Positions 1 through 64,000 of a stretch of DNA of 64,000 nt are shown piece after piece. Origin of the DNA: an uncultured Chloroflexia bacterium. GTDB lineage: Bacteria; Chloroflexota; Limnocylindria; Limnocylindrales; CSP1-4. The stretch covers positions 2,271-66,270 of the forward strand of contig CAWIML010000006.1 of NCBI GenBank assembly GCA_963837215.1. Reading direction: 5' to 3'. The notes under the pieces were generated by a model. It was not told where the DNA came from and ran no database searches. It worked only from the letters and a program-made list of their open reading frames with translations. A program made the position numbers and the translations under genes. Numbering within the stretch: position 1 is the stretch's first letter; the number at the start of each line of letters is the position of its first letter.

Positions 1-1278
1 TGCCGGCGGTCGTGCCGAGGAACGGGTACTTGCGGATCTCGACGATGTTGACGCCGGCGCTGGCCAGCGGGGAGCACGCCAGGCTCGCGAGCGGGTGAGC
101 TGGCCCGAAGCCTGTAAGGGTCGCCCTGTATGACCCGCCGCGTGCACGTCTCCGCCAGGCCTGCAGGAAGGGCATCGAGGAGGGTCGTCTCCGACGGGTT
201 CGGGAAGACGTCCTCGGTCGCACTCGGGGCCGCATCGGCCGAGGCTGACGATGCTGCGGCGCTCACCGACGGGCTGCCCGTCGGCGACGTCGTCAGCCAT
301 CCGGCGCCGACCGCGACCCAGGCCCCGGCAGCGAAGAGGAGGACGAGGGCGAGGAGACCGACGGCGATGAGCGGCAGGCGCCCGCGCTCGCGAGACCCTG
401 ACGAGACCGTATAGGTCCCCGTCAGCCCGAGCGCTGCGTCGAAGGTCCTCGACGAAGGCCGCGCAGCTCGGGTAGCGATCGGCGGGTGCCTTGGCCATGC
501 CACGGGCGACGACGGCGTCCACGTCGATCGGCAGCTCGGGTCGTCGGAGGTGGAGGGATGGCGGCGCATCGTGGAGATGCGCATTGATGACGGCGACGTC
601 GGCATCGCGACGGAAGGGCGGCGTTCCGGAAAGCGCCGTGACGGCGACACCCGCCAGGGCGTACTGGTCGGCCTGACCGTCGACGGCTCGTCCCTCGATC
701 TGCTCCGGCGCGATGTATTCGAGGGAGCCCAGGAAACCGCCCATCTGGGTCAGGCCGGTCTGCGAGCCTCGCTGCTTCGTCAGCCCGAAGTCGGTCAGAT
801 AGGCGTGGTCCGCGCCATCGGAACCCTGGCCCGCGGCGATGAGCACGTTCGCTGGCTTCACGTCCCGGTGGACAAGCCCTGCGGCGTGGGCGGCATCGAG
901 CGCCGAAGCAAGCTGGGTCAGGATGGCGGATGCGAGGCGCGGTGCCAGGGCTCCCTGGACGAGGCGCTGCTGGAGGTCGGTGCCCTCGACGTAGCGCATG
1001 GCCAGGTAGTACGTGCCCTCGATCTGGCCCGCGTCATAGATCGGGATGATGTTGGGGTGGTCGATGGATGCGGCGAGCTTCGACTCGCGCAGGAAGCGCG
1101 CCCGGAAGGCCTCGTCGTCAGCGTAGTCGGGCGTCAGCAGCTTGAGCGCAACGCGACGGTCCAGACCGGCGTGCGTGGCGAGGTACACGACACCCATGCC
1201 GCCGCGGCCGATGACCGACTCGATGTGATAGGGCCCGAGGTCCGTGCCCACACGAGGGTCGAGGCGCGGTCCCGTCAT
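1..1278 (-). CDS. Membrane Ser/Thr protein kinase, tandem paralog 1 (3' end runs off the window; needs about two frame changes as assembled)
   Basis: The minus-strand reading frame is open to the window edge, so it has no stop here and is absent from the ORF track. Start ATG at 1276-1278: MTGPRLDPRVGTDLGPYHIESVIGRGGMGVVY. Motifs HRDVKPANVL, DFG and APE are present. The TM helix (LPLIAVGLLALVLLF) and the ectodomain (FPNPSETTLLDALPAGLAETC.., ..PLASLACSP..) continue in other frames, with shifts near ~445 and ~100. Confidence 0.8.
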   Translation of the reverse strand, partial: MTGPRLDPRVGTDLGPYHIESVIGRGGMGVVYLATHAGLDRRVALKLLTPDYADDEAFRARFLRESKLAASIDHPNIIPIYDAGQIEGTYYLAMRYVEGTDLQQRLVQGALAPRLASAILTQLASALDAAHAAGLVHRDVKPANVLIAAGQGSDGADHAYLTDFGLTKQRGSQTGLTQMGGFLGSLEYIAPEQIEGRAVDGQADQYALAGVAVTALSGTPPFRRDADVAVINAHLHDAPPSLHLRRPELPIDVDAVVARGMAKAPADRYPSCAAFVEDLRRSARADGDLYGLVRVSRARAPAAHRRRSPRPRPPLRCRGLGRGRRRMADDVADGQPVGERRSIVSLGRCGPECDRGRLPEPVGDDPPRCPSCRPGGDVHAAGHTGRPLQASGQLTRSRAWRAPRWPAPASTSSRSASTRSSARPPA

Positions 1279-2841
1279 GGCGCGATGAACCTGGCGGTCT
1301 GCTCGAACCAGTCGTAGAGCGCCGCCGACTCGCCGCGCTGGTTCGTGGCCTTGACGATGATCGCGTCCGCGTCGTACGTCCACCATAGGATGGCATCGCC
1401 GGTCGACCCCTCCGTGTAGCACAGGATGGCCCCGACATCGGCATCAGCACGCTGCCATCGTCCGTTGGCGCGCTTGCTGATGGCGCAGTCTCCGGGTTGA
1501 ACAGGTGGGCCAGATGCGGAGAACCCTCCACCGCCGACGTATGAGATGACGCCGCCCGGGTAGCCATTCCTGGCCGCATCCGGCCCGAAGCTCCGGATCA
1601 GCGACCGATGAGGCGCCCGCGGTCACACCTGGCGTGCACTCGAGGCTCGCGATCGGGGTGCGAGGGCCGTTGTTGCCCAACAGGGTGTTGTATCTGCCGC
1701 GTTGGCAGCTGACCCTGAGCGTCGTCTGGTAGCTGTTTGAGCAGGGACTTGCTTCGGCCGTATTGGGGAAGATGTCCTCGGTCGGCGAGGCGTCGACCGA
1801 GGACGAAGGCGACGTGGCAGCCAGGCTGCCCGGGGCGCTCGAGCTCGGACCGAGTCCACCGCTCGACGCCATGACGAAGGCGGTCAGTGCGACCAACCCG
1901 AGGATGACGAGCACTCCGACGATCAGGGGCGCGCGCAGGTCTTGACCCGAGGTTCGCTGCGTGGTCGCCCTTGGGAATGTCGCGGTCACGCCCACGGCGT
2001 CGCGGAGCTCATCGACGAAGGCGCGGCAGTCGGGATAGCGATCATCGGGCGCTTTGGCCATGCCCCGGGCGATGACGGCGTCGGCCTCGATCGGCAGGTC
2101 TGGGACGCGCAAGTGCACAGACGGCGGCGCATCGTGGAGGTGGGCGTTGATGATGGCCACGTCCGAGTCGCGCGGAAAGGGCACCTGGCCGGTCAGGCAG
2201 GCGACGGCGATCGCGGCCAGGGCGTACTGGTCGGCCCGCCCGTCGACCACCCGGCCCTCGATCTGCTCCGGCGCGATGTAGTCGAGCGTGCCCAGGAAGC
2301 CGCCCATCTGGGTCAGGTCGGTCTGGGACCGCGCTGCTTGGTCAGCCCGAAGTCGGTCAGGTACGCATGGTCGGCGCGGTCGGCGCCCTGGCCCGAGGCC
2401 ATGAGCACGTTGGCGGGCTTGACGTCGCGATGGACCAGGCCGGCCGCATGGGCGGCGTCGAGGGCGCCGGCGACCTGGGCCAGCGAGCGAGACCGCCGCC
2501 GCGGTGGCGAGCGGACCGGCTCGCAGCGCGTGGCGAGGTCGACGCCCTCCACGTAGCGCATCGCGAGGTAGTAGCGTGCCGTCGAGCGTCACCGGCGTCG
2601 TAGATGGGGACGATGTTCGGCGTGGTCGATGCGCGGCCGCCAGCTTCGACTCGCGCAGGAACCGCGCCCGGAAGCGCCTCGTCGTCGACGTAGTCGGGGC
2701 TGAGCAGCTTCAGCGCGACCTTGCGGTCCAGCCCGGCATGGGTGGCGAGGTAGACGACGCCCATGCCGCCCCGACCGATCACAGACTCGATGTGATAAGG
2801 CCCGAGGTCGGTGCCGACGCGGGGGTCGGGACGCTGCGTCG

Positions 2842-2845
<4 letters not shown>
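1275..2845 (-). pseudogene. Ser/Thr protein kinase, tandem paralog 2, heavily frameshifted
   Basis: Start ATG 2843-2845 (MTTQRPDPRVGTDLGPYHIESVIGRGGMGVVY). Stop TGA 1275-1277 (..ALYDWFEQTARFIAP*). Kinase motifs are scattered over track ORFs 2357..2845, 2313..2561 and 1444..2592, and the last ~110 codons lie in an unlisted frame. By eye about ten frame changes are needed, some in compensating pairs. Confidence 0.75.
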
Positions 2846-4389
<1,544 letters not shown>

Positions 4390-4393
<4 letters not shown>

Positions 4394-5949
4394 GGCGCGA
4401 TCGACTCGCGATTGGCGATCCACCAGCATGAAGCGCGGCGTTGCCGTCGCCGATCGAGGGCGGTGGCCCTGTAGACGACCCAGGTTGTCTTCCACCGTCC
4501 AGGTCAGCTCCGAGCGCGCCACCGTCGCCCGACGGCCGGGGCACAGATAGCGCCGCCGTAGACCTCCGTGAGTCCGGGACCCCGCCAGCCACCGAACGCG
4601 CGATCTTGCGGTCCGCGCAGTCGCCTTCGACGACACCTGCAGGCCGTGGCCAACGCCTGGATGACGTCCGAGCCGCGGAAGTCGGTCATGAGCGGCAACA
4701 GCACAGACTTCGACGAGTGTCCGGGCCCTGACCCGCCGAGGAGGCGGCAGACGACGTGGGCACGAGGTTTCACCGCGGGGCCCTGGCGCGTCGGGAGCAA
4801 CGCGCCGTCGCCTCGGGAGCAATCGGGCGCGCTCTCCGGTGGCAGCGACAGGATGAGGCTGGACTCGAGCAGCGTGGGGAAGGGATCGCCGGTCGGTCCG
4901 CCCGACGCCGATCCAGTGACCGACGCTGACGGCCCTTCGCCGACTGCGCTCTGCGATGGGCTCGCCTGCCCCGCCCGGAGGACGAGGAGGCTGATCGCTC
5001 CGACCGCTACCACCGCCACGACAACAAGCAGCCCGATGAGAAGCGGCCACCGGTTGGACCTCGCCGTGGGCGGTACCGGATGCTGCTCCGAGGCCCTGAC
5101 TCCGAGTGCCTGACGAAGCGCGCCGACAAAGGCCTCGCTGGTAGGGAAGCGATCATCGGCCCTCTTGGCCAGGGCTCGGGCGAATACCCGATCGACGTCC
5201 GGCGGCAGCTCCGGGCGAAGCGACGTGGCAGCCGGAGGCTGCTCGCGGAGGTGGGCCATGGCGATGGCGATGTCCGTATCACGCGGAAAGGGCGTGGTCC
5301 CCGTCAGGCAGTGGAACGCGACGCATGCCAGGGAGTATTGGTCGGTCCGCCCATCCACCGGCCGGCCTTCGACCTGTTCCGGTGCGATGTAGTCGAGGGT
5401 GCCCATGAATGCCCCCGACTGGGTCAGTCCGGTCTGCGATCCGCGGTGCTTGGTCAACCCGAAATCGGACAGGTAGGCATGGTCGGCCTTCTCCACGCCC
5501 TTGCTCGAGGCGATCAGGATGTTGGCCGGCTTGACGTCTCGGTGGACGAGGCCCGCTTCGCTGGCGGCGTCGAGGGCGGAGGCGACCTGCGCGAGGATCC
5601 GGATCGTATCGCGCGGCTCGAGCGGCCCGGCCCGCAGACGGGTCTCGAGGTCGGTCCCGTCGACGTAGCGCATGGCCAGGAAGTAGACGCCCTCGACCTG
5701 GCCGGCCTCGTAGATGGGCAGGATGTTGGGGTGATCGATGGCCGCCGCCATCTGCGACTCTCGCACGAATCGCGCTCGAAAGGCCTCGTCGTCGACGAGG
5801 GCGGGGGCCAGTACCTTGAGGGCCACTTTGCGCGCCAGGCCGACCTGTTCGGCGCGGTAGACGACGCCCATGCCGCCTCGCCCGACGACGGCTTCGATGC
5901 GGTAGTTGCCAAGGTCGGTGCCGACGCGCGGGTCCGGCGTTCCGCTCAT
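4390..5949 (-). CDS. Membrane Ser/Thr protein kinase, tandem paralog 4 (C-terminal ~60 codons in other frames)
   Basis: Track ORF 4504..6102. The likely start is the internal ATG 5947-5949 (MSGTPDPRVGTDLGNYRIEAVVGRGGMGVVY), which overlaps the stop of kinase 5 (ATGA). The conserved tail (..ELTWTVEDN.. then ..VVYRATALDRRRQRRASCWWIANRESIAP*) lies in two other frames. Stop TGA at 4390-4392. Confidence 0.8.
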
Positions 5950-7492
5950 GGGGCGGCCTCGATGAAACGGGCGTCCGTGTTCCACCAGTCGTAGAGCGCG
6001 GTGCTGTCGGTGCTGTCGGTGCCGTCGCGGCTTGCCGAAGCGAGTACACGCGCATCGTCGTACGACCAGTACAGCCATGACGTACCGGAAGCCTGATAGC
6101 ACAGCATCGCACCCTGTTCATCGCCGCCCGCCGACCATCGCTGGAGCGCACGTCGTGCCGTGGCGCAATCGCTCTGTCCCGCGTTCACCGAGAGCGCGAT
6201 CACTCCGATGCGGCCGGCGACGGTGAAGACGTAGTTCCCGGAATAGCCGCTATACGCCTTGAGGTACAGACGACTCGCGCCACTGTCGACGGGCAGGTCA
6301 CAAGCGATGCTGGATTCCGGGGCGGCGACGCCTCGGCCGCTCTGTCCTTCATATCCTTGAGCGCTCTCATACGAGCCCCGCTCGCACGACTCGCGCATCG
6401 CCGGTGGCAGGCGGGCGATGAGCGCCTGTTCACCGGCATCGGGGAATGCCGACGACGAAGGAACCTCAGTCGCGAGACCGGGTGCGGACCCGCTGGGCGC
6501 GCCAGATGACGCGCCGCTTGGCCAACCACCGCCCAGGAGCATCGCACCACCCGCCAGGACGGCTACCAATCCGACCCCGGCGACGACCCACGGCCAGCGA
6601 CGCCCTGGGCGCAGGGGCAGCTGCCGTTCCTCCGTCGGACGCACACCCAGCGCCTGACGGAGTGCCGTGGCGAAGGCGACACACGACGGGTAGCGATCGT
6701 CGGGTTTCTTGGCCATGCCGCGCGCGATCACCGCGTCGAGAGCGTCCGGGAGCCTGGGGTCCGCGGCCGCAGCGGACGGCGGCGCGTCTCTGAGGTGCGC
6801 CATGAGGATGGCTGGGTCGCTGTCGCGCTCGAATGGCACCGCGCCCGTCAGGCATTGAAAGGCCACGCAGGCCAGCGCGTACTCATCGGCCCTTCCATCG
6901 ACCGGCTTGGCTTCGAGTTGCTCCGGGGCGATGTAATCGAGCGTGCCCATGAACGACCCTGCACGCGTGACGCCGGTCTCGGAACCTCGGTGCTTGGTCA
7001 GCCCGAAGTCGGTCAGGTACGCATGGTCGGGCCGATCCGGGCCTTTGCCCGACACGATCAGGACGTTGGCGGGTTTGACATCACGATGGACGAGTCCCCG
7101 CTCGTGGGCGGCATCCAGGGCACGGGCGATCTGGGAGACGACATGGACGGTCGCCTCGGGCGTCAGAGGCCCCTGGCGCAGGTGGGACTCGAGATCGGTG
7201 CCTTCGACATAGCGCATCGCGAGGTAGAAGACGCCCTCGATCTCACCGGCCTCATAGACCGGGACGATGTTGGGGTCGTCGATCGACGCCGCCAGGCGAG
7301 ACTCGCGAATGAACCGCGCCCGGAAGGCCTCGTCATCAGCCAGCCCTGGCGAGAGCAGCTTCAATGCCACCGCCGGTCAAGCCGAGTGTCAGCCGCGAGG
7401 TAGACGACGCCCATGCCGCCGCGCCCGATGACGGCTTCGATCCGATACGGTCCGAGGTCGCTGCCGACGCGCGCGTCCGGCGTTCCGGCCAT
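5946..7492 (-). CDS. Membrane Ser/Thr protein kinase, tandem paralog 5 (one frame change near codon 40)
   Basis: Track ORF 5946..7370 begins at ..ALKLL. The N-terminus MAGTPDARVGSDLGPYRIEAVIGRGGMGVVYLAADTRLDRR is encoded at 7492-7373, one frame away (single-base shift in cggcgg(g)tggca near 7372). The kinase motifs are complete, followed by a TM and an ectodomain ending ALYDWWNTDARFIEAAP*. Confidence 0.85.
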
Positions 7493-7518
7493 CGTCCTCG
7501 TCCCCTCCGCGTCCGTGC

Positions 7519-8253
7519 TCAGCTGCTCATGGCTCGGACGTCGACGACGACGACCGTGATGTTGTCCGGGCCGCCGGCCGCGTTGGCGCGCTCGACCAGA
7601 CGCTCGGCCGCCGACTGGGCGTCTCGTTCACTGGCAAGGAGGGCGGCGATGGCCGGATCGTTCAAACAATTGGTCAGTCCGTCGCTGCAGAGCAGCAAGC
7701 GGTCGCCGGCATCGAGGATGGCCTCGGCCGTGTCGATGTCGACATCGTCGATGCTCCCGAGGGCGCGCATGATCACGTTGCGGCGCGGGTGTACCGCGGC
7801 TTCCGCGGCAGTCAGGTAGCCCTCGCGCACCAGCTGCGCGACGACGCTGTGGTCGTCGGTCAGCTGGGTCAGACGGCCCTCATGGAAGTGATACGCGCGT
7901 GAGTCGCCGACGTGCGCGATGCGGGCGACCCGCCCGCGGACGACCGCCGCGGTGCAGGTGGTGGCCATGCCACGCAACCTCTCGTCCTCCTGCGACGAGC
8001 GCAGGATGATGCCGTTCGCTTCGTGCATGACCTCCACGAGCGTGGCGCCGTCACCCGAGGCGATCTCGGGTGCCCGGGTGGAGAGCGTCGTCACGGCCAG
8101 CCGGGCCGCCACCTCGCCGCCGCGATGACCGCCCATGCCATCCGCGACCACATAGAGGGGTGGCGCTACGAGGTACGCATCCTCGTTTCCGGGGCGGACC
8201 ATGCCGGCGTCCGTAGCCGCCCCGGCGGTGATGGTCAGGATCTTGGTGCTCAC
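7519..8253 (-). CDS. PP2C/PPM-family Ser/Thr protein phosphatase
   Basis: Intact 244 aa ORF. Its GTG start overlaps the upstream stop (GTGA 8250-8253). Motifs RPGNEDA, ADGMGGH, LLLCSDGL and GGPDNITVVVV are present. Confidence 0.9.
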   Translation of the reverse strand: MSTKILTITAGAATDAGMVRPGNEDAYLVAPPLYVVADGMGGHRGGEVAARLAVTTLSTRAPEIASGDGATLVEVMHEANGIILRSSQEDERLRGMATTCTAAVVRGRVARIAHVGDSRAYHFHEGRLTQLTDDHSVVAQLVREGYLTAAEAAVHPRRNVIMRALGSIDDVDIDTAEAILDAGDRLLLCSDGLTNCLNDPAIAALLASERDAQSAAERLVERANAAGGPDNITVVVVDVRAMSS

Positions 8254-11200
8254 GTCGTGGCCCCGGCCCCGAGGCCGTCCAACGCCGCCAGGCGTCCACG
8301 CGCCGCGGCGGCAGAGACGACATCGCCCTTGCGCTCGAACGCCGTGGCGGCCTTCTCGAATGCGGCGCGGGCCATGGCCGTCTCACCGCGTGCGAGGTCG
8401 GCCGCGGCCAGCGCGGCTTGCGCCTGCCCGCGCAGCTCCAGGCTGTCGGTCTGGCCCGCCAGTCGGGCGGCCTCGTCCGCCAGCCGGCGCCCCTCCGTCA
8501 CGTCACCGGTGGCGATGAGTGCGCTGGCTCGGGCGATACGCCACGCGACCTGCGTGCCGAGGTCGTCGGGGGCTGCGGCCGCCTCGGCGACCTTCGTGGC
8601 GGCGATGGCTTCCGCCTCGCGGCCGAGCTGGTAGCGGGCCTGGCCGAGCAACGCCGCGGCCATGCCCAGGTTCGTCCGCTCGCCCATCGCCTGGAGATCG
8701 GTGACCGCTGTGGCGAGGGCCGCCTCGGCAGCGGCAGGCTCGGCCGCCAGCAGCTCGACCCAGCCGGCCACGATGGCTCCTTCGGCGGCGTCGAGCCGCA
8801 GTCCCATCTCGTCGCATAGGCGTCCATGCTCGACGAGGCGTTGTCGCGCGCCCTCGATGTCGCCAGTCATCGCGCTCAGTCCGGCCAGGGCGGGGAGCAC
8901 GGCCCGTTCGACGATGCGGTTGCCGGGCGCCTCGGCCCGGATCCGCTCACAGCGCGCGATGCCATCCACGGCGGGGGTGGGGCCGAGGAGGGCGGCCGTC
9001 GCCAGCAGCCCCAGGCTCCGCGCCTCTTCCCGTGTGTCGCCCGCCGCGCGCGCGTGGACGATGGCCCGCTCCAGCTCCGCCTCCATCGAGCGGATGTCGC
9101 GGCGCGTGCGATAGACGATGGCCAGCCTCCGACGCGCCTTGGCCATGCCCAGCTCGTCGCCGCGTGCCTCGAAGAGCGGGATGAGCCGCTCCACCTCGCG
9201 CTGCGTCGCCTCGGCGACGCCATCCGGGTCGGTGAAGAAGAAGAGGTGGAGCCGGGTCAGCGAGGTGTAGGCCTCCTCCACGTCGCCGCCCTGGCGCGCC
9301 GCCTCCTCGGCCCCGGAGAAGACCTCGGCCGCACGACGAAAGTCGCCTTGCTCGGTCAGCGCCGAGCCCATCGCCGCCAGGATCGACGCCCGACCCGGTT
9401 CGTCGGCCGGCAGGAGCTCCGCGGCGCGGTCGAGCAGCCCGACCGCGGCCGGCAGATCACCGCGTGCCAGGGCCCGACGCCCGGCCGCCGCGAGGTGGCC
9501 CGCTCCGCGAACGGCCGCCTCGCGATACGGCCCATCGAGCGGCCCGAGCTCAGACCGGAACCGCGCTGCCTGCTCCTCGTGGTGGCCGACGATGGCTTCG
9601 ATCTCGGACAGTCGATCGGCGCTCGTGCGCTCCAACCAGTCCGCGAAGCGGAGGTGGAGCTCAGCGCGCTCCTCCTTGGAGAGCGTGTCGTAGGCGGCGT
9701 CCCGGATGAGCGCGTGCCTGAAACGGAACGCGTCGACGAAGAAGCCGGTCGCGCGGTCCGGCCGGATCAGCTCGCGGCGGACGAGATCTGCCAGCCGCTG
9801 GGCCAGCTCAGCGCGCGCATCGTCGTCGAGCAGCTCGGTCACCGCGTCGCGCCAGAAGACCCGCCCGATGACCGACGCTCGTTCCATGACCATGCGGTCG
9901 CCCTTCGCCAGCCGATCCAGGCGCGCGGCGATCAGGGCGGCGATGGTCGGCGGCACGGCGACGCCGGTCAGGTCTCCCTCGACGACCCAACGGTCACCAT
10001 CGAGGCGCAGGACACCGTCGTCCACGAGCATCGCCACCAGCTCCTCGACGAAGAGCGGGTTGCCTTCGGCGGCGTCACTGATCCGCCGCCGCAGGCGCAT
10101 GTCGAGGCCGGTCTCGCCGACGAGCTGCGCCACGAGTTCCTCGGCCTCGATCTCGCTGAGCGGCTCGAGCAGGATGGTCGTGGCGTTGAGCTTGCCGCCG
10201 CCCCAGGCCGGCCGGGTGTCGAGGAACTCCGGGCGGCCCATGGCGACCAGGAGGATGGGGGCATCGCGGATCCAGTCGGTGGCGTGTTCGATGAGATCGA
10301 GAAGCGTCGGAGCGGCCCAGTGGAGGTCATCGATGACCACGACCAGCGTTCGCTCGCGGGCGAGCGTCTCGAACAGGCGCCGCACGGCCCAGAACGTCTC
10401 CTCGACCGGAGCGTCGGCCTCGATCAGCCCGATGGCCTGGCCGATGCGCTCGGCGACCTGATCGGCATCGGGGTCGTCGCCCAGAAGGGCTCGAAGTCGG
10501 GCTCGTGCGACCTGCGTATCGTCGTCCGCCTCGATGCCCGCGGCCGCCCGGACGATCTCGCCGATGGGCCAGAAGGTGATGTTCTGCCCGTATGGCAGGC
10601 AGCGACCTCGCAGGATGAGCGCCTCGCCCGCCTCCTGGTCGAGGAAGGCGGCAACCAGCCGGCTCTTGCCGACGCCCGCCGTGCCGAGGACCGTGAAGAG
10701 CTGGCAGGCGCTATCCGACTGCACGCGCTCGAACGCCTGGGCCAGGAGCCGCAACTCGCGGACGCGACCGACCAACGGGGCGTCGAGGCGCCGCAGGTGT
10801 GCGGGGGCGTCGCGATCGACACGCCAGGAGCCGGAAGGCACGCACGGGCCCCGACTTGCCCTTCAGCTCGAGCTCGATCGGGTCGTCCACGGTGACCGCG
10901 TCCCGGACCAGGCGGTAGCTCGCCTCGCCGAGCATGATCTCGCCGGGCTGCGCGGATTGCTCCAGGCGCGCGGCCACATTGACGGCGTCGCCGGTCACGA
11001 ACGACTCGCCGGCCGACGGGTCGCCGGCCACGACCTCGCCGGTGTTGATGCCGGTCCGCAGGCCGACGCGCACGCCGTGGTCGCGGAGCATGTCGGTATT
11101 GATGGCCTCGAGTGCCTCGTTGAGCTCGCTCGCCGCGCGAACGGCGCGCAGGGCGTCGTCCTCGTGGACGACGGGCACGCCGAAGACGGCCATGACCGCG

Positions 11201-11469
11201 TCGCCGATGAACTTCTCGACCGTGCCCCCGTGGCGCTCCACGATCTCCCGGGCGGCCGCGAAGGTGCGGCCGAGCATCCGGCGCATCGACTCCGGGTCGA
11301 GCCGCTCGCCCATGGCCGTCGAGCCGGTCACGTCGCTGAAGAGGATGGTCACCGTCTTGCGCGTTTCGCGCGTGGTCTGCGGTGCTCCGACGGGCAGCGG
11401 CGAGCCACAGCTGCCGCAGAAGCGGAAGCCGTCCGGGTTCGCCCCACCGCACGAACCGCACGTGGCCAT
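8250..11469 (-). CDS. Zn-ribbon / class III adenylate-guanylate cyclase / STAND (AAA) ATPase / TPR-like multidomain protein (one frame change near ~10845)
   Basis: Track ORF 10711..11469 encodes a CGSCG..FCGSCG zinc ribbon and then the cyclase motifs ILFSDVTGST, KFIGDAVMAVFG, TGINTGEVV and GDAVNVAARLE. Track ORF 8250..10841 encodes Walker A GTAGVGKSRL, Walker B LVVVIDDLHWA and a long Ala/Leu/Arg-rich helical-repeat C-terminus. The two parts are contiguous by homology logic. Confidence 0.85.
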
Positions 11470-11652
11470 GCCGGGCAGTGTACGCAGGGGGGCTACGACC
11501 GCAGTCCGATTGATGACATCGCAGCCTGCGCGGTGCCTCGGGGCCGGAACGTGGCGCGGACCTTCGGCGGCGCCAGTGCGGACCTTCGGCAGAGGTGGAC
11601 AGCGGCGGGAACGTGGTCTAGACTCGGCGGACGCTCAACCGGGAGACAGATC

Positions 11653-11865
11653 GTGGGTTCGCAGAACACGGGCAAGGACTTGGTCGCCGTCGCCGTGACG
11701 TCGGATGGCCGCCGCGTGCCGGTTCGCTACCAGGAGACGATCCCCGCTGACGATCTCGCGCTTCGCGACCTGCTTCGACTCGTCGGCCTCGGCCTTCTTG
11801 GCCTGATCGGCCTCATTACCGGCTCCCGGCGGGAGCCCGGAGGGAGACGAGGAGAACGCCGCTAG
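11653..11865 (+). CDS. Possible ilvB leader ORF or small membrane peptide (70 codons, Leu/Val/Ile-rich tail)
   Basis: A GTG at 11653 is preceded by GGGAGA. The tail reads ..LALRDLLRLVGLGLLGLIGLITGSRREPGGRRGERR*. The stop lies 28 nt before the terminator-like hairpin. Only the last 70 codons of track ORF 10534..11865 lie outside the antisense of the cyclase gene. Confidence 0.3.
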   Translation: MGSQNTGKDLVAVAVTSDGRRVPVRYQETIPADDLALRDLLRLVGLGLLGLIGLITGSRREPGGRRGERR

Positions 11866-11892
11866 CGACGGCACCACGTCAAGACCCACGGG

Positions 11893-11923
11893 ACCCTCGC
11901 CGGGAGGCGGGGGTCTTTTGTTG
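11893..11923 (+). terminator. Intrinsic-terminator-like hairpin in the ilvB leader (candidate attenuator)
   Basis: The 5' arm ACCCTCGCC, GGGA loop and 3' arm GGCGGGGGT form a 9 bp stem with one G-U pair. CTTTTGTTG follows, and the hairpin sits 39 nt upstream of the ilvB ATG. Confidence 0.45.
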
Positions 11924-11961
11924 CCCATCAACGACCAAGTCCTGGAGGCGATGACCGAGCG

Positions 11962-13798
11962 ATGACGATCACGAAAGGCCCGACCGGCCGACACGTGCCG
12001 GCCGCCGGCACGAAGGCCGCAACGGACGTCGAACGCGCTCGGACGCAGATGCTCCACGAGGCCAAGCCGCGCGGTCGGACCCGGATCGGTGCCGACGTCG
12101 TGCTCGAGGCGCTCCTGCGTCAGGGCGCCGACGTCCTCTTCGGCTATCCGGGCGGCGTCATCCTGCCGCTCTACGACGTCCTCGGGGACTACCCGGACCT
12201 TCGGCACGTGCTCGTCCGACACGAGCAGGGGGCGGCCCATGCGGCCGATGGCTACGCCCGCGCGACGGGCAGGGTGGGGGTGTGCTTGGGCACGTCCGGG
12301 CCTGGTGCCACGAACCTCGTGACCGGGCTCGCGACGGCGCAACTCGACTCCATCCCCGTCGTGGCCATCACCGGCAACGTGCCGTCGGCGCTCATCGGCA
12401 AGGATGCCTTCCAGGAGATCGACATCACCGGCATCACGCTGCCGATGACCAAGCACAACTACCTCGTGCGCGATGCAGACGAGCTGCCGCGTGTCCTCGC
12501 CGAAGCCTTCCACATCGCTCGTACCGGCCGGCCAGGCCCGGTCCACGTGGACATCACGAAGGATGCCCTGCAGCAGGAAACGACCGCGCCCCACCCCAGC
12601 GAGGAGGACGTCGTCGCCGGCCTGCCGGGCTTCAAGCCCAACTTCGACGGCCACCCCAAGCAGCTCAAGACCGCCGCCCGCGAGATCGACCACGCCCAGC
12701 GGCCGGTCATCCTGGCCGGCCACGGCGTCCTCGTGGCCGAGGCGTGGGACGACCTGCGCGCCTTCGCCGAGAAGACGCAGATCCCCGTGGCCCACACGCT
12801 CCTCGGAGTCGGCGGCATCGACGAGACGCATCCGCTGAGCTATGGCTTCATGGGCATGCACGGCTGGAAGCACGTCAACAAGGCCATCCAGTCGGCCGAC
12901 CTGCTCATCGCCCTGGGCATGCGCTTCGACGACCGCGTGACCGGCAAGGTGAGCACCTACGCACCCGGTGCACGGATCATCCACGTCGACATCGACCCCA
13001 GCGAGATCGGCAAGAACGTGGCCGTGGATGTGCCCATCGTGGGCGACGTCGGGCGCGTCCTGCGCGCGCTGACCCCGCTCGTCAAAGAGCGGCGATCGGA
13101 TGAGCGCGACCACCTACTTCGGCGAGCTGGCCGAGTGGCGGCGGGAGTCGGAGGGCGCCTCGTGGCATGGCTCGGGTGCCTGGCGCGATGGTCTGCTGAG
13201 CGCTGACTTCGTCATCCAGCGCATCGGGGAGCTGACCGATCACGATGCGACCCTCATCGCCGACGTCGGCCAGAACCAGATGTGGCTGGCTCGCTACGCC
13301 GGATTTCGACGCCCGAACTCGCATCTCAGCTCGGGCGGTCTGGGCACGATGGGGTATTCGATGCCGGCCGGCATGGGCGCGGCCCTCGGTCGGCCCGACA
13401 AGGAGACGTGGGCCATCGCCGGCGACGGCGGCTTCCAGATGACGCTCCAGGAGCTGGCCACGCTCGTCCAGGACCGCATCCCGGTCAAGATCGCCCTCTT
13501 CGACAACAAGAAGTTGGGCATGATCCGCCAGTGGCAGGAGATCATCTACGCTGGCAACTATCACTCGGCCAGCCTCTTCGGGCCCGACTACCTGAAGCTC
13601 TGCGAGGCCTATGGCATCCCGGCTTTCAGAGCCACCACGCCCGACCAGGTCGACGATGCCATCCGCGCGGCGCAGGCAGTGGACGGTCCGGCGCTCGTCT
13701 GGTTCGAGATCGCCGAAGAACAGAACGTCTTCCCCATGATGCCCGCCGGCAAGGGTCTCTCCGACCTCATCGAGAAGTGGGGCGGGGCGGACGAGTGA
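11962..13798 (+). CDS. ilvB: Acetolactate synthase large subunit (one frame change near ~13090)
   Basis: Track ORFs 11962..13206 (FGYPGG, HEQGAAHAADGYAR, GPGATNL) and 13100..13798 (GGLGTMGYSMPAGMGA, GDGGFQM) are the N- and C-terminal parts of one ThDP enzyme. ilvN and ilvC follow. Confidence 0.9.
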
Positions 13799-14415
13799 GC
13801 GCGACAGACGGCGCTCATCCCGCTGCGCCGACGACCGGCGCGGCCGCGGCGCCGACGATCGGGGCAGCCCCGGCGCCCGCCGCCCGCTATGTCCCGGGCT
13901 CCGGCGAGACCCGTCGCCACGTGCTGATCGCGATCGTCAACAACCGGCCCGGCGTCCTGAACCGCGTCTCGAGCCTGATGCGGGCCCGCAACTTCAACAT
14001 CGAGTCGCTGGCGGTCGGGCATACCGAGAATCCAGACGTCAGCCGCATGACCATCACCTTGCGCGGTGACGATTACGGCGTCGAGCAGGTCAGCAAGCAG
14101 CTCTACCGACTGATCGACGTTCTCAAGGTCCAGGACGTGACCGCCGAGCGGCGCGTCGAGCATGAGCTGGCGCTCATCAAGCTCCGAGTCACGAACGCCA
14201 GCCGAGCAGAGATCGTGACCATCGTCGAGCTCTACAAGGGTCGCGTCGTGGACCTGGCCGCAGATTCGGTCATCGTCGAGGCGACCGGGACCGAGGACGA
14301 GATCGACCGCCTGGTCGAGCTCGTCACCCCCTTCGGCATCAGAGAGCTGGTCCGGACCGGCAGCATCGTCATGCTGCGGGGAGCCCAGACCGTCGAATTC
14401 GAGGAGAAGGTCTGA
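13795..14415 (+). CDS. ilvN: Acetolactate synthase small (regulatory, ACT-domain) subunit
   Basis: A GTG at 13795 overlaps the ilvB stop (GTGA). [35 protein letters not shown].. is typical of IlvN/IlvH. It is in frame with track ORF 13282..14415. Confidence 0.85.
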
Positions 14416-15473
14416 TGGGCGCACGCATGTACTACGACGCCGACGCGGATGCCTCGGCGCTGGCCGGCCGCACGGTCGCCATCATCGGCTATGGCAGCCA
14501 GGGCCATGCCCACGCGTTGAACCTGCGCGACTCCGGTGTCGACGTCGTCATCGGGCTCAAGGAGACCTCCAAGAGTCGAGCGCTGGCCTCCGAGGCGGGC
14601 CTGCGGGTGGCCACCGTCGCCGAGGCGGTCGCCGAGGCCGACGCGGTCATGATCCTCGTCCCCGACACCGAGCAGAAGGCCGTCTATGACGCGGACATCG
14701 CGCCCAACCTGCGCCCGGGCACCCTGCTCATGTTCGCTCACGGATTCAACATCCACTTCAAGCGGATCGATCCGCCGACGGGCATCGACGTCGGCATGGT
14801 CGCCCCCAAGGGCCCGGGTCATCTGGTCCGCTCGGTCTACGTCGAGGGCGGCGGCGTGCCGGCACTCTTTGCCGTGCATCGTGACGACAGTGGCACGGCA
14901 CGAGCGCGGACATTGGCCTACGCCCGTGCCCTCGGCTGCACGCGGGCCGGTGTCCTCGAGACGACCTTCGCCGAGGAGACCGAGACGGATCTCTTCGGCG
15001 AGCAGTCGGTCCTCTGCGGTGGCACCGCGTCGCTCGTCAAGATGGCCTTCGAGACGCTCGTCGAAGCCGGCTACCAGCCGGAGCTGGCGTACTTCGAGAC
15101 GATGCACGAGCTGAAGTTGATCGTCGATCTGCTCTACCGTGGCGGCCTCAACTTCATGCGCTTCAGCGTCAGTGACACGGCCGAATTCGGGGACTACGTT
15201 TCGGGGCCGCGCATCATCGACGACCACGTTCGAAAGACGATGCGCACTGTCCTGGCCGAGATCCAGGACGGCAGCTTCGCCGCCCGCTGGATCGCCGAGA
15301 ACGAGAGCGGCAAGGCGGACTTCCTGCGCATGCGACAGGCAGACCAGGACCACCAGATCGAGCGCGTCGGCGCCGAGCTCCGTCGCCAGATGCGCTGGCT
15401 CGACCCGGTCGAAGTGACCGCCGGCCAGGCGCAAGCCTCGGCCACCGGCTCCAGCGCTGCCGTGGGGCACTGA
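14415..15473 (+). CDS. ilvC: Ketol-acid reductoisomerase
   Basis: Intact 352 aa ORF with [19 protein letters not shown] and full-length KARI resemblance. Its start overlaps the ilvN stop by 1 nt. Confidence 0.95.
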
Positions 15474-17071
15474 TGGGCGAACCCGGACCAGCCGGCTGGG
15501 ACCCGAGGCGCATCCGCGTCTTCGACACCACGCTGCGTGACGGTGAGCAGGCGCCCGGTGCCGGGCTGACGGCCGAGGAGAAGCTGGAGGTCGCGCGTCA
15601 GCTCGTGCGCCTCAACGTCGACGTCATCGAGGCCGGCTTTCCGGCTGCTTCGCCGGGCGACTGGGAGGCGGTGCACCGCATCGCCAAGGAGACCAAGGGG
15701 GTGGCGGTGGCCGCCCTGGCGCGCTGCCGCGACGGCGACCCGCAACGGGCGGTCGAGGCGATCCGCGTCGCCGAACGACCACACCTCCACGTCTTCATCG
15801 CCACCTCGGACATCCACCTCAAGCACAAGCTCCGGGCGACGCGCGAGGAAGCGCTGGCCGCCGCCACCGAGTGGGTCCGCTATGGCCGCAAGGCGCTCGG
15901 CCCTGACGCCGAGATCGAGTTCAGCGCCGAGGATGCATCGCGCACGGACCCGGACTTCCTGCTCCGCATCTACGAAGCGGTCGTCGACGCCGGCGCCACC
16001 ACGGTCAACATCCCCGACACCGTCGGCTACGCAATCCCCTCGGAGTTCGGGGCGCTCGTCGGCTCGGTCGTTGCGCGCGTCGGCTCGGGCGCGGTCGTCA
16101 GCGTCCACTGTCACAACGACCTCGGCCTCGCCACGGCCAATACGCTGGCCGCGGTGCAGGCCGGCGCGCGCCAGGTCGAGGTGACCATCAACGGGCTGGG
16201 CGAGCGCGCAGGCAACGCCTCCCTGGAGGAGGTCGTCATGTCGCTGCGTACCCGGCCGACCCAGTTCCCGGACCTCGCCAGCCGCGTCGCCACCGAGCAG
16301 ATCACTGCCGCCAGCAGGCTCGTCAGCTACCTGACGGGCTTCGTCGTCCAGCCCAACAAGGCGGTCGTCGGCGGCAACGCCTTCGCCCACGAGTCGGGCA
16401 TCCATCAGGACGGCGTGCTCAAGAACCCGCTGACCTACGAGATCATGACCCCGCAATCGGTCGGGCTGACCGGGTCGACACTCTCGATCGGCAAGCTCTC
16501 CGGCCGCCGCGGGCTGCAGGGCAAGTTGCGGCAGCTCGGCCATGAGGTCGAGGGGCCCGGGCTGGACGTCATCTATCGTGAGGTCGTGGCTTTGGCCGAT
16601 GCCAAGAAGGAGGTCACCGACGCCGACCTGCTGGCGCTCGTCGAGCAGCTGGCCGCGGAGGCCTCGCCGAGCCCGGCAGGCAACGTCGAACTGACTGGCT
16701 GGAGCGTGACCTCGAGCCATGGCGGCCGCTCGCAGGGCAACGTCTCCCTGACCACGGCCGGTCGCAACGAGACGGCAGACGGGACCGGCAACGGCCCCGT
16801 GGACGCCCTCTTCGGCGCCGTCGACGCAGCCGTCGAGCCGATCCTGGGCTGGCACCCGGTGCTCATCGAGTACGAGATCCGTGCGGTCACCGCGGGTGAG
16901 GATGCGCAGGGCAACGTGCTCGTCCGCTGCCGGCGCTCGACCGACGACGATGACGGCCCCATCGGCACCGGCCACGGCCTCTCGACGAACATCATCGAGG
17001 CCTCGCTCGAGGGCTATGTCTCGGCGCTCAACAAGCTGCGAGACGCTGTCGTGCGCGAGGTGCGCGCATGA
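15473..17071 (+). CDS. leuA: 2-isopropylmalate synthase
   Basis: Intact 532 aa ORF with RVFDTTLRDGEQAPG, HCHNDLGLATANTLA and a C-terminal LeuA allosteric domain (GNGPVDALFGAVD..). Confidence 0.9.
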   Translation: MGEPGPAGWDPRRIRVFDTTLRDGEQAPGAGLTAEEKLEVARQLVRLNVDVIEAGFPAASPGDWEAVHRIAKETKGVAVAALARCRDGDPQRAVEAIRVAERPHLHVFIATSDIHLKHKLRATREEALAAATEWVRYGRKALGPDAEIEFSAEDASRTDPDFLLRIYEAVVDAGATTVNIPDTVGYAIPSEFGALVGSVVARVGSGAVVSVHCHNDLGLATANTLAAVQAGARQVEVTINGLGERAGNASLEEVVMSLRTRPTQFPDLASRVATEQITAASRLVSYLTGFVVQPNKAVVGGNAFAHESGIHQDGVLKNPLTYEIMTPQSVGLTGSTLSIGKLSGRRGLQGKLRQLGHEVEGPGLDVIYREVVALADAKKEVTDADLLALVEQLAAEASPSPAGNVELTGWSVTSSHGGRSQGNVSLTTAGRNETADGTGNGPVDALFGAVDAAVEPILGWHPVLIEYEIRAVTAGEDAQGNVLVRCRRSTDDDDGPIGTGHGLSTNIIEASLEGYVSALNKLRDAVVREVRA

Positions 17072-18330
17072 GCGCCGCCGAGCAGCCGGTCATGTCGGCC
17101 TGGGACCGGGCCGGCGATCCTTCCACGGCCGCTGGGCCCGGTGTCAGCGCGCGCCCTGCGACGCCGTACCGCGTGGTCGCCATCCCCGGCGACGGCATCG
17201 GGCCGGAGGTCATCGCCGCCGGTCGCCAGGTGCTCGACGCCGTCGCCTCCCGGATGGGCTTCGCCTTCGACTGGCACGAGCTGGTCGTCGGGGGTCGGGC
17301 CATCGATGACTACGGTGTGCCGATCCGCGACGAGGATCTGGCCGCGTGCGCCGAGGCCGACGCCATCTACCTCGGCGCCATCGGCGGCCCGAAGTGGGAC
17401 GATCCCAACGCCGCCGTTCGCCCCGAGCAGGCGCTCTTCGCGCTCCGTGGCGGCCTCGGCCTCTACGCCAACCTGCGCCCGATCACGGTCGAGCCCGCAT
17501 TGACGGGCGCTTCCCCGCTGCGCCCCACGCTCCTCCGCGGCGTGGACCTGCTCATCGTGCGCGAGCTGACGAGCGGCCTCTATTTCGGTCGTCCTTCTGA
17601 GGAGCGCGCGACACCCGATGGCCGCACCGCCATCGACACGCTGGCGTACACCGAGACGGAGATCCGTCGGGTCGTACGGCTCGCCTTCGGGTTGGCCGAG
17701 GGCCGTCGGGGCCGATTGACGAGCGTCGACAAGGCCAACGTGCTGGCCACGTCCCGACTCTGGCGCAAGGTCGTTGACGAGCTCCGCCCGGAGTTTCCGA
17801 GGGTCGTCGTCGAGCACCGCCTCGTCGACTCCGCGGCCATGCTGCTCATCCAGCATCCGGCCGCCTTCGACGTCCTCGTGACCGAGAACCTCTTCGGAGA
17901 CATCCTGAGCGACGAGGCCTCGGTGCTGGCGGGTTCGCTGGGCATGCTGCCGTCGGCCTCGATCGGCGAGCGCCGCACGGCGCACGGCCTCTTCGGCCTC
18001 TACGAGCCGGTCCACGGCTCGGCGCCCGACATCGCGGGCAAGGATCAGGCGAACCCGATCGGGACCATCCTCTCGGGGGCCATGATGCTGCGCTGGTCCT
18101 TCGGTCGCGCCGACGCGGCAGCCGTCGTGGAGAACGCCGTGCGCGCCGCCCTGCGCGACGGCTGGCGGACGCCCGATCTGCTGCCTTTAGGGGACGCCGA
18201 GTCGACGGCCACGTCCGCGGACCCCGGCCCCAGGTCCGCCGGCGCCGTCAGGCCCGCCGGCACCAGCACCTTCGCGACCGCCGTCATCGACCACCTGCCC
18301 CCGCCGAGCGGTCCGGGAGCGGCCTCGTGA
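17068..18330 (+). CDS. leuB: 3-isopropylmalate dehydrogenase
   Basis: 420 aa ORF with VAIPGDGIGPEV, LVTENLFGDILSDEAS and GSAPDIAGK. The first ~30 aa look like an extension, so the true start may be internal. ATGA overlap with leuA. Confidence 0.9.
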   Translation: MSAAEQPVMSAWDRAGDPSTAAGPGVSARPATPYRVVAIPGDGIGPEVIAAGRQVLDAVASRMGFAFDWHELVVGGRAIDDYGVPIRDEDLAACAEADAIYLGAIGGPKWDDPNAAVRPEQALFALRGGLGLYANLRPITVEPALTGASPLRPTLLRGVDLLIVRELTSGLYFGRPSEERATPDGRTAIDTLAYTETEIRRVVRLAFGLAEGRRGRLTSVDKANVLATSRLWRKVVDELRPEFPRVVVEHRLVDSAAMLLIQHPAAFDVLVTENLFGDILSDEASVLAGSLGMLPSASIGERRTAHGLFGLYEPVHGSAPDIAGKDQANPIGTILSGAMMLRWSFGRADAAAVVENAVRAALRDGWRTPDLLPLGDAESTATSADPGPRSAGAVRPAGTSTFATAVIDHLPPPSGPGAAS

Positions 18331-19970
18331 GCGACGCCATCCTCCTCTACGACACGACCCTCCGGGACGGCACGCAGCGCGAGGGCATGGTCCTCTCGTT
18401 GGCCGACAAGGTGCGCATCGCGCGCCGCCTCGACGAGGCCGGCTTCCCGTACATCGAGGGCGGTTGGCCGGGCTCCAACCCCAAGGACGTCGAGTTCTTC
18501 GAGGCGGCCCGCGGCATGACCTGGCGCAACGCTCGCATCGCGGCCTTCGGCTCCACGCGACATCGCGCGAACAGGCCGGAGCAGGACCCCAACCTGGCGG
18601 CGCTGGTCGAGGCCCGGACACCGGTCATCACCATCTTCGGCAAGAGCTGGCTGCTGCACGTGACGGAGGTCCTCGGCGCGACGCCAGAGGAGAACCTGGC
18701 CATGGTCGGCGATTCGGTCGCCTTCTGCCGCCAGGACGGTCGAGCCGAGGTGGTCTACGACGCCGAGCACTTCTTCGATGGCTACAAGACCGACCGCGCC
18801 TACGCGCTGGCGACGCTCCGGGCGGCTCACACTGCCGGCGCCGGGACGCTCGCCCTGTGCGACACGAACGGCGGCTGCATGACCGACGAGATCACGACCA
18901 TCGTCGGCGACGTCATCGCCACCCTCGACCTTGGCGGCGCGGTCCGCTACGGCATCCATGTCCACGATGATGCAGGTCTGGCCGTGGCCAACTCGCTGGC
19001 CGCCGTTCGCGCCGGGGTCAGCCACGTCCAGGGCACGGTCAACGGGTACGGCGAGCGCTGCGGCAACGCCAACATCGTGTCCATCTGGGCCGACCTCGGG
19101 CTCAAGATGGGCATCGAGACGGTGCCCGGCACGGCCGACCTGAGTGCGCTTGCCGAGTTGTCGAGGTACGTCGCCGGCATCGCCAACATCACGCCCGACG
19201 CCCATGCTCCGTATGTCGGCGCAAGCGCCTTCGCCCACAAGGGTGGCGTGCATGGTGCGGCGACAGCCAAGGTCCGCGATGCCTACCAGCACATCGACCC
19301 GGCACTCGTCGGTAACGAGACCCGCCTCGTCGTCTCGGAGCTCGGCGGTCGCGTCAATACGCAATGGCGGGCGGAGCAGCTCGGTCATGAGCTCGAAGGC
19401 GTCGTCGATCCGCGCGAGCTGAGCCAGCTCATCAAGCAGCTCGAGTCCGAAGGGGCCAGCTTCGAGGGCGCCGAGGCCTCCTTCGAGCTCCTCATCCGCC
19501 GCCACGGCCGAGACTACGTGGCGCCCTTCAAGCTGCTTGACTTCACGGTCCTCGTGGAGCAGCGCGACGGCCAGGACCTGCGGGCCGAGGCCACGGTCAA
19601 GGTCGAGGTCGATGGCGAGGTGCTCCATACCGCGGCGGACGGCAACGGCCCCGTCAACGCCCTGGATGCGGCCTTGAGGAAGGCACTCCGCGCCTTCTAC
19701 CCGCAGCTCGACGGCGTCCATCTCGTGGATTACAAGGTGCGCATCCTCGACGGCGACGCAGCCACGGCGGCCAAGACGCGCGTCGTCATCGACTCCCTGG
19801 CGGAGTGGGGAACCTGGTCCACGGGTGGCTCCGACACGAACATCATCGCCGCCTCCTGGCAGGCGCTCGGCGATTCGCTCGAGTACGCGCTCTGGAAGAG
19901 CGGCGCTCAGTCGTCTGAGCGTCGCGACGAGCGGCACTTCACGACCGCCAGTCCAGGAGGTGCAACATGA
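18327..19970 (+). CDS. cimA: Citramalate synthase-type LeuA-family enzyme
   Basis: Intact 547 aa ORF with LYDTTLRDGTQREG, IEGGWPGSNPKDVEFF, HVHDDAGLAVANSLA and a C-terminal regulatory domain. This pattern resembles the bacterial citramalate synthase subgroup. The assignment rests on resemblance only. Confidence 0.75.
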   Translation: MSDAILLYDTTLRDGTQREGMVLSLADKVRIARRLDEAGFPYIEGGWPGSNPKDVEFFEAARGMTWRNARIAAFGSTRHRANRPEQDPNLAALVEARTPVITIFGKSWLLHVTEVLGATPEENLAMVGDSVAFCRQDGRAEVVYDAEHFFDGYKTDRAYALATLRAAHTAGAGTLALCDTNGGCMTDEITTIVGDVIATLDLGGAVRYGIHVHDDAGLAVANSLAAVRAGVSHVQGTVNGYGERCGNANIVSIWADLGLKMGIETVPGTADLSALAELSRYVAGIANITPDAHAPYVGASAFAHKGGVHGAATAKVRDAYQHIDPALVGNETRLVVSELGGRVNTQWRAEQLGHELEGVVDPRELSQLIKQLESEGASFEGAEASFELLIRRHGRDYVAPFKLLDFTVLVEQRDGQDLRAEATVKVEVDGEVLHTAADGNGPVNALDAALRKALRAFYPQLDGVHLVDYKVRILDGDAATAAKTRVVIDSLAEWGTWSTGGSDTNIIAASWQALGDSLEYALWKSGAQSSERRDERHFTTASPGGAT

Positions 19971-20503
19971 GCGACGCCGCCCTCGACACGCAGCGCATCC
20001 ACCTGGCGCGCTGGAGCTGCACGACCGGCTCCAACGTCCAGAGCCGCGGGGTCGTGGTCCTCGAGAGCGGCGACCACCGTTGGGAGGCGACCGCCGAGGG
20101 CAACGGCGCCGTCGATGCGCTCTTCGGAGCGGTGGATACGGCGTTGGCCGGCGTCCTCACCGGCCATCCCCGGCTCATCGGCTACGACGTCCATGCGCTG
20201 GCGGAGGGGCCAGACGCCGAGGGCCGCGTGACCGTCCGGCTTGCTCCGCCGCCAGGCGCCGAGGGCGCGCGGTCCGAAGGCGCCTATGAGGGCACGTCCA
20301 CGTCGCCGAACATCATCGCGGCCTCGGTCGAGGCCTACATCGAGGCCATCAACGACCTCTTGGCCGAGGCGCACTGGGCCGGAGCGACCGACGCCGCCGG
20401 GAACCGGGCGCGCACCGCGACGAAGTCCCTCGACGCCGCCGCCTCGACCGAGTTCGACGAAGAAGCCGCCCGCCACGACACGACCGCCTGGTTCGAGCGC
20501 TAG
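19967..20503 (+). CDS. Stand-alone LeuA allosteric/dimerisation-domain protein
   Basis: Intact 178 aa ORF. WEATAEGNGAVDALFGAVDTALAGVLTGHPRLIGYDVHALAEGPDAEGRVTV..SPNIIAASVEAYIEAINDLL aligns by eye with the C-terminal domain of the leuA product in this window (..GNGPVDALFGAVDAAVEPILGWHPVLIEYEIRAVTAGEDAQGNV..STNIIEASLEGYVSALNKL). There is no catalytic TIM-barrel part. Confidence 0.7.
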   Translation: MSDAALDTQRIHLARWSCTTGSNVQSRGVVVLESGDHRWEATAEGNGAVDALFGAVDTALAGVLTGHPRLIGYDVHALAEGPDAEGRVTVRLAPPPGAEGARSEGAYEGTSTSPNIIAASVEAYIEAINDLLAEAHWAGATDAAGNRARTATKSLDAAASTEFDEEAARHDTTAWFER

Positions 20504-20564
20504 GTCAGATCTCCGTTTCGAGTCGGACCGGCTCCGTGGGTCGATCCGCCCGTCATCGCGCCGG

Positions 20565-20969
20565 TCAGTGGCTGACGACTTTCTCCATCGCGCCGGCGCT
20601 GACGATCCATGCCTCGACCGTGGCCTCCGATGGGAGGCGGCGGATCCAGTTCGGGCGGGCGGCGTCGATCTCCTGGAAGGTTCGGGCCAGGTTGGCCGCA
20701 TTCCGCTGGGTGAGTTCGGCCGGTGAGTCAACGCCGGCGGCTTCGAGCAGGTCCGCGTACTCGGGACCGACGCCCTCGACGCGCATCAGGTCGACGTGGT
20801 TGACCCACTTCAGGAGCTGGTGGGCAGAGATCCCTGTCGCCGCAGCGACCTTTTCGCGACCGGCGGCACCCGCCGCCGCCATGATCAGATCGTCGGTGGT
20901 GGCGATGCCCACCTCGCCGAGCTTGGCCGCGTGAGCGGCTCCGATGCCCTCGACCTCGTCGATGCGCAT
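20565..20969 (-). CDS. DUF4332-like helix-hairpin-helix protein
   Basis: Intact 134 aa ORF with two repeats of the pattern VEGIGxxxAxxLxxxGIxTxxDL/EL. Confidence 0.65.
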   Translation of the reverse strand: MRIDEVEGIGAAHAAKLGEVGIATTDDLIMAAAGAAGREKVAAATGISAHQLLKWVNHVDLMRVEGVGPEYADLLEAAGVDSPAELTQRNAANLARTFQEIDAARPNWIRRLPSEATVEAWIVSAGAMEKVVSH

Positions 20970-21213
20970 GTCGTATCTCCTTTCGCCCCCCGCTGACCCC
21001 CCGACTCCGTCGGGTGACCCCCATCCCGTCTGCTAGACGCCGATGGCCAGCGCCAGCGCGTTCGACTTGAGGAGGAAGGATCTGAACTCGGAGCCCATTT
21101 GGTCCCCTGAGGTACCCCTGATGGAGCCTCATGCCACGATGCGGCGTCGCTCCCCGAGCATACTCCGACGGACGACGCTCGGCGACGCACGGTGGCGGGG
21201 CTAGACTCCGGCC

Positions 21214-22107
21214 ATGACCCGCTACGCATATTCGGGGGAGCCTGGTGCGTTCGCGGAGGACGCAACACTGGCGTTCGATCCCGACGCCGAGGCCGTCCCG
21301 ACCCATGGCTTCCGCGACGTCTTCGAGGCGGTCGTGGCCGCTCGGCGCCCGGCAGACGGGGCCGGCGAACCGCCTGTCGAACGAGGCGTGGTGCCCATCG
21401 AGAACGTCGTCCAGGGCACGGTCCGCGAGATCTACGACCTGCTCCTCGAGCACGACCTGGTCATCGTCGGCGAGGTCATCGTGCCCGTCCACCTCTGCCT
21501 CGCGGCGCTGGCCGGCGAACGCCTGGAGTCGATCGAGCGCGTCTACTCCCACGTCCAGGCGCTCGGCCAGGCGGAGACCTTCCTACGAACGCGGCCATGG
21601 AGCCTGCTGACGACCTACAACACCGCTGGCGCGGGTCGCTCCATCGTCGACCGGCAGGAGCACGGCGCCGCTGCTGTCCTCTCGCCACGGGCGGCGTCGC
21701 GCCTCGGCCTCACGATCCTGGCCGACGCGATCCAGACCGTGCCCGAGAACCGCACCCGGTTCCTGGTCATCGCCCGGCCAGGCAGCGCGCCCCTGGCTGC
21801 TGCATCCGGTGCCGAGCGACCGGAGTCAGGCAGTCGCCCCGCCTATCGCACGACGCTGGTCATGGCCGTCAGGAACGAGCCCGGCGCGCTCGTGCGCTGC
21901 CTCGAGGTCCTCGCCGCGGCGGGGCTCAACATGGGCAAGCTGGAGTCGCGTCCCAGCCGTGACCGCGCCTGGGAATACGTCTTCTGGGTCGAGCTGGATG
22001 CCGACGCCGACGACGCGGCCACGGCCGCCGCCATCAGCGAGCTCGAGCGGGCGGCCTCGATGGTGCGGGTGCTCGGCTCGTGCCCGAGGGCGGCCGACCC
22101 CGTCTGA
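21214..22107 (+). CDS. pheA: Prephenate dehydratase
   Basis: Intact 297 aa ORF with a PDT domain (ENRTRFLVI) and an ACT domain (ESRPSRDRAWEYVFWVE). Confidence 0.9.
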   Translation: MTRYAYSGEPGAFAEDATLAFDPDAEAVPTHGFRDVFEAVVAARRPADGAGEPPVERGVVPIENVVQGTVREIYDLLLEHDLVIVGEVIVPVHLCLAALAGERLESIERVYSHVQALGQAETFLRTRPWSLLTTYNTAGAGRSIVDRQEHGAAAVLSPRAASRLGLTILADAIQTVPENRTRFLVIARPGSAPLAAASGAERPESGSRPAYRTTLVMAVRNEPGALVRCLEVLAAAGLNMGKLESRPSRDRAWEYVFWVELDADADDAATAAAISELERAASMVRVLGSCPRAADPV

Positions 22108-22122
22108 GGCGCGCGCGCCGCG

Positions 22123-23520
22123 TCAGTGGACGATCGACCAGCTCGGTGGCTCGTCCTCGCCCGGGTCTGATGCGCCGAACGTGCTGTCGTACTCGTCGTC
22201 CGTGATGGCTCTGAGGGTCGTCTTGTGGACCCAACCGGCCGCCCCGCTCGGGGTCCGCACGAATGTGTAGCTGCCCTGCTGGGCGACGATGTCGACCTCG
22301 TCGCCGCGATCGAGCCAGGCGACTTCGGTGCCCCGCACCTCGTCGGGCTGGTCGTAGACGCGCACCAGCCGATACGTCACGCGGGCTCGCTGTTCGGTCG
22401 ACTCTGCAGCGGCCGCGAAGACCATCGGGATGTGAGCCGGGATATCCCGCGTCGATGCCTTGCGGGCGGCCTGGAGCGAGGGACGCCGCCAGCGCGGCAT
22501 CTCCGTCTCCCCATACGGTGTCTCGGGCGCGGCCGCCGCGGCCATGGCCACAAGGGCCGGCCCGGCCGGAAGTTGTGGCATCGGCGAGGCGATATCACGA
22601 GCATCCATCGGTCCCGGCCCGAGCTCCGCGTAGCGACGCCGTGGGCGCGAGGCCAGCCAGATGAAGAGCACGATCCCGACGATCGCCGAGAACGTCGTCA
22701 GGAGCACGGACCACAGCCACGGGACCTGATCGAACGGTCCGCCGCCGAGGCCGCCGACGCCGCCGGGCAGCGAGGGGCCTGACGAGCCGCCTGATGGCCC
22801 GCCCCGATCGATCGGGCCGGGCGCGAGGACGATGGCGATCGGTGACTGCGAGGCGGTAGGGTCAGGATCGAGTGCCTCTCCCCGGGTCGACGTCGGGTCC
22901 GGAGTCGCGCCCGGGGTCGGGGTCGACTTCTGGGTCGGCTTCGGCTTGGGCTTGGTCGTGCTGCGCGGCTTGGCAGTCGCCGCTGGCTTGGGCTTTGGTT
23001 TGGCGGTCGGCTTCGGTGTCGGCTTGGGCGTCGGCTTCGGAGGCGGCGGCGTGACCACGATCGTGCCCGGAGAGACGCTCGAGAGTGAGACCGTCTTGGT
23101 GCCCTTGCCCGTTCCGCTCGTGGCGGAAAAGCTGTATGCGTAGGAACCGGCCGCCAGATTCCGGTCGACACGGAAGGTGACGCCTGCGCCCCAGTTCGAG
23201 CCCGATGCCGTCATCGTGACGGGCCCTACGCCGGAGATGACCACGACCACGCTCGACGGCGCGCAACCCGCGCTGTCGGAGTACTGGACCGCGAAATGGA
23301 AGTCCGTAGACGGGCCGCCGCTGCCTGGCGAGACGGTGCCGCCGGACAGGCTGGGCGCGTGCGATTGGCCGTTGCAGCTGGCGGCCACCACGCGCGGCGC
23401 GGGGCTGGTGAGGAGCAGGGCGACCGCGAGCATCGCAGCCGCGATGATGGCGGCGAGTGCGCGGTTGGCGGACCGCGTGGCTGACCAGTCGGTGATGGAT
23501 GGCATGTTGCGTTGAGGCAC
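22123..23520 (-). CDS. Type I membrane protein: signal/anchor, Ig-like ectodomain, Pro/Lys/Thr linker, TM, cytoplasmic SH3-like domain
   Basis: Intact 465 aa ORF with an N-terminal hydrophobic segment and a PKPTPKPTPKPTAKPKPKP linker. The TM is LWSVLLTTFSAIVGIVLFIWLA. The C-terminal YRLVRVYDQPDEVRGTEVAWLDRGDEVDIVAQQGSYTFVRTPSGAAGWVHKTTL resembles bacterial SH3. Confidence 0.7.
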   Translation of the reverse strand: MPQRNMPSITDWSATRSANRALAAIIAAAMLAVALLLTSPAPRVVAASCNGQSHAPSLSGGTVSPGSGGPSTDFHFAVQYSDSAGCAPSSVVVVISGVGPVTMTASGSNWGAGVTFRVDRNLAAGSYAYSFSATSGTGKGTKTVSLSSVSPGTIVVTPPPPKPTPKPTPKPTAKPKPKPAATAKPRSTTKPKPKPTQKSTPTPGATPDPTSTRGEALDPDPTASQSPIAIVLAPGPIDRGGPSGGSSGPSLPGGVGGLGGGPFDQVPWLWSVLLTTFSAIVGIVLFIWLASRPRRRYAELGPGPMDARDIASPMPQLPAGPALVAMAAAAAPETPYGETEMPRWRRPSLQAARKASTRDIPAHIPMVFAAAAESTEQRARVTYRLVRVYDQPDEVRGTEVAWLDRGDEVDIVAQQGSYTFVRTPSGAAGWVHKTTLRAITDDEYDSTFGASDPGEDEPPSWSIVH

Positions 23521-23755
23521 CCCTGAAATAGACCTTCGGCGTCGACCGTAGCAGCGGCGCCGCGTGCGGCGAATGGCCCGAAGGTCCGGGCGCCCTGATC
23601 CGCCTGGCTAGGCCTATCCGCGCACCAGACCGGTACCACAAGGGTATGTGCGCGCATGGTGGTGCAGGACTACAACATGCCTCTCGCGCCGGTGGCGTTG
23701 CCGACGCTCATGTCGGTGCGTGCCGACCGTCTGTAGATGGGGGTCGTGACTGCAC

Positions 23756-25516
23756 TTGGCCGTGCTTGACTGGAATGGCGATGCCCGGGCCGAGACCGAC
23801 GGCGCCGGGGTGGCATCGGTGCGCCGCCGCGTGGTCGTCGCGCTGGCGGTCATCTTCGTCGCCCAGGTCGTCCTCTGGACGATGCTCGGCGACCTCGAGT
23901 CGGGCGAGGGCGAGGTCGACCCGGTCATCGCCCTGCTTCGGGTGGTCGTCATCGGCGTCGCGCTGCCGCTCCTCATGGTCGTGCTCGCGCGCGCCATCCT
24001 TGCGCCGGCCGAACGGCTCGAGGCCGCCCGCGACCACTTCCGCCAGGAGTACGACCGTGCGCGCCTGACGGCGCTCCTCGATCCACTGACGGGGCTTGGC
24101 AACCACCGAGCATTCCAGGAGGAGCTGTCCCGACTCGTGGCCGACGCCCAGCGCGCCGAAACTCCGCTCGCGCTGCTGCTGGTGGACCTCGACGACCTGA
24201 AGCGCATCAACGACGAGCGCGGCCATGCCGGCGGGGATGCCGCCCTGGCCACGATGGGGCGGCTCCTGATGACCACGACGCGTCACGCTGACCGGGCATT
24301 TCGGATCGGCGGCGATGAGTTCGCCATCCTGATGCCCAACACCGACTCGATCACGGCGTATGCCTTCGCTCGACGCCTGCTGGTGGCGGCGGTCGAGACG
24401 GCGGCGGCGCTCGAGATAGCGGAAGCGGCCGACGTGTCGGAGGCGCACGAGAGGCTGGACGCGCAGGAGGTGGACACGCCCGAGATGCCCGACGACCGTG
24501 CGGCGCCCGGGCTTTCGTTCTCGGGCGGCATCGCCGGTCTGACCCCGGAAACGGGCGACAGCGGCCAGCTCTTCCGTCAGGCCGACGCGGCGCTCTACTG
24601 GTGCAAGCGCCATGGCCGGACCGACGTCCAGATCTTCGATCCCCAACGCCACGGTGCTTCCGGCGACGCGCGCACGACACCCGAGCTCGCGGCGGCCGTG
24701 GCTGCGGTCGCGGACCGGCGCCTCCTGCGACCCGTCTATCAGCCGATCTACAGCCTTGCCACCGGCAAGCCGATCGGCTTCGAGGGGCTCGTCCGGCCGC
24801 TGCCGGGCTCCGGCTTCTCGGACCCGAATTCGCTGTTCATGGCGGCTGAGGTGATCGGGCGGACCGTGGAGCTCGACATGGCCAGCATCGCGGTCGTGGC
24901 CCGCCACGCTCGCGACCTGGGTCCCGACCAGTATCTCGCTGCCAACCTCTCGCCGCGGACGCTCGAGACCGACCAGTTCCATGCAGCCGACCTGGTGGCG
25001 ATCTTCCGCGAGCATGGCATCGCACCATCGCGCGTCGTCCTCGAGCTGACCGAGCGCGAGACGGTCGAAGACATGACCCGATTGCGAGAGAGCATCGCAG
25101 CCTGTCGTGCTGCCGGCTTCAGGCTGGCGGCCGACGACGTCGGTGCCGGCAACGCCGGCCTCCGCCTCTTGAGCCAGGTCCGTTTCGACATCGTCAAGAT
25201 CGACCTGAGCCTCGTCCAGGTCGGCGTCCTGGAGGAATCGTCGCGGGCTGTGCTCCGCGCCCTGCGCGACCTGGCCGACCGCTGGAGCGCGACCATCGTC
25301 GCCGAAGGTGTCGAGACGCCGTCTCAGCTCGAAGTCGTCCACGGCCTGGGGATCGCCGCCGTCCAGGGTTACCTGCTCGGTCGGCCCGGCGACCGCCCGC
25401 GCGCCGATGACGTGGACGTCGATCAGCTCATCGGATCCGTCCGCTGGCGCAGTGACCTGGTGCCCGTGCCGGAGGAAGGCGTAGAGGACGAAGCGGCGGT
25501 GGGATCCGTCAGCTGA
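23756..25516 (+). CDS. Membrane GGDEF-EAL protein (diguanylate cyclase/phosphodiesterase)
   Basis: Intact 586 aa ORF with a TTG or nearby GTG start and two N-terminal TM helices. Motifs: LDPLTGLGNHRAF, RIGGDEFAIL, then QPIYSL..GFEGLVRP and DDVGAGNAGL..IVKIDLSLV. Confidence 0.9.
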   Translation: MAVLDWNGDARAETDGAGVASVRRRVVVALAVIFVAQVVLWTMLGDLESGEGEVDPVIALLRVVVIGVALPLLMVVLARAILAPAERLEAARDHFRQEYDRARLTALLDPLTGLGNHRAFQEELSRLVADAQRAETPLALLLVDLDDLKRINDERGHAGGDAALATMGRLLMTTTRHADRAFRIGGDEFAILMPNTDSITAYAFARRLLVAAVETAAALEIAEAADVSEAHERLDAQEVDTPEMPDDRAAPGLSFSGGIAGLTPETGDSGQLFRQADAALYWCKRHGRTDVQIFDPQRHGASGDARTTPELAAAVAAVADRRLLRPVYQPIYSLATGKPIGFEGLVRPLPGSGFSDPNSLFMAAEVIGRTVELDMASIAVVARHARDLGPDQYLAANLSPRTLETDQFHAADLVAIFREHGIAPSRVVLELTERETVEDMTRLRESIAACRAAGFRLAADDVGAGNAGLRLLSQVRFDIVKIDLSLVQVGVLEESSRAVLRALRDLADRWSATIVAEGVETPSQLEVVHGLGIAAVQGYLLGRPGDRPRADDVDVDQLIGSVRWRSDLVPVPEEGVEDEAAVGSVS

Positions 25517-25543
25517 GCGGGCGTACGCGATGGCCAGACGGCG

Positions 25544-26368
25544 CTAGGCGATGACGACGCCGTCGAGGCCCTCCTCGGCCTCGGGATAGGGGAGGTGCAG
25601 GTCGTCGAGCGTGTCGGCCAGGATGTCCGCCACGGCCAGGTTCCGGAACCACTTGCGGTTCGATGGGATGACGTACCAGGGCGCCGTGGCAGGCGAGCAA
25701 CGTTCGAGCATCTCCTCGTATGCCGCTGTGTATTCGTCCCACAGCGCACGCTCCTCGAGGTCGGCAGTCGAGAACTTCCAACGCTTCGCCGGGTCGTGCA
25801 GGCGCGCCTCCAGCCGCTCCTTCTGCTCGTCCCGGTCGATGAGCAGGAAGAACTTGAGGACCGTCGTGCCCGTCTCGACCAGGAGCTGCTCGAAGTCGTT
25901 GATCTGCTGATAACGCTGCCGCCAGGTCGCCTCCGGGACGAGTTCATGGACGCGCACGACCAGCACGTCCTCGTAGTGCGAGCGATTGAAGATGGTCACG
26001 CTGCCCTTGGGTGGGACGGGCTTGTGGGCACGCCACAGGAAGTCGTGGGCCAGCTCGTCCGGTGTCGGGACCTTGAAGCCGACCACGTCGCAGCCCTGCG
26101 GGTTGAATGCGCCCATCACGTGGCGAATGGTCCCGTCCTTGCCGGCCGTGTCGATCCCCTGGAGGATGACGAGGACGGCGTGCTCGCCGTTCGCCCAGAG
26201 GCGCTCCTGGAGATCGGTCAGGCGATCCACGCCGCGAGCCAGTTCCTCGAGCGCGGTCGACTTCTCGTGCCCGAATGCCTCCGCCGGGTCCCAGGCGGCG
26301 AGGTCGACCTTGGTTCCGGGGCGGACGAGAAGCCGTTCACGAAGGGTCGGAGTCGGGGCACTGGGCAT
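25544..26368 (-). CDS. Polyphosphate kinase 2 family protein
   Basis: Intact 274 aa ORF with VILQGIDTAGKDGTIRHV, DFLWRAHKPVPPKGSVTIFNRSHYEDVLVVRVH. Confidence 0.9.
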   Translation of the reverse strand: MPSAPTPTLRERLLVRPGTKVDLAAWDPAEAFGHEKSTALEELARGVDRLTDLQERLWANGEHAVLVILQGIDTAGKDGTIRHVMGAFNPQGCDVVGFKVPTPDELAHDFLWRAHKPVPPKGSVTIFNRSHYEDVLVVRVHELVPEATWRQRYQQINDFEQLLVETGTTVLKFFLLIDRDEQKERLEARLHDPAKRWKFSTADLEERALWDEYTAAYEEMLERCSPATAPWYVIPSNRKWFRNLAVADILADTLDDLHLPYPEAEEGLDGVVIA

Positions 26369-26421
26369 GGTCGCAGGATAGCGACTGCGGTCACGCGGCG
26401 AATCGCGCTACGATCGGCGCC

Positions 26422-27867
26422 ATGACCGCGATCACGGGGACCACGCCGCATCCCATCTACCTGGCCGGAACCTGGGCGACCTCGCCCGACATCCTGGAAG
26501 TCACCAACCCGGCGCACGCCGACGCCCCGGCCGGACGGACCTACAACGCGACGCCAGAACAGTACGAGGAGGCGGTCGAGGCCGCCGTGGCCGCGTTCCA
26601 GGAGACACGGCGCCTTCCCGCCTACGAGCGCGGTCGGGTCCTGCGCGAGATCAGCGTCGGCATCAAGGCTCGGCGGGAGGAGCTCGGTCGGACCATCGCC
26701 CTCGAGGCCGGCAAGCCCATCCGGGATGCGCTGGTCGAGGTCGATCGGGCGGTCCTCACCTTCCGCCTCGGCGCCGAGGAAGCCGAGCGGATGACGGGCG
26801 AGACCATCCCGCTCGACCTGATGCCCGCCTCGCGCGGTCGACTGGGCATCACGCGCCGCTTCCCGATCGGCCCCGTGGCCGCCATCAGCCCCTTCAACTT
26901 CCCGCTCAATCTGGCCGCCCACAAGCTCGCGCCGGCCATCGCTTCGGGCTGTTCGATCGTCCTCAAACCGCCGTCCAAGGATCCGCTGACGATGCTCGCG
27001 GTGGCCGAGATCGTGGCCGAGACCGGCCTGCCGCCGGGCGCCGTGAGCATCCTGCCCATGACCCGGGAGCTCGGCGACCGCATGGTGGCCGACGAGCGCT
27101 TCAAGCTGTTGACCTTCACGGGCAGCCCGGCCGTCGGCTGGCGGATGAAGGCGCGGGCGGGCAAGAAGCAGGTCGTCCTCGAGCTCGGCGGCAACGCAGG
27201 CGTCATCGTGGACCGCACCGCCGATCTCGACTGGGCGGTCAAGCGCATCCTCGTCGGCGCCTTCACGTACGCCGGCCAGGTCTGCATCAGCGTCCAGCGC
27301 CTGTTCGTCCACGACGAGATCTGGGAGCCGTTCATGGAACGGCTCGCCGAGGGCGCCCGAGACCTGCGCACCGGCGACCCGCTCGACCCCGAGACGGTCC
27401 TCGGCCCGATGGTCGATGAGGCCCAGGCCCAGCGCACGCAGCGCTGGGTCGAGGAAGCCGTTGCCCTCGGAGGCCGGGTCATCACCGGCGGCCGTGCCGA
27501 TGGGGCCTTCTTTCCGGCGACGATCCTGGCCGATGTGCCGACGCAGGCGCAGGTCTGCTCGAACGAGGCCTTTGCGCCGGTCGTCGTGGCCTTCCGCTAC
27601 GACGACTTCGACGAGGCCATCCGCGGGGTCAACGACTCCGACTACGGGCTCCAGACCGGCGTCTTCACCAACGACCTGACCCACGCTCGACGCGCGTTCG
27701 AGGAGCTGGAGGTCGGTGGCGTCATCGTCAACGACGTCCCGACCTACCGCATCGACCACATGCCGTACGGCGGCGTCAAGGATTCCGGGCTCGGCCGCGA
27801 AGGTCTCCGCTGGGCGATCGAGGACATGACCGAGATCCGGATCATGGTGCTCGCCGACCCGATGTAG
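26422..27867 (+). CDS. NAD(P)-dependent aldehyde dehydrogenase
   Basis: The internal ATG at 26422 of track ORF 26275..27867 begins MTAITGTTPHPIYLAG. Motifs: FNFPLNL, LELGGNAG, GQVCISVQR. Confidence 0.9.
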   Translation: MTAITGTTPHPIYLAGTWATSPDILEVTNPAHADAPAGRTYNATPEQYEEAVEAAVAAFQETRRLPAYERGRVLREISVGIKARREELGRTIALEAGKPIRDALVEVDRAVLTFRLGAEEAERMTGETIPLDLMPASRGRLGITRRFPIGPVAAISPFNFPLNLAAHKLAPAIASGCSIVLKPPSKDPLTMLAVAEIVAETGLPPGAVSILPMTRELGDRMVADERFKLLTFTGSPAVGWRMKARAGKKQVVLELGGNAGVIVDRTADLDWAVKRILVGAFTYAGQVCISVQRLFVHDEIWEPFMERLAEGARDLRTGDPLDPETVLGPMVDEAQAQRTQRWVEEAVALGGRVITGGRADGAFFPATILADVPTQAQVCSNEAFAPVVVAFRYDDFDEAIRGVNDSDYGLQTGVFTNDLTHARRAFEELEVGGVIVNDVPTYRIDHMPYGGVKDSGLGREGLRWAIEDMTEIRIMVLADPM

Positions 27868-28060
27868 CGGCGGGCCACGGCCCGGACCTTGGTACTGCTC
27901 CGCCGCCCCGGTCGCCCCATGGTGCCCGGAGCACAGATGCGCTTGGATGGTGCCTTGCGGCTCCACCGGCCGATCGTGCGTCGGACGGTTGAGCTTCGTC
28001 GCCCGGCGATGGCCGGACGACCCGAACGGATCGAGGCCCGATGCCGAAGGAACAGTCCCA

Positions 28061-30461
28061 GTGAGGACCGGCCGCAGCGCCACGTCGGAGCCGCTTCGCC
28101 TCGTCCGGGTGCGCCTGACGCTGGTCATCCTGGCGACCGCCGTGCTCCCGTTGGCGCTCGCGTTGGTCGTCCTGCCGGCGCTCGACAGTGCCGATCGGAA
28201 CGGCGAACAGGCCAGGGTCGGAGCCGCCAGCACGTCCCTCGCCGCGGCCGTCGGGAGCGAGCTGGAACGCGCCCGCGGCGCCCTCCTGATGGCCTCCGCC
28301 AACGCCGCCGTGGCCGAGGCCCTTCGGCCGGGCGCGGTCGCGGCGTGGACCGATCCGCGCCTGGCGGCCATGGCCGCCGTCGCCGGGGCATCGGTCGAGC
28401 GCATCGCCGTCCTCGGCGTCGACGGGACCGAGCGCATCGGCGTCGCGTGACGGAACCGTCGTCCAGCCGAAGCCAGCCACCGCCGATGACACACCTCCGG
28501 TCCGGGTGGCGGACGTCCTCGCCCTCGGCCCAGGACAGGTCGTCCGGTCGGGGCCCTTCGACGGCGCCGACGGAGACCCTCGGGTGATCCTCGCGACGCC
28601 CGTCGTCGATGCCACCGGTTCCACCGTTGGTGTCGTCGCTTTCGAGGTCCCCCTCATCCGATTGCTCGCCAACGGGACCGTCGGCAATCCCGACGGTGGC
28701 TACGCCCTCATCGTGGAAGCCGCCAGCGGTGACGTGATCGCCGACAGCCGCGCGGCCAGCGGCGACCCGGACGAGGTGGCCGCGGCCGGGCTGCCGCGCC
28801 TGGATCGTGCCGTCTTCGGCGCATTGGACCGCGCCGGGGAGGTCGTCGCGACGCTCTTCTCGGATGGCTGGAGCGTCGGGCTCGCACCGCTCCGTACCTC
28901 GGCGCAGGCGTTCGATGATTGGGCCCTGGTCGTCGCCAGGCCTGCCGGTTACCTGCCCATGCACCTGCTGGTCCCGCTCGCCCTCTTGGTCGGCGTCCTG
29001 GTCGTGCTCATCGTCTGGTTGTCGCGCCAGGTCATGCGACCGGCCGCCGAGCTGGAGCGCTCTCGCGTCGAGCTGCGCCGGCTCTATGAACGAGCGAAGG
29101 TGGACGCGCTGACCGACGGGCTCACCGGGCTCGGCAACCACCGTGCCTGGCAGGAGGCGTCGGCGCGCGAGGCCGAGCTTTCACGGCGTCACGGCACCAC
29201 CACCGCCCTCGTGCTCATCGACCTCGACGACTTCAAGCGTGTCAACGACGTGACCGGCCACGGCGCCGCGGACGAGCTGTTGCGCGGCTTCGGCGCGCTC
29301 ATGGCCAAGACCATCCGCTCGACCGACCGCGCGTTTCGCGTCGGCGGCGACGAGTTCGCGATCGTCATGCCGCAAGCGGACGCGGCGAGCGGCCTCATCC
29401 TTGCCCAGCGCCTCCTCGAGGCGGCCATGAGACCCGACGACGCAAGCCCGCTCGGCCGCTCGCTTGCGTTCTCGGCCGGCGTGGCGGCGACGCCGCTCGT
29501 CGCCCCCGAAGCCGGCGAGCTGTTCGCCGCCGCTGATGCCGCTCTCTTCTGGGCCAAGCGCCACGGTCGGGCCGCGGTCGAGGTCTACGATCCTGGGCGG
29601 CACCGACCGCAGCATGCCGCCGCCGGAGCGGCGGTCGTCGACCGCGTCGGCGATGTCATCACGCGGCGCGCCCTGCGACCGGTCTTCCAGCCCATCATCG
29701 ACCTCGCGAGCGGACGCGTCCTGGGCTACGAGGGCCTCGTCCGGCCGACCGCCGACGCCGGCTTCGCCGATCCCGGCAGCCTCTTCGCGGCGGCCGGGGC
29801 GTGCGACCGCGTGGTCGAGCTGGACATGACCTGCTTCGAGATCGTGAGCGCGGGCGCCGCAGCCATCGCGCCCGACCGGCTGGTCAGCATCAACCTCTCG
29901 CCTCGGACCCTCGAGGGCCCTGACTTCCAGGCCCAGCGCCTGGCCGACGTGCTCGCGGCGCAGGGCATCACCACCGACCGCGTCATCCTCGAGCTGACCG
30001 AGCGTGAGATGGTCGAGGACATGGAGCAGGTGCGGTCCAGCCTCGAGGCGTGTCGCGCCCTCGGCTTCCGTCTTGCGGCCGACGACGTCGGCGCCGGCAA
30101 CGCCGGCCTGCGCCTGCTCAGCCAGCTCGACTTCGACATCGTCAAGGTCGACCTCTCGCTCGTCCAGGGTGGCGCCATGCGCGACTCCTCACTGGCCGTC
30201 CTGCGCTCGCTCATCGACCTCGCCGGCCGTTGGGGCGCGATGGTCGTGGCCGAGGGTGTCGAGACCCCCGAGCAGTTCAAGGTGGTGCGCGATCTCGGCG
30301 CCAAGGCAGCCCAGGGTTACCTGCTCGGCCGGCCGTCGGAGTCGCTGGCCGAGGGGCCCGTGGATGTCGAACAGATCCTCGCGCGCGTCGCTCCCGTCGC
30401 CACGAGAGGCGCGGTTCTCAGCCGCACCCATGCGGGAGACGGGACCAGCCTGAGCTGCTGA
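28061..30461 (+). CDS. Membrane sensor (periplasmic Cache-like region) GGDEF-EAL protein (one frame change near ~28445)
   Basis: Track ORF 27947..28450 contains a GTG at 28061 after GAAGGA, a TM (LTLVILATAVLPLALALVVL) and a periplasmic region. It continues in the frame of track ORF 28506..30461 (..RDGTVVQPKP..), which holds a second TM, then LTGLGNHRAW, RVGGDEFAIV, QPIIDL..GYEGLVRP. Paralog of 23756..25516. Confidence 0.8.
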
Positions 30462-30624
30462 CGCGCGTCGTTGACGCCGTCGCGAGGCGTCGCGGCGCGT
30501 GGTGCGCGCGGTCACCACTGTTCGGCTCGAACCGTCCCTAACCTCACCGAACCACCCCGCACCCCCTTGACGGCCAGGTGCGGAGCGGGGTAGAACGGAG
30601 CTCGGTCTCATCCTCGACCCGCTC

Positions 30625-30730
30625 GGATCCACCCCGCCCGCACTCATCTCTCGTCTCATCCGTTCGCGGTCCCCGAGACCGGGCGGGGGATCCCTGGTGT
30701 CCCGAGCGCCCGGGGTCCCCGTCATGTCCA
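30625..30730 (+). repeat. Intergenic repeat element, copy A (short form)
   Basis: GGATCCACCCCGCCCG (30625-30640) pairs with CGGGCGGGGGATCC (30680-30693). The core TCTCATCCGTTCGCGGTCCCCGAGACCGGGCGGGGG..GGGGTCCCCGTCATGTCC recurs at 34745-34795. Confidence 0.5.
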
Positions 30731-30794
30731 GTACCTGCCCTGATCCACGGTCGGACCGCGCCGACGCTGGACGACCCGGAGTAGCGTGTAGCCG

Positions 30795-32606
30795 ATGGCC
30801 AGGCCACGACGGGCGGTACCGACCGGGACGCTGACCTTCCTGTTCAGCGACATCGAGGATTCGACTCGCCTCGTCCAGGAGCTCGACACGGCGCGCTACC
30901 GCGAGTTGCTCGAGCAGCATCAGCGCCTCCTTCGCAGCGCCTTCGCGGCGCACGGCGGGATGGAACGAGGAACTGAAGGCGACTCCTTCTTCGTGGTCTT
31001 TCGAGACGCACCGTCGGCCGTCGCCGCGGCGGTCGAGGCGCAGCGATCGTTACGGGCGGCCGCCTGGCCGACGGGCCACGAAGTCCACGTCCGCATGGGC
31101 CTCCATAGCGGGGAGGGGATCCGCGGCGGCGACGACTACGTCGGCGTCGACGTCAACCGGGCCGCCCGGATCGCCGCGGCCGCCCATGGCGACCAAGTCC
31201 TCGATCTCGGAGTCGACGCGGGCGCTGTCGCGTCGGTCCCTCCCCGATGACCTCGAGCTGCGTGACCTCGGCTGGCACAGACTCCGTGGTCTGGGCGAAC
31301 CTGAGCAGACTCTACCAGGTTACGATCGCAGGCCTGGCATCGAGCTTCCCGGCGCCACGCAGCGAATTGGTCGCTGCGACGCATCTGCCGATCCGGATGA
31401 CCAGCTTCATAGGCCGCGAGACCGAGCTCGACCGACTTCGAGGATCTCGTTGCCACGAGCCGCCTGGTCACCCTCGTGGGGCCTGGCGGCACGGGTAAGA
31501 CCTCGCTCGCCACGGAGTGCGCTCGCGATGCAGCGGCGGCCTTCAGCGACGGCGTCTGGTTCGTGGGCCTCGATTTCATCACGGATCCCGAGCTCGTGGC
31601 GAGCGCCGTCGTCGGCGCCCTCGACCTGCGAGACATGACGGGTCGGCCCGCCCGGGAGCGGCTGAGGGAGAACGTTGCGAACCGATCGCTGCTCTTGGTG
31701 CTCGACAACTTTGAACACCTGCTGGCGGCGGCCGGTCTGGTCGCAGAGCTCTTGTCGGTCGCTCCGCTGATCAGGTTCCTGGTCACGAGCCGCGCACCGT
31801 TGCACCTGGCGGCCGAGCACATCTACCCCGTCGGCCCGCTGCCCCTGCCGGCGCCATCGGCGATGCTCGAAGGCTCGGGGCTCGATGAGCTGCTGGCGGT
31901 CCCCTCGGCCAGGCTGTTCGTCGATCGCGCGCAAACAGGTCCAGCCGTCGTTCACGCTCACGAACGAGAACGCGGCCGCCATCGCCGAGATCTGCGCCCG
32001 CTTGGATGGCCTGCCGCTTGCGATCGAGCTGGCGGCAGCGCGGTTGCCGCTGCATGCAGCAAACGGCAGCCGGCCTCGACAGGCTCGGCGCCTCGCACTC
32101 CCTGCGGCGCTGGCGGTGGATGCGCCGGCGCGCCGCGAACGTTGCACGAGACGATCGCCGCGGACTGGCGCTGGGACGCCTGCAGTGTCCCGAGCGGCCC
32201 GGGGTCCTTCGTCCACTTGACCTGATCCCGGCCGCGCCACGGCGCGCGGCCCAGCAGCGGATCGGGCAGACCGTCCATCCTGATCAGCTCCACATACCGA
32301 GCGAGTGACCCCGCGGCGACGACGTTGATCCTGCCGCTGGAAGCGCTCGCCGCGATCGACCTGGACCGTCCCGAAGACGCCGCCAAGATCCTCGGCGCGT
32401 CCGAGTCCCTCTCCAGCCGCTTCGGCATCCGGCCGCCCAGTGGCTTGGCCAACGTCCTCATGGCGTTCGACGCCACCGGAGAAGCGAGGGAGGCCCTTGG
32501 ACCGGCGGCCTTCGAGGCGGCGAAACAACGCGGCCGCGAGATGACGCAGCCGGAGATTCTCGACCTCTTGGTCGGCATGGCTCGAGACGCCGGCGTCACG
32601 GCCTAG
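30795..32606 (+). pseudogene. Decayed class III cyclase / STAND ATPase / helical-repeat gene (paralog of 8250..11469)
   Basis: Track ORF 30795..31250 is an intact cyclase domain (TFLFSDIEDSTRL, GDSFFVVF, GLHSGEG, GVDVNRAARI). The remainder is pieced from ORFs 31186.., 31247.., 31476.. (GPGGTGKTSLA, LLLVLDNFEH), 31885.. ([16 protein letters not shown]) and 32325..32606. At least six frame changes are needed, and the total length is far shorter than the intact paralog. Confidence 0.75.
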
Positions 32607-32636
32607 AGCAGGGGAGCCAGCCGCTACACTTGCCTC

Positions 32637-34340
32637 ATGCCACGTACGCGTCGTCGCACGGCCGCCGATCTGCTCGTCGAGGGCCTCGAGGCCGAGGGCT
32701 GCGACTGGGTCTTCTCCGTGCCCGGTGAGGAGACCATGGACATCCTCGACGCCCTCAGCCGCAGTGAGCGAGTCCGTCACGTGACCACGCGCCACGAGCA
32801 GGGCGCAGCCTTCATGGCCGACGTCCACGGCCGCCTGACCGGCCGGAGCGCAGTGGCCATGGCGACGCTCGGCCCGGGCGCGACGAACCTCATGACCGGC
32901 ATCGCAGACGCGTTCCTCGACCGCGCGCCGATGGTCGCCATCACCGGCCAGACCGGCTCTGACAAGCTGCACAAAGAAGCCCACCAGCTGGTCGACATCG
33001 TGGGCATGATCGCGCCGGTCACCAAGTGGAACACGCGGGTCGAGCGGGTCGAGGCCATCCCCGAGATCGTGCGCAAAGCGTTCCGGGTGGCGGCCCTCGA
33101 GAAGCCGGGTCCGACGCACATCGAGCTGCCCGAGAACCTGGCCGCCACGCCCGTGGCCGACGACGCCCGACCCCTGGTGCCCGGGCGGACCTACTTTCCC
33201 GGAGCCGACTGATGAGGCCATCGCGCACGCCGCCAAACTGCTGGCCGGGTCGCAGCGTCCCCTGATCCTGGCCGGCAATGGCGTCCTGCGTCGCGACGCC
33301 TCGGCCGAGCTGCGGGCGCTTGCGCGCGGCCTGCACGTGCCGGTGGCGGTCGACGTTCATGGGCAAGGGCGCCATCGACGACCGCAGCCACCTGTCGCTG
33401 ATGGCCGTCGGGCTGCAGGCTCGGGATCACGTGCTCTCGGGCTTCGACCGCGCGGACCTCGTCGTCTCCGTCGGCTACGACCTGGTCGAGTACGGCCCTC
33501 AACTATGGAACCCGGAGGGCACGAAGCGGATCCTCCACATCGACACCACGCCGGCCGAGGTCGATGCCGCCTATCGGCCCGAGATCGAGCTCATCGGCGA
33601 CATCGATGGCTCCTTGAGGCGGCTGCTCGAGGCCGTCCTGCCGCATGGGTATCGGCGGTCGCGATGCGACGCAGCGCCACGAGGCCAAGGAGATCCTCGT
33701 CAACGCCGACCTGCGGACCGCCCTGCTCGCCGAGCTCCAGGCCTATGCCGCTGATGACGGCTTCCCGATCCGGCCCCAGAAGGCGATCACCGCCCTGCGC
33801 GAGGTCCTCGACGCCCAGGACATCGTGGTCAGTGACGTGGGGGCCCACAAGGTCTGGGTGGCGCGCATGTATCAGGCGTACGAGCCGAACACGGTCATCA
33901 TCTCCAACGGCTTCGCGGCCATGGGCATCTCGTTGCCCGGCGCCATCGCCGCCAAGCTCGTCCATCCCGATCGGCGCGTCGTCGCCCTGTGCGGTGACGG
34001 CGGCTTCCTCATGAACTGCCAGGAGCTGGAGACGGCCAAGCGGATCGGGGCCAACGTGACCGTGGTGGTCTGGCGCGACGACGGCTACGGTCTCATCGAC
34101 TGGAAGCAGCGCAACGAGTTCGGGAAGCCCTTCGGGGTCGAGTTCGGGAATCCCGACTTCGTGGCCTTCGCCCAGAGCTTCGGCATCGCCGGCTTCCGGC
34201 CCGAGTCGGCCGCCGACCTCGTGCCGACCCTGCGACGGGCGCTGGAGGTCGATGGCCCGGCGCTGGTCGAGGTGCCCATCGACTACCGCGAGAACCTGCG
34301 GCTGACCGAGCGGCTGGGGGCACTCTCGGGCTCGATGTAG
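32637..34340 (+). CDS. Acetolactate synthase-like ThDP enzyme, second copy (AlsS-like; about three frame changes)
   Basis: Track ORFs 32637..33212 (HEQGAAFMADVHGR, GPGATNL), 33278..33754 (FMGKGAIDD..) and 33645..34340 (ISNGFAAMGISLPGAIAA, CGDGGFLMN) line up as one ~565 aa ThDP protein. Shifts lie near ~33210, ~33340 and ~33650. Confidence 0.8.
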
Positions 34341-34347
34341 CCTACGG

Positions 34348-34365
34348 TGCCGGTGCGCACCGGCA
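34348..34365 (+). terminator. Perfect 18-nt palindrome just after the ALS-like stop (possible terminator hairpin)
   Basis: The palindrome is TGCCGGTGCGCACCGGCA, 8 nt after the TAG. It is followed only by the weak ATTCGAA, with no clear U-tract. Confidence 0.3.
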
Positions 34366-34593
34366 ATTCGAACCCCTCCGTGCTCGCCATACGCAGGAAT
34401 GCGTAGTCCCCCATTGACCGAGTACTTCCGTACTGCTACAACCCTCGCCTCCGAACCGCCAAGCCACGTCGGCACGGCGGATTCTCTGAGGCCTAGGGCC
34501 GGCGACGTTTGCCGGCGCCGCCCCCTCGCAAGGCTCGGGACCTCGCGACGAACTGAATCGCCGCCCGAGTCACCGAGCCCTTCGACTCCCCTC

Positions 34594-34800
34594 GGATCCA
34601 CCCGCGGTCTCATCACCCATCCATTCCGGATGTGAGTGGGACGCCAGGAGGACCCAGGTGCCGGGTTCAACCCCCCGTGCCCTAGCTGTGGCCGTGGCAA
34701 CGCCGCCGTCTCTGCGCGCGACGATGCTTCTGCCTGCGCCTGGCCTCTCATCGCCCTCGCGGTTCCCGAGACCGGACGTGGGTCCCCGTGCATCTCGCGC
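34594..34800 (+). repeat. Intergenic repeat element, copy B (long form)
   Basis: GGATCCACCCGCGGTCTC (34594-34611) is an imperfect inverted repeat of GAGACCGGACGTGGGTCC (34768-34785). The ends and the core TCTCATCGCCCTCGCGGTTCCCGAGACCGGACGTGGGTCCCCGTGCATCTC match copy A. The interior is ~120 nt longer. Confidence 0.5.
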
Positions 34801-35072
34801 GGGGACGCCACGCCTCGTCCCGTGGAGGTCGCCTCGGGGTGGCGGTCTACCGGGAGGATCGAGCGATGAAGCCCCTGCAAGAGGCATCGCCGTTCATCGG
34901 AAGGATCGAGTCAGGAAGCCCTTGAGGGTCGACTGATCCTCGCCCAATCAAGCAAGCCTTCGGCTACGGCCGAAGAGGAGGGGACTTTGTTGAGCACCTT
35001 TGAATAGATCACTTTGACGACCACTGACGAGGATCTATCGAGCGGGCTAACAGCCCTCGACGGACAGCTCTG

Positions 35073-36715
35073 GTGGTCGGCATGCTAGCAGTGACCATCG
35101 GAGGAGCGGCGCCGCAAACTGCCGCTAGCAACGTCGCCGTCAACCTGGATCAGTGCCGCAATGGCGGCCTGTCAAATGATCCCGCAATCCAGCCGTCCAT
35201 CCAGTGCTCAGGCAACGGCAGCGGCAACTCCGGTTGGGTCAACGGGAACGCCGGCGCCGCGAACGCACACTACGCCGAGGGCTGAGTTGATCTCGTATCG
35301 GGCGCGGCTCACTGGTTTGACTGCTGGCGACCAAGTCACGCTCATCATGGGCTATGACGTCGTCCACGGCGGCCACATGGCGATCGACGACCCGACAGAC
35401 AAGAACCGCTGGCAGACGCCCGAGACGTCCAAGGCTGACACCCCCGACGAGCCATGCGATACCGTCTCGGACTGCGACGATCCCGACGATCTCCTTACGG
35501 CCCCGATCCCGGAGCCGATCACGAATTTCCAGGTCGACATCTCCAAGACATTGGCTAACGGCTGCCAGGTTACCGGCACAGGTGCTACGCAGCAGCCGAA
35601 GACGAGCTTCAACAACCTGCCCGCCGGGCAGCGGGAGACGGAGTTCTTCAACGCTGACCCCGCCGACACCAAGCCATCAATACCTCGCGCCGGCGCTGAG
35701 CCTCCTCGACAAGAACGGCGACCGGAGCTGCGACGCTCCGTCGAGTTCGAAGCTTTGACTTCGAACACGCCGCTGGCCGGCCGCGGCCACATCGCCAGCC
35801 GCCTCGACTGGGGCTGTGTCGGCGCCATCCGGTCGGCAGAGGGCATCAGCGGCCCGCCGTACCACAGCGCATCAAGAGCATCATCGTGATCGGAACACCG
35901 ACTGCCTCGGCACCAGACCGCTCACTCTGAGCCGCGCCGTCATCTTTGCCCCAGGGATCGACAACCTCGAATCCAGCGCGGCACGGTCGGTGTCGTTAAC
36001 GACGCCGCGACTTTGTCCGCGCGATGAATGCGAGCGGCACGATCACCTTCAAGCTCTGGCCTCCGTCGAACGCGACGTGTAGCCGACCGGCTGCTCCGGT
36101 CGGCATCCAGACCATGACGCTGCCCACAAACTCAACCAGTCCGGCTACATCACCACCACCGATGGGACCTGCCATGGACCGCGATCACTCGGCGACTGGC
36201 GCAAGGCGCCGGTCAGCTCACCCTGCCGATGAAGCGGTGACCTCACGAAGGTGACCCCGACGTTCGAACCACTCAGAGCCTCATCCCGACGACACGATCA
36301 CCTTCACCGACGCCACTCAACGACGACGGTAGTGTCGACTTCTACTTGCTCGCACCCACCGTCACGTGATCGCTGGCGAACAAGGCGAACGTGGTGCAGC
36401 ATGGAGGAGGACGTCGCTCTGGTGAGCAATACAAGCGCGACGACAAGCAACGACGGCCTGGTCGCCAATAGCGGCTATACCGCGACCACGCCTGGCACCT
36501 ATAAGTGGTTGGCCATCTATAGCGGCGACAACGCCAACAACGGCGTCACGTCGAACTGCGTCGAGGAGTTCACTATCGATAACTACAATACCGCCCACAT
36601 AGATAACGGGCCCTCGACCATATCGAGGCCGAGTGACCCGTCGACCGATCCGCGGGGGGCGGGCCGGACCATTGAGGAGGCGACGCGACCAAGGTACGCC
36701 TCGCCGTGCCGCTGA
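35073..36715 (+). pseudogene. Decayed gene for a secreted repeat/adhesin-like protein
   Basis: Fragments occur in several frames. These include 35073..35285 (signal-like MLAVTIGGAAPQTAAS, NLDQCRNGG..GWVNGNAGAANAHYAEG), 35161..35889 (LISYRARLTGLTAGDQVTLIMGYDVVHGG..) and 36024.. (GTITFKLWPPSNATC). A further fragment, 36251..36715 (GTYKWLAIYSGDNANNGVTSNCVEEFTI), resembles Ig/prealbumin-like repeat modules. The GC content looks lower than in the flanking sequence. Confidence 0.45.
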
Positions 36716-37552
36716 CGTCGGCTTCAAGTTTAGCAAGGCTCGCGTACGACTCGACGGCGACGGTGACCGAGCTTCGTCACGCCGAGCGTTGGACTGGATC
36801 GCCAGACCTTGCCGACCCGGCCTGCAATTCTGCATGCGGGGACGAGACGCCGATCGTGCGTGCCGACGGCGAATGGATGGCGGACGAAGCCATGCAACGG
36901 CCGCCGCCAGTCGTCGAACTAGGACGACTGCGCGCCCTGCACTCGGCGTGAAACCAGCCAACGGATCCCGAGTGTACCGCCGACTCGCAGTCCGGGCCGC
37001 AAGGACCGGCACGTCGCGCTATCGCGGCGGCCGATGCCGACCATGCTGAACGGGATCATCAGTGCGACGAGCCCGATGATCATGACCGCGGTCGCGAGCC
37101 AGTCTCGGGCGCGCGATCGTGGCTTGGAGGTGCTGCCGCGGACGCACGGTCCTGCGCTGCGACTCGAACGATTCCAAGGACATCGGGTTGCCGGAGGTAG
37201 ACCGTGGCTTTGCGACCCCGGCTCGCACCGGGTTTGCTCTCTTGGTCGGACCAGGCGACCGCCTGGCGCGACGGAAGGCGGACGGCGTCCGCGAGGTCCG
37301 TCAGCGTATCGGGCGGCCGCTCCACCGTCCAATGACGAGGTGGTACCCGGACACGGACGCGATGGTCAGGTGCGACACCGCACCGAACCGCTGCAGGCTT
37401 GCACCGGCCTCGGCCAGTGCGCCAGCGTCGCACGGGGAGCCGTCGCCCGTACCACCCCGGAAGGGACCATCGGGCGACGTCTTCGGTCGGCATCCGTGAT
37501 GTAGTGTCGCGGTGATGCGCCGCCCAGCGTCCGATCCAACGAACCACCGACG

Positions 37553-38575
37553 ATGACCCGATCTACCCTCGCGCGGTGGTCGGGCGTGGCCATCAGCGTC
37601 GTCGCCCTGTTCCTCGTCCTCCAGGGCATCGACCTTCGAGCGGCACTGGCCATCATGGGCGAGGCAGATCTTGTGCCGATCGCCTTTGCCGTCGGCATCG
37701 TCGGCGTCCAGGTCAGCCTGACGACGCATCGCTGGCGCATCCTCCTGCCGAGGCTGCCGGACGGCTCGATGGTCCCGTTCGGCCACGCCATCCGCTACCA
37801 GCTCGTGGGTTACCTGGGCAACTTCGTGCTGCCGGCTCGGATGGGCGAGCTCATCCGGTCCTATCTGGTCGCGCGCTACGAGGCGATGGCCTTCGCCCAG
37901 ACCATCGGCACCGCGGTCGTCGAGCGGATCATCGATACCGCCACGCTGGCCGTCATGGCCTTCGTGGTCGCGGTCGCCCTGGCCGCCCAGGACTGGGTCG
38001 TCCAGGTGACCGGGCTCGTGGCCGCGCTCTGCGTCGCCCTGTTGGTCATCCTCGCAACGATCGGCCCCGAGCCGGTCGTGCGCCTGCTGCACCGGGTCGT
38101 CGGCTCGCGGGGCGGTCGGCGCGTGGCGGGCCTTCTGACGCAGGTCGACCGCTTCATGCACGGCCTCTCTCCCGTACATCGGCGCGCCTCGTTCGCATGG
38201 GCCGTGGTCCTGAGCGTCATCGGCTGGCTGCTCGAAGCGACGATCTTCTGGTTGGTCGCACGCGCGATCGGCGTCAGCCTTTCGCCTCCCGAGGCGATCC
38301 TCATCGCGGGCGTGACCATCCTCGTCACGGCAGTCCCATCCGCGCCCGGCTATGTCGGGACCTACGAGCTGGCGGCAACGGCCGTCGCCACCAGCCTGGG
38401 CATCGACCCGGACACGGCGTTCGCCATGGCCGTCCTCGCCCACGCCACGACCTTGCTGCCGCTGGCCATCGGCGGTGCGATCTCCCTGGCCTCGCTCGGC
38501 GGCGGCCTTCGCGGCTACGCGGCCGGTGCGATCGAGCTCGAGCACGCCGAAGAGCGCGAGGCGGCATCCGGCTGA
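37553..38575 (+). CDS. Flippase-like / lysylphosphatidylglycerol-synthase-TM-region (UPF0104) family membrane protein
   Basis: Intact 340 aa polytopic ORF with RWRILLP and LVGYLGNFVLPARMGELIRSYL, typical of this family. Confidence 0.75.
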   Translation: MTRSTLARWSGVAISVVALFLVLQGIDLRAALAIMGEADLVPIAFAVGIVGVQVSLTTHRWRILLPRLPDGSMVPFGHAIRYQLVGYLGNFVLPARMGELIRSYLVARYEAMAFAQTIGTAVVERIIDTATLAVMAFVVAVALAAQDWVVQVTGLVAALCVALLVILATIGPEPVVRLLHRVVGSRGGRRVAGLLTQVDRFMHGLSPVHRRASFAWAVVLSVIGWLLEATIFWLVARAIGVSLSPPEAILIAGVTILVTAVPSAPGYVGTYELAATAVATSLGIDPDTAFAMAVLAHATTLLPLAIGGAISLASLGGGLRGYAAGAIELEHAEEREAASG

Positions 38576-38742
38576 AGCGCCAGGTCGCGAGGCGCCTCGA
38601 ACTGTGGTGCGCTGCACGCACCACTTGGGGACTTTGGGATGGTCGGGCGACGGTCCGGTGAGCTATGGTGAGGCGAACTCATCCCCCGGCGACGCTGCGC
38701 CCGCCCGCCGGGTCGTACTTCGCCACGGGAGGGCAGCGATCG

Positions 38743-41700
38743 ATGTACCAGGGTCCCCGCTCAGCGCCTGCGCGCTTGCTGGCGCTCGGAGCGACTCTGG
38801 CGCTCATCGCGTCGTTCCTTCCGCAGACAGCCGGAACGGCTAAGGCGATCCCGACCGGCTTCACCGAGACGACCGTCTTCTCGGGCCTGATCAACCCGAC
38901 GAAGGTCGTGTTCGCCAACGACGGACGCGTCTTCGTGGCCGAAAAGGCCGGCCTCATCAAGGTCTTCGACAGTCTCACGGACACGTCCGCCACCGTCGTC
39001 GCCGACCTTCGAACGAACGTCTACGACTACTGGGATCGCGGCCTCCTGGGCTTCACCCTGGCACCGAACTTCCCGACCGACCCTTACGCCTACGTCCTCT
39101 ACACCTACGACCACATCCTGGGCGACCAGAACCCTGCGCCACGTTGGAATGACTCGTGCGCCGATCCCCTCGGCGACGGCTGCCTCGCCAGCGGCAGACT
39201 CACGCGCTTCCAGGTCTCCGGCAACTCGATGGTCGGCTCCGAACAGCAGCTCATCGAGGACTGGTGCATCCAGTACCCCAGCCACGCGACTGGTGATCTC
39301 CGCTTCGGCACCGACGGCAAGCTCTACGTGAGCGCCGGCGACGGTGCGAGCTTCGGGTTCAATGACTACGGCCAGGATGGGAACCCGATCAATCCGTGCG
39401 GCGACCCGCCAGGCGGCTCGATGAGCCCGCCGACCGCCGAAGGAGGCAGCCTTCGCAGCCAGGACATCCGGACCAGCGGCGATCCACAGGGCTTCGACGG
39501 GACGATCCTCCGCCTCGAGGGGGCGACTGGCGCCGCGGCAGCCGGAAACCCGCTCATCGGCAACAGCGACGCCAATGTCAGGCGCATCATCGCCACCGGT
39601 TTCCGCAACCCGTTCAGGACGACGATCCGACCGGGCACCAACGAGCTCTGGGCCGGCGACGTCGGTCAGGGAGACTGGGAGGAGATCGACCGGGTCGATT
39701 GGTCAACGTCGCTGATCAATCATGGTTGGCCATGCTACGAAGGTGCGCCCAGGATGGGCGGCTTCGATGGGATCAACCTGAACATCTGCGAGAACCTCTA
39801 TGCGGCAGGACCGTCGGCGGTCGCCTCCCCATACCTCGCGTATCGGCACGGCCAGTCGGTAGCCGGCGAGAACTGCGCCAACGGGGGTTCTTCTATCTCC
39901 GGCCTCGCCTTTTACACGGCCAGCTCGTATCCATCGACGTATCAGGGCGCGCTCTTCTTCGCCGACTACAGCCGCGACTGCGTGTGGGTCATGTTCAAGG
40001 GCGCCAACGGCCTGCCAGACCCGACCAACGTCGTGCCGTTCCTGACTCCGGCGACGAACCCCGTCGACCTCGAGATCGGTCCCAACGGTGACCTCTTCTA
40101 CGTGGACTTCGGCACCACCGGCCCAACTGGCACCGTCCGCCGGATCACCTTCCAAGGCGGCAGCAACCAGGCACCCACCGCGCTGGCCACGGCCAACCCG
40201 ACGAGCGGCCCGGCGCCGCTGACCGTGGCCTTCAGCGGCACGGGCTCGTCCGATCCCAACGGCGACAGCCTGACCTACGCCTGGGACCTCGACGGCGACG
40301 GCGCCTACGACGACTCGACGAGCGCCACCCCGAGCTTCGTCTACCCCTTCGTGGGCAGCGTCGTGGTCGGCCTCCGGGTGACCGATCCCGGCGGCCTCTC
40401 GGACACCGACAGCGTGACCGTGACCGCGACCAGCGGTGGCGGCTCGCTCAGCTACCTGTCCGACCTGACGCCGACGACGGCGATCAACGGCTACGGGCCC
40501 TACGAGCGCGACACGAGCAACGGCGAGGACGCCGCCGGCGACGGCAACCCCATCCGCCTGGGCGCCACGACCTATCCCAAGGGCCTCGGCGTCCACGCCA
40601 CGTCGGACCTGCGCTACGCCGTCGCCACGAGCTGCACGAGCTTCGTCGCCGACATCGGCATCGACGAGGAGGCCGGCAGCCTGGGTTCGGTCATCTTCCA
40701 GGTCTACACGAACGGCACGTTGCGCTACACGAGCCCGGTCATGACCGGCGCCAGCGCCACCCAGAGCGTGAACCTCGCCATCACCGGCTCCACGGAGCTG
40801 CGCCTCGCGGTCCAGACCAACGGCTCGCCCGACTTCGACCACGCCGACTGGGCCAACGCGCGGATCACCTGCGGTGCCGGCAACCAGGCACCCACCGCGC
40901 TGGCCACGGCCAACCCGACGAGCGGCCCGGCGCCGCTGACCGTGGCCTTCAGCGGCACGGGCTCGTCCGATCCCAACGGCGACACCCTGACCTACGCCTG
41001 GGACCTCGACGGCGACGGCGCCTACGACGACTCGACGAGCGCCACCCCGAGCCGGACGTACACGAGCCGCCGGCTCGGTGACCGTCGGCCTCCGGGTGAC
41101 CGATCCCGGCGGCCTCATCGGACACCGACAGCGTGACCGTGACCGCGACCAGCGGTGGCGGCTCGCTCAGCTACCTGTCCGACCTGACGCCGACGACGGC
41201 GATCAACGGCTACGGGCCCTACGAGCGCGACACGAGCAACGGCGAGGACGCCGCCGGCGACGGCAACCCCATCCGCCTGGGCGCCACGACCTATCCCAAG
41301 GGCCTCGGCGTCCACGCCACGTCGGACCTGCGCTACGCCGTCGCCACGAGCTGCACGAGCTTCGTCGCCGACATCGGCATCGACGAGGAGGCCGGCAGCC
41401 TGGGTTCGGTCATCTTCCAGGTCTACACGAACGGCACGTTGCGCTACACGAGCCCGGTCATGACCGGCGCCAGCGCCACCCAGAGCGTGAACCTCGCCAT
41501 CACCGGCTCCACGGAGCTGCGCCTCGCGGTCCAGACCAACGGCTCGCCCGACTTCGACCACGCCGACTGGGCCAACGCGCGGATCACCTGCGGTGCCGGC
41601 AACCAGGCACCCACCGCGCTGGCCACGGCCAACCCGACGAGCGGCCCGGCGCCGCTGACCGTGGCCTTCAGCGGCACGGGCTCGTCCGATCCCAACGGCG

Positions 41701-42906
41701 ACACCCTGGCCTACGCCTGGGACCTCGACGCCGACGGCGCCTACGACGACTCGACGAGCGCCACCCCGAGCCGGACGTACACGCGCCGCCGGCTCGGTGA
41801 TCGTCGGCCTCCGGGTGACCGATCCCGGCGGCCTCTCGGACACCGACAGCGTGACCGTCACGGTCGGCGCGCCACCGGTCAACGAGCTACCGGTGCCGAC
41901 CATCGACGAGCCCACAGCCGACCTGACCTGGGCGGTCGATGATGTCATCACCTTCAGCGGCAGCGCGACCGATGCCGAAGACGGGGACCTCGGCCCCGCG
42001 TCATTGACCTGGACCTGGATCATGCACCACTGCACGACCCCGACGGCATGTCATACGCACAACATCGAGCAGTTCGTCGGCGTCGATGGCGACACGTTCA
42101 AGGCTCCCGACCACGAATACCCAAGCCATCTCGAGCTGCAGCTCACGGCGACCGACTCCGACGGCGGCTCAGCCTCGACGAGCGTCGAGATCCAGCCCAA
42201 GACGGTCGATCTGACCTTCACCTCGGCGCCAGCGACCGGGCTCCAAGTGATCGTCCAGAACGTGACCAGCACAACGCCCTTCACGCGAACGGTCCTCGTC
42301 AACGGGCGGTTCACGGCCACCGCCATCACGCCGCAGACCATCGGCAGCACCCAATACGACTTCACGAGCTGGTCGGACGGAGGCGCCCAGAGCCACGAGA
42401 TCACGGCGCCATCGACCCCGACGACATACACCGCGACATACGCCACCGCCGCCACGGTCACCACCCTGCCGGCCGCCGACGCCAACATCCGCTCGCAGCA
42501 GCCGACCAAGAACTTCGGGACGGCCAGCGTCCTACGCGTCCGTTCCGGACAGTCCCGCTCGTACCTGCGCTTCGTTGTCAGCGGCGTGACTGGTACGGTC
42601 ACCTCGGCGAAGCTCCGGTTGCGCGTCGTCGACGCCAGCCCCAACGGCGGCCGGATCTATGCCGTGACCGGGGCCTGGACGGAGACCGGCATCACATGGA
42701 ATAACGCGCCGGTGATCTCGGGCTCACCGATCGCGACGGTCGGCGCCGCCACCGTCGCGACATGGAAAGAGGTCAACCTGGGGACGTTCGTGACCGGCAA
42801 CGGCACGTACAATCTCGCCATCTCCGACGGTTCGAACGACGCGGTTGACTATCGAAGCCGCGAGACGGTGGACGATCCGCAACTCGTCCTGACGGTCACG
42901 CCGTGA
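38743..42906 (+). CDS. Secreted multidomain protein: PQQ-dependent sugar dehydrogenase beta-propeller, PKD, NPCBM, PKD, NPCBM, PKD, Ig-like region, DNRLRE/CBM-like C-terminus (three frame changes)
   Basis: An ATG at 38743 follows GGGAGGG, with signal peptide ARLLALGATLALIASFL. The propeller shows RVFVAEKAGLIKVFD, GLLGFTLAPNF, LRFGTDGKLYVSAGDG and GFRNPFR. The PKD modules show PLTVAFSGTGSSDPNGD. The NPCBM modules show LSYLSDL..NGYGPYERDTSNGE..ITC. The tail shows ADANIRSQQPTKNFG..LRFVVSG..GITWNNAP. The gene is pieced from track ORFs 38665..41136, 41133..41942 and 41797..42906, with shifts near ~41069, ~41113 and ~41788. Confidence 0.85.
40165..41858 (+). repeat. Tandem duplication of a PKD+NPCBM module (units of 717 and 719 nt plus a partial third)
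   Basis: AACCAGGCACCCACCGCG starts at 40165, 40882 and 41601. About 0.6 kb (about 40398-40990 versus 41117-41709) shows no mismatch by eye. Minus-strand track ORFs 40725..40985 and 41444..41704 are identical. Confidence 0.9.
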
Positions 42907-44059
42907 GGTTCTCGGCCGAGCGCTCCCTATAGGGGACGGTGGCGAAGCGGGCCACGATCGATGCGACGGTCCGGTCGAGCAGCGAAAGCTTGTCTGCCCG
43001 GCTGATCGTCATCCCAGGGTGTCGCGCCAGGCGCTCGTCGACGCCATCCTCGATGAGGCCAAGGGCGTCGATGCCGTGGATCGCATAGTCGAGCCCGAGT
43101 CCGCGCCGAGCCAGCCCGTCGAGGTGTCGATCGAGCGCGGCGTCAGAGATCATCGAGCGCATGGTGTGGTAGATGGGCAGGCGCGCGAAACGCGTGACGC
43201 TGACGGGAAACTCGGTGATCGACCGACCAGCAACGTCGTAGGTTCGTGGGCCCTCGCGCGTCGTCATGGGCGTGAGGCGGAGACGCAGGGCCATGCCGGG
43301 GCGACGGCTGCGTGCGGCAACGGCGAAGCGCAGGAGCGGCAGCAGCGGCGATGGGATGGTCGAGGCGTCGTAGCTATAGCCGGCGGTCGCGAGCCGCTCC
43401 AACAGGGCCCGGTCGATGTCCCAGTTCGGGGCCCGGAAGCCGATGATGGCCGTGCCGAGGGCGTCCTCGAGCAGCGCCTTCGACTGCACCAGCTCGACAT
43501 CGAGGCGGTCCGGTCGCAGACGGGCCAGGGCTGCCGGATGGGTCATCGAGTGGCAGGCGACCTCATGGCCCGCCGCTTCGATCAAGCGCAACGAGGCCGC
43601 CTGCGCCTGGGCGTCACGCCCGAGGGCGAAGAAGGTGGCGCGCACGTCATGCCTGGCGAAGATGTCGAGCAGGCGTGGGAGACCGGCGTCGAAGATGCTC
43701 GTGTCACGATGCGTGCTTGCCAGGCCGTAGCCGGCGAGGTGCACGTCGACAGGATCAAGGTCGACCCCGATCGTCGCCTGGATCCGGGTGGGGTCCGAAG
43801 GACGGAATGTGGTGCGGTCCGACAACGGGCGGGTCCCTTTTGGTGCCAGATGCGGCGCTCCGGCCTTGACCGGAACGCGCTTCGGAGCGTAGCGTCGGTC
43901 GCCGACGACCGTGATCCATGAGCGGACCGACACCCTAACCGGTCCGATCGCCGCAGACCAGCCATCCGCCCCGCGTCCCAGCCCAGCGACAGGTGCCCAG
44001 CCGATGACCGCAAGACCCCGAGCCGCCGTCATCGGCGGCGGCATCTCCGGCCTCGCCAC
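42896..44059 (-). CDS. Polysaccharide deacetylase (NodB-homology) family protein; start uncertain
   Basis: 387 aa track ORF with HDVRATFFALG and GHEVACHSMTHP. The annotated start would overlap the divergent gene at 44004, so a downstream start (for example GTG 43933) is likely. Confidence 0.8.
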   Translation of the reverse strand: MARPEMPPPMTAARGLAVIGWAPVAGLGRGADGWSAAIGPVRVSVRSWITVVGDRRYAPKRVPVKAGAPHLAPKGTRPLSDRTTFRPSDPTRIQATIGVDLDPVDVHLAGYGLASTHRDTSIFDAGLPRLLDIFARHDVRATFFALGRDAQAQAASLRLIEAAGHEVACHSMTHPAALARLRPDRLDVELVQSKALLEDALGTAIIGFRAPNWDIDRALLERLATAGYSYDASTIPSPLLPLLRFAVAARSRRPGMALRLRLTPMTTREGPRTYDVAGRSITEFPVSVTRFARLPIYHTMRSMISDAALDRHLDGLARRGLGLDYAIHGIDALGLIEDGVDERLARHPGMTISRADKLSLLDRTVASIVARFATVPYRERSAENLTA

Positions 44060-45341
44060 GGCCGTCCGACTGGCCGGCCTCGGCCATGCCGTAACGCTCT
44101 ACGAAGCCGAGCCTGGCCTCGGGGGCCTGGGCATGACCTTTCCCTACGGCGATGGCCACCTGGAGAAGTTCTACCACTGCATCCTGCCCGACGACCACGC
44201 CCTGCTCGGCTTCATCCGCGAACTCGGCCTGGAGGGCGACCTGCTCTGGCGGCGCACCGATATGGGTTTCATGCACAGCGGCAAGACGTACCCGCTCAAC
44301 ACGCCGATGGACCTGCTGCGCTTCTCGCCGCTGCCGTTCGTCGACCGCATCCGCATGGGCCTGCTCGGCATCCGCGCCCGACTCGCGCGGCCGTGACCCG
44401 GCCCTCGACGATCAGACGGTCAGCGACTGGCTCATCCGGCAGGTCGGTCAGCGGGCCTTCGAGACGGTCTGGCGACCACTCCTCGAGGCCAAGGTCGGCG
44501 ACAGCTACCCGGGCATCCCGGCGCTCTGGCTCTCGAGCCGGATGAACCGCGAGAAGAGCACCAAGCTCGAGGTCAAGGGCTGCCTGGTCCACGGCTATCG
44601 GTCCCTCATCGAGGCCTTCGAGCGCCGACTGCTCGAGATGGGGACCGAGATCCGAACCGGGACACGGGTGACCGCCGTCGAGCAGGACCCGGCGGGCATG
44701 CGCGTCCTGACGGAGCACGACAGCCAGGGCTTCGATCATGTCGTCGTCACGCTGCCGCTCGTCCAGTTCCAGGCGCTGACCCGCGGGCTGGAGCTCGATC
44801 CCTCGGTCGCCGGTCCACGTCTCGACTATCAGGGCGTGGTGAGCGGCGTCTTCCTGCTCGATCGAGCCGTTGACGAGCTACTACTGGATGCCGGTGGTCG
44901 CCAGCGGCGCGACCTGTCAGGGCATCATCGAGATGTCGAACCTCGTGCCCCTCGAGCGATCGCAGGGCCGATACGTGACGTACCTCGTCAACTACACGCA
45001 TCGGGATGGCCCGCTCTTCGCCCGTAGCGACGACGACTTGCTGGCCGCCTATCGGGCGGACCTGGCCCGCCTCTTCCCTGGTAGCGAGCAGACGATCAAG
45101 GACGAATTCCTCTTCCGGGCGCCCGTTCGTCGAGCCGATCTGGACGGTCGGTTACCAGCGGGTCAAGCCGCCGAATACGATCATCCCGGGCAGGCTCTAT
45201 CTCGCCTCGACTGCGCAGGTCTACCCACGCGTGAACTCGTGGGATTCGAGCTGCGAGGTCGTCGAGCGGATGATCCCGACCATCGTCGCCGAGACCGCCG
45301 CCGTCGCGGCCGAGCCGCGCGTCGTGGCGATGCCGGCGTGA
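44004..45341 (+). CDS. FAD/NAD(P)-dependent oxidoreductase (amine oxidase / phytoene desaturase-like; three frame changes)
   Basis: The ATG at 44004 begins MTARPRAAVIGGGISGLATAVRL. The sequence continues through track ORFs 44152..45027, 44870.. and 45006..45341 (..YLASTAQVYP..). Shifts lie near ~44390, ~44870 and ~45125. Confidence 0.7.
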
Positions 45342-46138
45342 TCACGGTCATCTTCCCGGCCTTCAACGAGGCCGGCGTCATCGGCCCGGCGCTGACCGCA
45401 CTGGGGGCGGTCGCTGCCCGACAGTCGGAGCCCTACCGGGCCATCCTCGTCGACGACGGCAGCACGGACGCGACGGTCGTCGAGGCCGAGGCAGCCGTCG
45501 CGGGCCTCGGGGGTGGCCTGCCGCTCGTGGTCCTCCGCCACGAGCAGAACCAGGGGCTCGGCGCGGGCCTCCGCACGGGCATCTATCACTGCCTCGACGG
45601 GCCGGCAGCGGACGACGACGTGGTCGTCACCCTCGATGCCGACGGCACGCATCCCCCGGAGCTCATCCCCGAACTCGTGGCCGAGCTGCGGGCCGGCCAC
45701 GACCTGGTCGTCGCGTCGCGGTTCCAGGCCGGCGCCACTGTGGTCGGGGTGCCGTTCATGCGGCTGGTCCTCTCGGGCGTCGGCCGCCTGGTCTTCCGCC
45801 TCGCTTTCCCGATGCGCGGGCTGCGCGATTACACGTGCTGCTTCCGTGCTTACCGCATGGCCATCCTGCGTGACGCACGCCGAGCTTACGGCGACGATCT
45901 GGTCACCGCTCGCGGATTCGAGGCCGTCCTCGACCTCGTGCTCCGGTTGCGGCCGCTCGGCCCACGCGTCGCGGAGATCCCCCTCCATCTGGACTATGGA
46001 CCGCGGGTGGGGCGTAGCAAGATGCACGTGCTGCGAACCATCCGGCGGACGCTCGTGCTCGTCGCCACGCGCTGGCTCGAGCAGTGGACCAAGGACTCGC
46101 CGGCACGCGTCAGGGCGCGCGTCGCAGCGGGTCGCTGA
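45338..46138 (+). CDS. Family 2 glycosyltransferase (polyprenyl-phosphate sugar synthase-like)
   Basis: A GTG at 45338 overlaps the upstream stop (GTGA). Motifs: VIFPAFNEAG, LVDDGSTD, TLDADGTHPPE. It reads through to 46138 within track ORF 44870..46138. Confidence 0.85.
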   Translation: MITVIFPAFNEAGVIGPALTALGAVAARQSEPYRAILVDDGSTDATVVEAEAAVAGLGGGLPLVVLRHEQNQGLGAGLRTGIYHCLDGPAADDDVVVTLDADGTHPPELIPELVAELRAGHDLVVASRFQAGATVVGVPFMRLVLSGVGRLVFRLAFPMRGLRDYTCCFRAYRMAILRDARRAYGDDLVTARGFEAVLDLVLRLRPLGPRVAEIPLHLDYGPRVGRSKMHVLRTIRRTLVLVATRWLEQWTKDSPARVRARVAAGR

Positions 46139-46143
46139 CGGGG

Positions 46144-47218
46144 ATGCGGATCGTCATCGCGGTCGGGACCCGTCCCGAGATCATCAAGATGGCGCCGGTC
46201 TACCGAGCTGCTGTGGCAGGCGGCCACGAGACGACGCTCCTGCACACGGGCCAGCACTACAGCGACTCGATGAGCGGGCGGTTCTTCGCCGAGCTCGGCC
46301 TGCCCGACCCCGATCGCGACCTGGCCGTGGGCTCCGGCAGTCACCCGGCACAGCTGGCCGCCGTCATCGCTGCGGCCGAGCCGGTGCTCGCTGCCTGGCA
46401 GCCGGACGCGGTGCTCGTCGAGGGCGACACGAACTCGGTCCTTGGGGTCGCTCTGGCGGCTCGAACCATGGGCTTCGCGCGTCGGCCATGTAGAGGCCGG
46501 GCTGCGCTCGCGGGACATGACGATGCCGGAAGAGCTGAACCGGATCCTCGTCGACCACCTGGCTGCGGATCTCTTCGCTCCGACGCCGGGCGCCGTTGCC
46601 AACCTTGCAGCCGAGGGTATCGATCGGCGGCGTCTTCATGGCCGGCAACACCGTCGTCGACGAGCTGGTGCGCCAGCGACCCGTCGCCCGCGCGACGGAG
46701 GCGCCCAGGGAGTTCGGCCTCGAGCGGCGCCGGTATGCGCTGGCCACGGTCCACCGAGCCGAGAACACCGAGCGGGAGGAGCGCCTGCGCGGCATCTTCG
46801 CCGGGCTGGCCGCGGTCGCCGCCGCGAGCGGGATGCCCTTGCTGGTCGCGCTGCACCCGCGCACCGCCGACCGGCTGGAGCGCCACGACATCGCCACGGA
46901 TCGTCGATCCGCATCGTGCCACCTCTCGGATACCACGCGTTCCTGGGCCTCATGGACGCTGCGGCGCTCATCCTCACCGACTCAGGCGGCGTGCAGGAGG
47001 AAGCCTGCGTGCTCGGCGTCCCGTGCGTGACGTTGCGCGACAACACCGAGCGACCCGAGACGATCGAGGTCGGGGCGAACATCCTGGCCGGCGCCGACCC
47101 GCTCGCCATCGCTGCCGCCGCCGCGACGATGATCGACCGGGGCGGCGGCTGGGCGCAGCCGTTCGGCGACGGGCTCGCCGGCGTGCGGATCGTGGAGGCG
47201 CTGGCGGCCGGGACCTGA
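46144..47218 (+). CDS. wecB: UDP-N-acetylglucosamine 2-epimerase (non-hydrolysing; three frame changes)
   Basis: The N-terminus reads MRIVIAVGTRPEIIKMAPV..HTGQHY. The next fragments are HVEAGLRS..PEELNR, NTVVDEL and TVHRAENT. The C-terminal part reads LGYHAFLGLMDAAALILTDSGGVQEEA..GVPCVTLRDNTERPET. These are spread over track ORFs 46084.., 46442.. and 46596... Confidence 0.85.
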
Positions 47219-47594
47219 CCGCCAAAGACGGTGCTTCCGGCGATGCACCGCCGAGTGTTGCGCGCGGTCAACGCATATCACCCCAAACCACCCCCAACCG
47301 CCCTAAATAGGCGAATCGACCTATCCGCGTGTGGCGGCTGTCCGGTAGAGTCTGATGTGTTCCGGATGGAATCGAGGTCAGCGTCGCCGGTAGCTGTACG
47401 AGGCGCCTGCCCGACTCCACCACGACGGGTCTTGAGGGGGGCCCGATCGGCGAACGAGCTCGGGGTCGCCGCATCTTCGCTCGCGGAAGCGACGACGTTT
47501 GCGTCCCCCGGATCGTCCAGCCGATCAGCGCCCACAGGCCTGTCTTAACGTCGGTGCGGCAGTGCCGCGAACGTCGATGACGCGGAGGGATTGA

Positions 47595-48125
47595 ATGATG
47601 CGGAAACTCCTGAAGACACTCGCCCTGGGATCGCTGTTGGCGATCCTTGTGGCATGGCCGGTCGCGGCCGCTAACGCCGTGACGATCGCCGGCGGCGGCA
47701 TCGTTGCCGGCTGCTTCACGGACGAAAGCGGAGACGAGATCGTCGCCGGAACCGTCACCGTGCTGTCCGGCACGGACGACTTCCACCTGACCCTGATGGG
47801 CCAGAACGCTGCGCTCCCGCCCGCGGGCTACTTCCCGCTTTCGGCCGCCGGCTTGGTCAACCCGCTGTTGATCGACAACACCGGCCCGGGCCCGTATGAC
47901 TTCGAGTTCAACACCACGAATGTCGATCCGTCGATCAAGAGCTTCCGGGTGGACTCGACCGACGCATGGGTGAACCCCGAGAAGTCCTTCAGCTTCCCAC
48001 GTGACTGCGACACGCCCATCGATGAGGCGCCGTTCGCGATCCTGCTCCTCGTCACCGGTGGCCTGGCGGCCCTCTGGTTCGCCTCCCGCCAGATGAAGGC
48101 GCCTGCGCCCACGACCGCCGCCTGA
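47595..48125 (+). CDS. Small secreted protein with a C-terminal tripartite sorting-signal-like tail (candidate exosortase substrate)
   Basis: Intact 176 aa ORF with RBS GGAGGG and signal peptide MMRKLLKTLALGSLLAILVAWPVAAANA. The C-terminus reads TPIDEAP, then the hydrophobic FAILLLVTGGLAALWFA, then the basic SRQMK. It lies 99 nt upstream of the exosortase gene. Confidence 0.7.
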   Translation: MMRKLLKTLALGSLLAILVAWPVAAANAVTIAGGGIVAGCFTDESGDEIVAGTVTVLSGTDDFHLTLMGQNAALPPAGYFPLSAAGLVNPLLIDNTGPGPYDFEFNTTNVDPSIKSFRVDSTDAWVNPEKSFSFPRDCDTPIDEAPFAILLLVTGGLAALWFASRQMKAPAPTTAA

Positions 48126-48223
48126 ACATCGCCCGTACGGCGCCTCGATCGATCGACGCGACGCGAGGCGCCGTCGAGCGCGCAGACATCCACGCGACCT
48201 AGCACCGAGAGGGCGGTATCGCC

Positions 48224-49849
48224 GTGAACGCCCCCGCCCCCGAGTTCGTCAAGTCGTTGGGCGCCCGCATCCCGATGCGGGCGCTCATCGTGTTGGGACT
48301 GGTCGCGCTCGCTTACCCGTGGTCGCTCTTGACACTGACGGAGGCGTGACGCTCCAGACGCCGCTCGCCTACCTCGCACTGGTGCCGGTCATCGCGCTCC
48401 TCCTGGCCGGGTCTCGCTGACCCGCCAGCCGGCGCCGATGCCCATCCACGATCGTCAGCTCGACTACATCATCGGGCTGGCTCTGATCCTCATGGCCGCT
48501 AGCGATCCTGCTGTTGCTGCCGGATAGCCTGCGCAGCCGGTTCTGGCTCTATCGCATCGACCTGCTCAGCCTGCCCTTCTTCGTGGCCGGCATCGTCACC
48601 CTGCTCTACGGCGTCCGCCGGCTGTGGGCGCTGCGGATCCCCATCCTCTTCCTCTTCCTGGCCTGGCCAGTCCCGTACCTGCCCCTCGTTGGTGATGGCT
48701 TGCGGACGTTCACGGACCTGTCGATCGCGGCGGCCACGGCCATCGCGAGTGTGAATCCGGCGGCTATCCCGGGAGCAGGCGAAGGCACGTTCATCGTCCA
48801 GTTCGCCGATCAGCCGTTCGTGGTCCTCATCGGCGCGGCCTGCGCCGGCGTCAACAGCATGGTCGGCTTCCTGATCATCGGGCTGGCGCTGACCTACGCC
48901 GTCCACGGCCCGCTCTGGCGAAAGGTCGCCTGGTTGGCCGATGGCCTTGTCCTCGTCTGGCTCTTCAATGTGCTGCGCATCGAGGCCATCCTCACCGTCG
49001 GCGCGCTGTTCGGTCGTCGAGCGGCCTATGACGTCCTGCACCCCGTCGCCGGCCTGCTCTTGTTCAACATCGCCATCGTCATCATGCTCCTGCTCATCCC
49101 GGTCTTCGGCCTGCGATGGCGGCCGGCGCTGGCGGGCGATGGGCGCAGTGCGCTGACGGCGCCACCCGGCGTCCGCAACGCGCGTCGTGCCGGGATCGTC
49201 GGCCTCGTCCTGGTCATCGCCTTCGCGACGGTCAACGCTGGTTATGCACGATTCGATTCCTTGCTCGGGGACCTGGTCGAGCCGAGACTGCGGGCGTTCG
49301 AGTTGAGTGCCGTCAAGATCGACGACTGGCGTGGCCGCCACCTTGCGGCATACAGCCAGGGCAAGCAGTTCTTCGGTGAGGCGTCGGAGTGGGATCGGTA
49401 TCTCCTGACGGCGGTCCCAGGGGCGGCGCTCTTTGCCAACGTGCCGGTCTACCTCGACGTCATCACGACCGACGACTACAACGCCCTTGCCGCCTACGGC
49501 GTGGAGGCCTGCTACGACTTCCATGGATTCGACATCGCGTCCATCGCGCCGGTCGACGTCGGCTCAGGGGTCACCGCCGAGGTCATCAGCTACACAGCGC
49601 ACGGAGCTAGGGACCGACTGGACGGCCATCTGGTGGGAGTGGCCATATCGCGTCGATGACAGCACGAGGTTCGCCCGCGTGACGATGCTCGTGCCTCAAG
49701 GCCCGACGGCCACGATCCAACACGATGAAGCCAACACGTGGACGTCGGAGTCGCCACGGTTCCAGGCCACCGAGGCCCTCCTTATCGATCTCGCCAAGCA
49801 GGTCGTGGCGACGCAGCTGCCGGCGCCCGACGAGGTCGCCAGCCGATGA
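48224..49849 (+). CDS. Exosortase/archaeosortase-family transpeptidase fused to an EpsI-like C-terminal domain (about four frame changes)
   Basis: Track ORF 48514..49659 holds the Cys in IGAACAGVNSM, the Arg in FNVLRIE and the His in VLHPVAGLLLF, inside a polytopic core. The N-terminus starts at GTG 48224 (..ALIVLGLVALAYPWSLL / LQTPLAYLALVPVIALLLAG / IHDRQLDYIIGLALILMAA) and is spread over three frames. An extra TM and a ~230 aa extracytoplasmic domain (..AYGVEACYDFHGF.., finishing in track ORF 49433..49849) follow. Confidence 0.75.
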
Positions 49850-51516
49850 GCGTCTTGCACATCCCGGACACCTTCCGAGCTGAGCCCGGAGACCTGCTCT
49901 GCGCGAAGTGCGGTGCGCCCCACGCCAAGGTCGGCACGGTTCTGCCGTCTGTGCGGCCATCGCGCACGGCACACCCCTCGCCGGCCAGCTCGTCGTGCAA
50001 GAGCCAGCCAGGGTCATGGCCCCTGCTGCGCCGAAGATCAAGACGGAGCGACCCTCCAAGCCACGCCCGACCGTCGAGAGCTGGGCCATCCTCGTCGATG
50101 AGCGCACCGGGATGCTCCAGCTGCCGGCCGAGCTGACCGCGGAGCGAACCTTCAGTCCGGCGCAGGCCCGGGCCTTCGCCATCGCCGGCTTCCTTCTGCT
50201 CGCCGCGTTCTTCATCCAGCCCCTGGCAACGGTCACCCTGCTGGTGGCTGCCGCAACGTTCCTCTACCTGAGCTCCATGGGCTACCGGATGAAGGCCTTC
50301 CTCGACGCCCTGCGGGCGCCGGCGGAGATCCGCGTCACCGACGCCGAGGCGCGTTCGATCCCCGACTCCGCGCTGCCGGTCTACACGGTGCTGGTGCCCG
50401 CCTATCGCGAGCCCGAGGTGATCGCACATCTCATCGCCGCGATCGACGCCCTCGAGTATCCGCGCGAGAAGCTCGACGTAAAGCTCTTGTTGGAGATGGA
50501 CGACCAGGCGACCTTCGATGTCGCGCGGCGCTCGATCAAGGGCAGCCACATCGAGATCATCCGCGTGCCGCCGTCATTGCCACGGACGAAACCGAAGGCC
50601 TGTAATTACGGCCTGACGCAGGCCCGCGGGGAGTTCCTCACCATCTTCGATGCCGAGGACCAGCCCGAGCCACTCCAGCTCCGGCAGGCGGCGGTCGCGT
50701 TGGCCGGGACTGAGCCGTCGGTCGCCTGCCTCCAGGCCAAGCTCGTCTACCGGAATGCGAACCAGAACATGCTCACCCGCTGGTTCACGACCGAATACGC
50801 GATGTGGTTCTCGCAGCTGCTCCCCGGCCTCGTCGCCCAGGGCGCACCGATCCCCCTGGGTGGCACGTCGAACCATTTCCGGCGCGACATCCTCGAGCGC
50901 GTCGGGGGATGGGATGCCTTCAACGTGACCGAGGACGCCGACCTTGGCGTCCGCCTGCACCGCCTGGGCTACTCGACGCGAGTCCTCGACTCGACGACCT
51001 ACGAGGAGGCCAACAGCGACTTCGTCAACTGGATCAAGCAACGATCGCGCTGGTACAAGGGCTACATGCAGACCTGGCTGGTCCACATGCGCGATCCACG
51101 GCGCCTCTATCGCGCTCTTGGGCCTCGGGCCTTCCTGGGCTTCAACCTCTTCGTCCTCGGGACACCGCTGCTGGCCCTGATCAACCCCATCTTCTGGGCC
51201 CTGACCATCCTCTGGTTCCTGACGAACGCTGCCGTCATCGCGTCCATCTTCCCGTCGTGGCTCTACTACCTGGGCCTGTTCTCCATGATCGTCGGAAACT
51301 GCGCCGTGATCTATAGCAGCGTGGTGAGCGCGCGGGCGACAGGCAACCCGGAGCTCGTCTTCGCGGCGGTCTTGTCACCGATCTACTGGGTGATGATGTC
51401 GATCGCGGCCGTCAAGGCGCTCGATCCAACTCATCAGCGCCCCGTCCTTCTGGGAGAAGACGACGCACGGCCTCGACCAACGGGCCGTGGAACGGAGCCA
51501 GCGTGCTATCCCCTAG
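49846..51516 (+). CDS. Zn-ribbon-fused processive family 2 glycosyltransferase (synthase type; about three frame changes)
   Basis: The ATG at 49846 overlaps the exosortase stop (ATGA). The N-terminus reads LCAKCG..(shift)..FCRLCGH. The core is track ORF 49908..51572 with VLVPAYREPEV, FDAEDQP, TEDADLG, QRSRWYKG and multiple TMs. The conserved tail IQLISAPSFWEKTTHGL lies one frame off (shift near ~51420), ending at TAG 51514-51516. Confidence 0.8.
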
Positions 51517-53330
51517 GCAGCTGGCGGCCGGGCTCCGTCTCCGACCCACCGCTGTCGCCGTCCCGAGGCTGAGCGAAGGGGCGGCCGTCGCCTCGATCGC
51601 CTTCGTCGTCTACCTCGTGGTTGCGGCGATCCTCGCCATCGGGCTGAACTTCGTCGTCGGCGACGCCTGGAGCCGGATAACCAACGCCTACTACGTCCTC
51701 TTCAGTCGCGACCCGCACCTGGCAGCCATCGGATTCGTCTGGAATCCGCTGCCGTCGATCATGGCGCTCCCGTTCCTGCCGCTGAAGGCCATCTTCCCGC
51801 CGCTGACCGAAATCGGTTTCATCTCGAGATATCTATTCGGCGCTCTTCATGGCCGGCGCCGTGTACTTGACGTGGCGGATCCTCTTCGAGATGGGGGTCA
51901 TTCGCTGGATCGCGGCTGCTCATCGTCGCGGCCTTCGCCGTCCATCCGATGATCGTCCAGTACGCAGGCGAACGGGATGACGGAAGCGCTCTTCATCTTC
52001 CTCATCCTCGGCGAGGCGTTGTACTTGATCCGCTGGCAGCGCAACGGTGACCTCGTCCCGCTCGTCTTCGCGGGCATCTTCCTCGGCGTCGCCTACCTGG
52101 TGCGCTATGAGGCGGTCGCCATCGGCATGACAACGGGCCTGCTTGTCGTGACCGTAGGCTTCCTCATGGCCGAGGGCGGTTGGCGGTTCCGGGTCAAGGC
52201 TTCCATCGCCGACGGCATCGTCTTCGGCGCGCCGCTCGCGCTTGCCTTCATCCTCTGGGCCGGCGTGAGTTGGCTCATCGTCGGCAGCGCGTTCGAGCAG
52301 TTCGGGTCGGTCTACGGCACGACATCGCAGCTCGCTGCCGACTACGAGAACATCATCGCGCGCGCCTCGGATGGTGAGGCCAGCATCCCCTATATCACCG
52401 GCCACCTGCTCATCCTTGAGCCAGGTTTCATGCTCATCGGCGTCGCGGCGGCGCTGCTCGCCCTCTGGCGGCGCGACGTTCGGATCCTGCCGATCCTCGG
52501 CGTCTTCGGGGCGGTGCTGGCCTTCGCAGTGGCGGCCTACATGAGCGGACAAGACCGGCGGCTGGGTCCGCTACTACATCACCATCATCCCGCTGGTCAC
52601 GCTCCTGGTGGCGTCGATCTTCGCTCGCTCCGATCCCGCGCCGGACTGGCTGGCCGCGACGGTCGAGCGACTCCGGCATCCTCGGAGTCTGCTCTTGGCG
52701 TTGACCGGGCACATCTACCCAAGGGCCTCGGCTCGCCAGCTGACGGCCGGGTCGGGCGCCGCAGACACCTCCGTCCAGACTCCTCGCCGCGTCGTGTGGC
52801 CCAAGCGTTGGCATCGGGCGACCGCCTTCCGCGGTCGGCTCCGGACCGACCGGATCAGGTCGGACCTCGCGATCGTCGCCATCGGCCTCCTCCTCCTGCC
52901 CTTGATCACGACGCCGATCGCGATGGTTTCCCCGCGCTTCAACTATCCGCTCGAGTTCCTGACGGACGCCGGACGTGTCCAGGCCTCCGCAGCGATAGGC
53001 GAGACCCTCGACGCGATGGATCTGCCGGAAGGGAGCGTCCTGCTCGACGTCTTCCTGGGCTTCGGCATCGTCGTCAACTCAGACAACCCGCGCCAGTTCG
53101 TCATCACGCCCGACCGCGACTTCAAGGCGATCCTCGCCGACCCGGCGGCCTACGGGGTCAAGTACCTCGTCGTTCCGCCCACCGACAAGGAGTTGGGCCA
53201 GCTGGACGCTCTGAACCGCGAGTACCCCACGCTATACAGCGACGGCGCTGGCTTCGCGACGCTGGTCCGCGAGTTCAACACCTTCTTGCCCTACTACACC
53301 TACTGGCGGCTCTATCGAGTGAACGAGTAG
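51503..53330 (+). CDS. Polytopic membrane protein, GT-C (ArnT/PMT-like) glycosyltransferase candidate with extracytoplasmic C-terminal domain (about three frame changes)
   Basis: Pieced from track ORFs 51503..51952 (GDAWSRITNAYYVLFSRDPHLAAIGFVWNPLPS), 51977..53428 (multi-TM) and 52608..53330 (soluble tail ..YLVVPPTDKELGQLDALNREYP..). The function call rests on architecture and weak resemblance only. Confidence 0.55.
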
Positions 53331-53376
53331 GCCACCGCACGCGGCCTCGTGGTCGGAAGGCCCGATGGTGGGCGGC

Positions 53377-55284
53377 TCAGTATCTCCCCAGCATCGACCA
53401 GATCGGATCGCCGGCATTGATGCCGTAGCTCGATGACGGATCCGGATGAAGGCTGTCGTGGAAGTTCCAGACAAGGGCCGCGTCGGCGCCGCGCTGGAAC
53501 TGGGCGCTGATCTTGGCATCGAACATGTCGGCTCGGGCCTGGTAGCCGCCGACGGCGTCGGGCACGCGACCGAGCTCACCCATGAGGATCGGCTTGTTGG
53601 CGGCGTTGGCCGTGTCGATCCGTTGGGCGAGGACGGCCGGCAGTGCGACTGACCCCTCGTAGTCGTGGTACTCGAAGACGTCCATGTTGGCGTGCATGGG
53701 GCCGTACTCGTTCATGCCGCATTGCGAGCCTGCCAGGGTGCCAAGGCTGATGAGGTGGTTGGTGTCGATGGCCCGGATGACGCCGGCCATGTCGTTGGCG
53801 AAGTCGCGCAGGATGAGGCCGCTGGCGCAGGAACCCGTCGAAAGGTCCTTGGCCTCGGCCTCGTTCATGAGTTGCCAGAAGGCGATGATGGGCTCGTTCT
53901 TGTAGCGGGTGACCGCCTCGGCCACGAAGGCGCGGTAGGAGACGATCTCGGTGTTCTGGTTCTTGTAGCCGGTCACGTACCAGGAGTCGTCCTTGATGCC
54001 CCCGGCCTCACAGGACCCCCAGTGGTCGCCGAACGTGAACATGAGCCGCTTGCCGTACTGCTTCGCCGTGGCCACGATGCGGTCGAAGGCGGTCCAGTTG
54101 CGGACGCCGTTGCGGGTCGCGTACCTCTGGTGCGCCCAGAAGCGCACGAGGTCCACGCTCGGCCCCATCTCGCGGAACTGGCGGTCGATGTCCTCGTTAG
54201 CCGGATAGGAGCACGCGATCCCGCTGACCGAGGCGAGGTTGTACAGGTTGGTGCCAACCGGCTTCCACGTCTGGCCGTTAAGCCGCAGGCTGGTACCGCT
54301 CGCGATCACGAAACCGCCCGGGTTGGGCGTCGGGACCGGAGTCGGGGCCACCGTCGGGGTGGGGGTTGGCGTCGGTGGCGCGGCTGTGGGCGTCGGGGTC
54401 GGCACCGGTGTCGGTGTCGCCGTTGGGACAACGGTCGGCGTCGCGGTCGGGGTGGGGCTTGGCGTGGGAGCGACCGTCGGTGCCACCGTGGGTGCGGCAG
54501 TGGGCGCACTCGTGGGGGCGGTGGTCGGAGCCACCGTGGGCGCGCTGGTCGGCGCGGTGGTCGGCGCTGCTGTCGGGGCTATACCCGTCGGAGCAGCGGT
54601 AGGCGCCGCGGTGGGGGCGGCCGTAGGTGCAACAGTGGGCGCCGTGGTGGGTTCGGGAGTCGGCTCGGCGGTGGGCTTCGGCGTCGGCTCAGGCGTAGGA
54701 TCGGGGGGCGGCTGTGGCGTGGGGTCGGCTGCCGGGACGACCGCGAACGACGTCGCGGCCAGGGGTTCGCCGACGATGATCTCCCCGTCGGACTTCGACT
54801 TGCCGGCGGACTTCGGCTTGCCTCCGCCTTTAGCTTTGGTCCCCGCCGCGGCATTGGGGTCGCCTCCCTGGGCGGCGGTGTCTGCGCTCGGCTCGGCGAC
54901 GATGGGCTCGGCCGCGGCGACCTGGTACTCGCCGACCTTGACCTTTGGCACTTTGAACTTGACCTTGAAACTGCCCTTGCCCGTGACGGTGACATCTGGC
55001 ATGTCCACCGTCTGGCCGTCGAAGATCAGCTGCAGACGGATCCGCGTCGCAAAGCCCTTTCCGGTGGCGGTCACGGTCTGACCGGGCCGGCCATCCGAAG
55101 GGTTGAGCGTAAGTTCTGGGGCGGTGGCCGATGTCGAGGTGAAAGGCAATGCCGCAGCAACCAGGACGATGACCATCCCAAGGGTGGCGATCCAGTCTCT
55201 GGCCGGGGTCGGCGGAGGCGGTGGCGGGGCGATCTCGGAGGGATCGTTGGTCCAGCGCGTGCCGTCCCAGAACTGCGTCGGCAT
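53377..55284 (-). CDS. Membrane-anchored GH5-family glycoside hydrolase with Ig-like domain and long Pro/Thr/Ala linker
   Basis: The internal ATG at 55282-55284 of track ORF 53377..55428 follows GGGAGGAA (MPTQFWDG..). A TM follows (WIATLGMVIVLVAAALPF). The catalytic domain has the acid/base motif FWQLMNEAE and the nucleophile motif ILMGELG. Confidence 0.85.
   Translation of the reverse strand: MPTQFWDGTRWTNDPSEIAPPPPPPTPARDWIATLGMVIVLVAAALPFTSTSATAPELTLNPSDGRPGQTVTATGKGFATRIRLQLIFDGQTVDMPDVTVTGKGSFKVKFKVPKVKVGEYQVAAAEPIVAEPSADTAAQGGDPNAAAGTKAKGGGKPKSAGKSKSDGEIIVGEPLAATSFAVVPAADPTPQPPPDPTPEPTPKPTAEPTPEPTTAPTVAPTAAPTAAPTAAPTGIAPTAAPTTAPTSAPTVAPTTAPTSAPTAAPTVAPTVAPTPSPTPTATPTVVPTATPTPVPTPTPTAAPPTPTPTPTVAPTPVPTPNPGGFVIASGTSLRLNGQTWKPVGTNLYNLASVSGIACSYPANEDIDRQFREMGPSVDLVRFWAHQRYATRNGVRNWTAFDRIVATAKQYGKRLMFTFGDHWGSCEAGGIKDDSWYVTGYKNQNTEIVSYRAFVAEAVTRYKNEPIIAFWQLMNEAEAKDLSTGSCASGLILRDFANDMAGVIRAIDTNHLISLGTLAGSQCGMNEYGPMHANMDVFEYHDYEGSVALPAVLAQRIDTANAANKPILMGELGRVPDAVGGYQARADMFDAKISAQFQRGADAALVWNFHDSLHPDPSSSYGINAGDPIWSMLGRY
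54319..54726 (-). repeat. Low-complexity (A/T/V/S)-P-T repeat linker coding region
   Basis: About 135 codons of APT/TPT/VPT-type repeats (..TAPTVAPTAAPTAAPTAAPT..PTPTPTVAPTPVPTP) lie inside the GH5 gene. Confidence 0.9.
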
Positions 55285-55787
55285 GGCGTTCCTCCCTAGG
55301 TAGCCCGGCTGACTCGGAGAGCCCCGTGGCTTTGCGGCCCCGCCTCGCGACGGGTGTGCTCGTTCTTGGAGGCCGGCGGAGCGAGCCCTCCCAGGCCCCA
55401 CTCGGGTGCCGCCCAAAGTCCGGCGCATGACCGGTCAACCGAGACCCTGGCCGCCGTGGCGCGTTTGAGCAATGGCGAATCCGTCCCCTTGACCGTCGCC
55501 TCGGCGCACCGGCCATCGACGACCGGGGGTGCATGGCGGAGCGGTCTGTGGGGTTCGTGGGGGGTGCGGGTCGGGTACGGTCGTCCGGGGTGGGAGTCCC
55601 GGATGGCAGTCCCCGGATCGGGTGCTCGCGAGCATGGGTGCTAGCATTCGGCCGGTTGACACCGACGCTGCCGGGAGGCGCTGTGGACGAACGTGGGCCG
55701 CTGCATGCCTGGCGAGACGGGGTAGCTCGTTTCGCAGATGGCCTGCCCCTGCCCGGCCGGTCCCGTGCCCGTCGCATCGATCCCGCC

Positions 55788-57128
55788 ATGGCCGTCTCCA
55801 GCACCTGTAACCACGAATGGCTGCCGTCGCCGATCGGGCCTGCCGAGTACTGCGGACGTTGTGGAGCGATGCGACGCCGTCAGGCCGACGGCGAGATGGT
55901 CGCTGCAAAGCCGACCCAGGCTGCGGTGGTCGCAGGCGCGACCGGACCGGCCATCGCGGCACGGAAGATGGGACCCATCGCGGCACGGAAGGTCGGACCT
56001 CCCTCGTGGCCAGACGGGGAGGCGATACCCGCTGCCATCGTCGGATCGATGGCGGCGTCGGACGGCGCCGCCGAAGGCGCGAACGGCGCAGCAGCGGGCG
56101 ACGGGCTCGCCGAGGTGCCCGGCGCCGCGCCCCGGCCAGTCAGCCCGCGGATCACGCGACCCGCGCCCTTCGCCACCCCGATCGTCGTCGCCGCGGCCGG
56201 AACGTCGACCGCGCCTGTCGAGCACCAGCGCTCGTTCATCCGCACGGCCACGCTGGCAGCCGTGCTGCTCAGCTTCGGCGCCCTGATCGGGTTCGTGGGC
56301 GCCGACCTGTCACGCGATGCCCGTGAAGGCCGCGGCATCATCGCCGCTGCCCCGACGGCGACAGCCGAGGGGCGCACCGCCGTGCCATCGGTTCGGCCAT
56401 CGACTGGCCCGGAGATCACGCCTGCCCCGAGCGCCAGCGGTGCACCCGCGACAACGCCACCGCCCGTGATCGGCCCGGCTCTGGCGCCGCCCGTCACGAC
56501 CCTCGGCGGGCGGCTGACGGCCAGTGGCATCGAGCTCGACCTCGCCTGGCAACCTCCGGCCGACGGCGCCAAGGTCTCCAGGTACGACCTGCAAGCCGCC
56601 CGTGACGGCGGGGCGTATCGACCGGTCCGCCTTGCCAGCAAGACCTCGCGTGGCGCCACCGTGGCGGGGGTCGCGGACCAGGCATACAGCTTCCGTGTGC
56701 GCGCCCGCGCGGCCGACGGGACGCCGGGCGCCTTCGCTGAGTCGGCCGTCCGACTCTCCCGCGCTGAGGAGTCCGGCTCGGCGGTCAGGGCCTCGAAGGG
56801 CTGGAAGGTGGCCAAGCACCCTGACTACACCGGAGCGGGAGCCCGATATGCCACGAGTGCCGGCGCCGAGCTCTCACTGGCGTTCGATGGCACCGGGGTC
56901 GCCATCGTCGGGCCGAAGGGCCCGGGCCGGGGGAGAGCCGACGTCTTCGTCGATGGCGAGCGCGTCGGTCGCTTCGACGCCGAGGCGAATACCTTCCGGC
57001 CTGTCCAGCTGCTCCTGGCGGTCGATTCGCTGTCACCCGGATCCCACGTCCTCACGATCCGAGTCGCCGGCACGTCCGGCAGGCCGATGGTCGCCATCGA
57101 CCGATTCCTGGTGCTCAGCCAGCCCTGA
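55788..57128 (+). CDS. Membrane-anchored protein: cytoplasmic Cys-rich Zn-ribbon-like N-terminus, TM, FN3-like and beta-sandwich ectodomains
   Basis: The internal ATG at 55788 of track ORF 55533..57128 begins MAVSSTCNHEW..YCGRCGAM. The TM is TATLAAVLLSFGALIGFVGA. LDLAWQPPADGAKVSRYDLQA..YSFRVRA is FN3-like. Confidence 0.6.
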   Translation: MAVSSTCNHEWLPSPIGPAEYCGRCGAMRRRQADGEMVAAKPTQAAVVAGATGPAIAARKMGPIAARKVGPPSWPDGEAIPAAIVGSMAASDGAAEGANGAAAGDGLAEVPGAAPRPVSPRITRPAPFATPIVVAAAGTSTAPVEHQRSFIRTATLAAVLLSFGALIGFVGADLSRDAREGRGIIAAAPTATAEGRTAVPSVRPSTGPEITPAPSASGAPATTPPPVIGPALAPPVTTLGGRLTASGIELDLAWQPPADGAKVSRYDLQAARDGGAYRPVRLASKTSRGATVAGVADQAYSFRVRARAADGTPGAFAESAVRLSRAEESGSAVRASKGWKVAKHPDYTGAGARYATSAGAELSLAFDGTGVAIVGPKGPGRGRADVFVDGERVGRFDAEANTFRPVQLLLAVDSLSPGSHVLTIRVAGTSGRPMVAIDRFLVLSQP

Positions 57129-57792
57129 CCGGAGCCTCGCGCCGCATCCGGATCCGCCTGCTGGTGTCTGCCCGCGCGTCCGCATCGGCATGCGCAGCCG
57201 AGTCGATGACCTCGAAGCCGAGCCGCGCATACCACGGGATCGTCGCCCGATGGCTGGTGCGCAGATAGCAGGCCTGGCCGTTCGCATCGGCGGCCTCCAG
57301 CCCAACTTGTACGAGGGCGGTTCCGATGCCCCTCGATCGATCGCCCGTGTCGACAGCAACGGCCTGTAGGTACCAGGCGTCCGCTGGTGCCCACCGGCGC
57401 CCGTCCCTGAGGATCGACGGCACGGCCAGGACGGCGGTTACTGGATCGATCGTGAGGAGTCGAAACCCGGCCGGGACGAAGGTTCTCAGGAGCCGGCGGA
57501 GCGAGGGAGGGTGCCGACCAGGCGGATACCAGACGACGACGCCGAGCAGGCGGTCGTCCGACCATGTGGCATCGACCTGACCATGCTGCACGGCGTCGCG
57601 CAGGGCGGCCTCGGCGAGGGTTCCTAGAACCCGTCGCCGGCGACGCGCATCGCGGAATCTCATCGCCGTCGGGTCGTCGTCGAATGCGATGGCCATGAGG
57701 CCAGCCGCGGTGCCGATCTCCGCCTGTGCGAGTCGGCGAACGCTGATATCAGCTGCCGTCGATGCCGGGTCGGTTTTCGTCTCGATCGACAC
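57115..57792 (-). CDS. GNAT-family N-acetyltransferase
   Basis: Intact 225 aa ORF with LQAVAVDTGDRSRGIGTALV and ..WYARLGFEVI. Confidence 0.85.
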   Translation of the reverse strand: MSIETKTDPASTAADISVRRLAQAEIGTAAGLMAIAFDDDPTAMRFRDARRRRRVLGTLAEAALRDAVQHGQVDATWSDDRLLGVVVWYPPGRHPPSLRRLLRTFVPAGFRLLTIDPVTAVLAVPSILRDGRRWAPADAWYLQAVAVDTGDRSRGIGTALVQVGLEAADANGQACYLRTSHRATIPWYARLGFEVIDSAAHADADARADTSRRIRMRREAPVRAG

Positions 57793-57806
57793 CGGCGAGC
57801 GAGCGC

Positions 57807-59073
57807 TCAGTATCTCGAGAGGAGCTTGAGGGCCGGATCTCGGGGGCCGATGTCGAAGTCGCGCCGGGCCGACCCGCCATGTGATCCGTTCCGCCAGCCC
57901 CAGAGAAGGATGCCGGATACCCCGGCCTCGAACTGTGCCGCGAACTTACGACCGAGCCACGTAGCTCTCCGGCCGATGCTGCCACCGGGTGGGGGGAAGC
58001 CGACTTCGCCGATGAAGATGGGCTTGCCGAGGCTCGTGCATTCATGGATCCGGCGAGCGATCCCGTAGCCGCCGATCCCTCGGCAGGCCCACCGACGGTG
58101 CGCTGTAATCGTGGACCTCGCAGACATCGATGCCGGGAACCGCGTGGATGGCCCGGTAGCCGCTCCCGCGCATACCACATTGTTGACCGCCGATCGTTCC
58201 CAGCGAGACCAGGTGGTGCCTATCGATCTGCTTGATCAGCGACGACATGTCGGCCGCGAAGTCGCGCAGGACCGACGCGGGCGCGCACGTTCCGTTTCGG
58301 CGCGCCGTTTCCGCCTCGTTGACCAACTGCCACATCAGGACTGTCGGGTCGTCCCGATAGCGCTTGACGACCTCGGCGACATAGCGGCGATAGGTGCGAG
58401 TCGTGCCGGGGTCAACCTGCTTGCGATAGCCAGACGCGTAGAAGGATGCCCACCGGCGGGATGGACGTTCGCATGCGCTCCATTGGTCCGCGAAGACGAC
58501 GATGACCTTCTGGCCTCGCGCCTTGGCCAGCCTCAGGGTGCGGTCGAAGGCTCGCCAGTCACGCTTCCCGCGGTCGGTGGCGAGCGACTGGAAGAACCAC
58601 GCTCGAAAGACCTCCTGCCCGCCCCCGATGTCACGGAGTGCCCGCTTGAGGCCCTGACCGCCCGCCATCGAGTGCCAGCAGTCACCCGTGCTGTTGGCGT
58701 TGTAGATATTCATGCCCGTGAACGTGAACGGCTGCCCGTCGAGAACGAGCCCTATCCCGCGACGCGCAACGAAACCCGTTGGCACGCGCTGCCACGGCAG
58801 CGGACGGCTGATGGGTCGCCTGGGCTGTGGACGATAGGGCGTCAACGACGTGACACTCGTGACGTTTGCTGGCTCGGCAGCAGCGCGGAACGACGCGGAG
58901 GCCTCCGCCGTGCCTTTGGTCGGCGCAGCGACCGGCGCGGGGTGGTCGATCGACTCGGGAGCCAGCTTGCCCGCGAGGCCCGTCGCTGATACCGCGAGCG
59001 CCAGACCTATGGCCCCTGCGATCCCGGCGAGGAGCACCAGACGCAGAGTCGATCGATGGGCCCAGTGCATCAC
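57807..59073 (-). CDS. Secreted GH5-family glycoside hydrolase, paralog of 53377..55284 (one frame change near ~58085)
   Basis: Track ORF 58042..59073 has a signal/anchor LRLVLLAGIAGAIGLALAV and MWQLVNEAE. Track ORF 57807..58178 (KPIFIGEVG.., LLWGWRNG) supplies the C-terminus. Confidence 0.8.
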
Positions 59074-59194
59074 GAGATGATAGCCCGCGCGCGCTCAAAG
59101 GCCCCCAGCGCGACCCATTCAGCGTCGTCAGGATGTGGTGCGCTTTGACACCGCGGCAAGGTTGACGCCATCGGATCGCGCGTATCCTGCGCCC

Positions 59195-59888
59195 ATGACC
59201 GAATCCGCCGCGCCAGCGCCGCCCGAGCCGGAGCGCCAACCCGACGCCGATCACCATGGCCTGATCGTCTTCCTCGGCGTCCTGGCCTTCATCCTCCTCT
59301 TCGTCGGCGCCGTGGCGGCGGCCGGCCTGGCGGGTGGCCTGGGCTCGCGCGGCGATGGCGCGGCCGATGGGCCTGGTCAGGGAAACGCGTATGGGCAGCA
59401 GAAGCGCGCCGAGATGCAGCAGCAGCGCGCTGAGCGCCAGGCCGAGAAGCGCGAGCAGCAGCGCCAGCGCAAGGAGAAGCAGCGCGAGCTCAAGGAGCAA
59501 CGTCAGCAGTCAGGTGCCCTCGAGCCGCAGGTGGCGGAGACCGCTCTCCGAGCAGACTGGCACCATCGCCGTCCGCACCTCGGCGGACGGCTCCACAGCG
59601 TACGTGCTCGAGACAGCGACCGGCGTGCTCGTCCTCGATGTCGGACCGCCGCGCTACTGGGGTGACAACCACCCACTGCCGCCGTTGGTCGGAACAACGG
59701 TCACGGTCATGGGCGTGCAGGAGACAGGATCGGACAGGTTCGCCGTCTTCGTGCTCGGTGACCAGGTCATCCGGGGCCCCGGGCGGCCCCCGTGGGCCGG
59801 CGGCTTGAACGCGGACGGCCAGAAGGCGCCGACGAACAACCCGACCCCGGCCGCGAGCCCCTCGATAGGCCCAAGCCCGAGCCCCTAG
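59195..59888 (+). CDS. Hypothetical membrane protein with charged coiled segment and beta-rich C-terminal domain (one frame change near ~59530)
   Basis: The ATG at 59195 begins MTESAAPAPP. The TM is LIVFLGVLAFILLFVGAVAAAGLAG. A QQKRAEMQQQRAERQAEKREQQRQRKEKQRELKEQRQQ segment follows. The sequence continues in track ORF 59334..59888 (GTIAVRTSADGSTAYVLETATGVLVLDVGPPRYWG..). Confidence 0.5.
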
Positions 59889-59940
59889 CGCTTCGCCGCG
59901 CGGCCGGCCAGGCTCACCGTCGCCGCGGCAGGGGTGGTTC

Positions 59941-60681
59941 TCAGCTCGTCGCCACCCCAGGCGCCGGCGCCACCACCTCGACCGAGCCGAGCCCGCGTGC
60001 AGCCAGCTCGAGGCGCAGCTGGTCGGGCGTCCCGGTCAGGATCGGGAAGGTGCCATAGTGGATGGGCACGACCGTCTGGACGCCGAGCAACTCGACCGCG
60101 GCCGCTGCCCCTCGTGGCCCCATCGTGAAGTGATCGCCGATGGGCAGGAAGGCGATGTCGGGCCGGTGCAATTCGGCGATCAGGCGCATGTCGCCGAAGA
60201 CGTCGGTATCGCCGGCGAGGTAGACGCGTCGACCGTTCTCCAACTCGAGCACGAAGCCGACGGGCTCGCCGACGTAGCCCGGGCTGCTGGCCGCAGGGTC
60301 GCCGAGGACATCACCGGCCGAATGGTCGGCATGGACCATGGTCACGCCGAGTCCACCGGCATCGAACGTGCCGCCCTTGTTCATGCCCGTCACCTGGTCC
60401 ATGCCCCCGGGTAGCCGACGGCCAGCCCACAGGCTGAGCTCATGGATGCACGGCCAGGCCGGTCGCAACCGGCTGGCGATGCCCAGCACGTCGCCGACGT
60501 CGAGGTGGTCGAAGTGCCCATGAGAGACGAGGAGCACGTCGCAGCGGTCGACCTCGTCGGCTCGCTTCGGAGATGTCGGGTTGCTGAACCACGGGTCGTA
60601 CACGATGCGGCGTCCGCCCTCGGTCTCGATCTCGAGGCATGAGTGGCCGTACCAGGTGAAGGTGAAGCCGAGATCGCCCAT
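59941..60681 (-). CDS. Metallo-beta-lactamase-fold metal-dependent hydrolase (UPF0173-like)
   Basis: The ATG at 60679-60681 lies 7 nt after GGAGG. Motifs: FTWYGHSCLEIE, LLVSHGHFDH, PIHYGTFP. The track ORF extends to 60723. Confidence 0.85.
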   Translation of the reverse strand: MGDLGFTFTWYGHSCLEIETEGGRRIVYDPWFSNPTSPKRADEVDRCDVLLVSHGHFDHLDVGDVLGIASRLRPAWPCIHELSLWAGRRLPGGMDQVTGMNKGGTFDAGGLGVTMVHADHSAGDVLGDPAASSPGYVGEPVGFVLELENGRRVYLAGDTDVFGDMRLIAELHRPDIAFLPIGDHFTMGPRGAAAAVELLGVQTVVPIHYGTFPILTGTPDQLRLELAARGLGSVEVVAPAPGVATS

Positions 60682-60695
60682 CGTCATGCCTCCGT

Positions 60696-61586
60696 GTGTA
60701 TCGGCAAGCCTCCGACGGCCCAAGCCTAGCGCGCAAGCCCGTTCGCTACACTCCCTCGGTGCCCGACCGATCCGTGTTGGAGAGCCTTGCGTATGTCAAC
60801 TGGACGCTCCTCTTCAGCCTCGCTATGGGCTCCATCGCGATGGTCGTCGCGCTGCGCCGCTGGACCGAGGCGACGACGGGCTACCTCGGCTTCACGTCCG
60901 GCGTAGCGGCGATCCTGGCCGCCTTGACCACCCTGCTGGACGGCAGCTTGCCGGTCCCCCTCAACCTCTCGGTGGCGACGCCGAGCCCGGAGCTCGATCA
61001 GGCCAGGCGCATCGGCCTGATCGTGTTCACGGTCCTCATCGCGCTCGAGGCTGTCGCCATCCGACGCGGTCACGGACATCGGCTCGGCCTGGTGGCCGTC
61101 GCTGCCGGCCTGGCCACGATCGGGTTCGCCGCACTCGGCTGGGGCAGCGACGAGGTGCTCGCACCCGTCATCGGCGCCCAGCTGCTCCTCCTGTCTGCCG
61201 TCACAGGCGGTGTCCTGGCGGCCATGATCCTTGGCCACTGGTTCCTCGTGACGCCCAAGCTCCTCGAGGCCCCGCTCATCCTCGCCGTGCGACTCCTGCT
61301 GGCCGCCCTCATCGTCCAGCTCGTCGCCTTCGTCGTCTCGGTCGCCGTCGGCCTCGGTGCCGAGGCACCGTTCGCGGCGCTGACGGGGCCGCACATGCTC
61401 CTCGTCTGGCTGCTGCTCGGGGTCGGCCTCGTCTTCCCGGTCGTGCTCACGACGATGGCCCTGCGGACGGCGCGAAGCCGCTCCATGGAGTCGGCGACGG
61501 GGCTCCTGTACATCGACACGGCGGCCATCCTCGCGGGCACCATCGTCACCGCCGCTCTCCTCTTCGGGGCCGGCGTGGTGGTCTAG
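60696..61586 (+). CDS. Hypothetical polytopic membrane protein (start uncertain)
   Basis: 296 aa ORF with about 8 hydrophobic segments. In-frame GTGs at 60759 and 60774 are alternative starts. I recognise no family. Confidence 0.55.
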   Translation: MYRQASDGPSLARKPVRYTPSVPDRSVLESLAYVNWTLLFSLAMGSIAMVVALRRWTEATTGYLGFTSGVAAILAALTTLLDGSLPVPLNLSVATPSPELDQARRIGLIVFTVLIALEAVAIRRGHGHRLGLVAVAAGLATIGFAALGWGSDEVLAPVIGAQLLLLSAVTGGVLAAMILGHWFLVTPKLLEAPLILAVRLLLAALIVQLVAFVVSVAVGLGAEAPFAALTGPHMLLVWLLLGVGLVFPVVLTTMALRTARSRSMESATGLLYIDTAAILAGTIVTAALLFGAGVVV

Positions 61587-61589
61587 GCG

Positions 61590-62429
61590 ATGCACCTGAC
61601 CGTCCGCCTCTTCGCGCTCCAGCGCCAACAGCTCGGCGTCCGCCAGCTGGCGCTCGAGGTGGGCGAGGGGGCGACCATCGACGATGCCTGGGCTGCCCTC
61701 TGTGCGGCGCACCCGACGTTGTCCGCGGCCGAACAGTCGATGCGATTCGCGCGCAACGGGGTCTACGCCGACCGGCACGACCAGCTCGCCGATGGTGACG
61801 AGCTGGCCCTCATCCCGCCGGTGGCGGGCGGCTCGGACGCGGCCGACGATCCGGTCGCTTCCGCGGACCGACCTGTCCGATGGATCGCCTTGAGCGTCGC
61901 GCCCATCCGCGACGCCGACCTGGCCGAGCTCCGCGCGGCCGTCTCGACCGATGCCGACGGCGCCGTGATCACCTTCCTCGGCCGCACGCGCGAGAGTCCG
62001 GGGACGCCGGCACCTGGACAGGAGGCTGAGGCTGCGCGGTTCGCCGGGCAGCGCGTGATCGGGCTCGACTACGAGGCCTACGAGGCCATGGCCATGGCGA
62101 CCCTGGAGGTCATCGCCGACGAGATCGCGGTCCGCTTCGGAGTCCACCGACTGGCCATCGTCCATCGCGTCGGCGAGGTCGGTGTGGGCGAGACGAGCGT
62201 CGCCATCGCCGTCGCCGCCGCCCATCGCGGCGAAGCCTTCGACGCCTGCCGCTACGCCATCGAGGAGCTCAAGGCGCGCGCACCGATCTGGAAGTCGGAG
62301 CGCTTCGCGGACGGCAGCGTCTGGCTCGGTGCGCCGGCCCGCAGCGGGCCACCGCCAGAGCCGGCGGAGCCGCCCGGCGCGCCGGCGCCACCAGGCCGAC
62401 CGGGTTCTGCAGGGAAGGGGAGCGCATGA
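61590..62429 (+). CDS. Fused MoaD-MoaE molybdopterin synthase (sulfur-carrier plus catalytic subunit)
   Basis: Intact 279 aa ORF. The N-terminal ~80 aa ThiS/MoaD-like part ends ..DELALIPPVAGG. A MoaE-like part follows (ADGAVITFLGRTRE.., ..GETSVAIAVAAAHRGEAFDACRYAIEELKARAPIWK). Confidence 0.85.
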   Translation: MHLTVRLFALQRQQLGVRQLALEVGEGATIDDAWAALCAAHPTLSAAEQSMRFARNGVYADRHDQLADGDELALIPPVAGGSDAADDPVASADRPVRWIALSVAPIRDADLAELRAAVSTDADGAVITFLGRTRESPGTPAPGQEAEAARFAGQRVIGLDYEAYEAMAMATLEVIADEIAVRFGVHRLAIVHRVGEVGVGETSVAIAVAAAHRGEAFDACRYAIEELKARAPIWKSERFADGSVWLGAPARSGPPPEPAEPPGAPAPPGRPGSAGKGSA

Positions 62430-63262
62430 AGGTCTACGTCTCGGTCGACATGGAGGGCATCGCCGGCATCAGTCATCCTGGCCCGACCGGTCGCGCGGAC
62501 CGCGACTACCCGGCTGCCGTCGAGCTCATGACCGGCGAGGCGAACGCAGCCGTCTCGGGTGCGCTGGCCGGCGGCGCGACCGAGGTCGTCGTCAACGACG
62601 CTCATGGCGGGATGTACAACCTGACGCCCGAGAAGGTTCATCCATCCGCGCGGCTCGTCCAGGGCCAGAAGCCGTACAGCATGGTCGAGGCCGCCACCGT
62701 GGCCGGCGACATCGGGCTTGCCCTCTTCGTCGGCTACCACGCTCGGGCGGGGCACCCGCGCGGGACGATCGCACACACGTACAGCGGTGCTGCGACCCTG
62801 ACCACGCTGGCCTCCCGGCCGGTCGGCGAGTACGGCATCAACGCACTCTTCCTGGGCGCCCTTGGCGTGCCCGTCGGCATGGTCACGGGCGACGATGCGC
62901 TGGCCGAGGAGGTCGCCGAGTGGTTGCCCGGAGCCGAGCGTGTCGTGGTCAAGCATGCCGTCTCCGGCCACGCCGCCGACTCGCTCCACCCGAGCCGAGC
63001 CCGCGAGCTGGTGGAGGCGGGCGCCCGACGAGCGGTCGAGCGTGCCATCGGTGGCGATCAAACGCTGGCGCCGCTCATCCTCCCGGCGCCCATCCGCGTT
63101 GGCATCGACTTCGCACGGCCTGCGCAGGCCGATTTCGTGGCGGTCATGCCGGGCATGCGACGGGAGGGCGATCGGGGCGTCATCTACGACGCGCAGGATG
63201 GGGTCGAGGCCTTCCGCGCCTTCGTCTGCGCGATCCGGCTGGCCGGCCTGGTGACCGACTGA
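62426..63262 (+). CDS. D-aminopeptidase DppA-type (peptidase M55)
   Basis: Intact 278 aa ORF beginning MKVYVSVDMEGIAGI, with VVVNDAHGGM. ATGA overlap with the MoaD-MoaE stop. Confidence 0.9.
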   Translation: MKVYVSVDMEGIAGISHPGPTGRADRDYPAAVELMTGEANAAVSGALAGGATEVVVNDAHGGMYNLTPEKVHPSARLVQGQKPYSMVEAATVAGDIGLALFVGYHARAGHPRGTIAHTYSGAATLTTLASRPVGEYGINALFLGALGVPVGMVTGDDALAEEVAEWLPGAERVVVKHAVSGHAADSLHPSRARELVEAGARRAVERAIGGDQTLAPLILPAPIRVGIDFARPAQADFVAVMPGMRREGDRGVIYDAQDGVEAFRAFVCAIRLAGLVTD

Positions 63263-63324
63263 GCGCCTATCATCGGCGGAGCGCCCGACTGCCCCGTCGA
63301 GCGAAGGGCCATCCCGGAGGGACC

Positions 63325-64000
63325 GTGACCGACGAACACGCCGCTCCTCGATCGGTCGTCGCGACCGGTGTGGCTGGTGAGTCGGGCCCGATGGCCGGGG
63401 AGACGCAAGGGCTCTCCGGGCCCCCGCCGGCACGCTGCCGACCGCGCGACCTCGGCATCGTCATCGGCCTCATGCCGCCGGGCCCGACCAACTCGATCGT
63501 CGACGTGCCAGGCGTCAAGGTCGGCCATGCCACAGTCTGGCGCGACGAGCCCAGGCCCCCCGCCGGTCGCGGCACCGCCAGGAGCGGTGTGACCGTCGTC
63601 CTGCCGGACGCCATCGACACGCTCTCCGCCCTCCCGATCCACGCCGGGGTCGCGGTCCTGAACGGATCCGGCGAGATGACCGCACGGACGCAGATCGATG
63701 AACAGGGCGTCATCGAGAGCCCGATCTTCCTGACCTCGACCATGGCCGTCGGACGGGTCTACGACGCCGCCGATCCACCTGCTCGTAGCCGAGAACCCGG
63801 CCGCGGATCCCGACTACGCATTGGTCCCCGTCGTCGCCGAGTGCTCGGACGCCTTCTTGAGCGACGCGCGATTCGTGCAGGTCGATGAGGCGGACGTGCG
63901 CGCCGCCATCGCGGGCGCCACGGGGCTCGGAGGCGGGATCCGTCTCGGGTGGAGCCATCGGCGCGGGCACCGGCATGGTCTGTCACGAGCTGAAGGGCGG
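63325..64000 (+). CDS. DmpA/P1 (peptidase S58) family aminopeptidase, 3' partial (frame changes near ~63770 and ~63940)
   Basis: The start is GTG 63325 after GGAGGG, or ATG 63391. Motifs: RDLGIVIGLMPPGPTNSIVDVPGVKVGHATV and VLNGSGEMT. Later parts (..AECSDAFLSDARF.., ..GAGTGMVCHELKGG) lie in other frames, and the gene runs off the window. Confidence 0.75.

Follow-up and report, generated by a model that had tools for sequence, protein, structure and literature searches.

What does a small protein encoded immediately upstream of an exosortase gene do with a C-terminal tail that is built like a sorting signal? This question is raised by a gene for a protein of 176 aa in the window analysed here, i.e. 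the whole stretch of 64,000 nucleotides from an uncultured Chloroflexia bacterium of soil. A preliminary description of this DNA had recognized in the tail the tripartite layout of the PEP-CTERM, PGF-CTERM and VPEID-CTERM signals (a short motif, a transmembrane (TM) helix and a basic cluster) and had suggested a dedicated substrate or system marker; the open reading frame (ORF), its tail and the neighbouring exosortase gene all lie at the positions that it gave, as seen in the sequence and the ORF list.

The tail-protein gene (47595-48125, plus strand) is taken from the ORF list, the sequence and 14 homologues. Its product ends with ...RDCDTPIDEAPFAILLLVTGGLAALWFASRQMKAPAPTTAA*, the stop codon being at 48123-48125; its second ATG (47598) probably represents the orthologous start. 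The homologues align with the protein from end to end (E-values from 1e-37 to 1e-96; this alignment is referred to as A1), and all known members are metagenome or MAG sequences. The gene displays a GC3 of 0.88, which is usual for real genes of the region, and it stays in one frame against its orthologue from the Logan contig L004, being intact in the window assembly. At the N-terminus, residues 1-28 (MMRKLLKTLALGSLLAILVAWPVAAANA; 47595-47678, plus strand) display on inspection by eye the n/h/c layout of a Sec-type signal peptide, which is conserved among the homologues in A1 and coincides with a helix at residues 5-25 in the AlphaFold2 (AF2) model; cleavage would probably take place after A26 or A28. 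Similar signal-peptide-like N-termini were noticed by inspection and a simple score in nearly all complete proteins that carry a related tail. The following segment (about residues 29-138; 47679-48008, plus strand) is predicted by AF2 to be an extracytoplasmic Ig-like beta-sandwich, with pLDDT values of 89-94 over residues 31-130 and strands within residues 29-121. Foldseek searches with this ectodomain returned Ig-like matches of a generic kind, all with E > 1e-3, and suggested no function. As for its cysteines in A1, C138 is invariant and C40 is kept in at least 90% of the sequences.

The tail itself starts with the signature motif T-P-I-D-E-A-P (residues 140-146; 48012-48032, plus strand), 37 residues ahead of the stop. 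It is followed by the hydrophobic TM helix FAILLLVTGGLAALWFAS (18 residues, F147-S164; 48033-48086, plus strand), for which the AF2 model has a helix at residues 145-167, then by a weak basic cluster R-Q-M-K (residues 165-168; 48087-48098, plus strand) ending eight residues ahead of the stop, and finally by the C-terminal extension APAPTTAA (residues 169-176; 48099-48122, or 48099-48125 with the stop, plus strand). An extension of nine residues had been claimed after the basic patch; it is present and conserved (consensus APARPTAA in the clade), with eight residues instead of nine. The tripartite tail is confirmed, and no other portion of the protein is as well conserved: among the 14 metagenomic homologues it is nearly invariant while the identity of the ectodomain ranges from 60 to 88%, and at the nucleotide level the tail is 78-92% identical versus 63-73% for the ectodomain. 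The 35 invariant columns of A1 fall mostly within residues 137-166 and include T140, P141, D143, E144, A145 and P146 of the motif; the helix is nearly invariant, R165 and Q166 are the same in every sequence, K168 is kept in at least 90% of them and the last two residues, A175-A176, are (nearly) invariant. The window protein has R165 and K168 as its sole basic residues here, with Q-M between them, and most orthologues have one additional arginine in the extension. Such conservation of the helix and of the post-basic extension in sequence, beyond mere composition, is unusual for a segment to be discarded and would also fit a retained anchor or subunit.

Is this signal one of those already catalogued? 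Neither the whole protein nor the isolated tail matches PEP-CTERM, PGF-CTERM, VPEID-CTERM or any other curated signal of NCBIfam 20.0 and Pfam, even at E <= 10, which bears out the claim that the motif is none of these. The motif is uncatalogued, as first described, but it is not isolated: a broader P-E-x-P signal exists, of which it is a variant with Asp in place of Pro. In this wider family, [IV]-P-E-[AVST]-P opens the tail, a helix and RRR come next, and a short extension ends it. Among 41 distinct tails, the glutamate is found in all, the proline at +2 in 40, and isoleucine or valine at -2 in 38; position -1 is occupied by proline in 27 and by aspartate in 13, i.e. by one or the other in 40 of the 41. 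The helices follow the pattern x-A-x-L-L-x-x-[TS]-G-G, and outside the TPIDEAP clade it is mainly this pattern that is kept; the first basic residue comes after 17-22 residues, the basic cluster of the relatives is RMRR or RRR(R), and 0-10 residues (often 4-5) extend beyond the last basic one. A conserved cysteine also lies 5-10 residues before the motif in 30 of these 41 tails. We equate IDEAP with IPETP because a bridging homologue, P0136, displays C-VP-VIPETP-F at the position of TPIDEAP; a word-indexed search started from P0136 returned P0136 alone. TPIDEAP is a clade-specific form of [IV]-P-E-[AVST]-P, in which aspartate replaces the proline before the invariant glutamate.

The preliminary description had proposed looking for a second carrier of the tail, and this search gave, besides the 14 orthologues, over 25 proteins bearing the sister motif [IV]PE[AVST]P on unrelated ectodomains. 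The wider-family tail was found on at least five unrelated ectodomains beside orthologous exosortases. Across genomes, the ectodomains of the carriers fall into at least 10 BLAST groups, and hhalign joins just two of them, those of the window protein and of locus L033 (probability 92.8%); the remaining groups are, as judged by these comparisons, mutually unrelated, and carriers from different genomes would share nothing but the tail. A detector of tripartite tails recovered 37 tails among 4883 six-frame ORFs from all fetched DNA versus none among 5491 in reversed sequences.

The exosortase gene (48224-49849, plus strand) starts with GTG at 48224, 98 nt past the stop of the tail-protein gene, and has at least four frame changes in the assembly. 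Its assignment relies on PF09721 (72 bits for a cut-off of 25.7) and TIGR04178 (52-54 bits for a cut-off of 23), both above threshold. The intact orthologue has 540 aa and comprises, according to its AF2 model, the exosortase membrane domain, an extra TM helix and a domain of about 190 aa with an alpha/beta fold that is predicted to be extracytoplasmic. This C-terminal domain matches no Pfam or NCBIfam model, and the fold search gave no PDB match at E <= 1e-3, the weak top matches of the domain being 3lyd and MTC28, which suggested no function. The catalytic residues Cys207, Arg252 and His273 do not vary among the 20 family members of an alignment (A2), and the frames of the window keep them as ACAGVN, NVLRIE and LHPVAG. 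Between the IDEAP and IPEAP clades, S202L and L248F are clade-specific substitutions of the exosortase. None of the named subfamilies (XrtA-XrtX, CrtB/C and ArtC/D, represented by NCBIfam exception-level models) reaches its cut-off with this enzyme: the best scores are 58.9 bits versus 425 for XrtW and 58.3 versus 313 for XrtV, with 57.6 versus 208 for XrtA and 39 versus 275 for XrtB. Hosts of the 540-aa exosortase are MAGs of Chloroflexota, Dormibacterota and Actinomycetota, and we found no paper linking exosortases with any of these three phyla in a limited literature collection.

Immediate adjacency of enzyme and tail protein, as claimed, is a regular trait. In the TPIDEAP clade, the exosortase gene follows in all eight contigs with enough downstream sequence. 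In the family as a whole, a tail-bearing ORF is found nearby in 32 of the 41 loci with enough upstream sequence, and directly upstream of the exosortase in all 32 except L017, whose tail ORF is on the opposite strand, some 4.5 kb downstream. The nine loci where no adjacent tail ORF was detected (L018, L021, L024, L032, L035 and L041-L044) belong to more distant exosortases. Conversely, the proposed check on co-occurrence revealed no tail without an exosortase.

How many proteins carry the tail in a given source? A search of the 46-residue tail with phmmer against 1.84 billion representative proteins returned the family of the protein itself, a single distant homologue that has this architecture as well, and a spurious match to one repeat protein; no other protein family with a TPIDEAP tail was thus found among these representatives. 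With a tail HMM derived from 41 tails, the sole match in the 64-kb window is the ORF at 47595-48125 (E = 2e-16), the next best being at E >= 1.1, and no second tail was found there. One significant tail per locus was obtained by regular expression and HMM in all 40 tail-bearing sources (39 loci and the window), the stretches scanned being 64 kb here and flanks of 6-10 kb on both sides of the other loci. With a single tail at each locus, and with the TPIDEAP tail confined to one protein family in these searches, a dedicated substrate, as initially suggested, fits better than a signal for the sorting of many proteins. In the GTDB species genomes, where the clade has no species representative, scanning with A1 gave no relative; the exosortase alignment did recover relatives, among them MAGs of Limnocylindria, Dormibacterota and Acidimicrobiales. 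In JGI metagenome contigs, neither the alignment of the tail protein nor a 27-base pattern of the leader found a match; as both scans are empty, this collection probably does not contain these contigs.

The two genes belong to a conserved four-gene cassette. Downstream of the exosortase lies a gene for a membrane GT2 glycosyltransferase of about 556 aa (49861-51572, plus strand; Pfam Glyco_trans_2_3 and Glyco_tranf_2_3), which is cellulose/PNAG/chitin-synthase-like and displays weak NCBIfam matches to CelA, PgaC and the XrtG- and XrtP-associated GT2 families. It comes directly after the exosortase in L003-L006 and in the contig of P0007; in L007, the gene at this position encodes 673 aa and has no recorded Pfam match. 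The fourth gene, frameshifted in the window and delineated by tblastn with the L004 protein (51503-53330, plus strand), encodes a polytopic membrane protein of about 570 aa with similarity to PMT_2 (GT-C-like), with a PMT_2 score of 26.7 bits in L005 (cut-off 26.1) and 17.3 bits in L004, and is syntenic in L003-L007. The upstream genes (42896-47218, mixed strands) are clade-specific and were assigned from Pfam and NCBIfam matches of the L004 orthologues and tblastn onto the window. On the minus strand, 42896-44059 encodes a polysaccharide deacetylase; next come the genes for an FAD oxidoreductase (about 44004-45284), for a GT2 resembling polyprenyl-phosphate glycosyltransferases (45338-46102) and for the UDP-GlcNAc 2-epimerase WecB (46144-47218). 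This set is syntenic in L001-L004 and L045-L049.

Several of these genes are broken in the window. Compared with intact orthologues, changes of frame affect the genes for the exosortase, WecB, the FAD oxidoreductase, the GT2 and the GT-C-like protein, with in-frame identities to the L004 proteins of 60-91%, falling to 46-54% in individual stretches of the last of these and of WecB. The possibility that the exosortase gene is a pseudogene was rejected in favour of assembly indels, since all long genes of the locus switch frame and those of L004 are intact. In three other contigs with ERZ250394xx-5xx accessions (L001-L003), the genes are likewise split or truncated; we infer that assemblies of this type are of long-read origin, and the frameshifts of the window look like assembly errors. 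If they were real, the system would be inactive in the source organism.

Several properties are shared with described systems. The criteria published for tripartite C-terminal sorting signals and dedicated systems (bioRxiv 10.1101/2023.06.07.544157, section 5) can be compared with the window tail, which has the C-terminal placement, a conserved motif, a hydrophobic stretch of TM length and an N-terminal signal peptide. For the basic cluster (2-5 residues, mostly Arg), the window protein offers R165 and K168, and its relatives RRR or RMRR. Multiple tail copies per genome were not seen in the regions scanned, and the alternative trait, a regular adjacency of enzyme and target, is present; the overall pattern matches what has been published for a dedicated sorting system (bioRxiv 10.1101/2023.06.07.544157). 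In that survey, JDVT-CTERM and its myxosortase-like protease MrtJ form a dedicated one-to-one system (bioRxiv 10.1101/2023.06.07.544157). Our system resembles it by a nearly always single target per strain, an adjoining processing enzyme and a conserved two-gene neighbourhood, and differs from it by having an exosortase in place of a CAAX-protease-like enzyme and no invariant cysteine within the motif, the conserved one being located upstream.

With PEP-CTERM and XrtA/XrtB (TIGR02595, PF07589; PMC1569441), the locus shares a Pro/Glu motif abutting a TM helix and then a basic cluster, a signal peptide on the target, a polytopic exosortase with Cys/Arg/His and a glycosyltransferase-rich locus of EPS type. 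The best tails of the relatives remain slightly too weak for these models (14.9 bits for a cut-off of 16 with TIGR02595 and 17.2 for 20.7 with PF07589), and relatives' tails also match VPLPA-CTERM and IPTL-CTERM slightly below the cut-offs. In contrast to PEP-CTERM, the motif here is [IV]-[PD]-E-A-P, with an extra residue between E and P and no contiguous P-E-P; its first proline is an aspartate in the TPIDEAP clade; a polar extension of 3-10 residues follows the basic cluster; one substrate is found per locus instead of many; the exosortase has 540 aa with a unique C-terminal domain, unlike XrtA; and the hosts are Chloroflexota, Dormibacterota and Actinomycetota instead of Proteobacteria. PExPT-CTERM is the target of the exosortase XrtJ. 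With this signal (TIGR04200), our family shares the P-E-x-P spacing and a small target protein; the window tail does not match TIGR04200, relatives' tails score 15.7 and 13.5 bits, far under the cut-off of 40 although this model ranks among the best sub-threshold matches of a relative, and XrtJ is not among the matches of the exosortase. Finally, a long exosortase with an extra extracytoplasmic domain recalls XrtD, XrtE and XrtW, and a GT2 gene directly after the exosortase recalls the XrtG and XrtP systems (weak matches to TIGR03111 and NF053846, with 35-42 and 28-33 bits, respectively). However, the enzyme scores far below all cut-offs of XrtD (47 versus 400), XrtE (20-25 versus 150), XrtW and XrtG (21 versus 103). 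Both the exosortase subfamily and the tail are uncatalogued and, as sorting of PEP-CTERM type is already known, they constitute a new variant and not a new system.

On these grounds, we consider it likely that the exosortase encoded next to it has the 176-aa protein as its dedicated substrate, in a one-to-one pairing. The signal peptide would route the protein through Sec, the Ig-like domain of about 110 residues would fold outside the membrane, and the helix F147-S164 would anchor it, R165 and K168 facing the cytoplasm. I-D-E-A-P would thereby be placed at the outer surface of the membrane, within reach of the membrane-embedded Cys/Arg/His site. The exosortase may then cut at or near the motif, so that helix, basic patch and extension are lost, and it may either transfer the ectodomain to an acceptor of the envelope or release it. 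Because the target, exosortase, GT2 and GT-C genes form a conserved cassette, the acceptor could be a lipid or the glycan of the neighbouring enzymes. The departure of the IDEAP clade from the PEP-type norm, with a weak basic cluster (R-Q-M-K versus RRR) and an aspartate in place of the proline of "PE", counts against this proposal, as do the nine exosortase loci without an adjacent tail ORF.

A different fate of the tail would be simply to stay. The protein could remain unprocessed in the membrane, anchored by its C-terminus (type I), and serve the exosortase/GT2/GT-C machinery as a stable subunit with an accessory or regulatory role, the tail being an interaction helix. The sequence conservation of the helix and the eight-residue extension within the clade, together with the 78-92% nucleotide identity of the tail, would be well explained in this way, as would the strictly one-to-one, operon-like pairing. 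Nevertheless, the same tail, with its invariant E and P at the start of the helix, is borne by those at least five unrelated ectodomains beside orthologous exosortases, and so behaves as a recognition signal for the enzyme and not as part of one subunit family; outside the clade, moreover, the helix persists mainly as a pattern. In addition, an exosortase that keeps its Cys/Arg/His residues needs a substrate, and no other candidate is found nearby. We therefore regard a retained subunit as unlikely.

Even if the tail is a signal, the adjacent gene might be one of many scattered carriers, as expected for a general signal like PEP-CTERM/XrtA. Canonical exosortase systems do have many substrates (bioRxiv 10.1101/2023.06.07.544157), the ectodomains vary among lineages, and the scan covered 64 kb here and 6-10 kb per side elsewhere; yet the phmmer search retrieved essentially the family itself, each of the 40 sources has a single tail and the window holds no second match, which makes a many-substrate system more improbable still. 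As for a fortuitous likeness to sorting signals, or an ORF that is not a real gene, high-GC DNA is rich in spurious ORFs and this assembly is rich in indels; this explanation is effectively refuted by the 14 end-to-end homologues, the GC3 value, the confident AF2 fold, a synteny kept across phyla and the empty reversed-sequence control. A dedicated substrate consequently remains our preferred interpretation.

To our knowledge, exosortase systems are known almost wholly from bioinformatics and a few Gram-negative models. The present system bears on the rules of substrate recognition by exosortases and on the acceptor of the transfer. P-E-A-P in most lineages and D-E-A-P in one clade provide a natural motif experiment on the residues that the enzyme needs, with constant glutamate and following proline and a variable preceding proline. 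The compact cassette, in which one enzyme and two glycosyltransferases accompany a single small, well-folded substrate of some 110 residues, offers a handy minimal system for reconstitution. Chloroflexota, Dormibacterota and Actinomycetota are Terrabacteria, mostly monoderm, and exosortase-type sorting would be extended to abundant uncultured soil lineages (Limnocylindria, Dormibacterota and Acidimicrobiia) that probably have no outer membrane. HMMs for the tail and the exosortase subfamily would also better annotate several hundred metagenomic proteins currently named "hypothetical protein" or generic "exosortase". One could go further and combine all features in a single reading: an uncatalogued subfamily of 540-aa exosortases with their own extracytoplasmic domain, confined to uncultured members of these three phyla, and a P-E-x-P signal, with a dispensable "PE" proline, a glycan-joined substrate and a structured leader RNA. 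The combination as a whole is doubtful. If true, the "PE" proline would be dispensable for exosortase recognition, given the aspartate in one clade, the single small Ig-like substrate might be covalently attached to the GT2/GT-C glycan, and a new structured 5' leader RNA might control expression.

This leader is the last peculiarity of the locus. The 376 nt that separate the ATG from the end of wecB (47218), described at the outset as an unusually long non-coding gap, contain no conserved ORF, and their conservation adds to that description. The conserved part, comprising the 5' UTR and promoter region, spans 344 nt (47251-47594, plus strand), as deduced from nhmmer and a comparison of eight loci. 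Matches to it by nhmmer are confined to loci of the TPIDEAP clade (E-values from 1e-99 to 1e-104), and searches against Rfam gave none at E <= 1. RNAalifold (five and eight sequences) predicts pairing between invariant blocks, with compensatory change in just four to five pairs, so that the RNA structure is a predicted fold with almost no covariation and not a demonstrated one. No sigma-70 or terminator consensus was found in the leader, which has a possible -10 box TAGAGT (47347-47352) and a Shine-Dalgarno sequence GGAGGG (47584-47589). Its long invariant blocks extend over the eight loci (A3, A6) even where the proteins are 56-60% identical, and its nucleotide identity is no lower than that of the sequence coding for the ectodomain.

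The tail protein and its exosortase neighbour have the anatomy and position proposed in the preliminary description. The tail-protein ORF (47595..48125, + strand; 176 residues) opens with a signal-peptide-like N-terminus (MMRKLLKTLALGSLLAILVAWPVAAANA), followed by an ectodomain of ~110 residues and a C-terminus reading ...RDC-DTPIDEAP-FAILLLVTGGLAALWFAS-RQMK-APAPTTAA*. On the same strand, the TPIDEAP motif (T140-P146) occupies 48012-48032, the hydrophobic stretch 48033-48086, RQMK 48087-48098 and the C-terminal extension 48099-48122. This extension behind the basic patch, initially counted as nine residues, has eight and is also conserved among homologues (consensus APARPTAA). In the AlphaFold2 model (mean pLDDT 80), a signal helix precedes a beta-sandwich (residues 29-121, pLDDT ~90), and residues 145-167 form a C-terminal helix; a Foldseek comparison with the PDB returned generic Ig-like matches only. 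A C40-C138 disulfide is possible. The exosortase gene (48224-49849, + strand) starts with a GTG at 48224, 98 nt downstream of the tail gene, and its product matches PF09721 with 72 bits (cut-off 25.7) and TIGR04178 with 52 bits (cut-off 23).

In the window assembly, the N-terminal 100 codons of the exosortase are distributed over three frames and the last 85 codons lie in another frame. When an intact orthologous locus from a Logan assembly (L004) served as reference and its proteins were mapped onto the window, frame switches were found in the genes for the FAD oxidoreductase (three), WecB, the exosortase, the large GT2 and the GT-C-like protein; the switching spans 43900-53400 and concerns nearly every long gene. 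Pseudogenisation of the locus was set aside, since in-frame identity to the L004 proteins is kept at ~60-91% (WecB and the GT-C-like protein each have single segments at 46-54%), split or truncated genes also occur in three related loci on ENA contigs (L001-L003; ERZ250394xx-5xx), and L004 is free of them. The pattern points to indel errors of what is presumably a long-read assembly, and gene calls from this contig consequently need care. The tail gene itself stays in a single frame and is collinear end to end with its homologues in assemblies from JGI, Logan and ENA.

Among 5.8 billion proteins searched, 14 homologues of the tail protein were retrieved (E 1e-37 to 1e-96), all from metagenomes and none carrying a name or a Pfam domain. 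In their alignment, ectodomain identity is 60-88% and the tail is almost invariant. Near-invariant residues are D137, C138, T140, P141, D143, E144, A145 and P146 upstream of and within the motif, F147, A148, L150, L152, T154, G155, G156, L157, A159, W161, F162 and A163 in the helix, and R165 and Q166 behind it. The same holds at the nucleotide level in diverged members, where identity is 78-92% over the last ~120 nt and 63-73% over the remainder of the gene.

The tail belongs to a wider family. More than 500 full-length relatives of the exosortase were found at ~46-52% identity, and a scan of GTDB species genomes yielded 37 exosortase loci, MAGs throughout, in Chloroflexota (Limnocylindria, Chloroflexia), Dormibacterota and Actinomycetota (Acidimicrobiales, Gaiellales, Aquihabitans). 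Two of these loci (L019 and L022) lie on short contigs (2.8 and 4.5 kb) that were assigned to Verrucomicrobiia; the contigs are probably mis-binned, as their sequences group with Chloroflexota-type loci. A nearby ORF bears the same kind of tail (for example PEIPEAPASALLILTAGLAGLAFLGLRMRRSDTAA, PNTPESPLAVGLPLAGLAIFAGAFGFGIRRRRNSASAV or YQVPEAPLPLLLPLSLLLMLGLAAGLRRYRQHTPSANA) in 32 of the 41 loci whose upstream sequence is long enough, just upstream of the exosortase except in L017, where it is found on the opposite strand, ~4.5 kb downstream. No tail-bearing ORF was detected within the fetched flanks of L018, L021, L024, L032, L035 and L041-L044, whose substrate may be encoded elsewhere or carry a different motif. 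The exosortases of these loci, which come from Acidimicrobiales and Actinomycetes MAGs, are more distantly related.

The 41 distinct tails follow the pattern [IV]-[P or D]-E-[A, V, S or T]-P-x-A-x-L-L-x-x-[T or S]-G, with the Glu in all 41 and the following Pro in 40. The final Pro of the motif is separated by 17-22 residues from the first basic residue, 0-10 residues (commonly 4-5) follow the last basic one, and 30 tails have a Cys at most 12 residues upstream of the motif. Position -1 is a Pro in 27 tails and an Asp in 13, the Asp occurring only within the clade of the window. P0136, which is distantly homologous to the window protein and was recovered by a tail-only search of 1.84 billion representatives, reads ...DTCVPVIPETPFVPLLAVTGGLVALWFVSRRMRALARTTA and aligns residue by residue, so that I-D-E-A-P corresponds to I-P-E-T-P.

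Is the signal used by one substrate or by many? A six-frame regular expression and a tail HMM agree that it is present once in the 64-kb window (E 2e-16 for the tail ORF; next best E >= 1.1). Over all fetched DNA, the detector reported 37 of 4883 ORFs, against none of 5491 reversed-sequence ORFs, and a single significant tail ORF was obtained for every tail-bearing locus. The tail-only search of the 1.84 billion representatives did not find the TPIDEAP tail on another protein family; its third match, a 968-aa repeat protein, was spurious. The ectodomains fall into at least 10 BLAST groups across lineages, of which profile-profile comparison joins only the window group and an Actinomycetes/Gaiellales MAG group (probability 92.8%; <4% for all other pairs). 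The tail is thus a module that accompanies the exosortase rather than any one ectodomain. Enzyme and substrate stand in a one-to-one relation within a genome neighbourhood. In this respect the system resembles published 'dedicated' sorting systems, which are one-to-one with adjacent enzyme and target, and for which regular enzyme-target adjacency serves as the criterion in place of multiple substrates in a genome (bioRxiv 10.1101/2023.06.07.544157, section 5). Comparative evidence supports the proposal that the protein has a non-canonical tail and is a substrate dedicated to this exosortase.

The system works like PEP-CTERM/exosortase, yet it lies outside every curated flavour. The window tail matches no curated model at E <= 10, whereas tails of its relatives score just under the PEP-CTERM cut-offs (TIGR02595, 14.9 vs 16; PF07589, 17.2 vs 20.7) and match the PExPT-CTERM, VPLPA-CTERM, IPTL-CTERM and PFE-CTERM models weakly. 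Their P-E-x-P spacing also recalls the XrtJ target family (score 15.7 vs cut-off 40), and XrtJ is absent among the model matches of the exosortase. The intact exosortase (540 aa) reaches only the generic family signature, named subfamily models remaining far under cut-off (at best XrtW 59 vs 425, XrtV 58 vs 313 and XrtA 58 vs 208). A literature search retrieved no paper linking exosortases with Chloroflexota, Dormibacterota and Actinomycetota. We regard the system as a so far uncurated subfamily of exosortases that has a dedicated signal of its own. It is a clean variant, tractable in experiments and not catalogued before, rather than a new principle.

C207, R252 and H273 are invariant among 20 exosortase members. 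Seven positions are fixed differently between the clade of the window (IDEAP) and its relatives with the Pro-type motif (IPEAP): 33, 202, 234, 248, 284, 331 and 518 in P0016 numbering. S202L precedes the catalytic Cys207 by five residues, and L248F adjoins N249 and R252. The seven positions are candidate leads for specificity determinants, nothing more, and may have co-evolved with the Pro-to-Asp change of the motif. The C-terminal ~240 residues, modelled by AlphaFold2 as one transmembrane helix and an alpha/beta domain, have no Pfam or NCBIfam match and no significant PDB fold match (weak ones only: 3lyd, MTC28), and appear to form an uncharacterised domain. The motifs DVITTDD, EACYxFHG and WWEWPY occur in this extracytoplasmic part (residues ~300-540 of the exosortase encoded at L004 10634-12256).

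We propose that Sec would export the tail protein and that its Ig-like domain would fold outside the membrane, while the C-terminal helix would span it with R165 and K168 inside. I-D-E-A-P would thereby be placed at the outer face, beside the membrane-embedded active site of the exosortase, which, on the model of PEP-CTERM/XrtA and PGF-CTERM/ArtA, would cut at the motif; the ectodomain might then be transferred to an acceptor or released. In all clade contigs with enough sequence, the gene order is polysaccharide deacetylase (minus strand), FAD oxidoreductase, a small GT2 resembling a polyprenyl-phosphate sugar synthase, WecB, a 330-380 nt gap, tail protein, exosortase (directly after the tail gene in 8/8 cases), a 556-aa membrane GT2 and a ~570-aa PMT_2/GT-C-like membrane protein, with a GH5 enzyme in the vicinity. 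Since every locus inspected in detail has a GT2, or a gene in the GT2 position, and then a GT-C-like gene downstream of the exosortase, their product could speculatively be the acceptor or a partner.

As previously noted, 376 nt separate the wecB stop (47218) from the tail-gene ATG. The last 344 nt (47251-47594) form a leader conserved in all eight clade loci with fetched DNA and absent from other loci. Among the eight are L045, L046 and L049, where identity between the tail protein and its L004 orthologue is only 55-59%. Invariant blocks are GCGTCGCCGG.AGCTG.ACG, CCACGACGGGTC, GATCGGCG, CTCG.GG.CGCCGC and GCGGC...GCCGCGAACGTCGA.GACGCGGAGGG, and identity across the leader as a whole is at least as high as in the ectodomain coding sequence. 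The leader has no match in Rfam, and covariation support for its fold is almost nil because the predicted pairings join invariant blocks. As a cis-regulatory element the leader is a candidate only; it could be a new cis-regulatory RNA, or else a group of protein-binding sites peculiar to the TPIDEAP clade. Alternative pairings are possible around its Shine-Dalgarno sequence.

Further upstream, an LPG_synthase_TM protein is encoded within 37553-42906, along with a GSDH-PKD-NPCBM protein that is large and secreted (38665-41136) and with a CBM96 protein (41797-42906). As L002 and L004 also have these genes ahead of the locus, the stretch may be part of an extended envelope-glycan region. Two GGDEF-EAL (c-di-GMP turnover) proteins (23756-25516 and 28506-30461), 18-24 kb upstream of the exosortase/glycan locus, could take part in envelope or EPS regulation. 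A branched-chain amino-acid cluster (14415-19970) contains a ketol-acid reductoisomerase and two LeuA-like HMGL-domain synthases, accompanied by an acetolactate-synthase-like TPP enzyme (11962-13206). A soil Limnocylindria (Chloroflexota) genome is the most likely source of the window, which has a G+C content of ~69% and whose IlvC clusters at >=90% identity with Candidatus Limnocylindrales MAG proteins.
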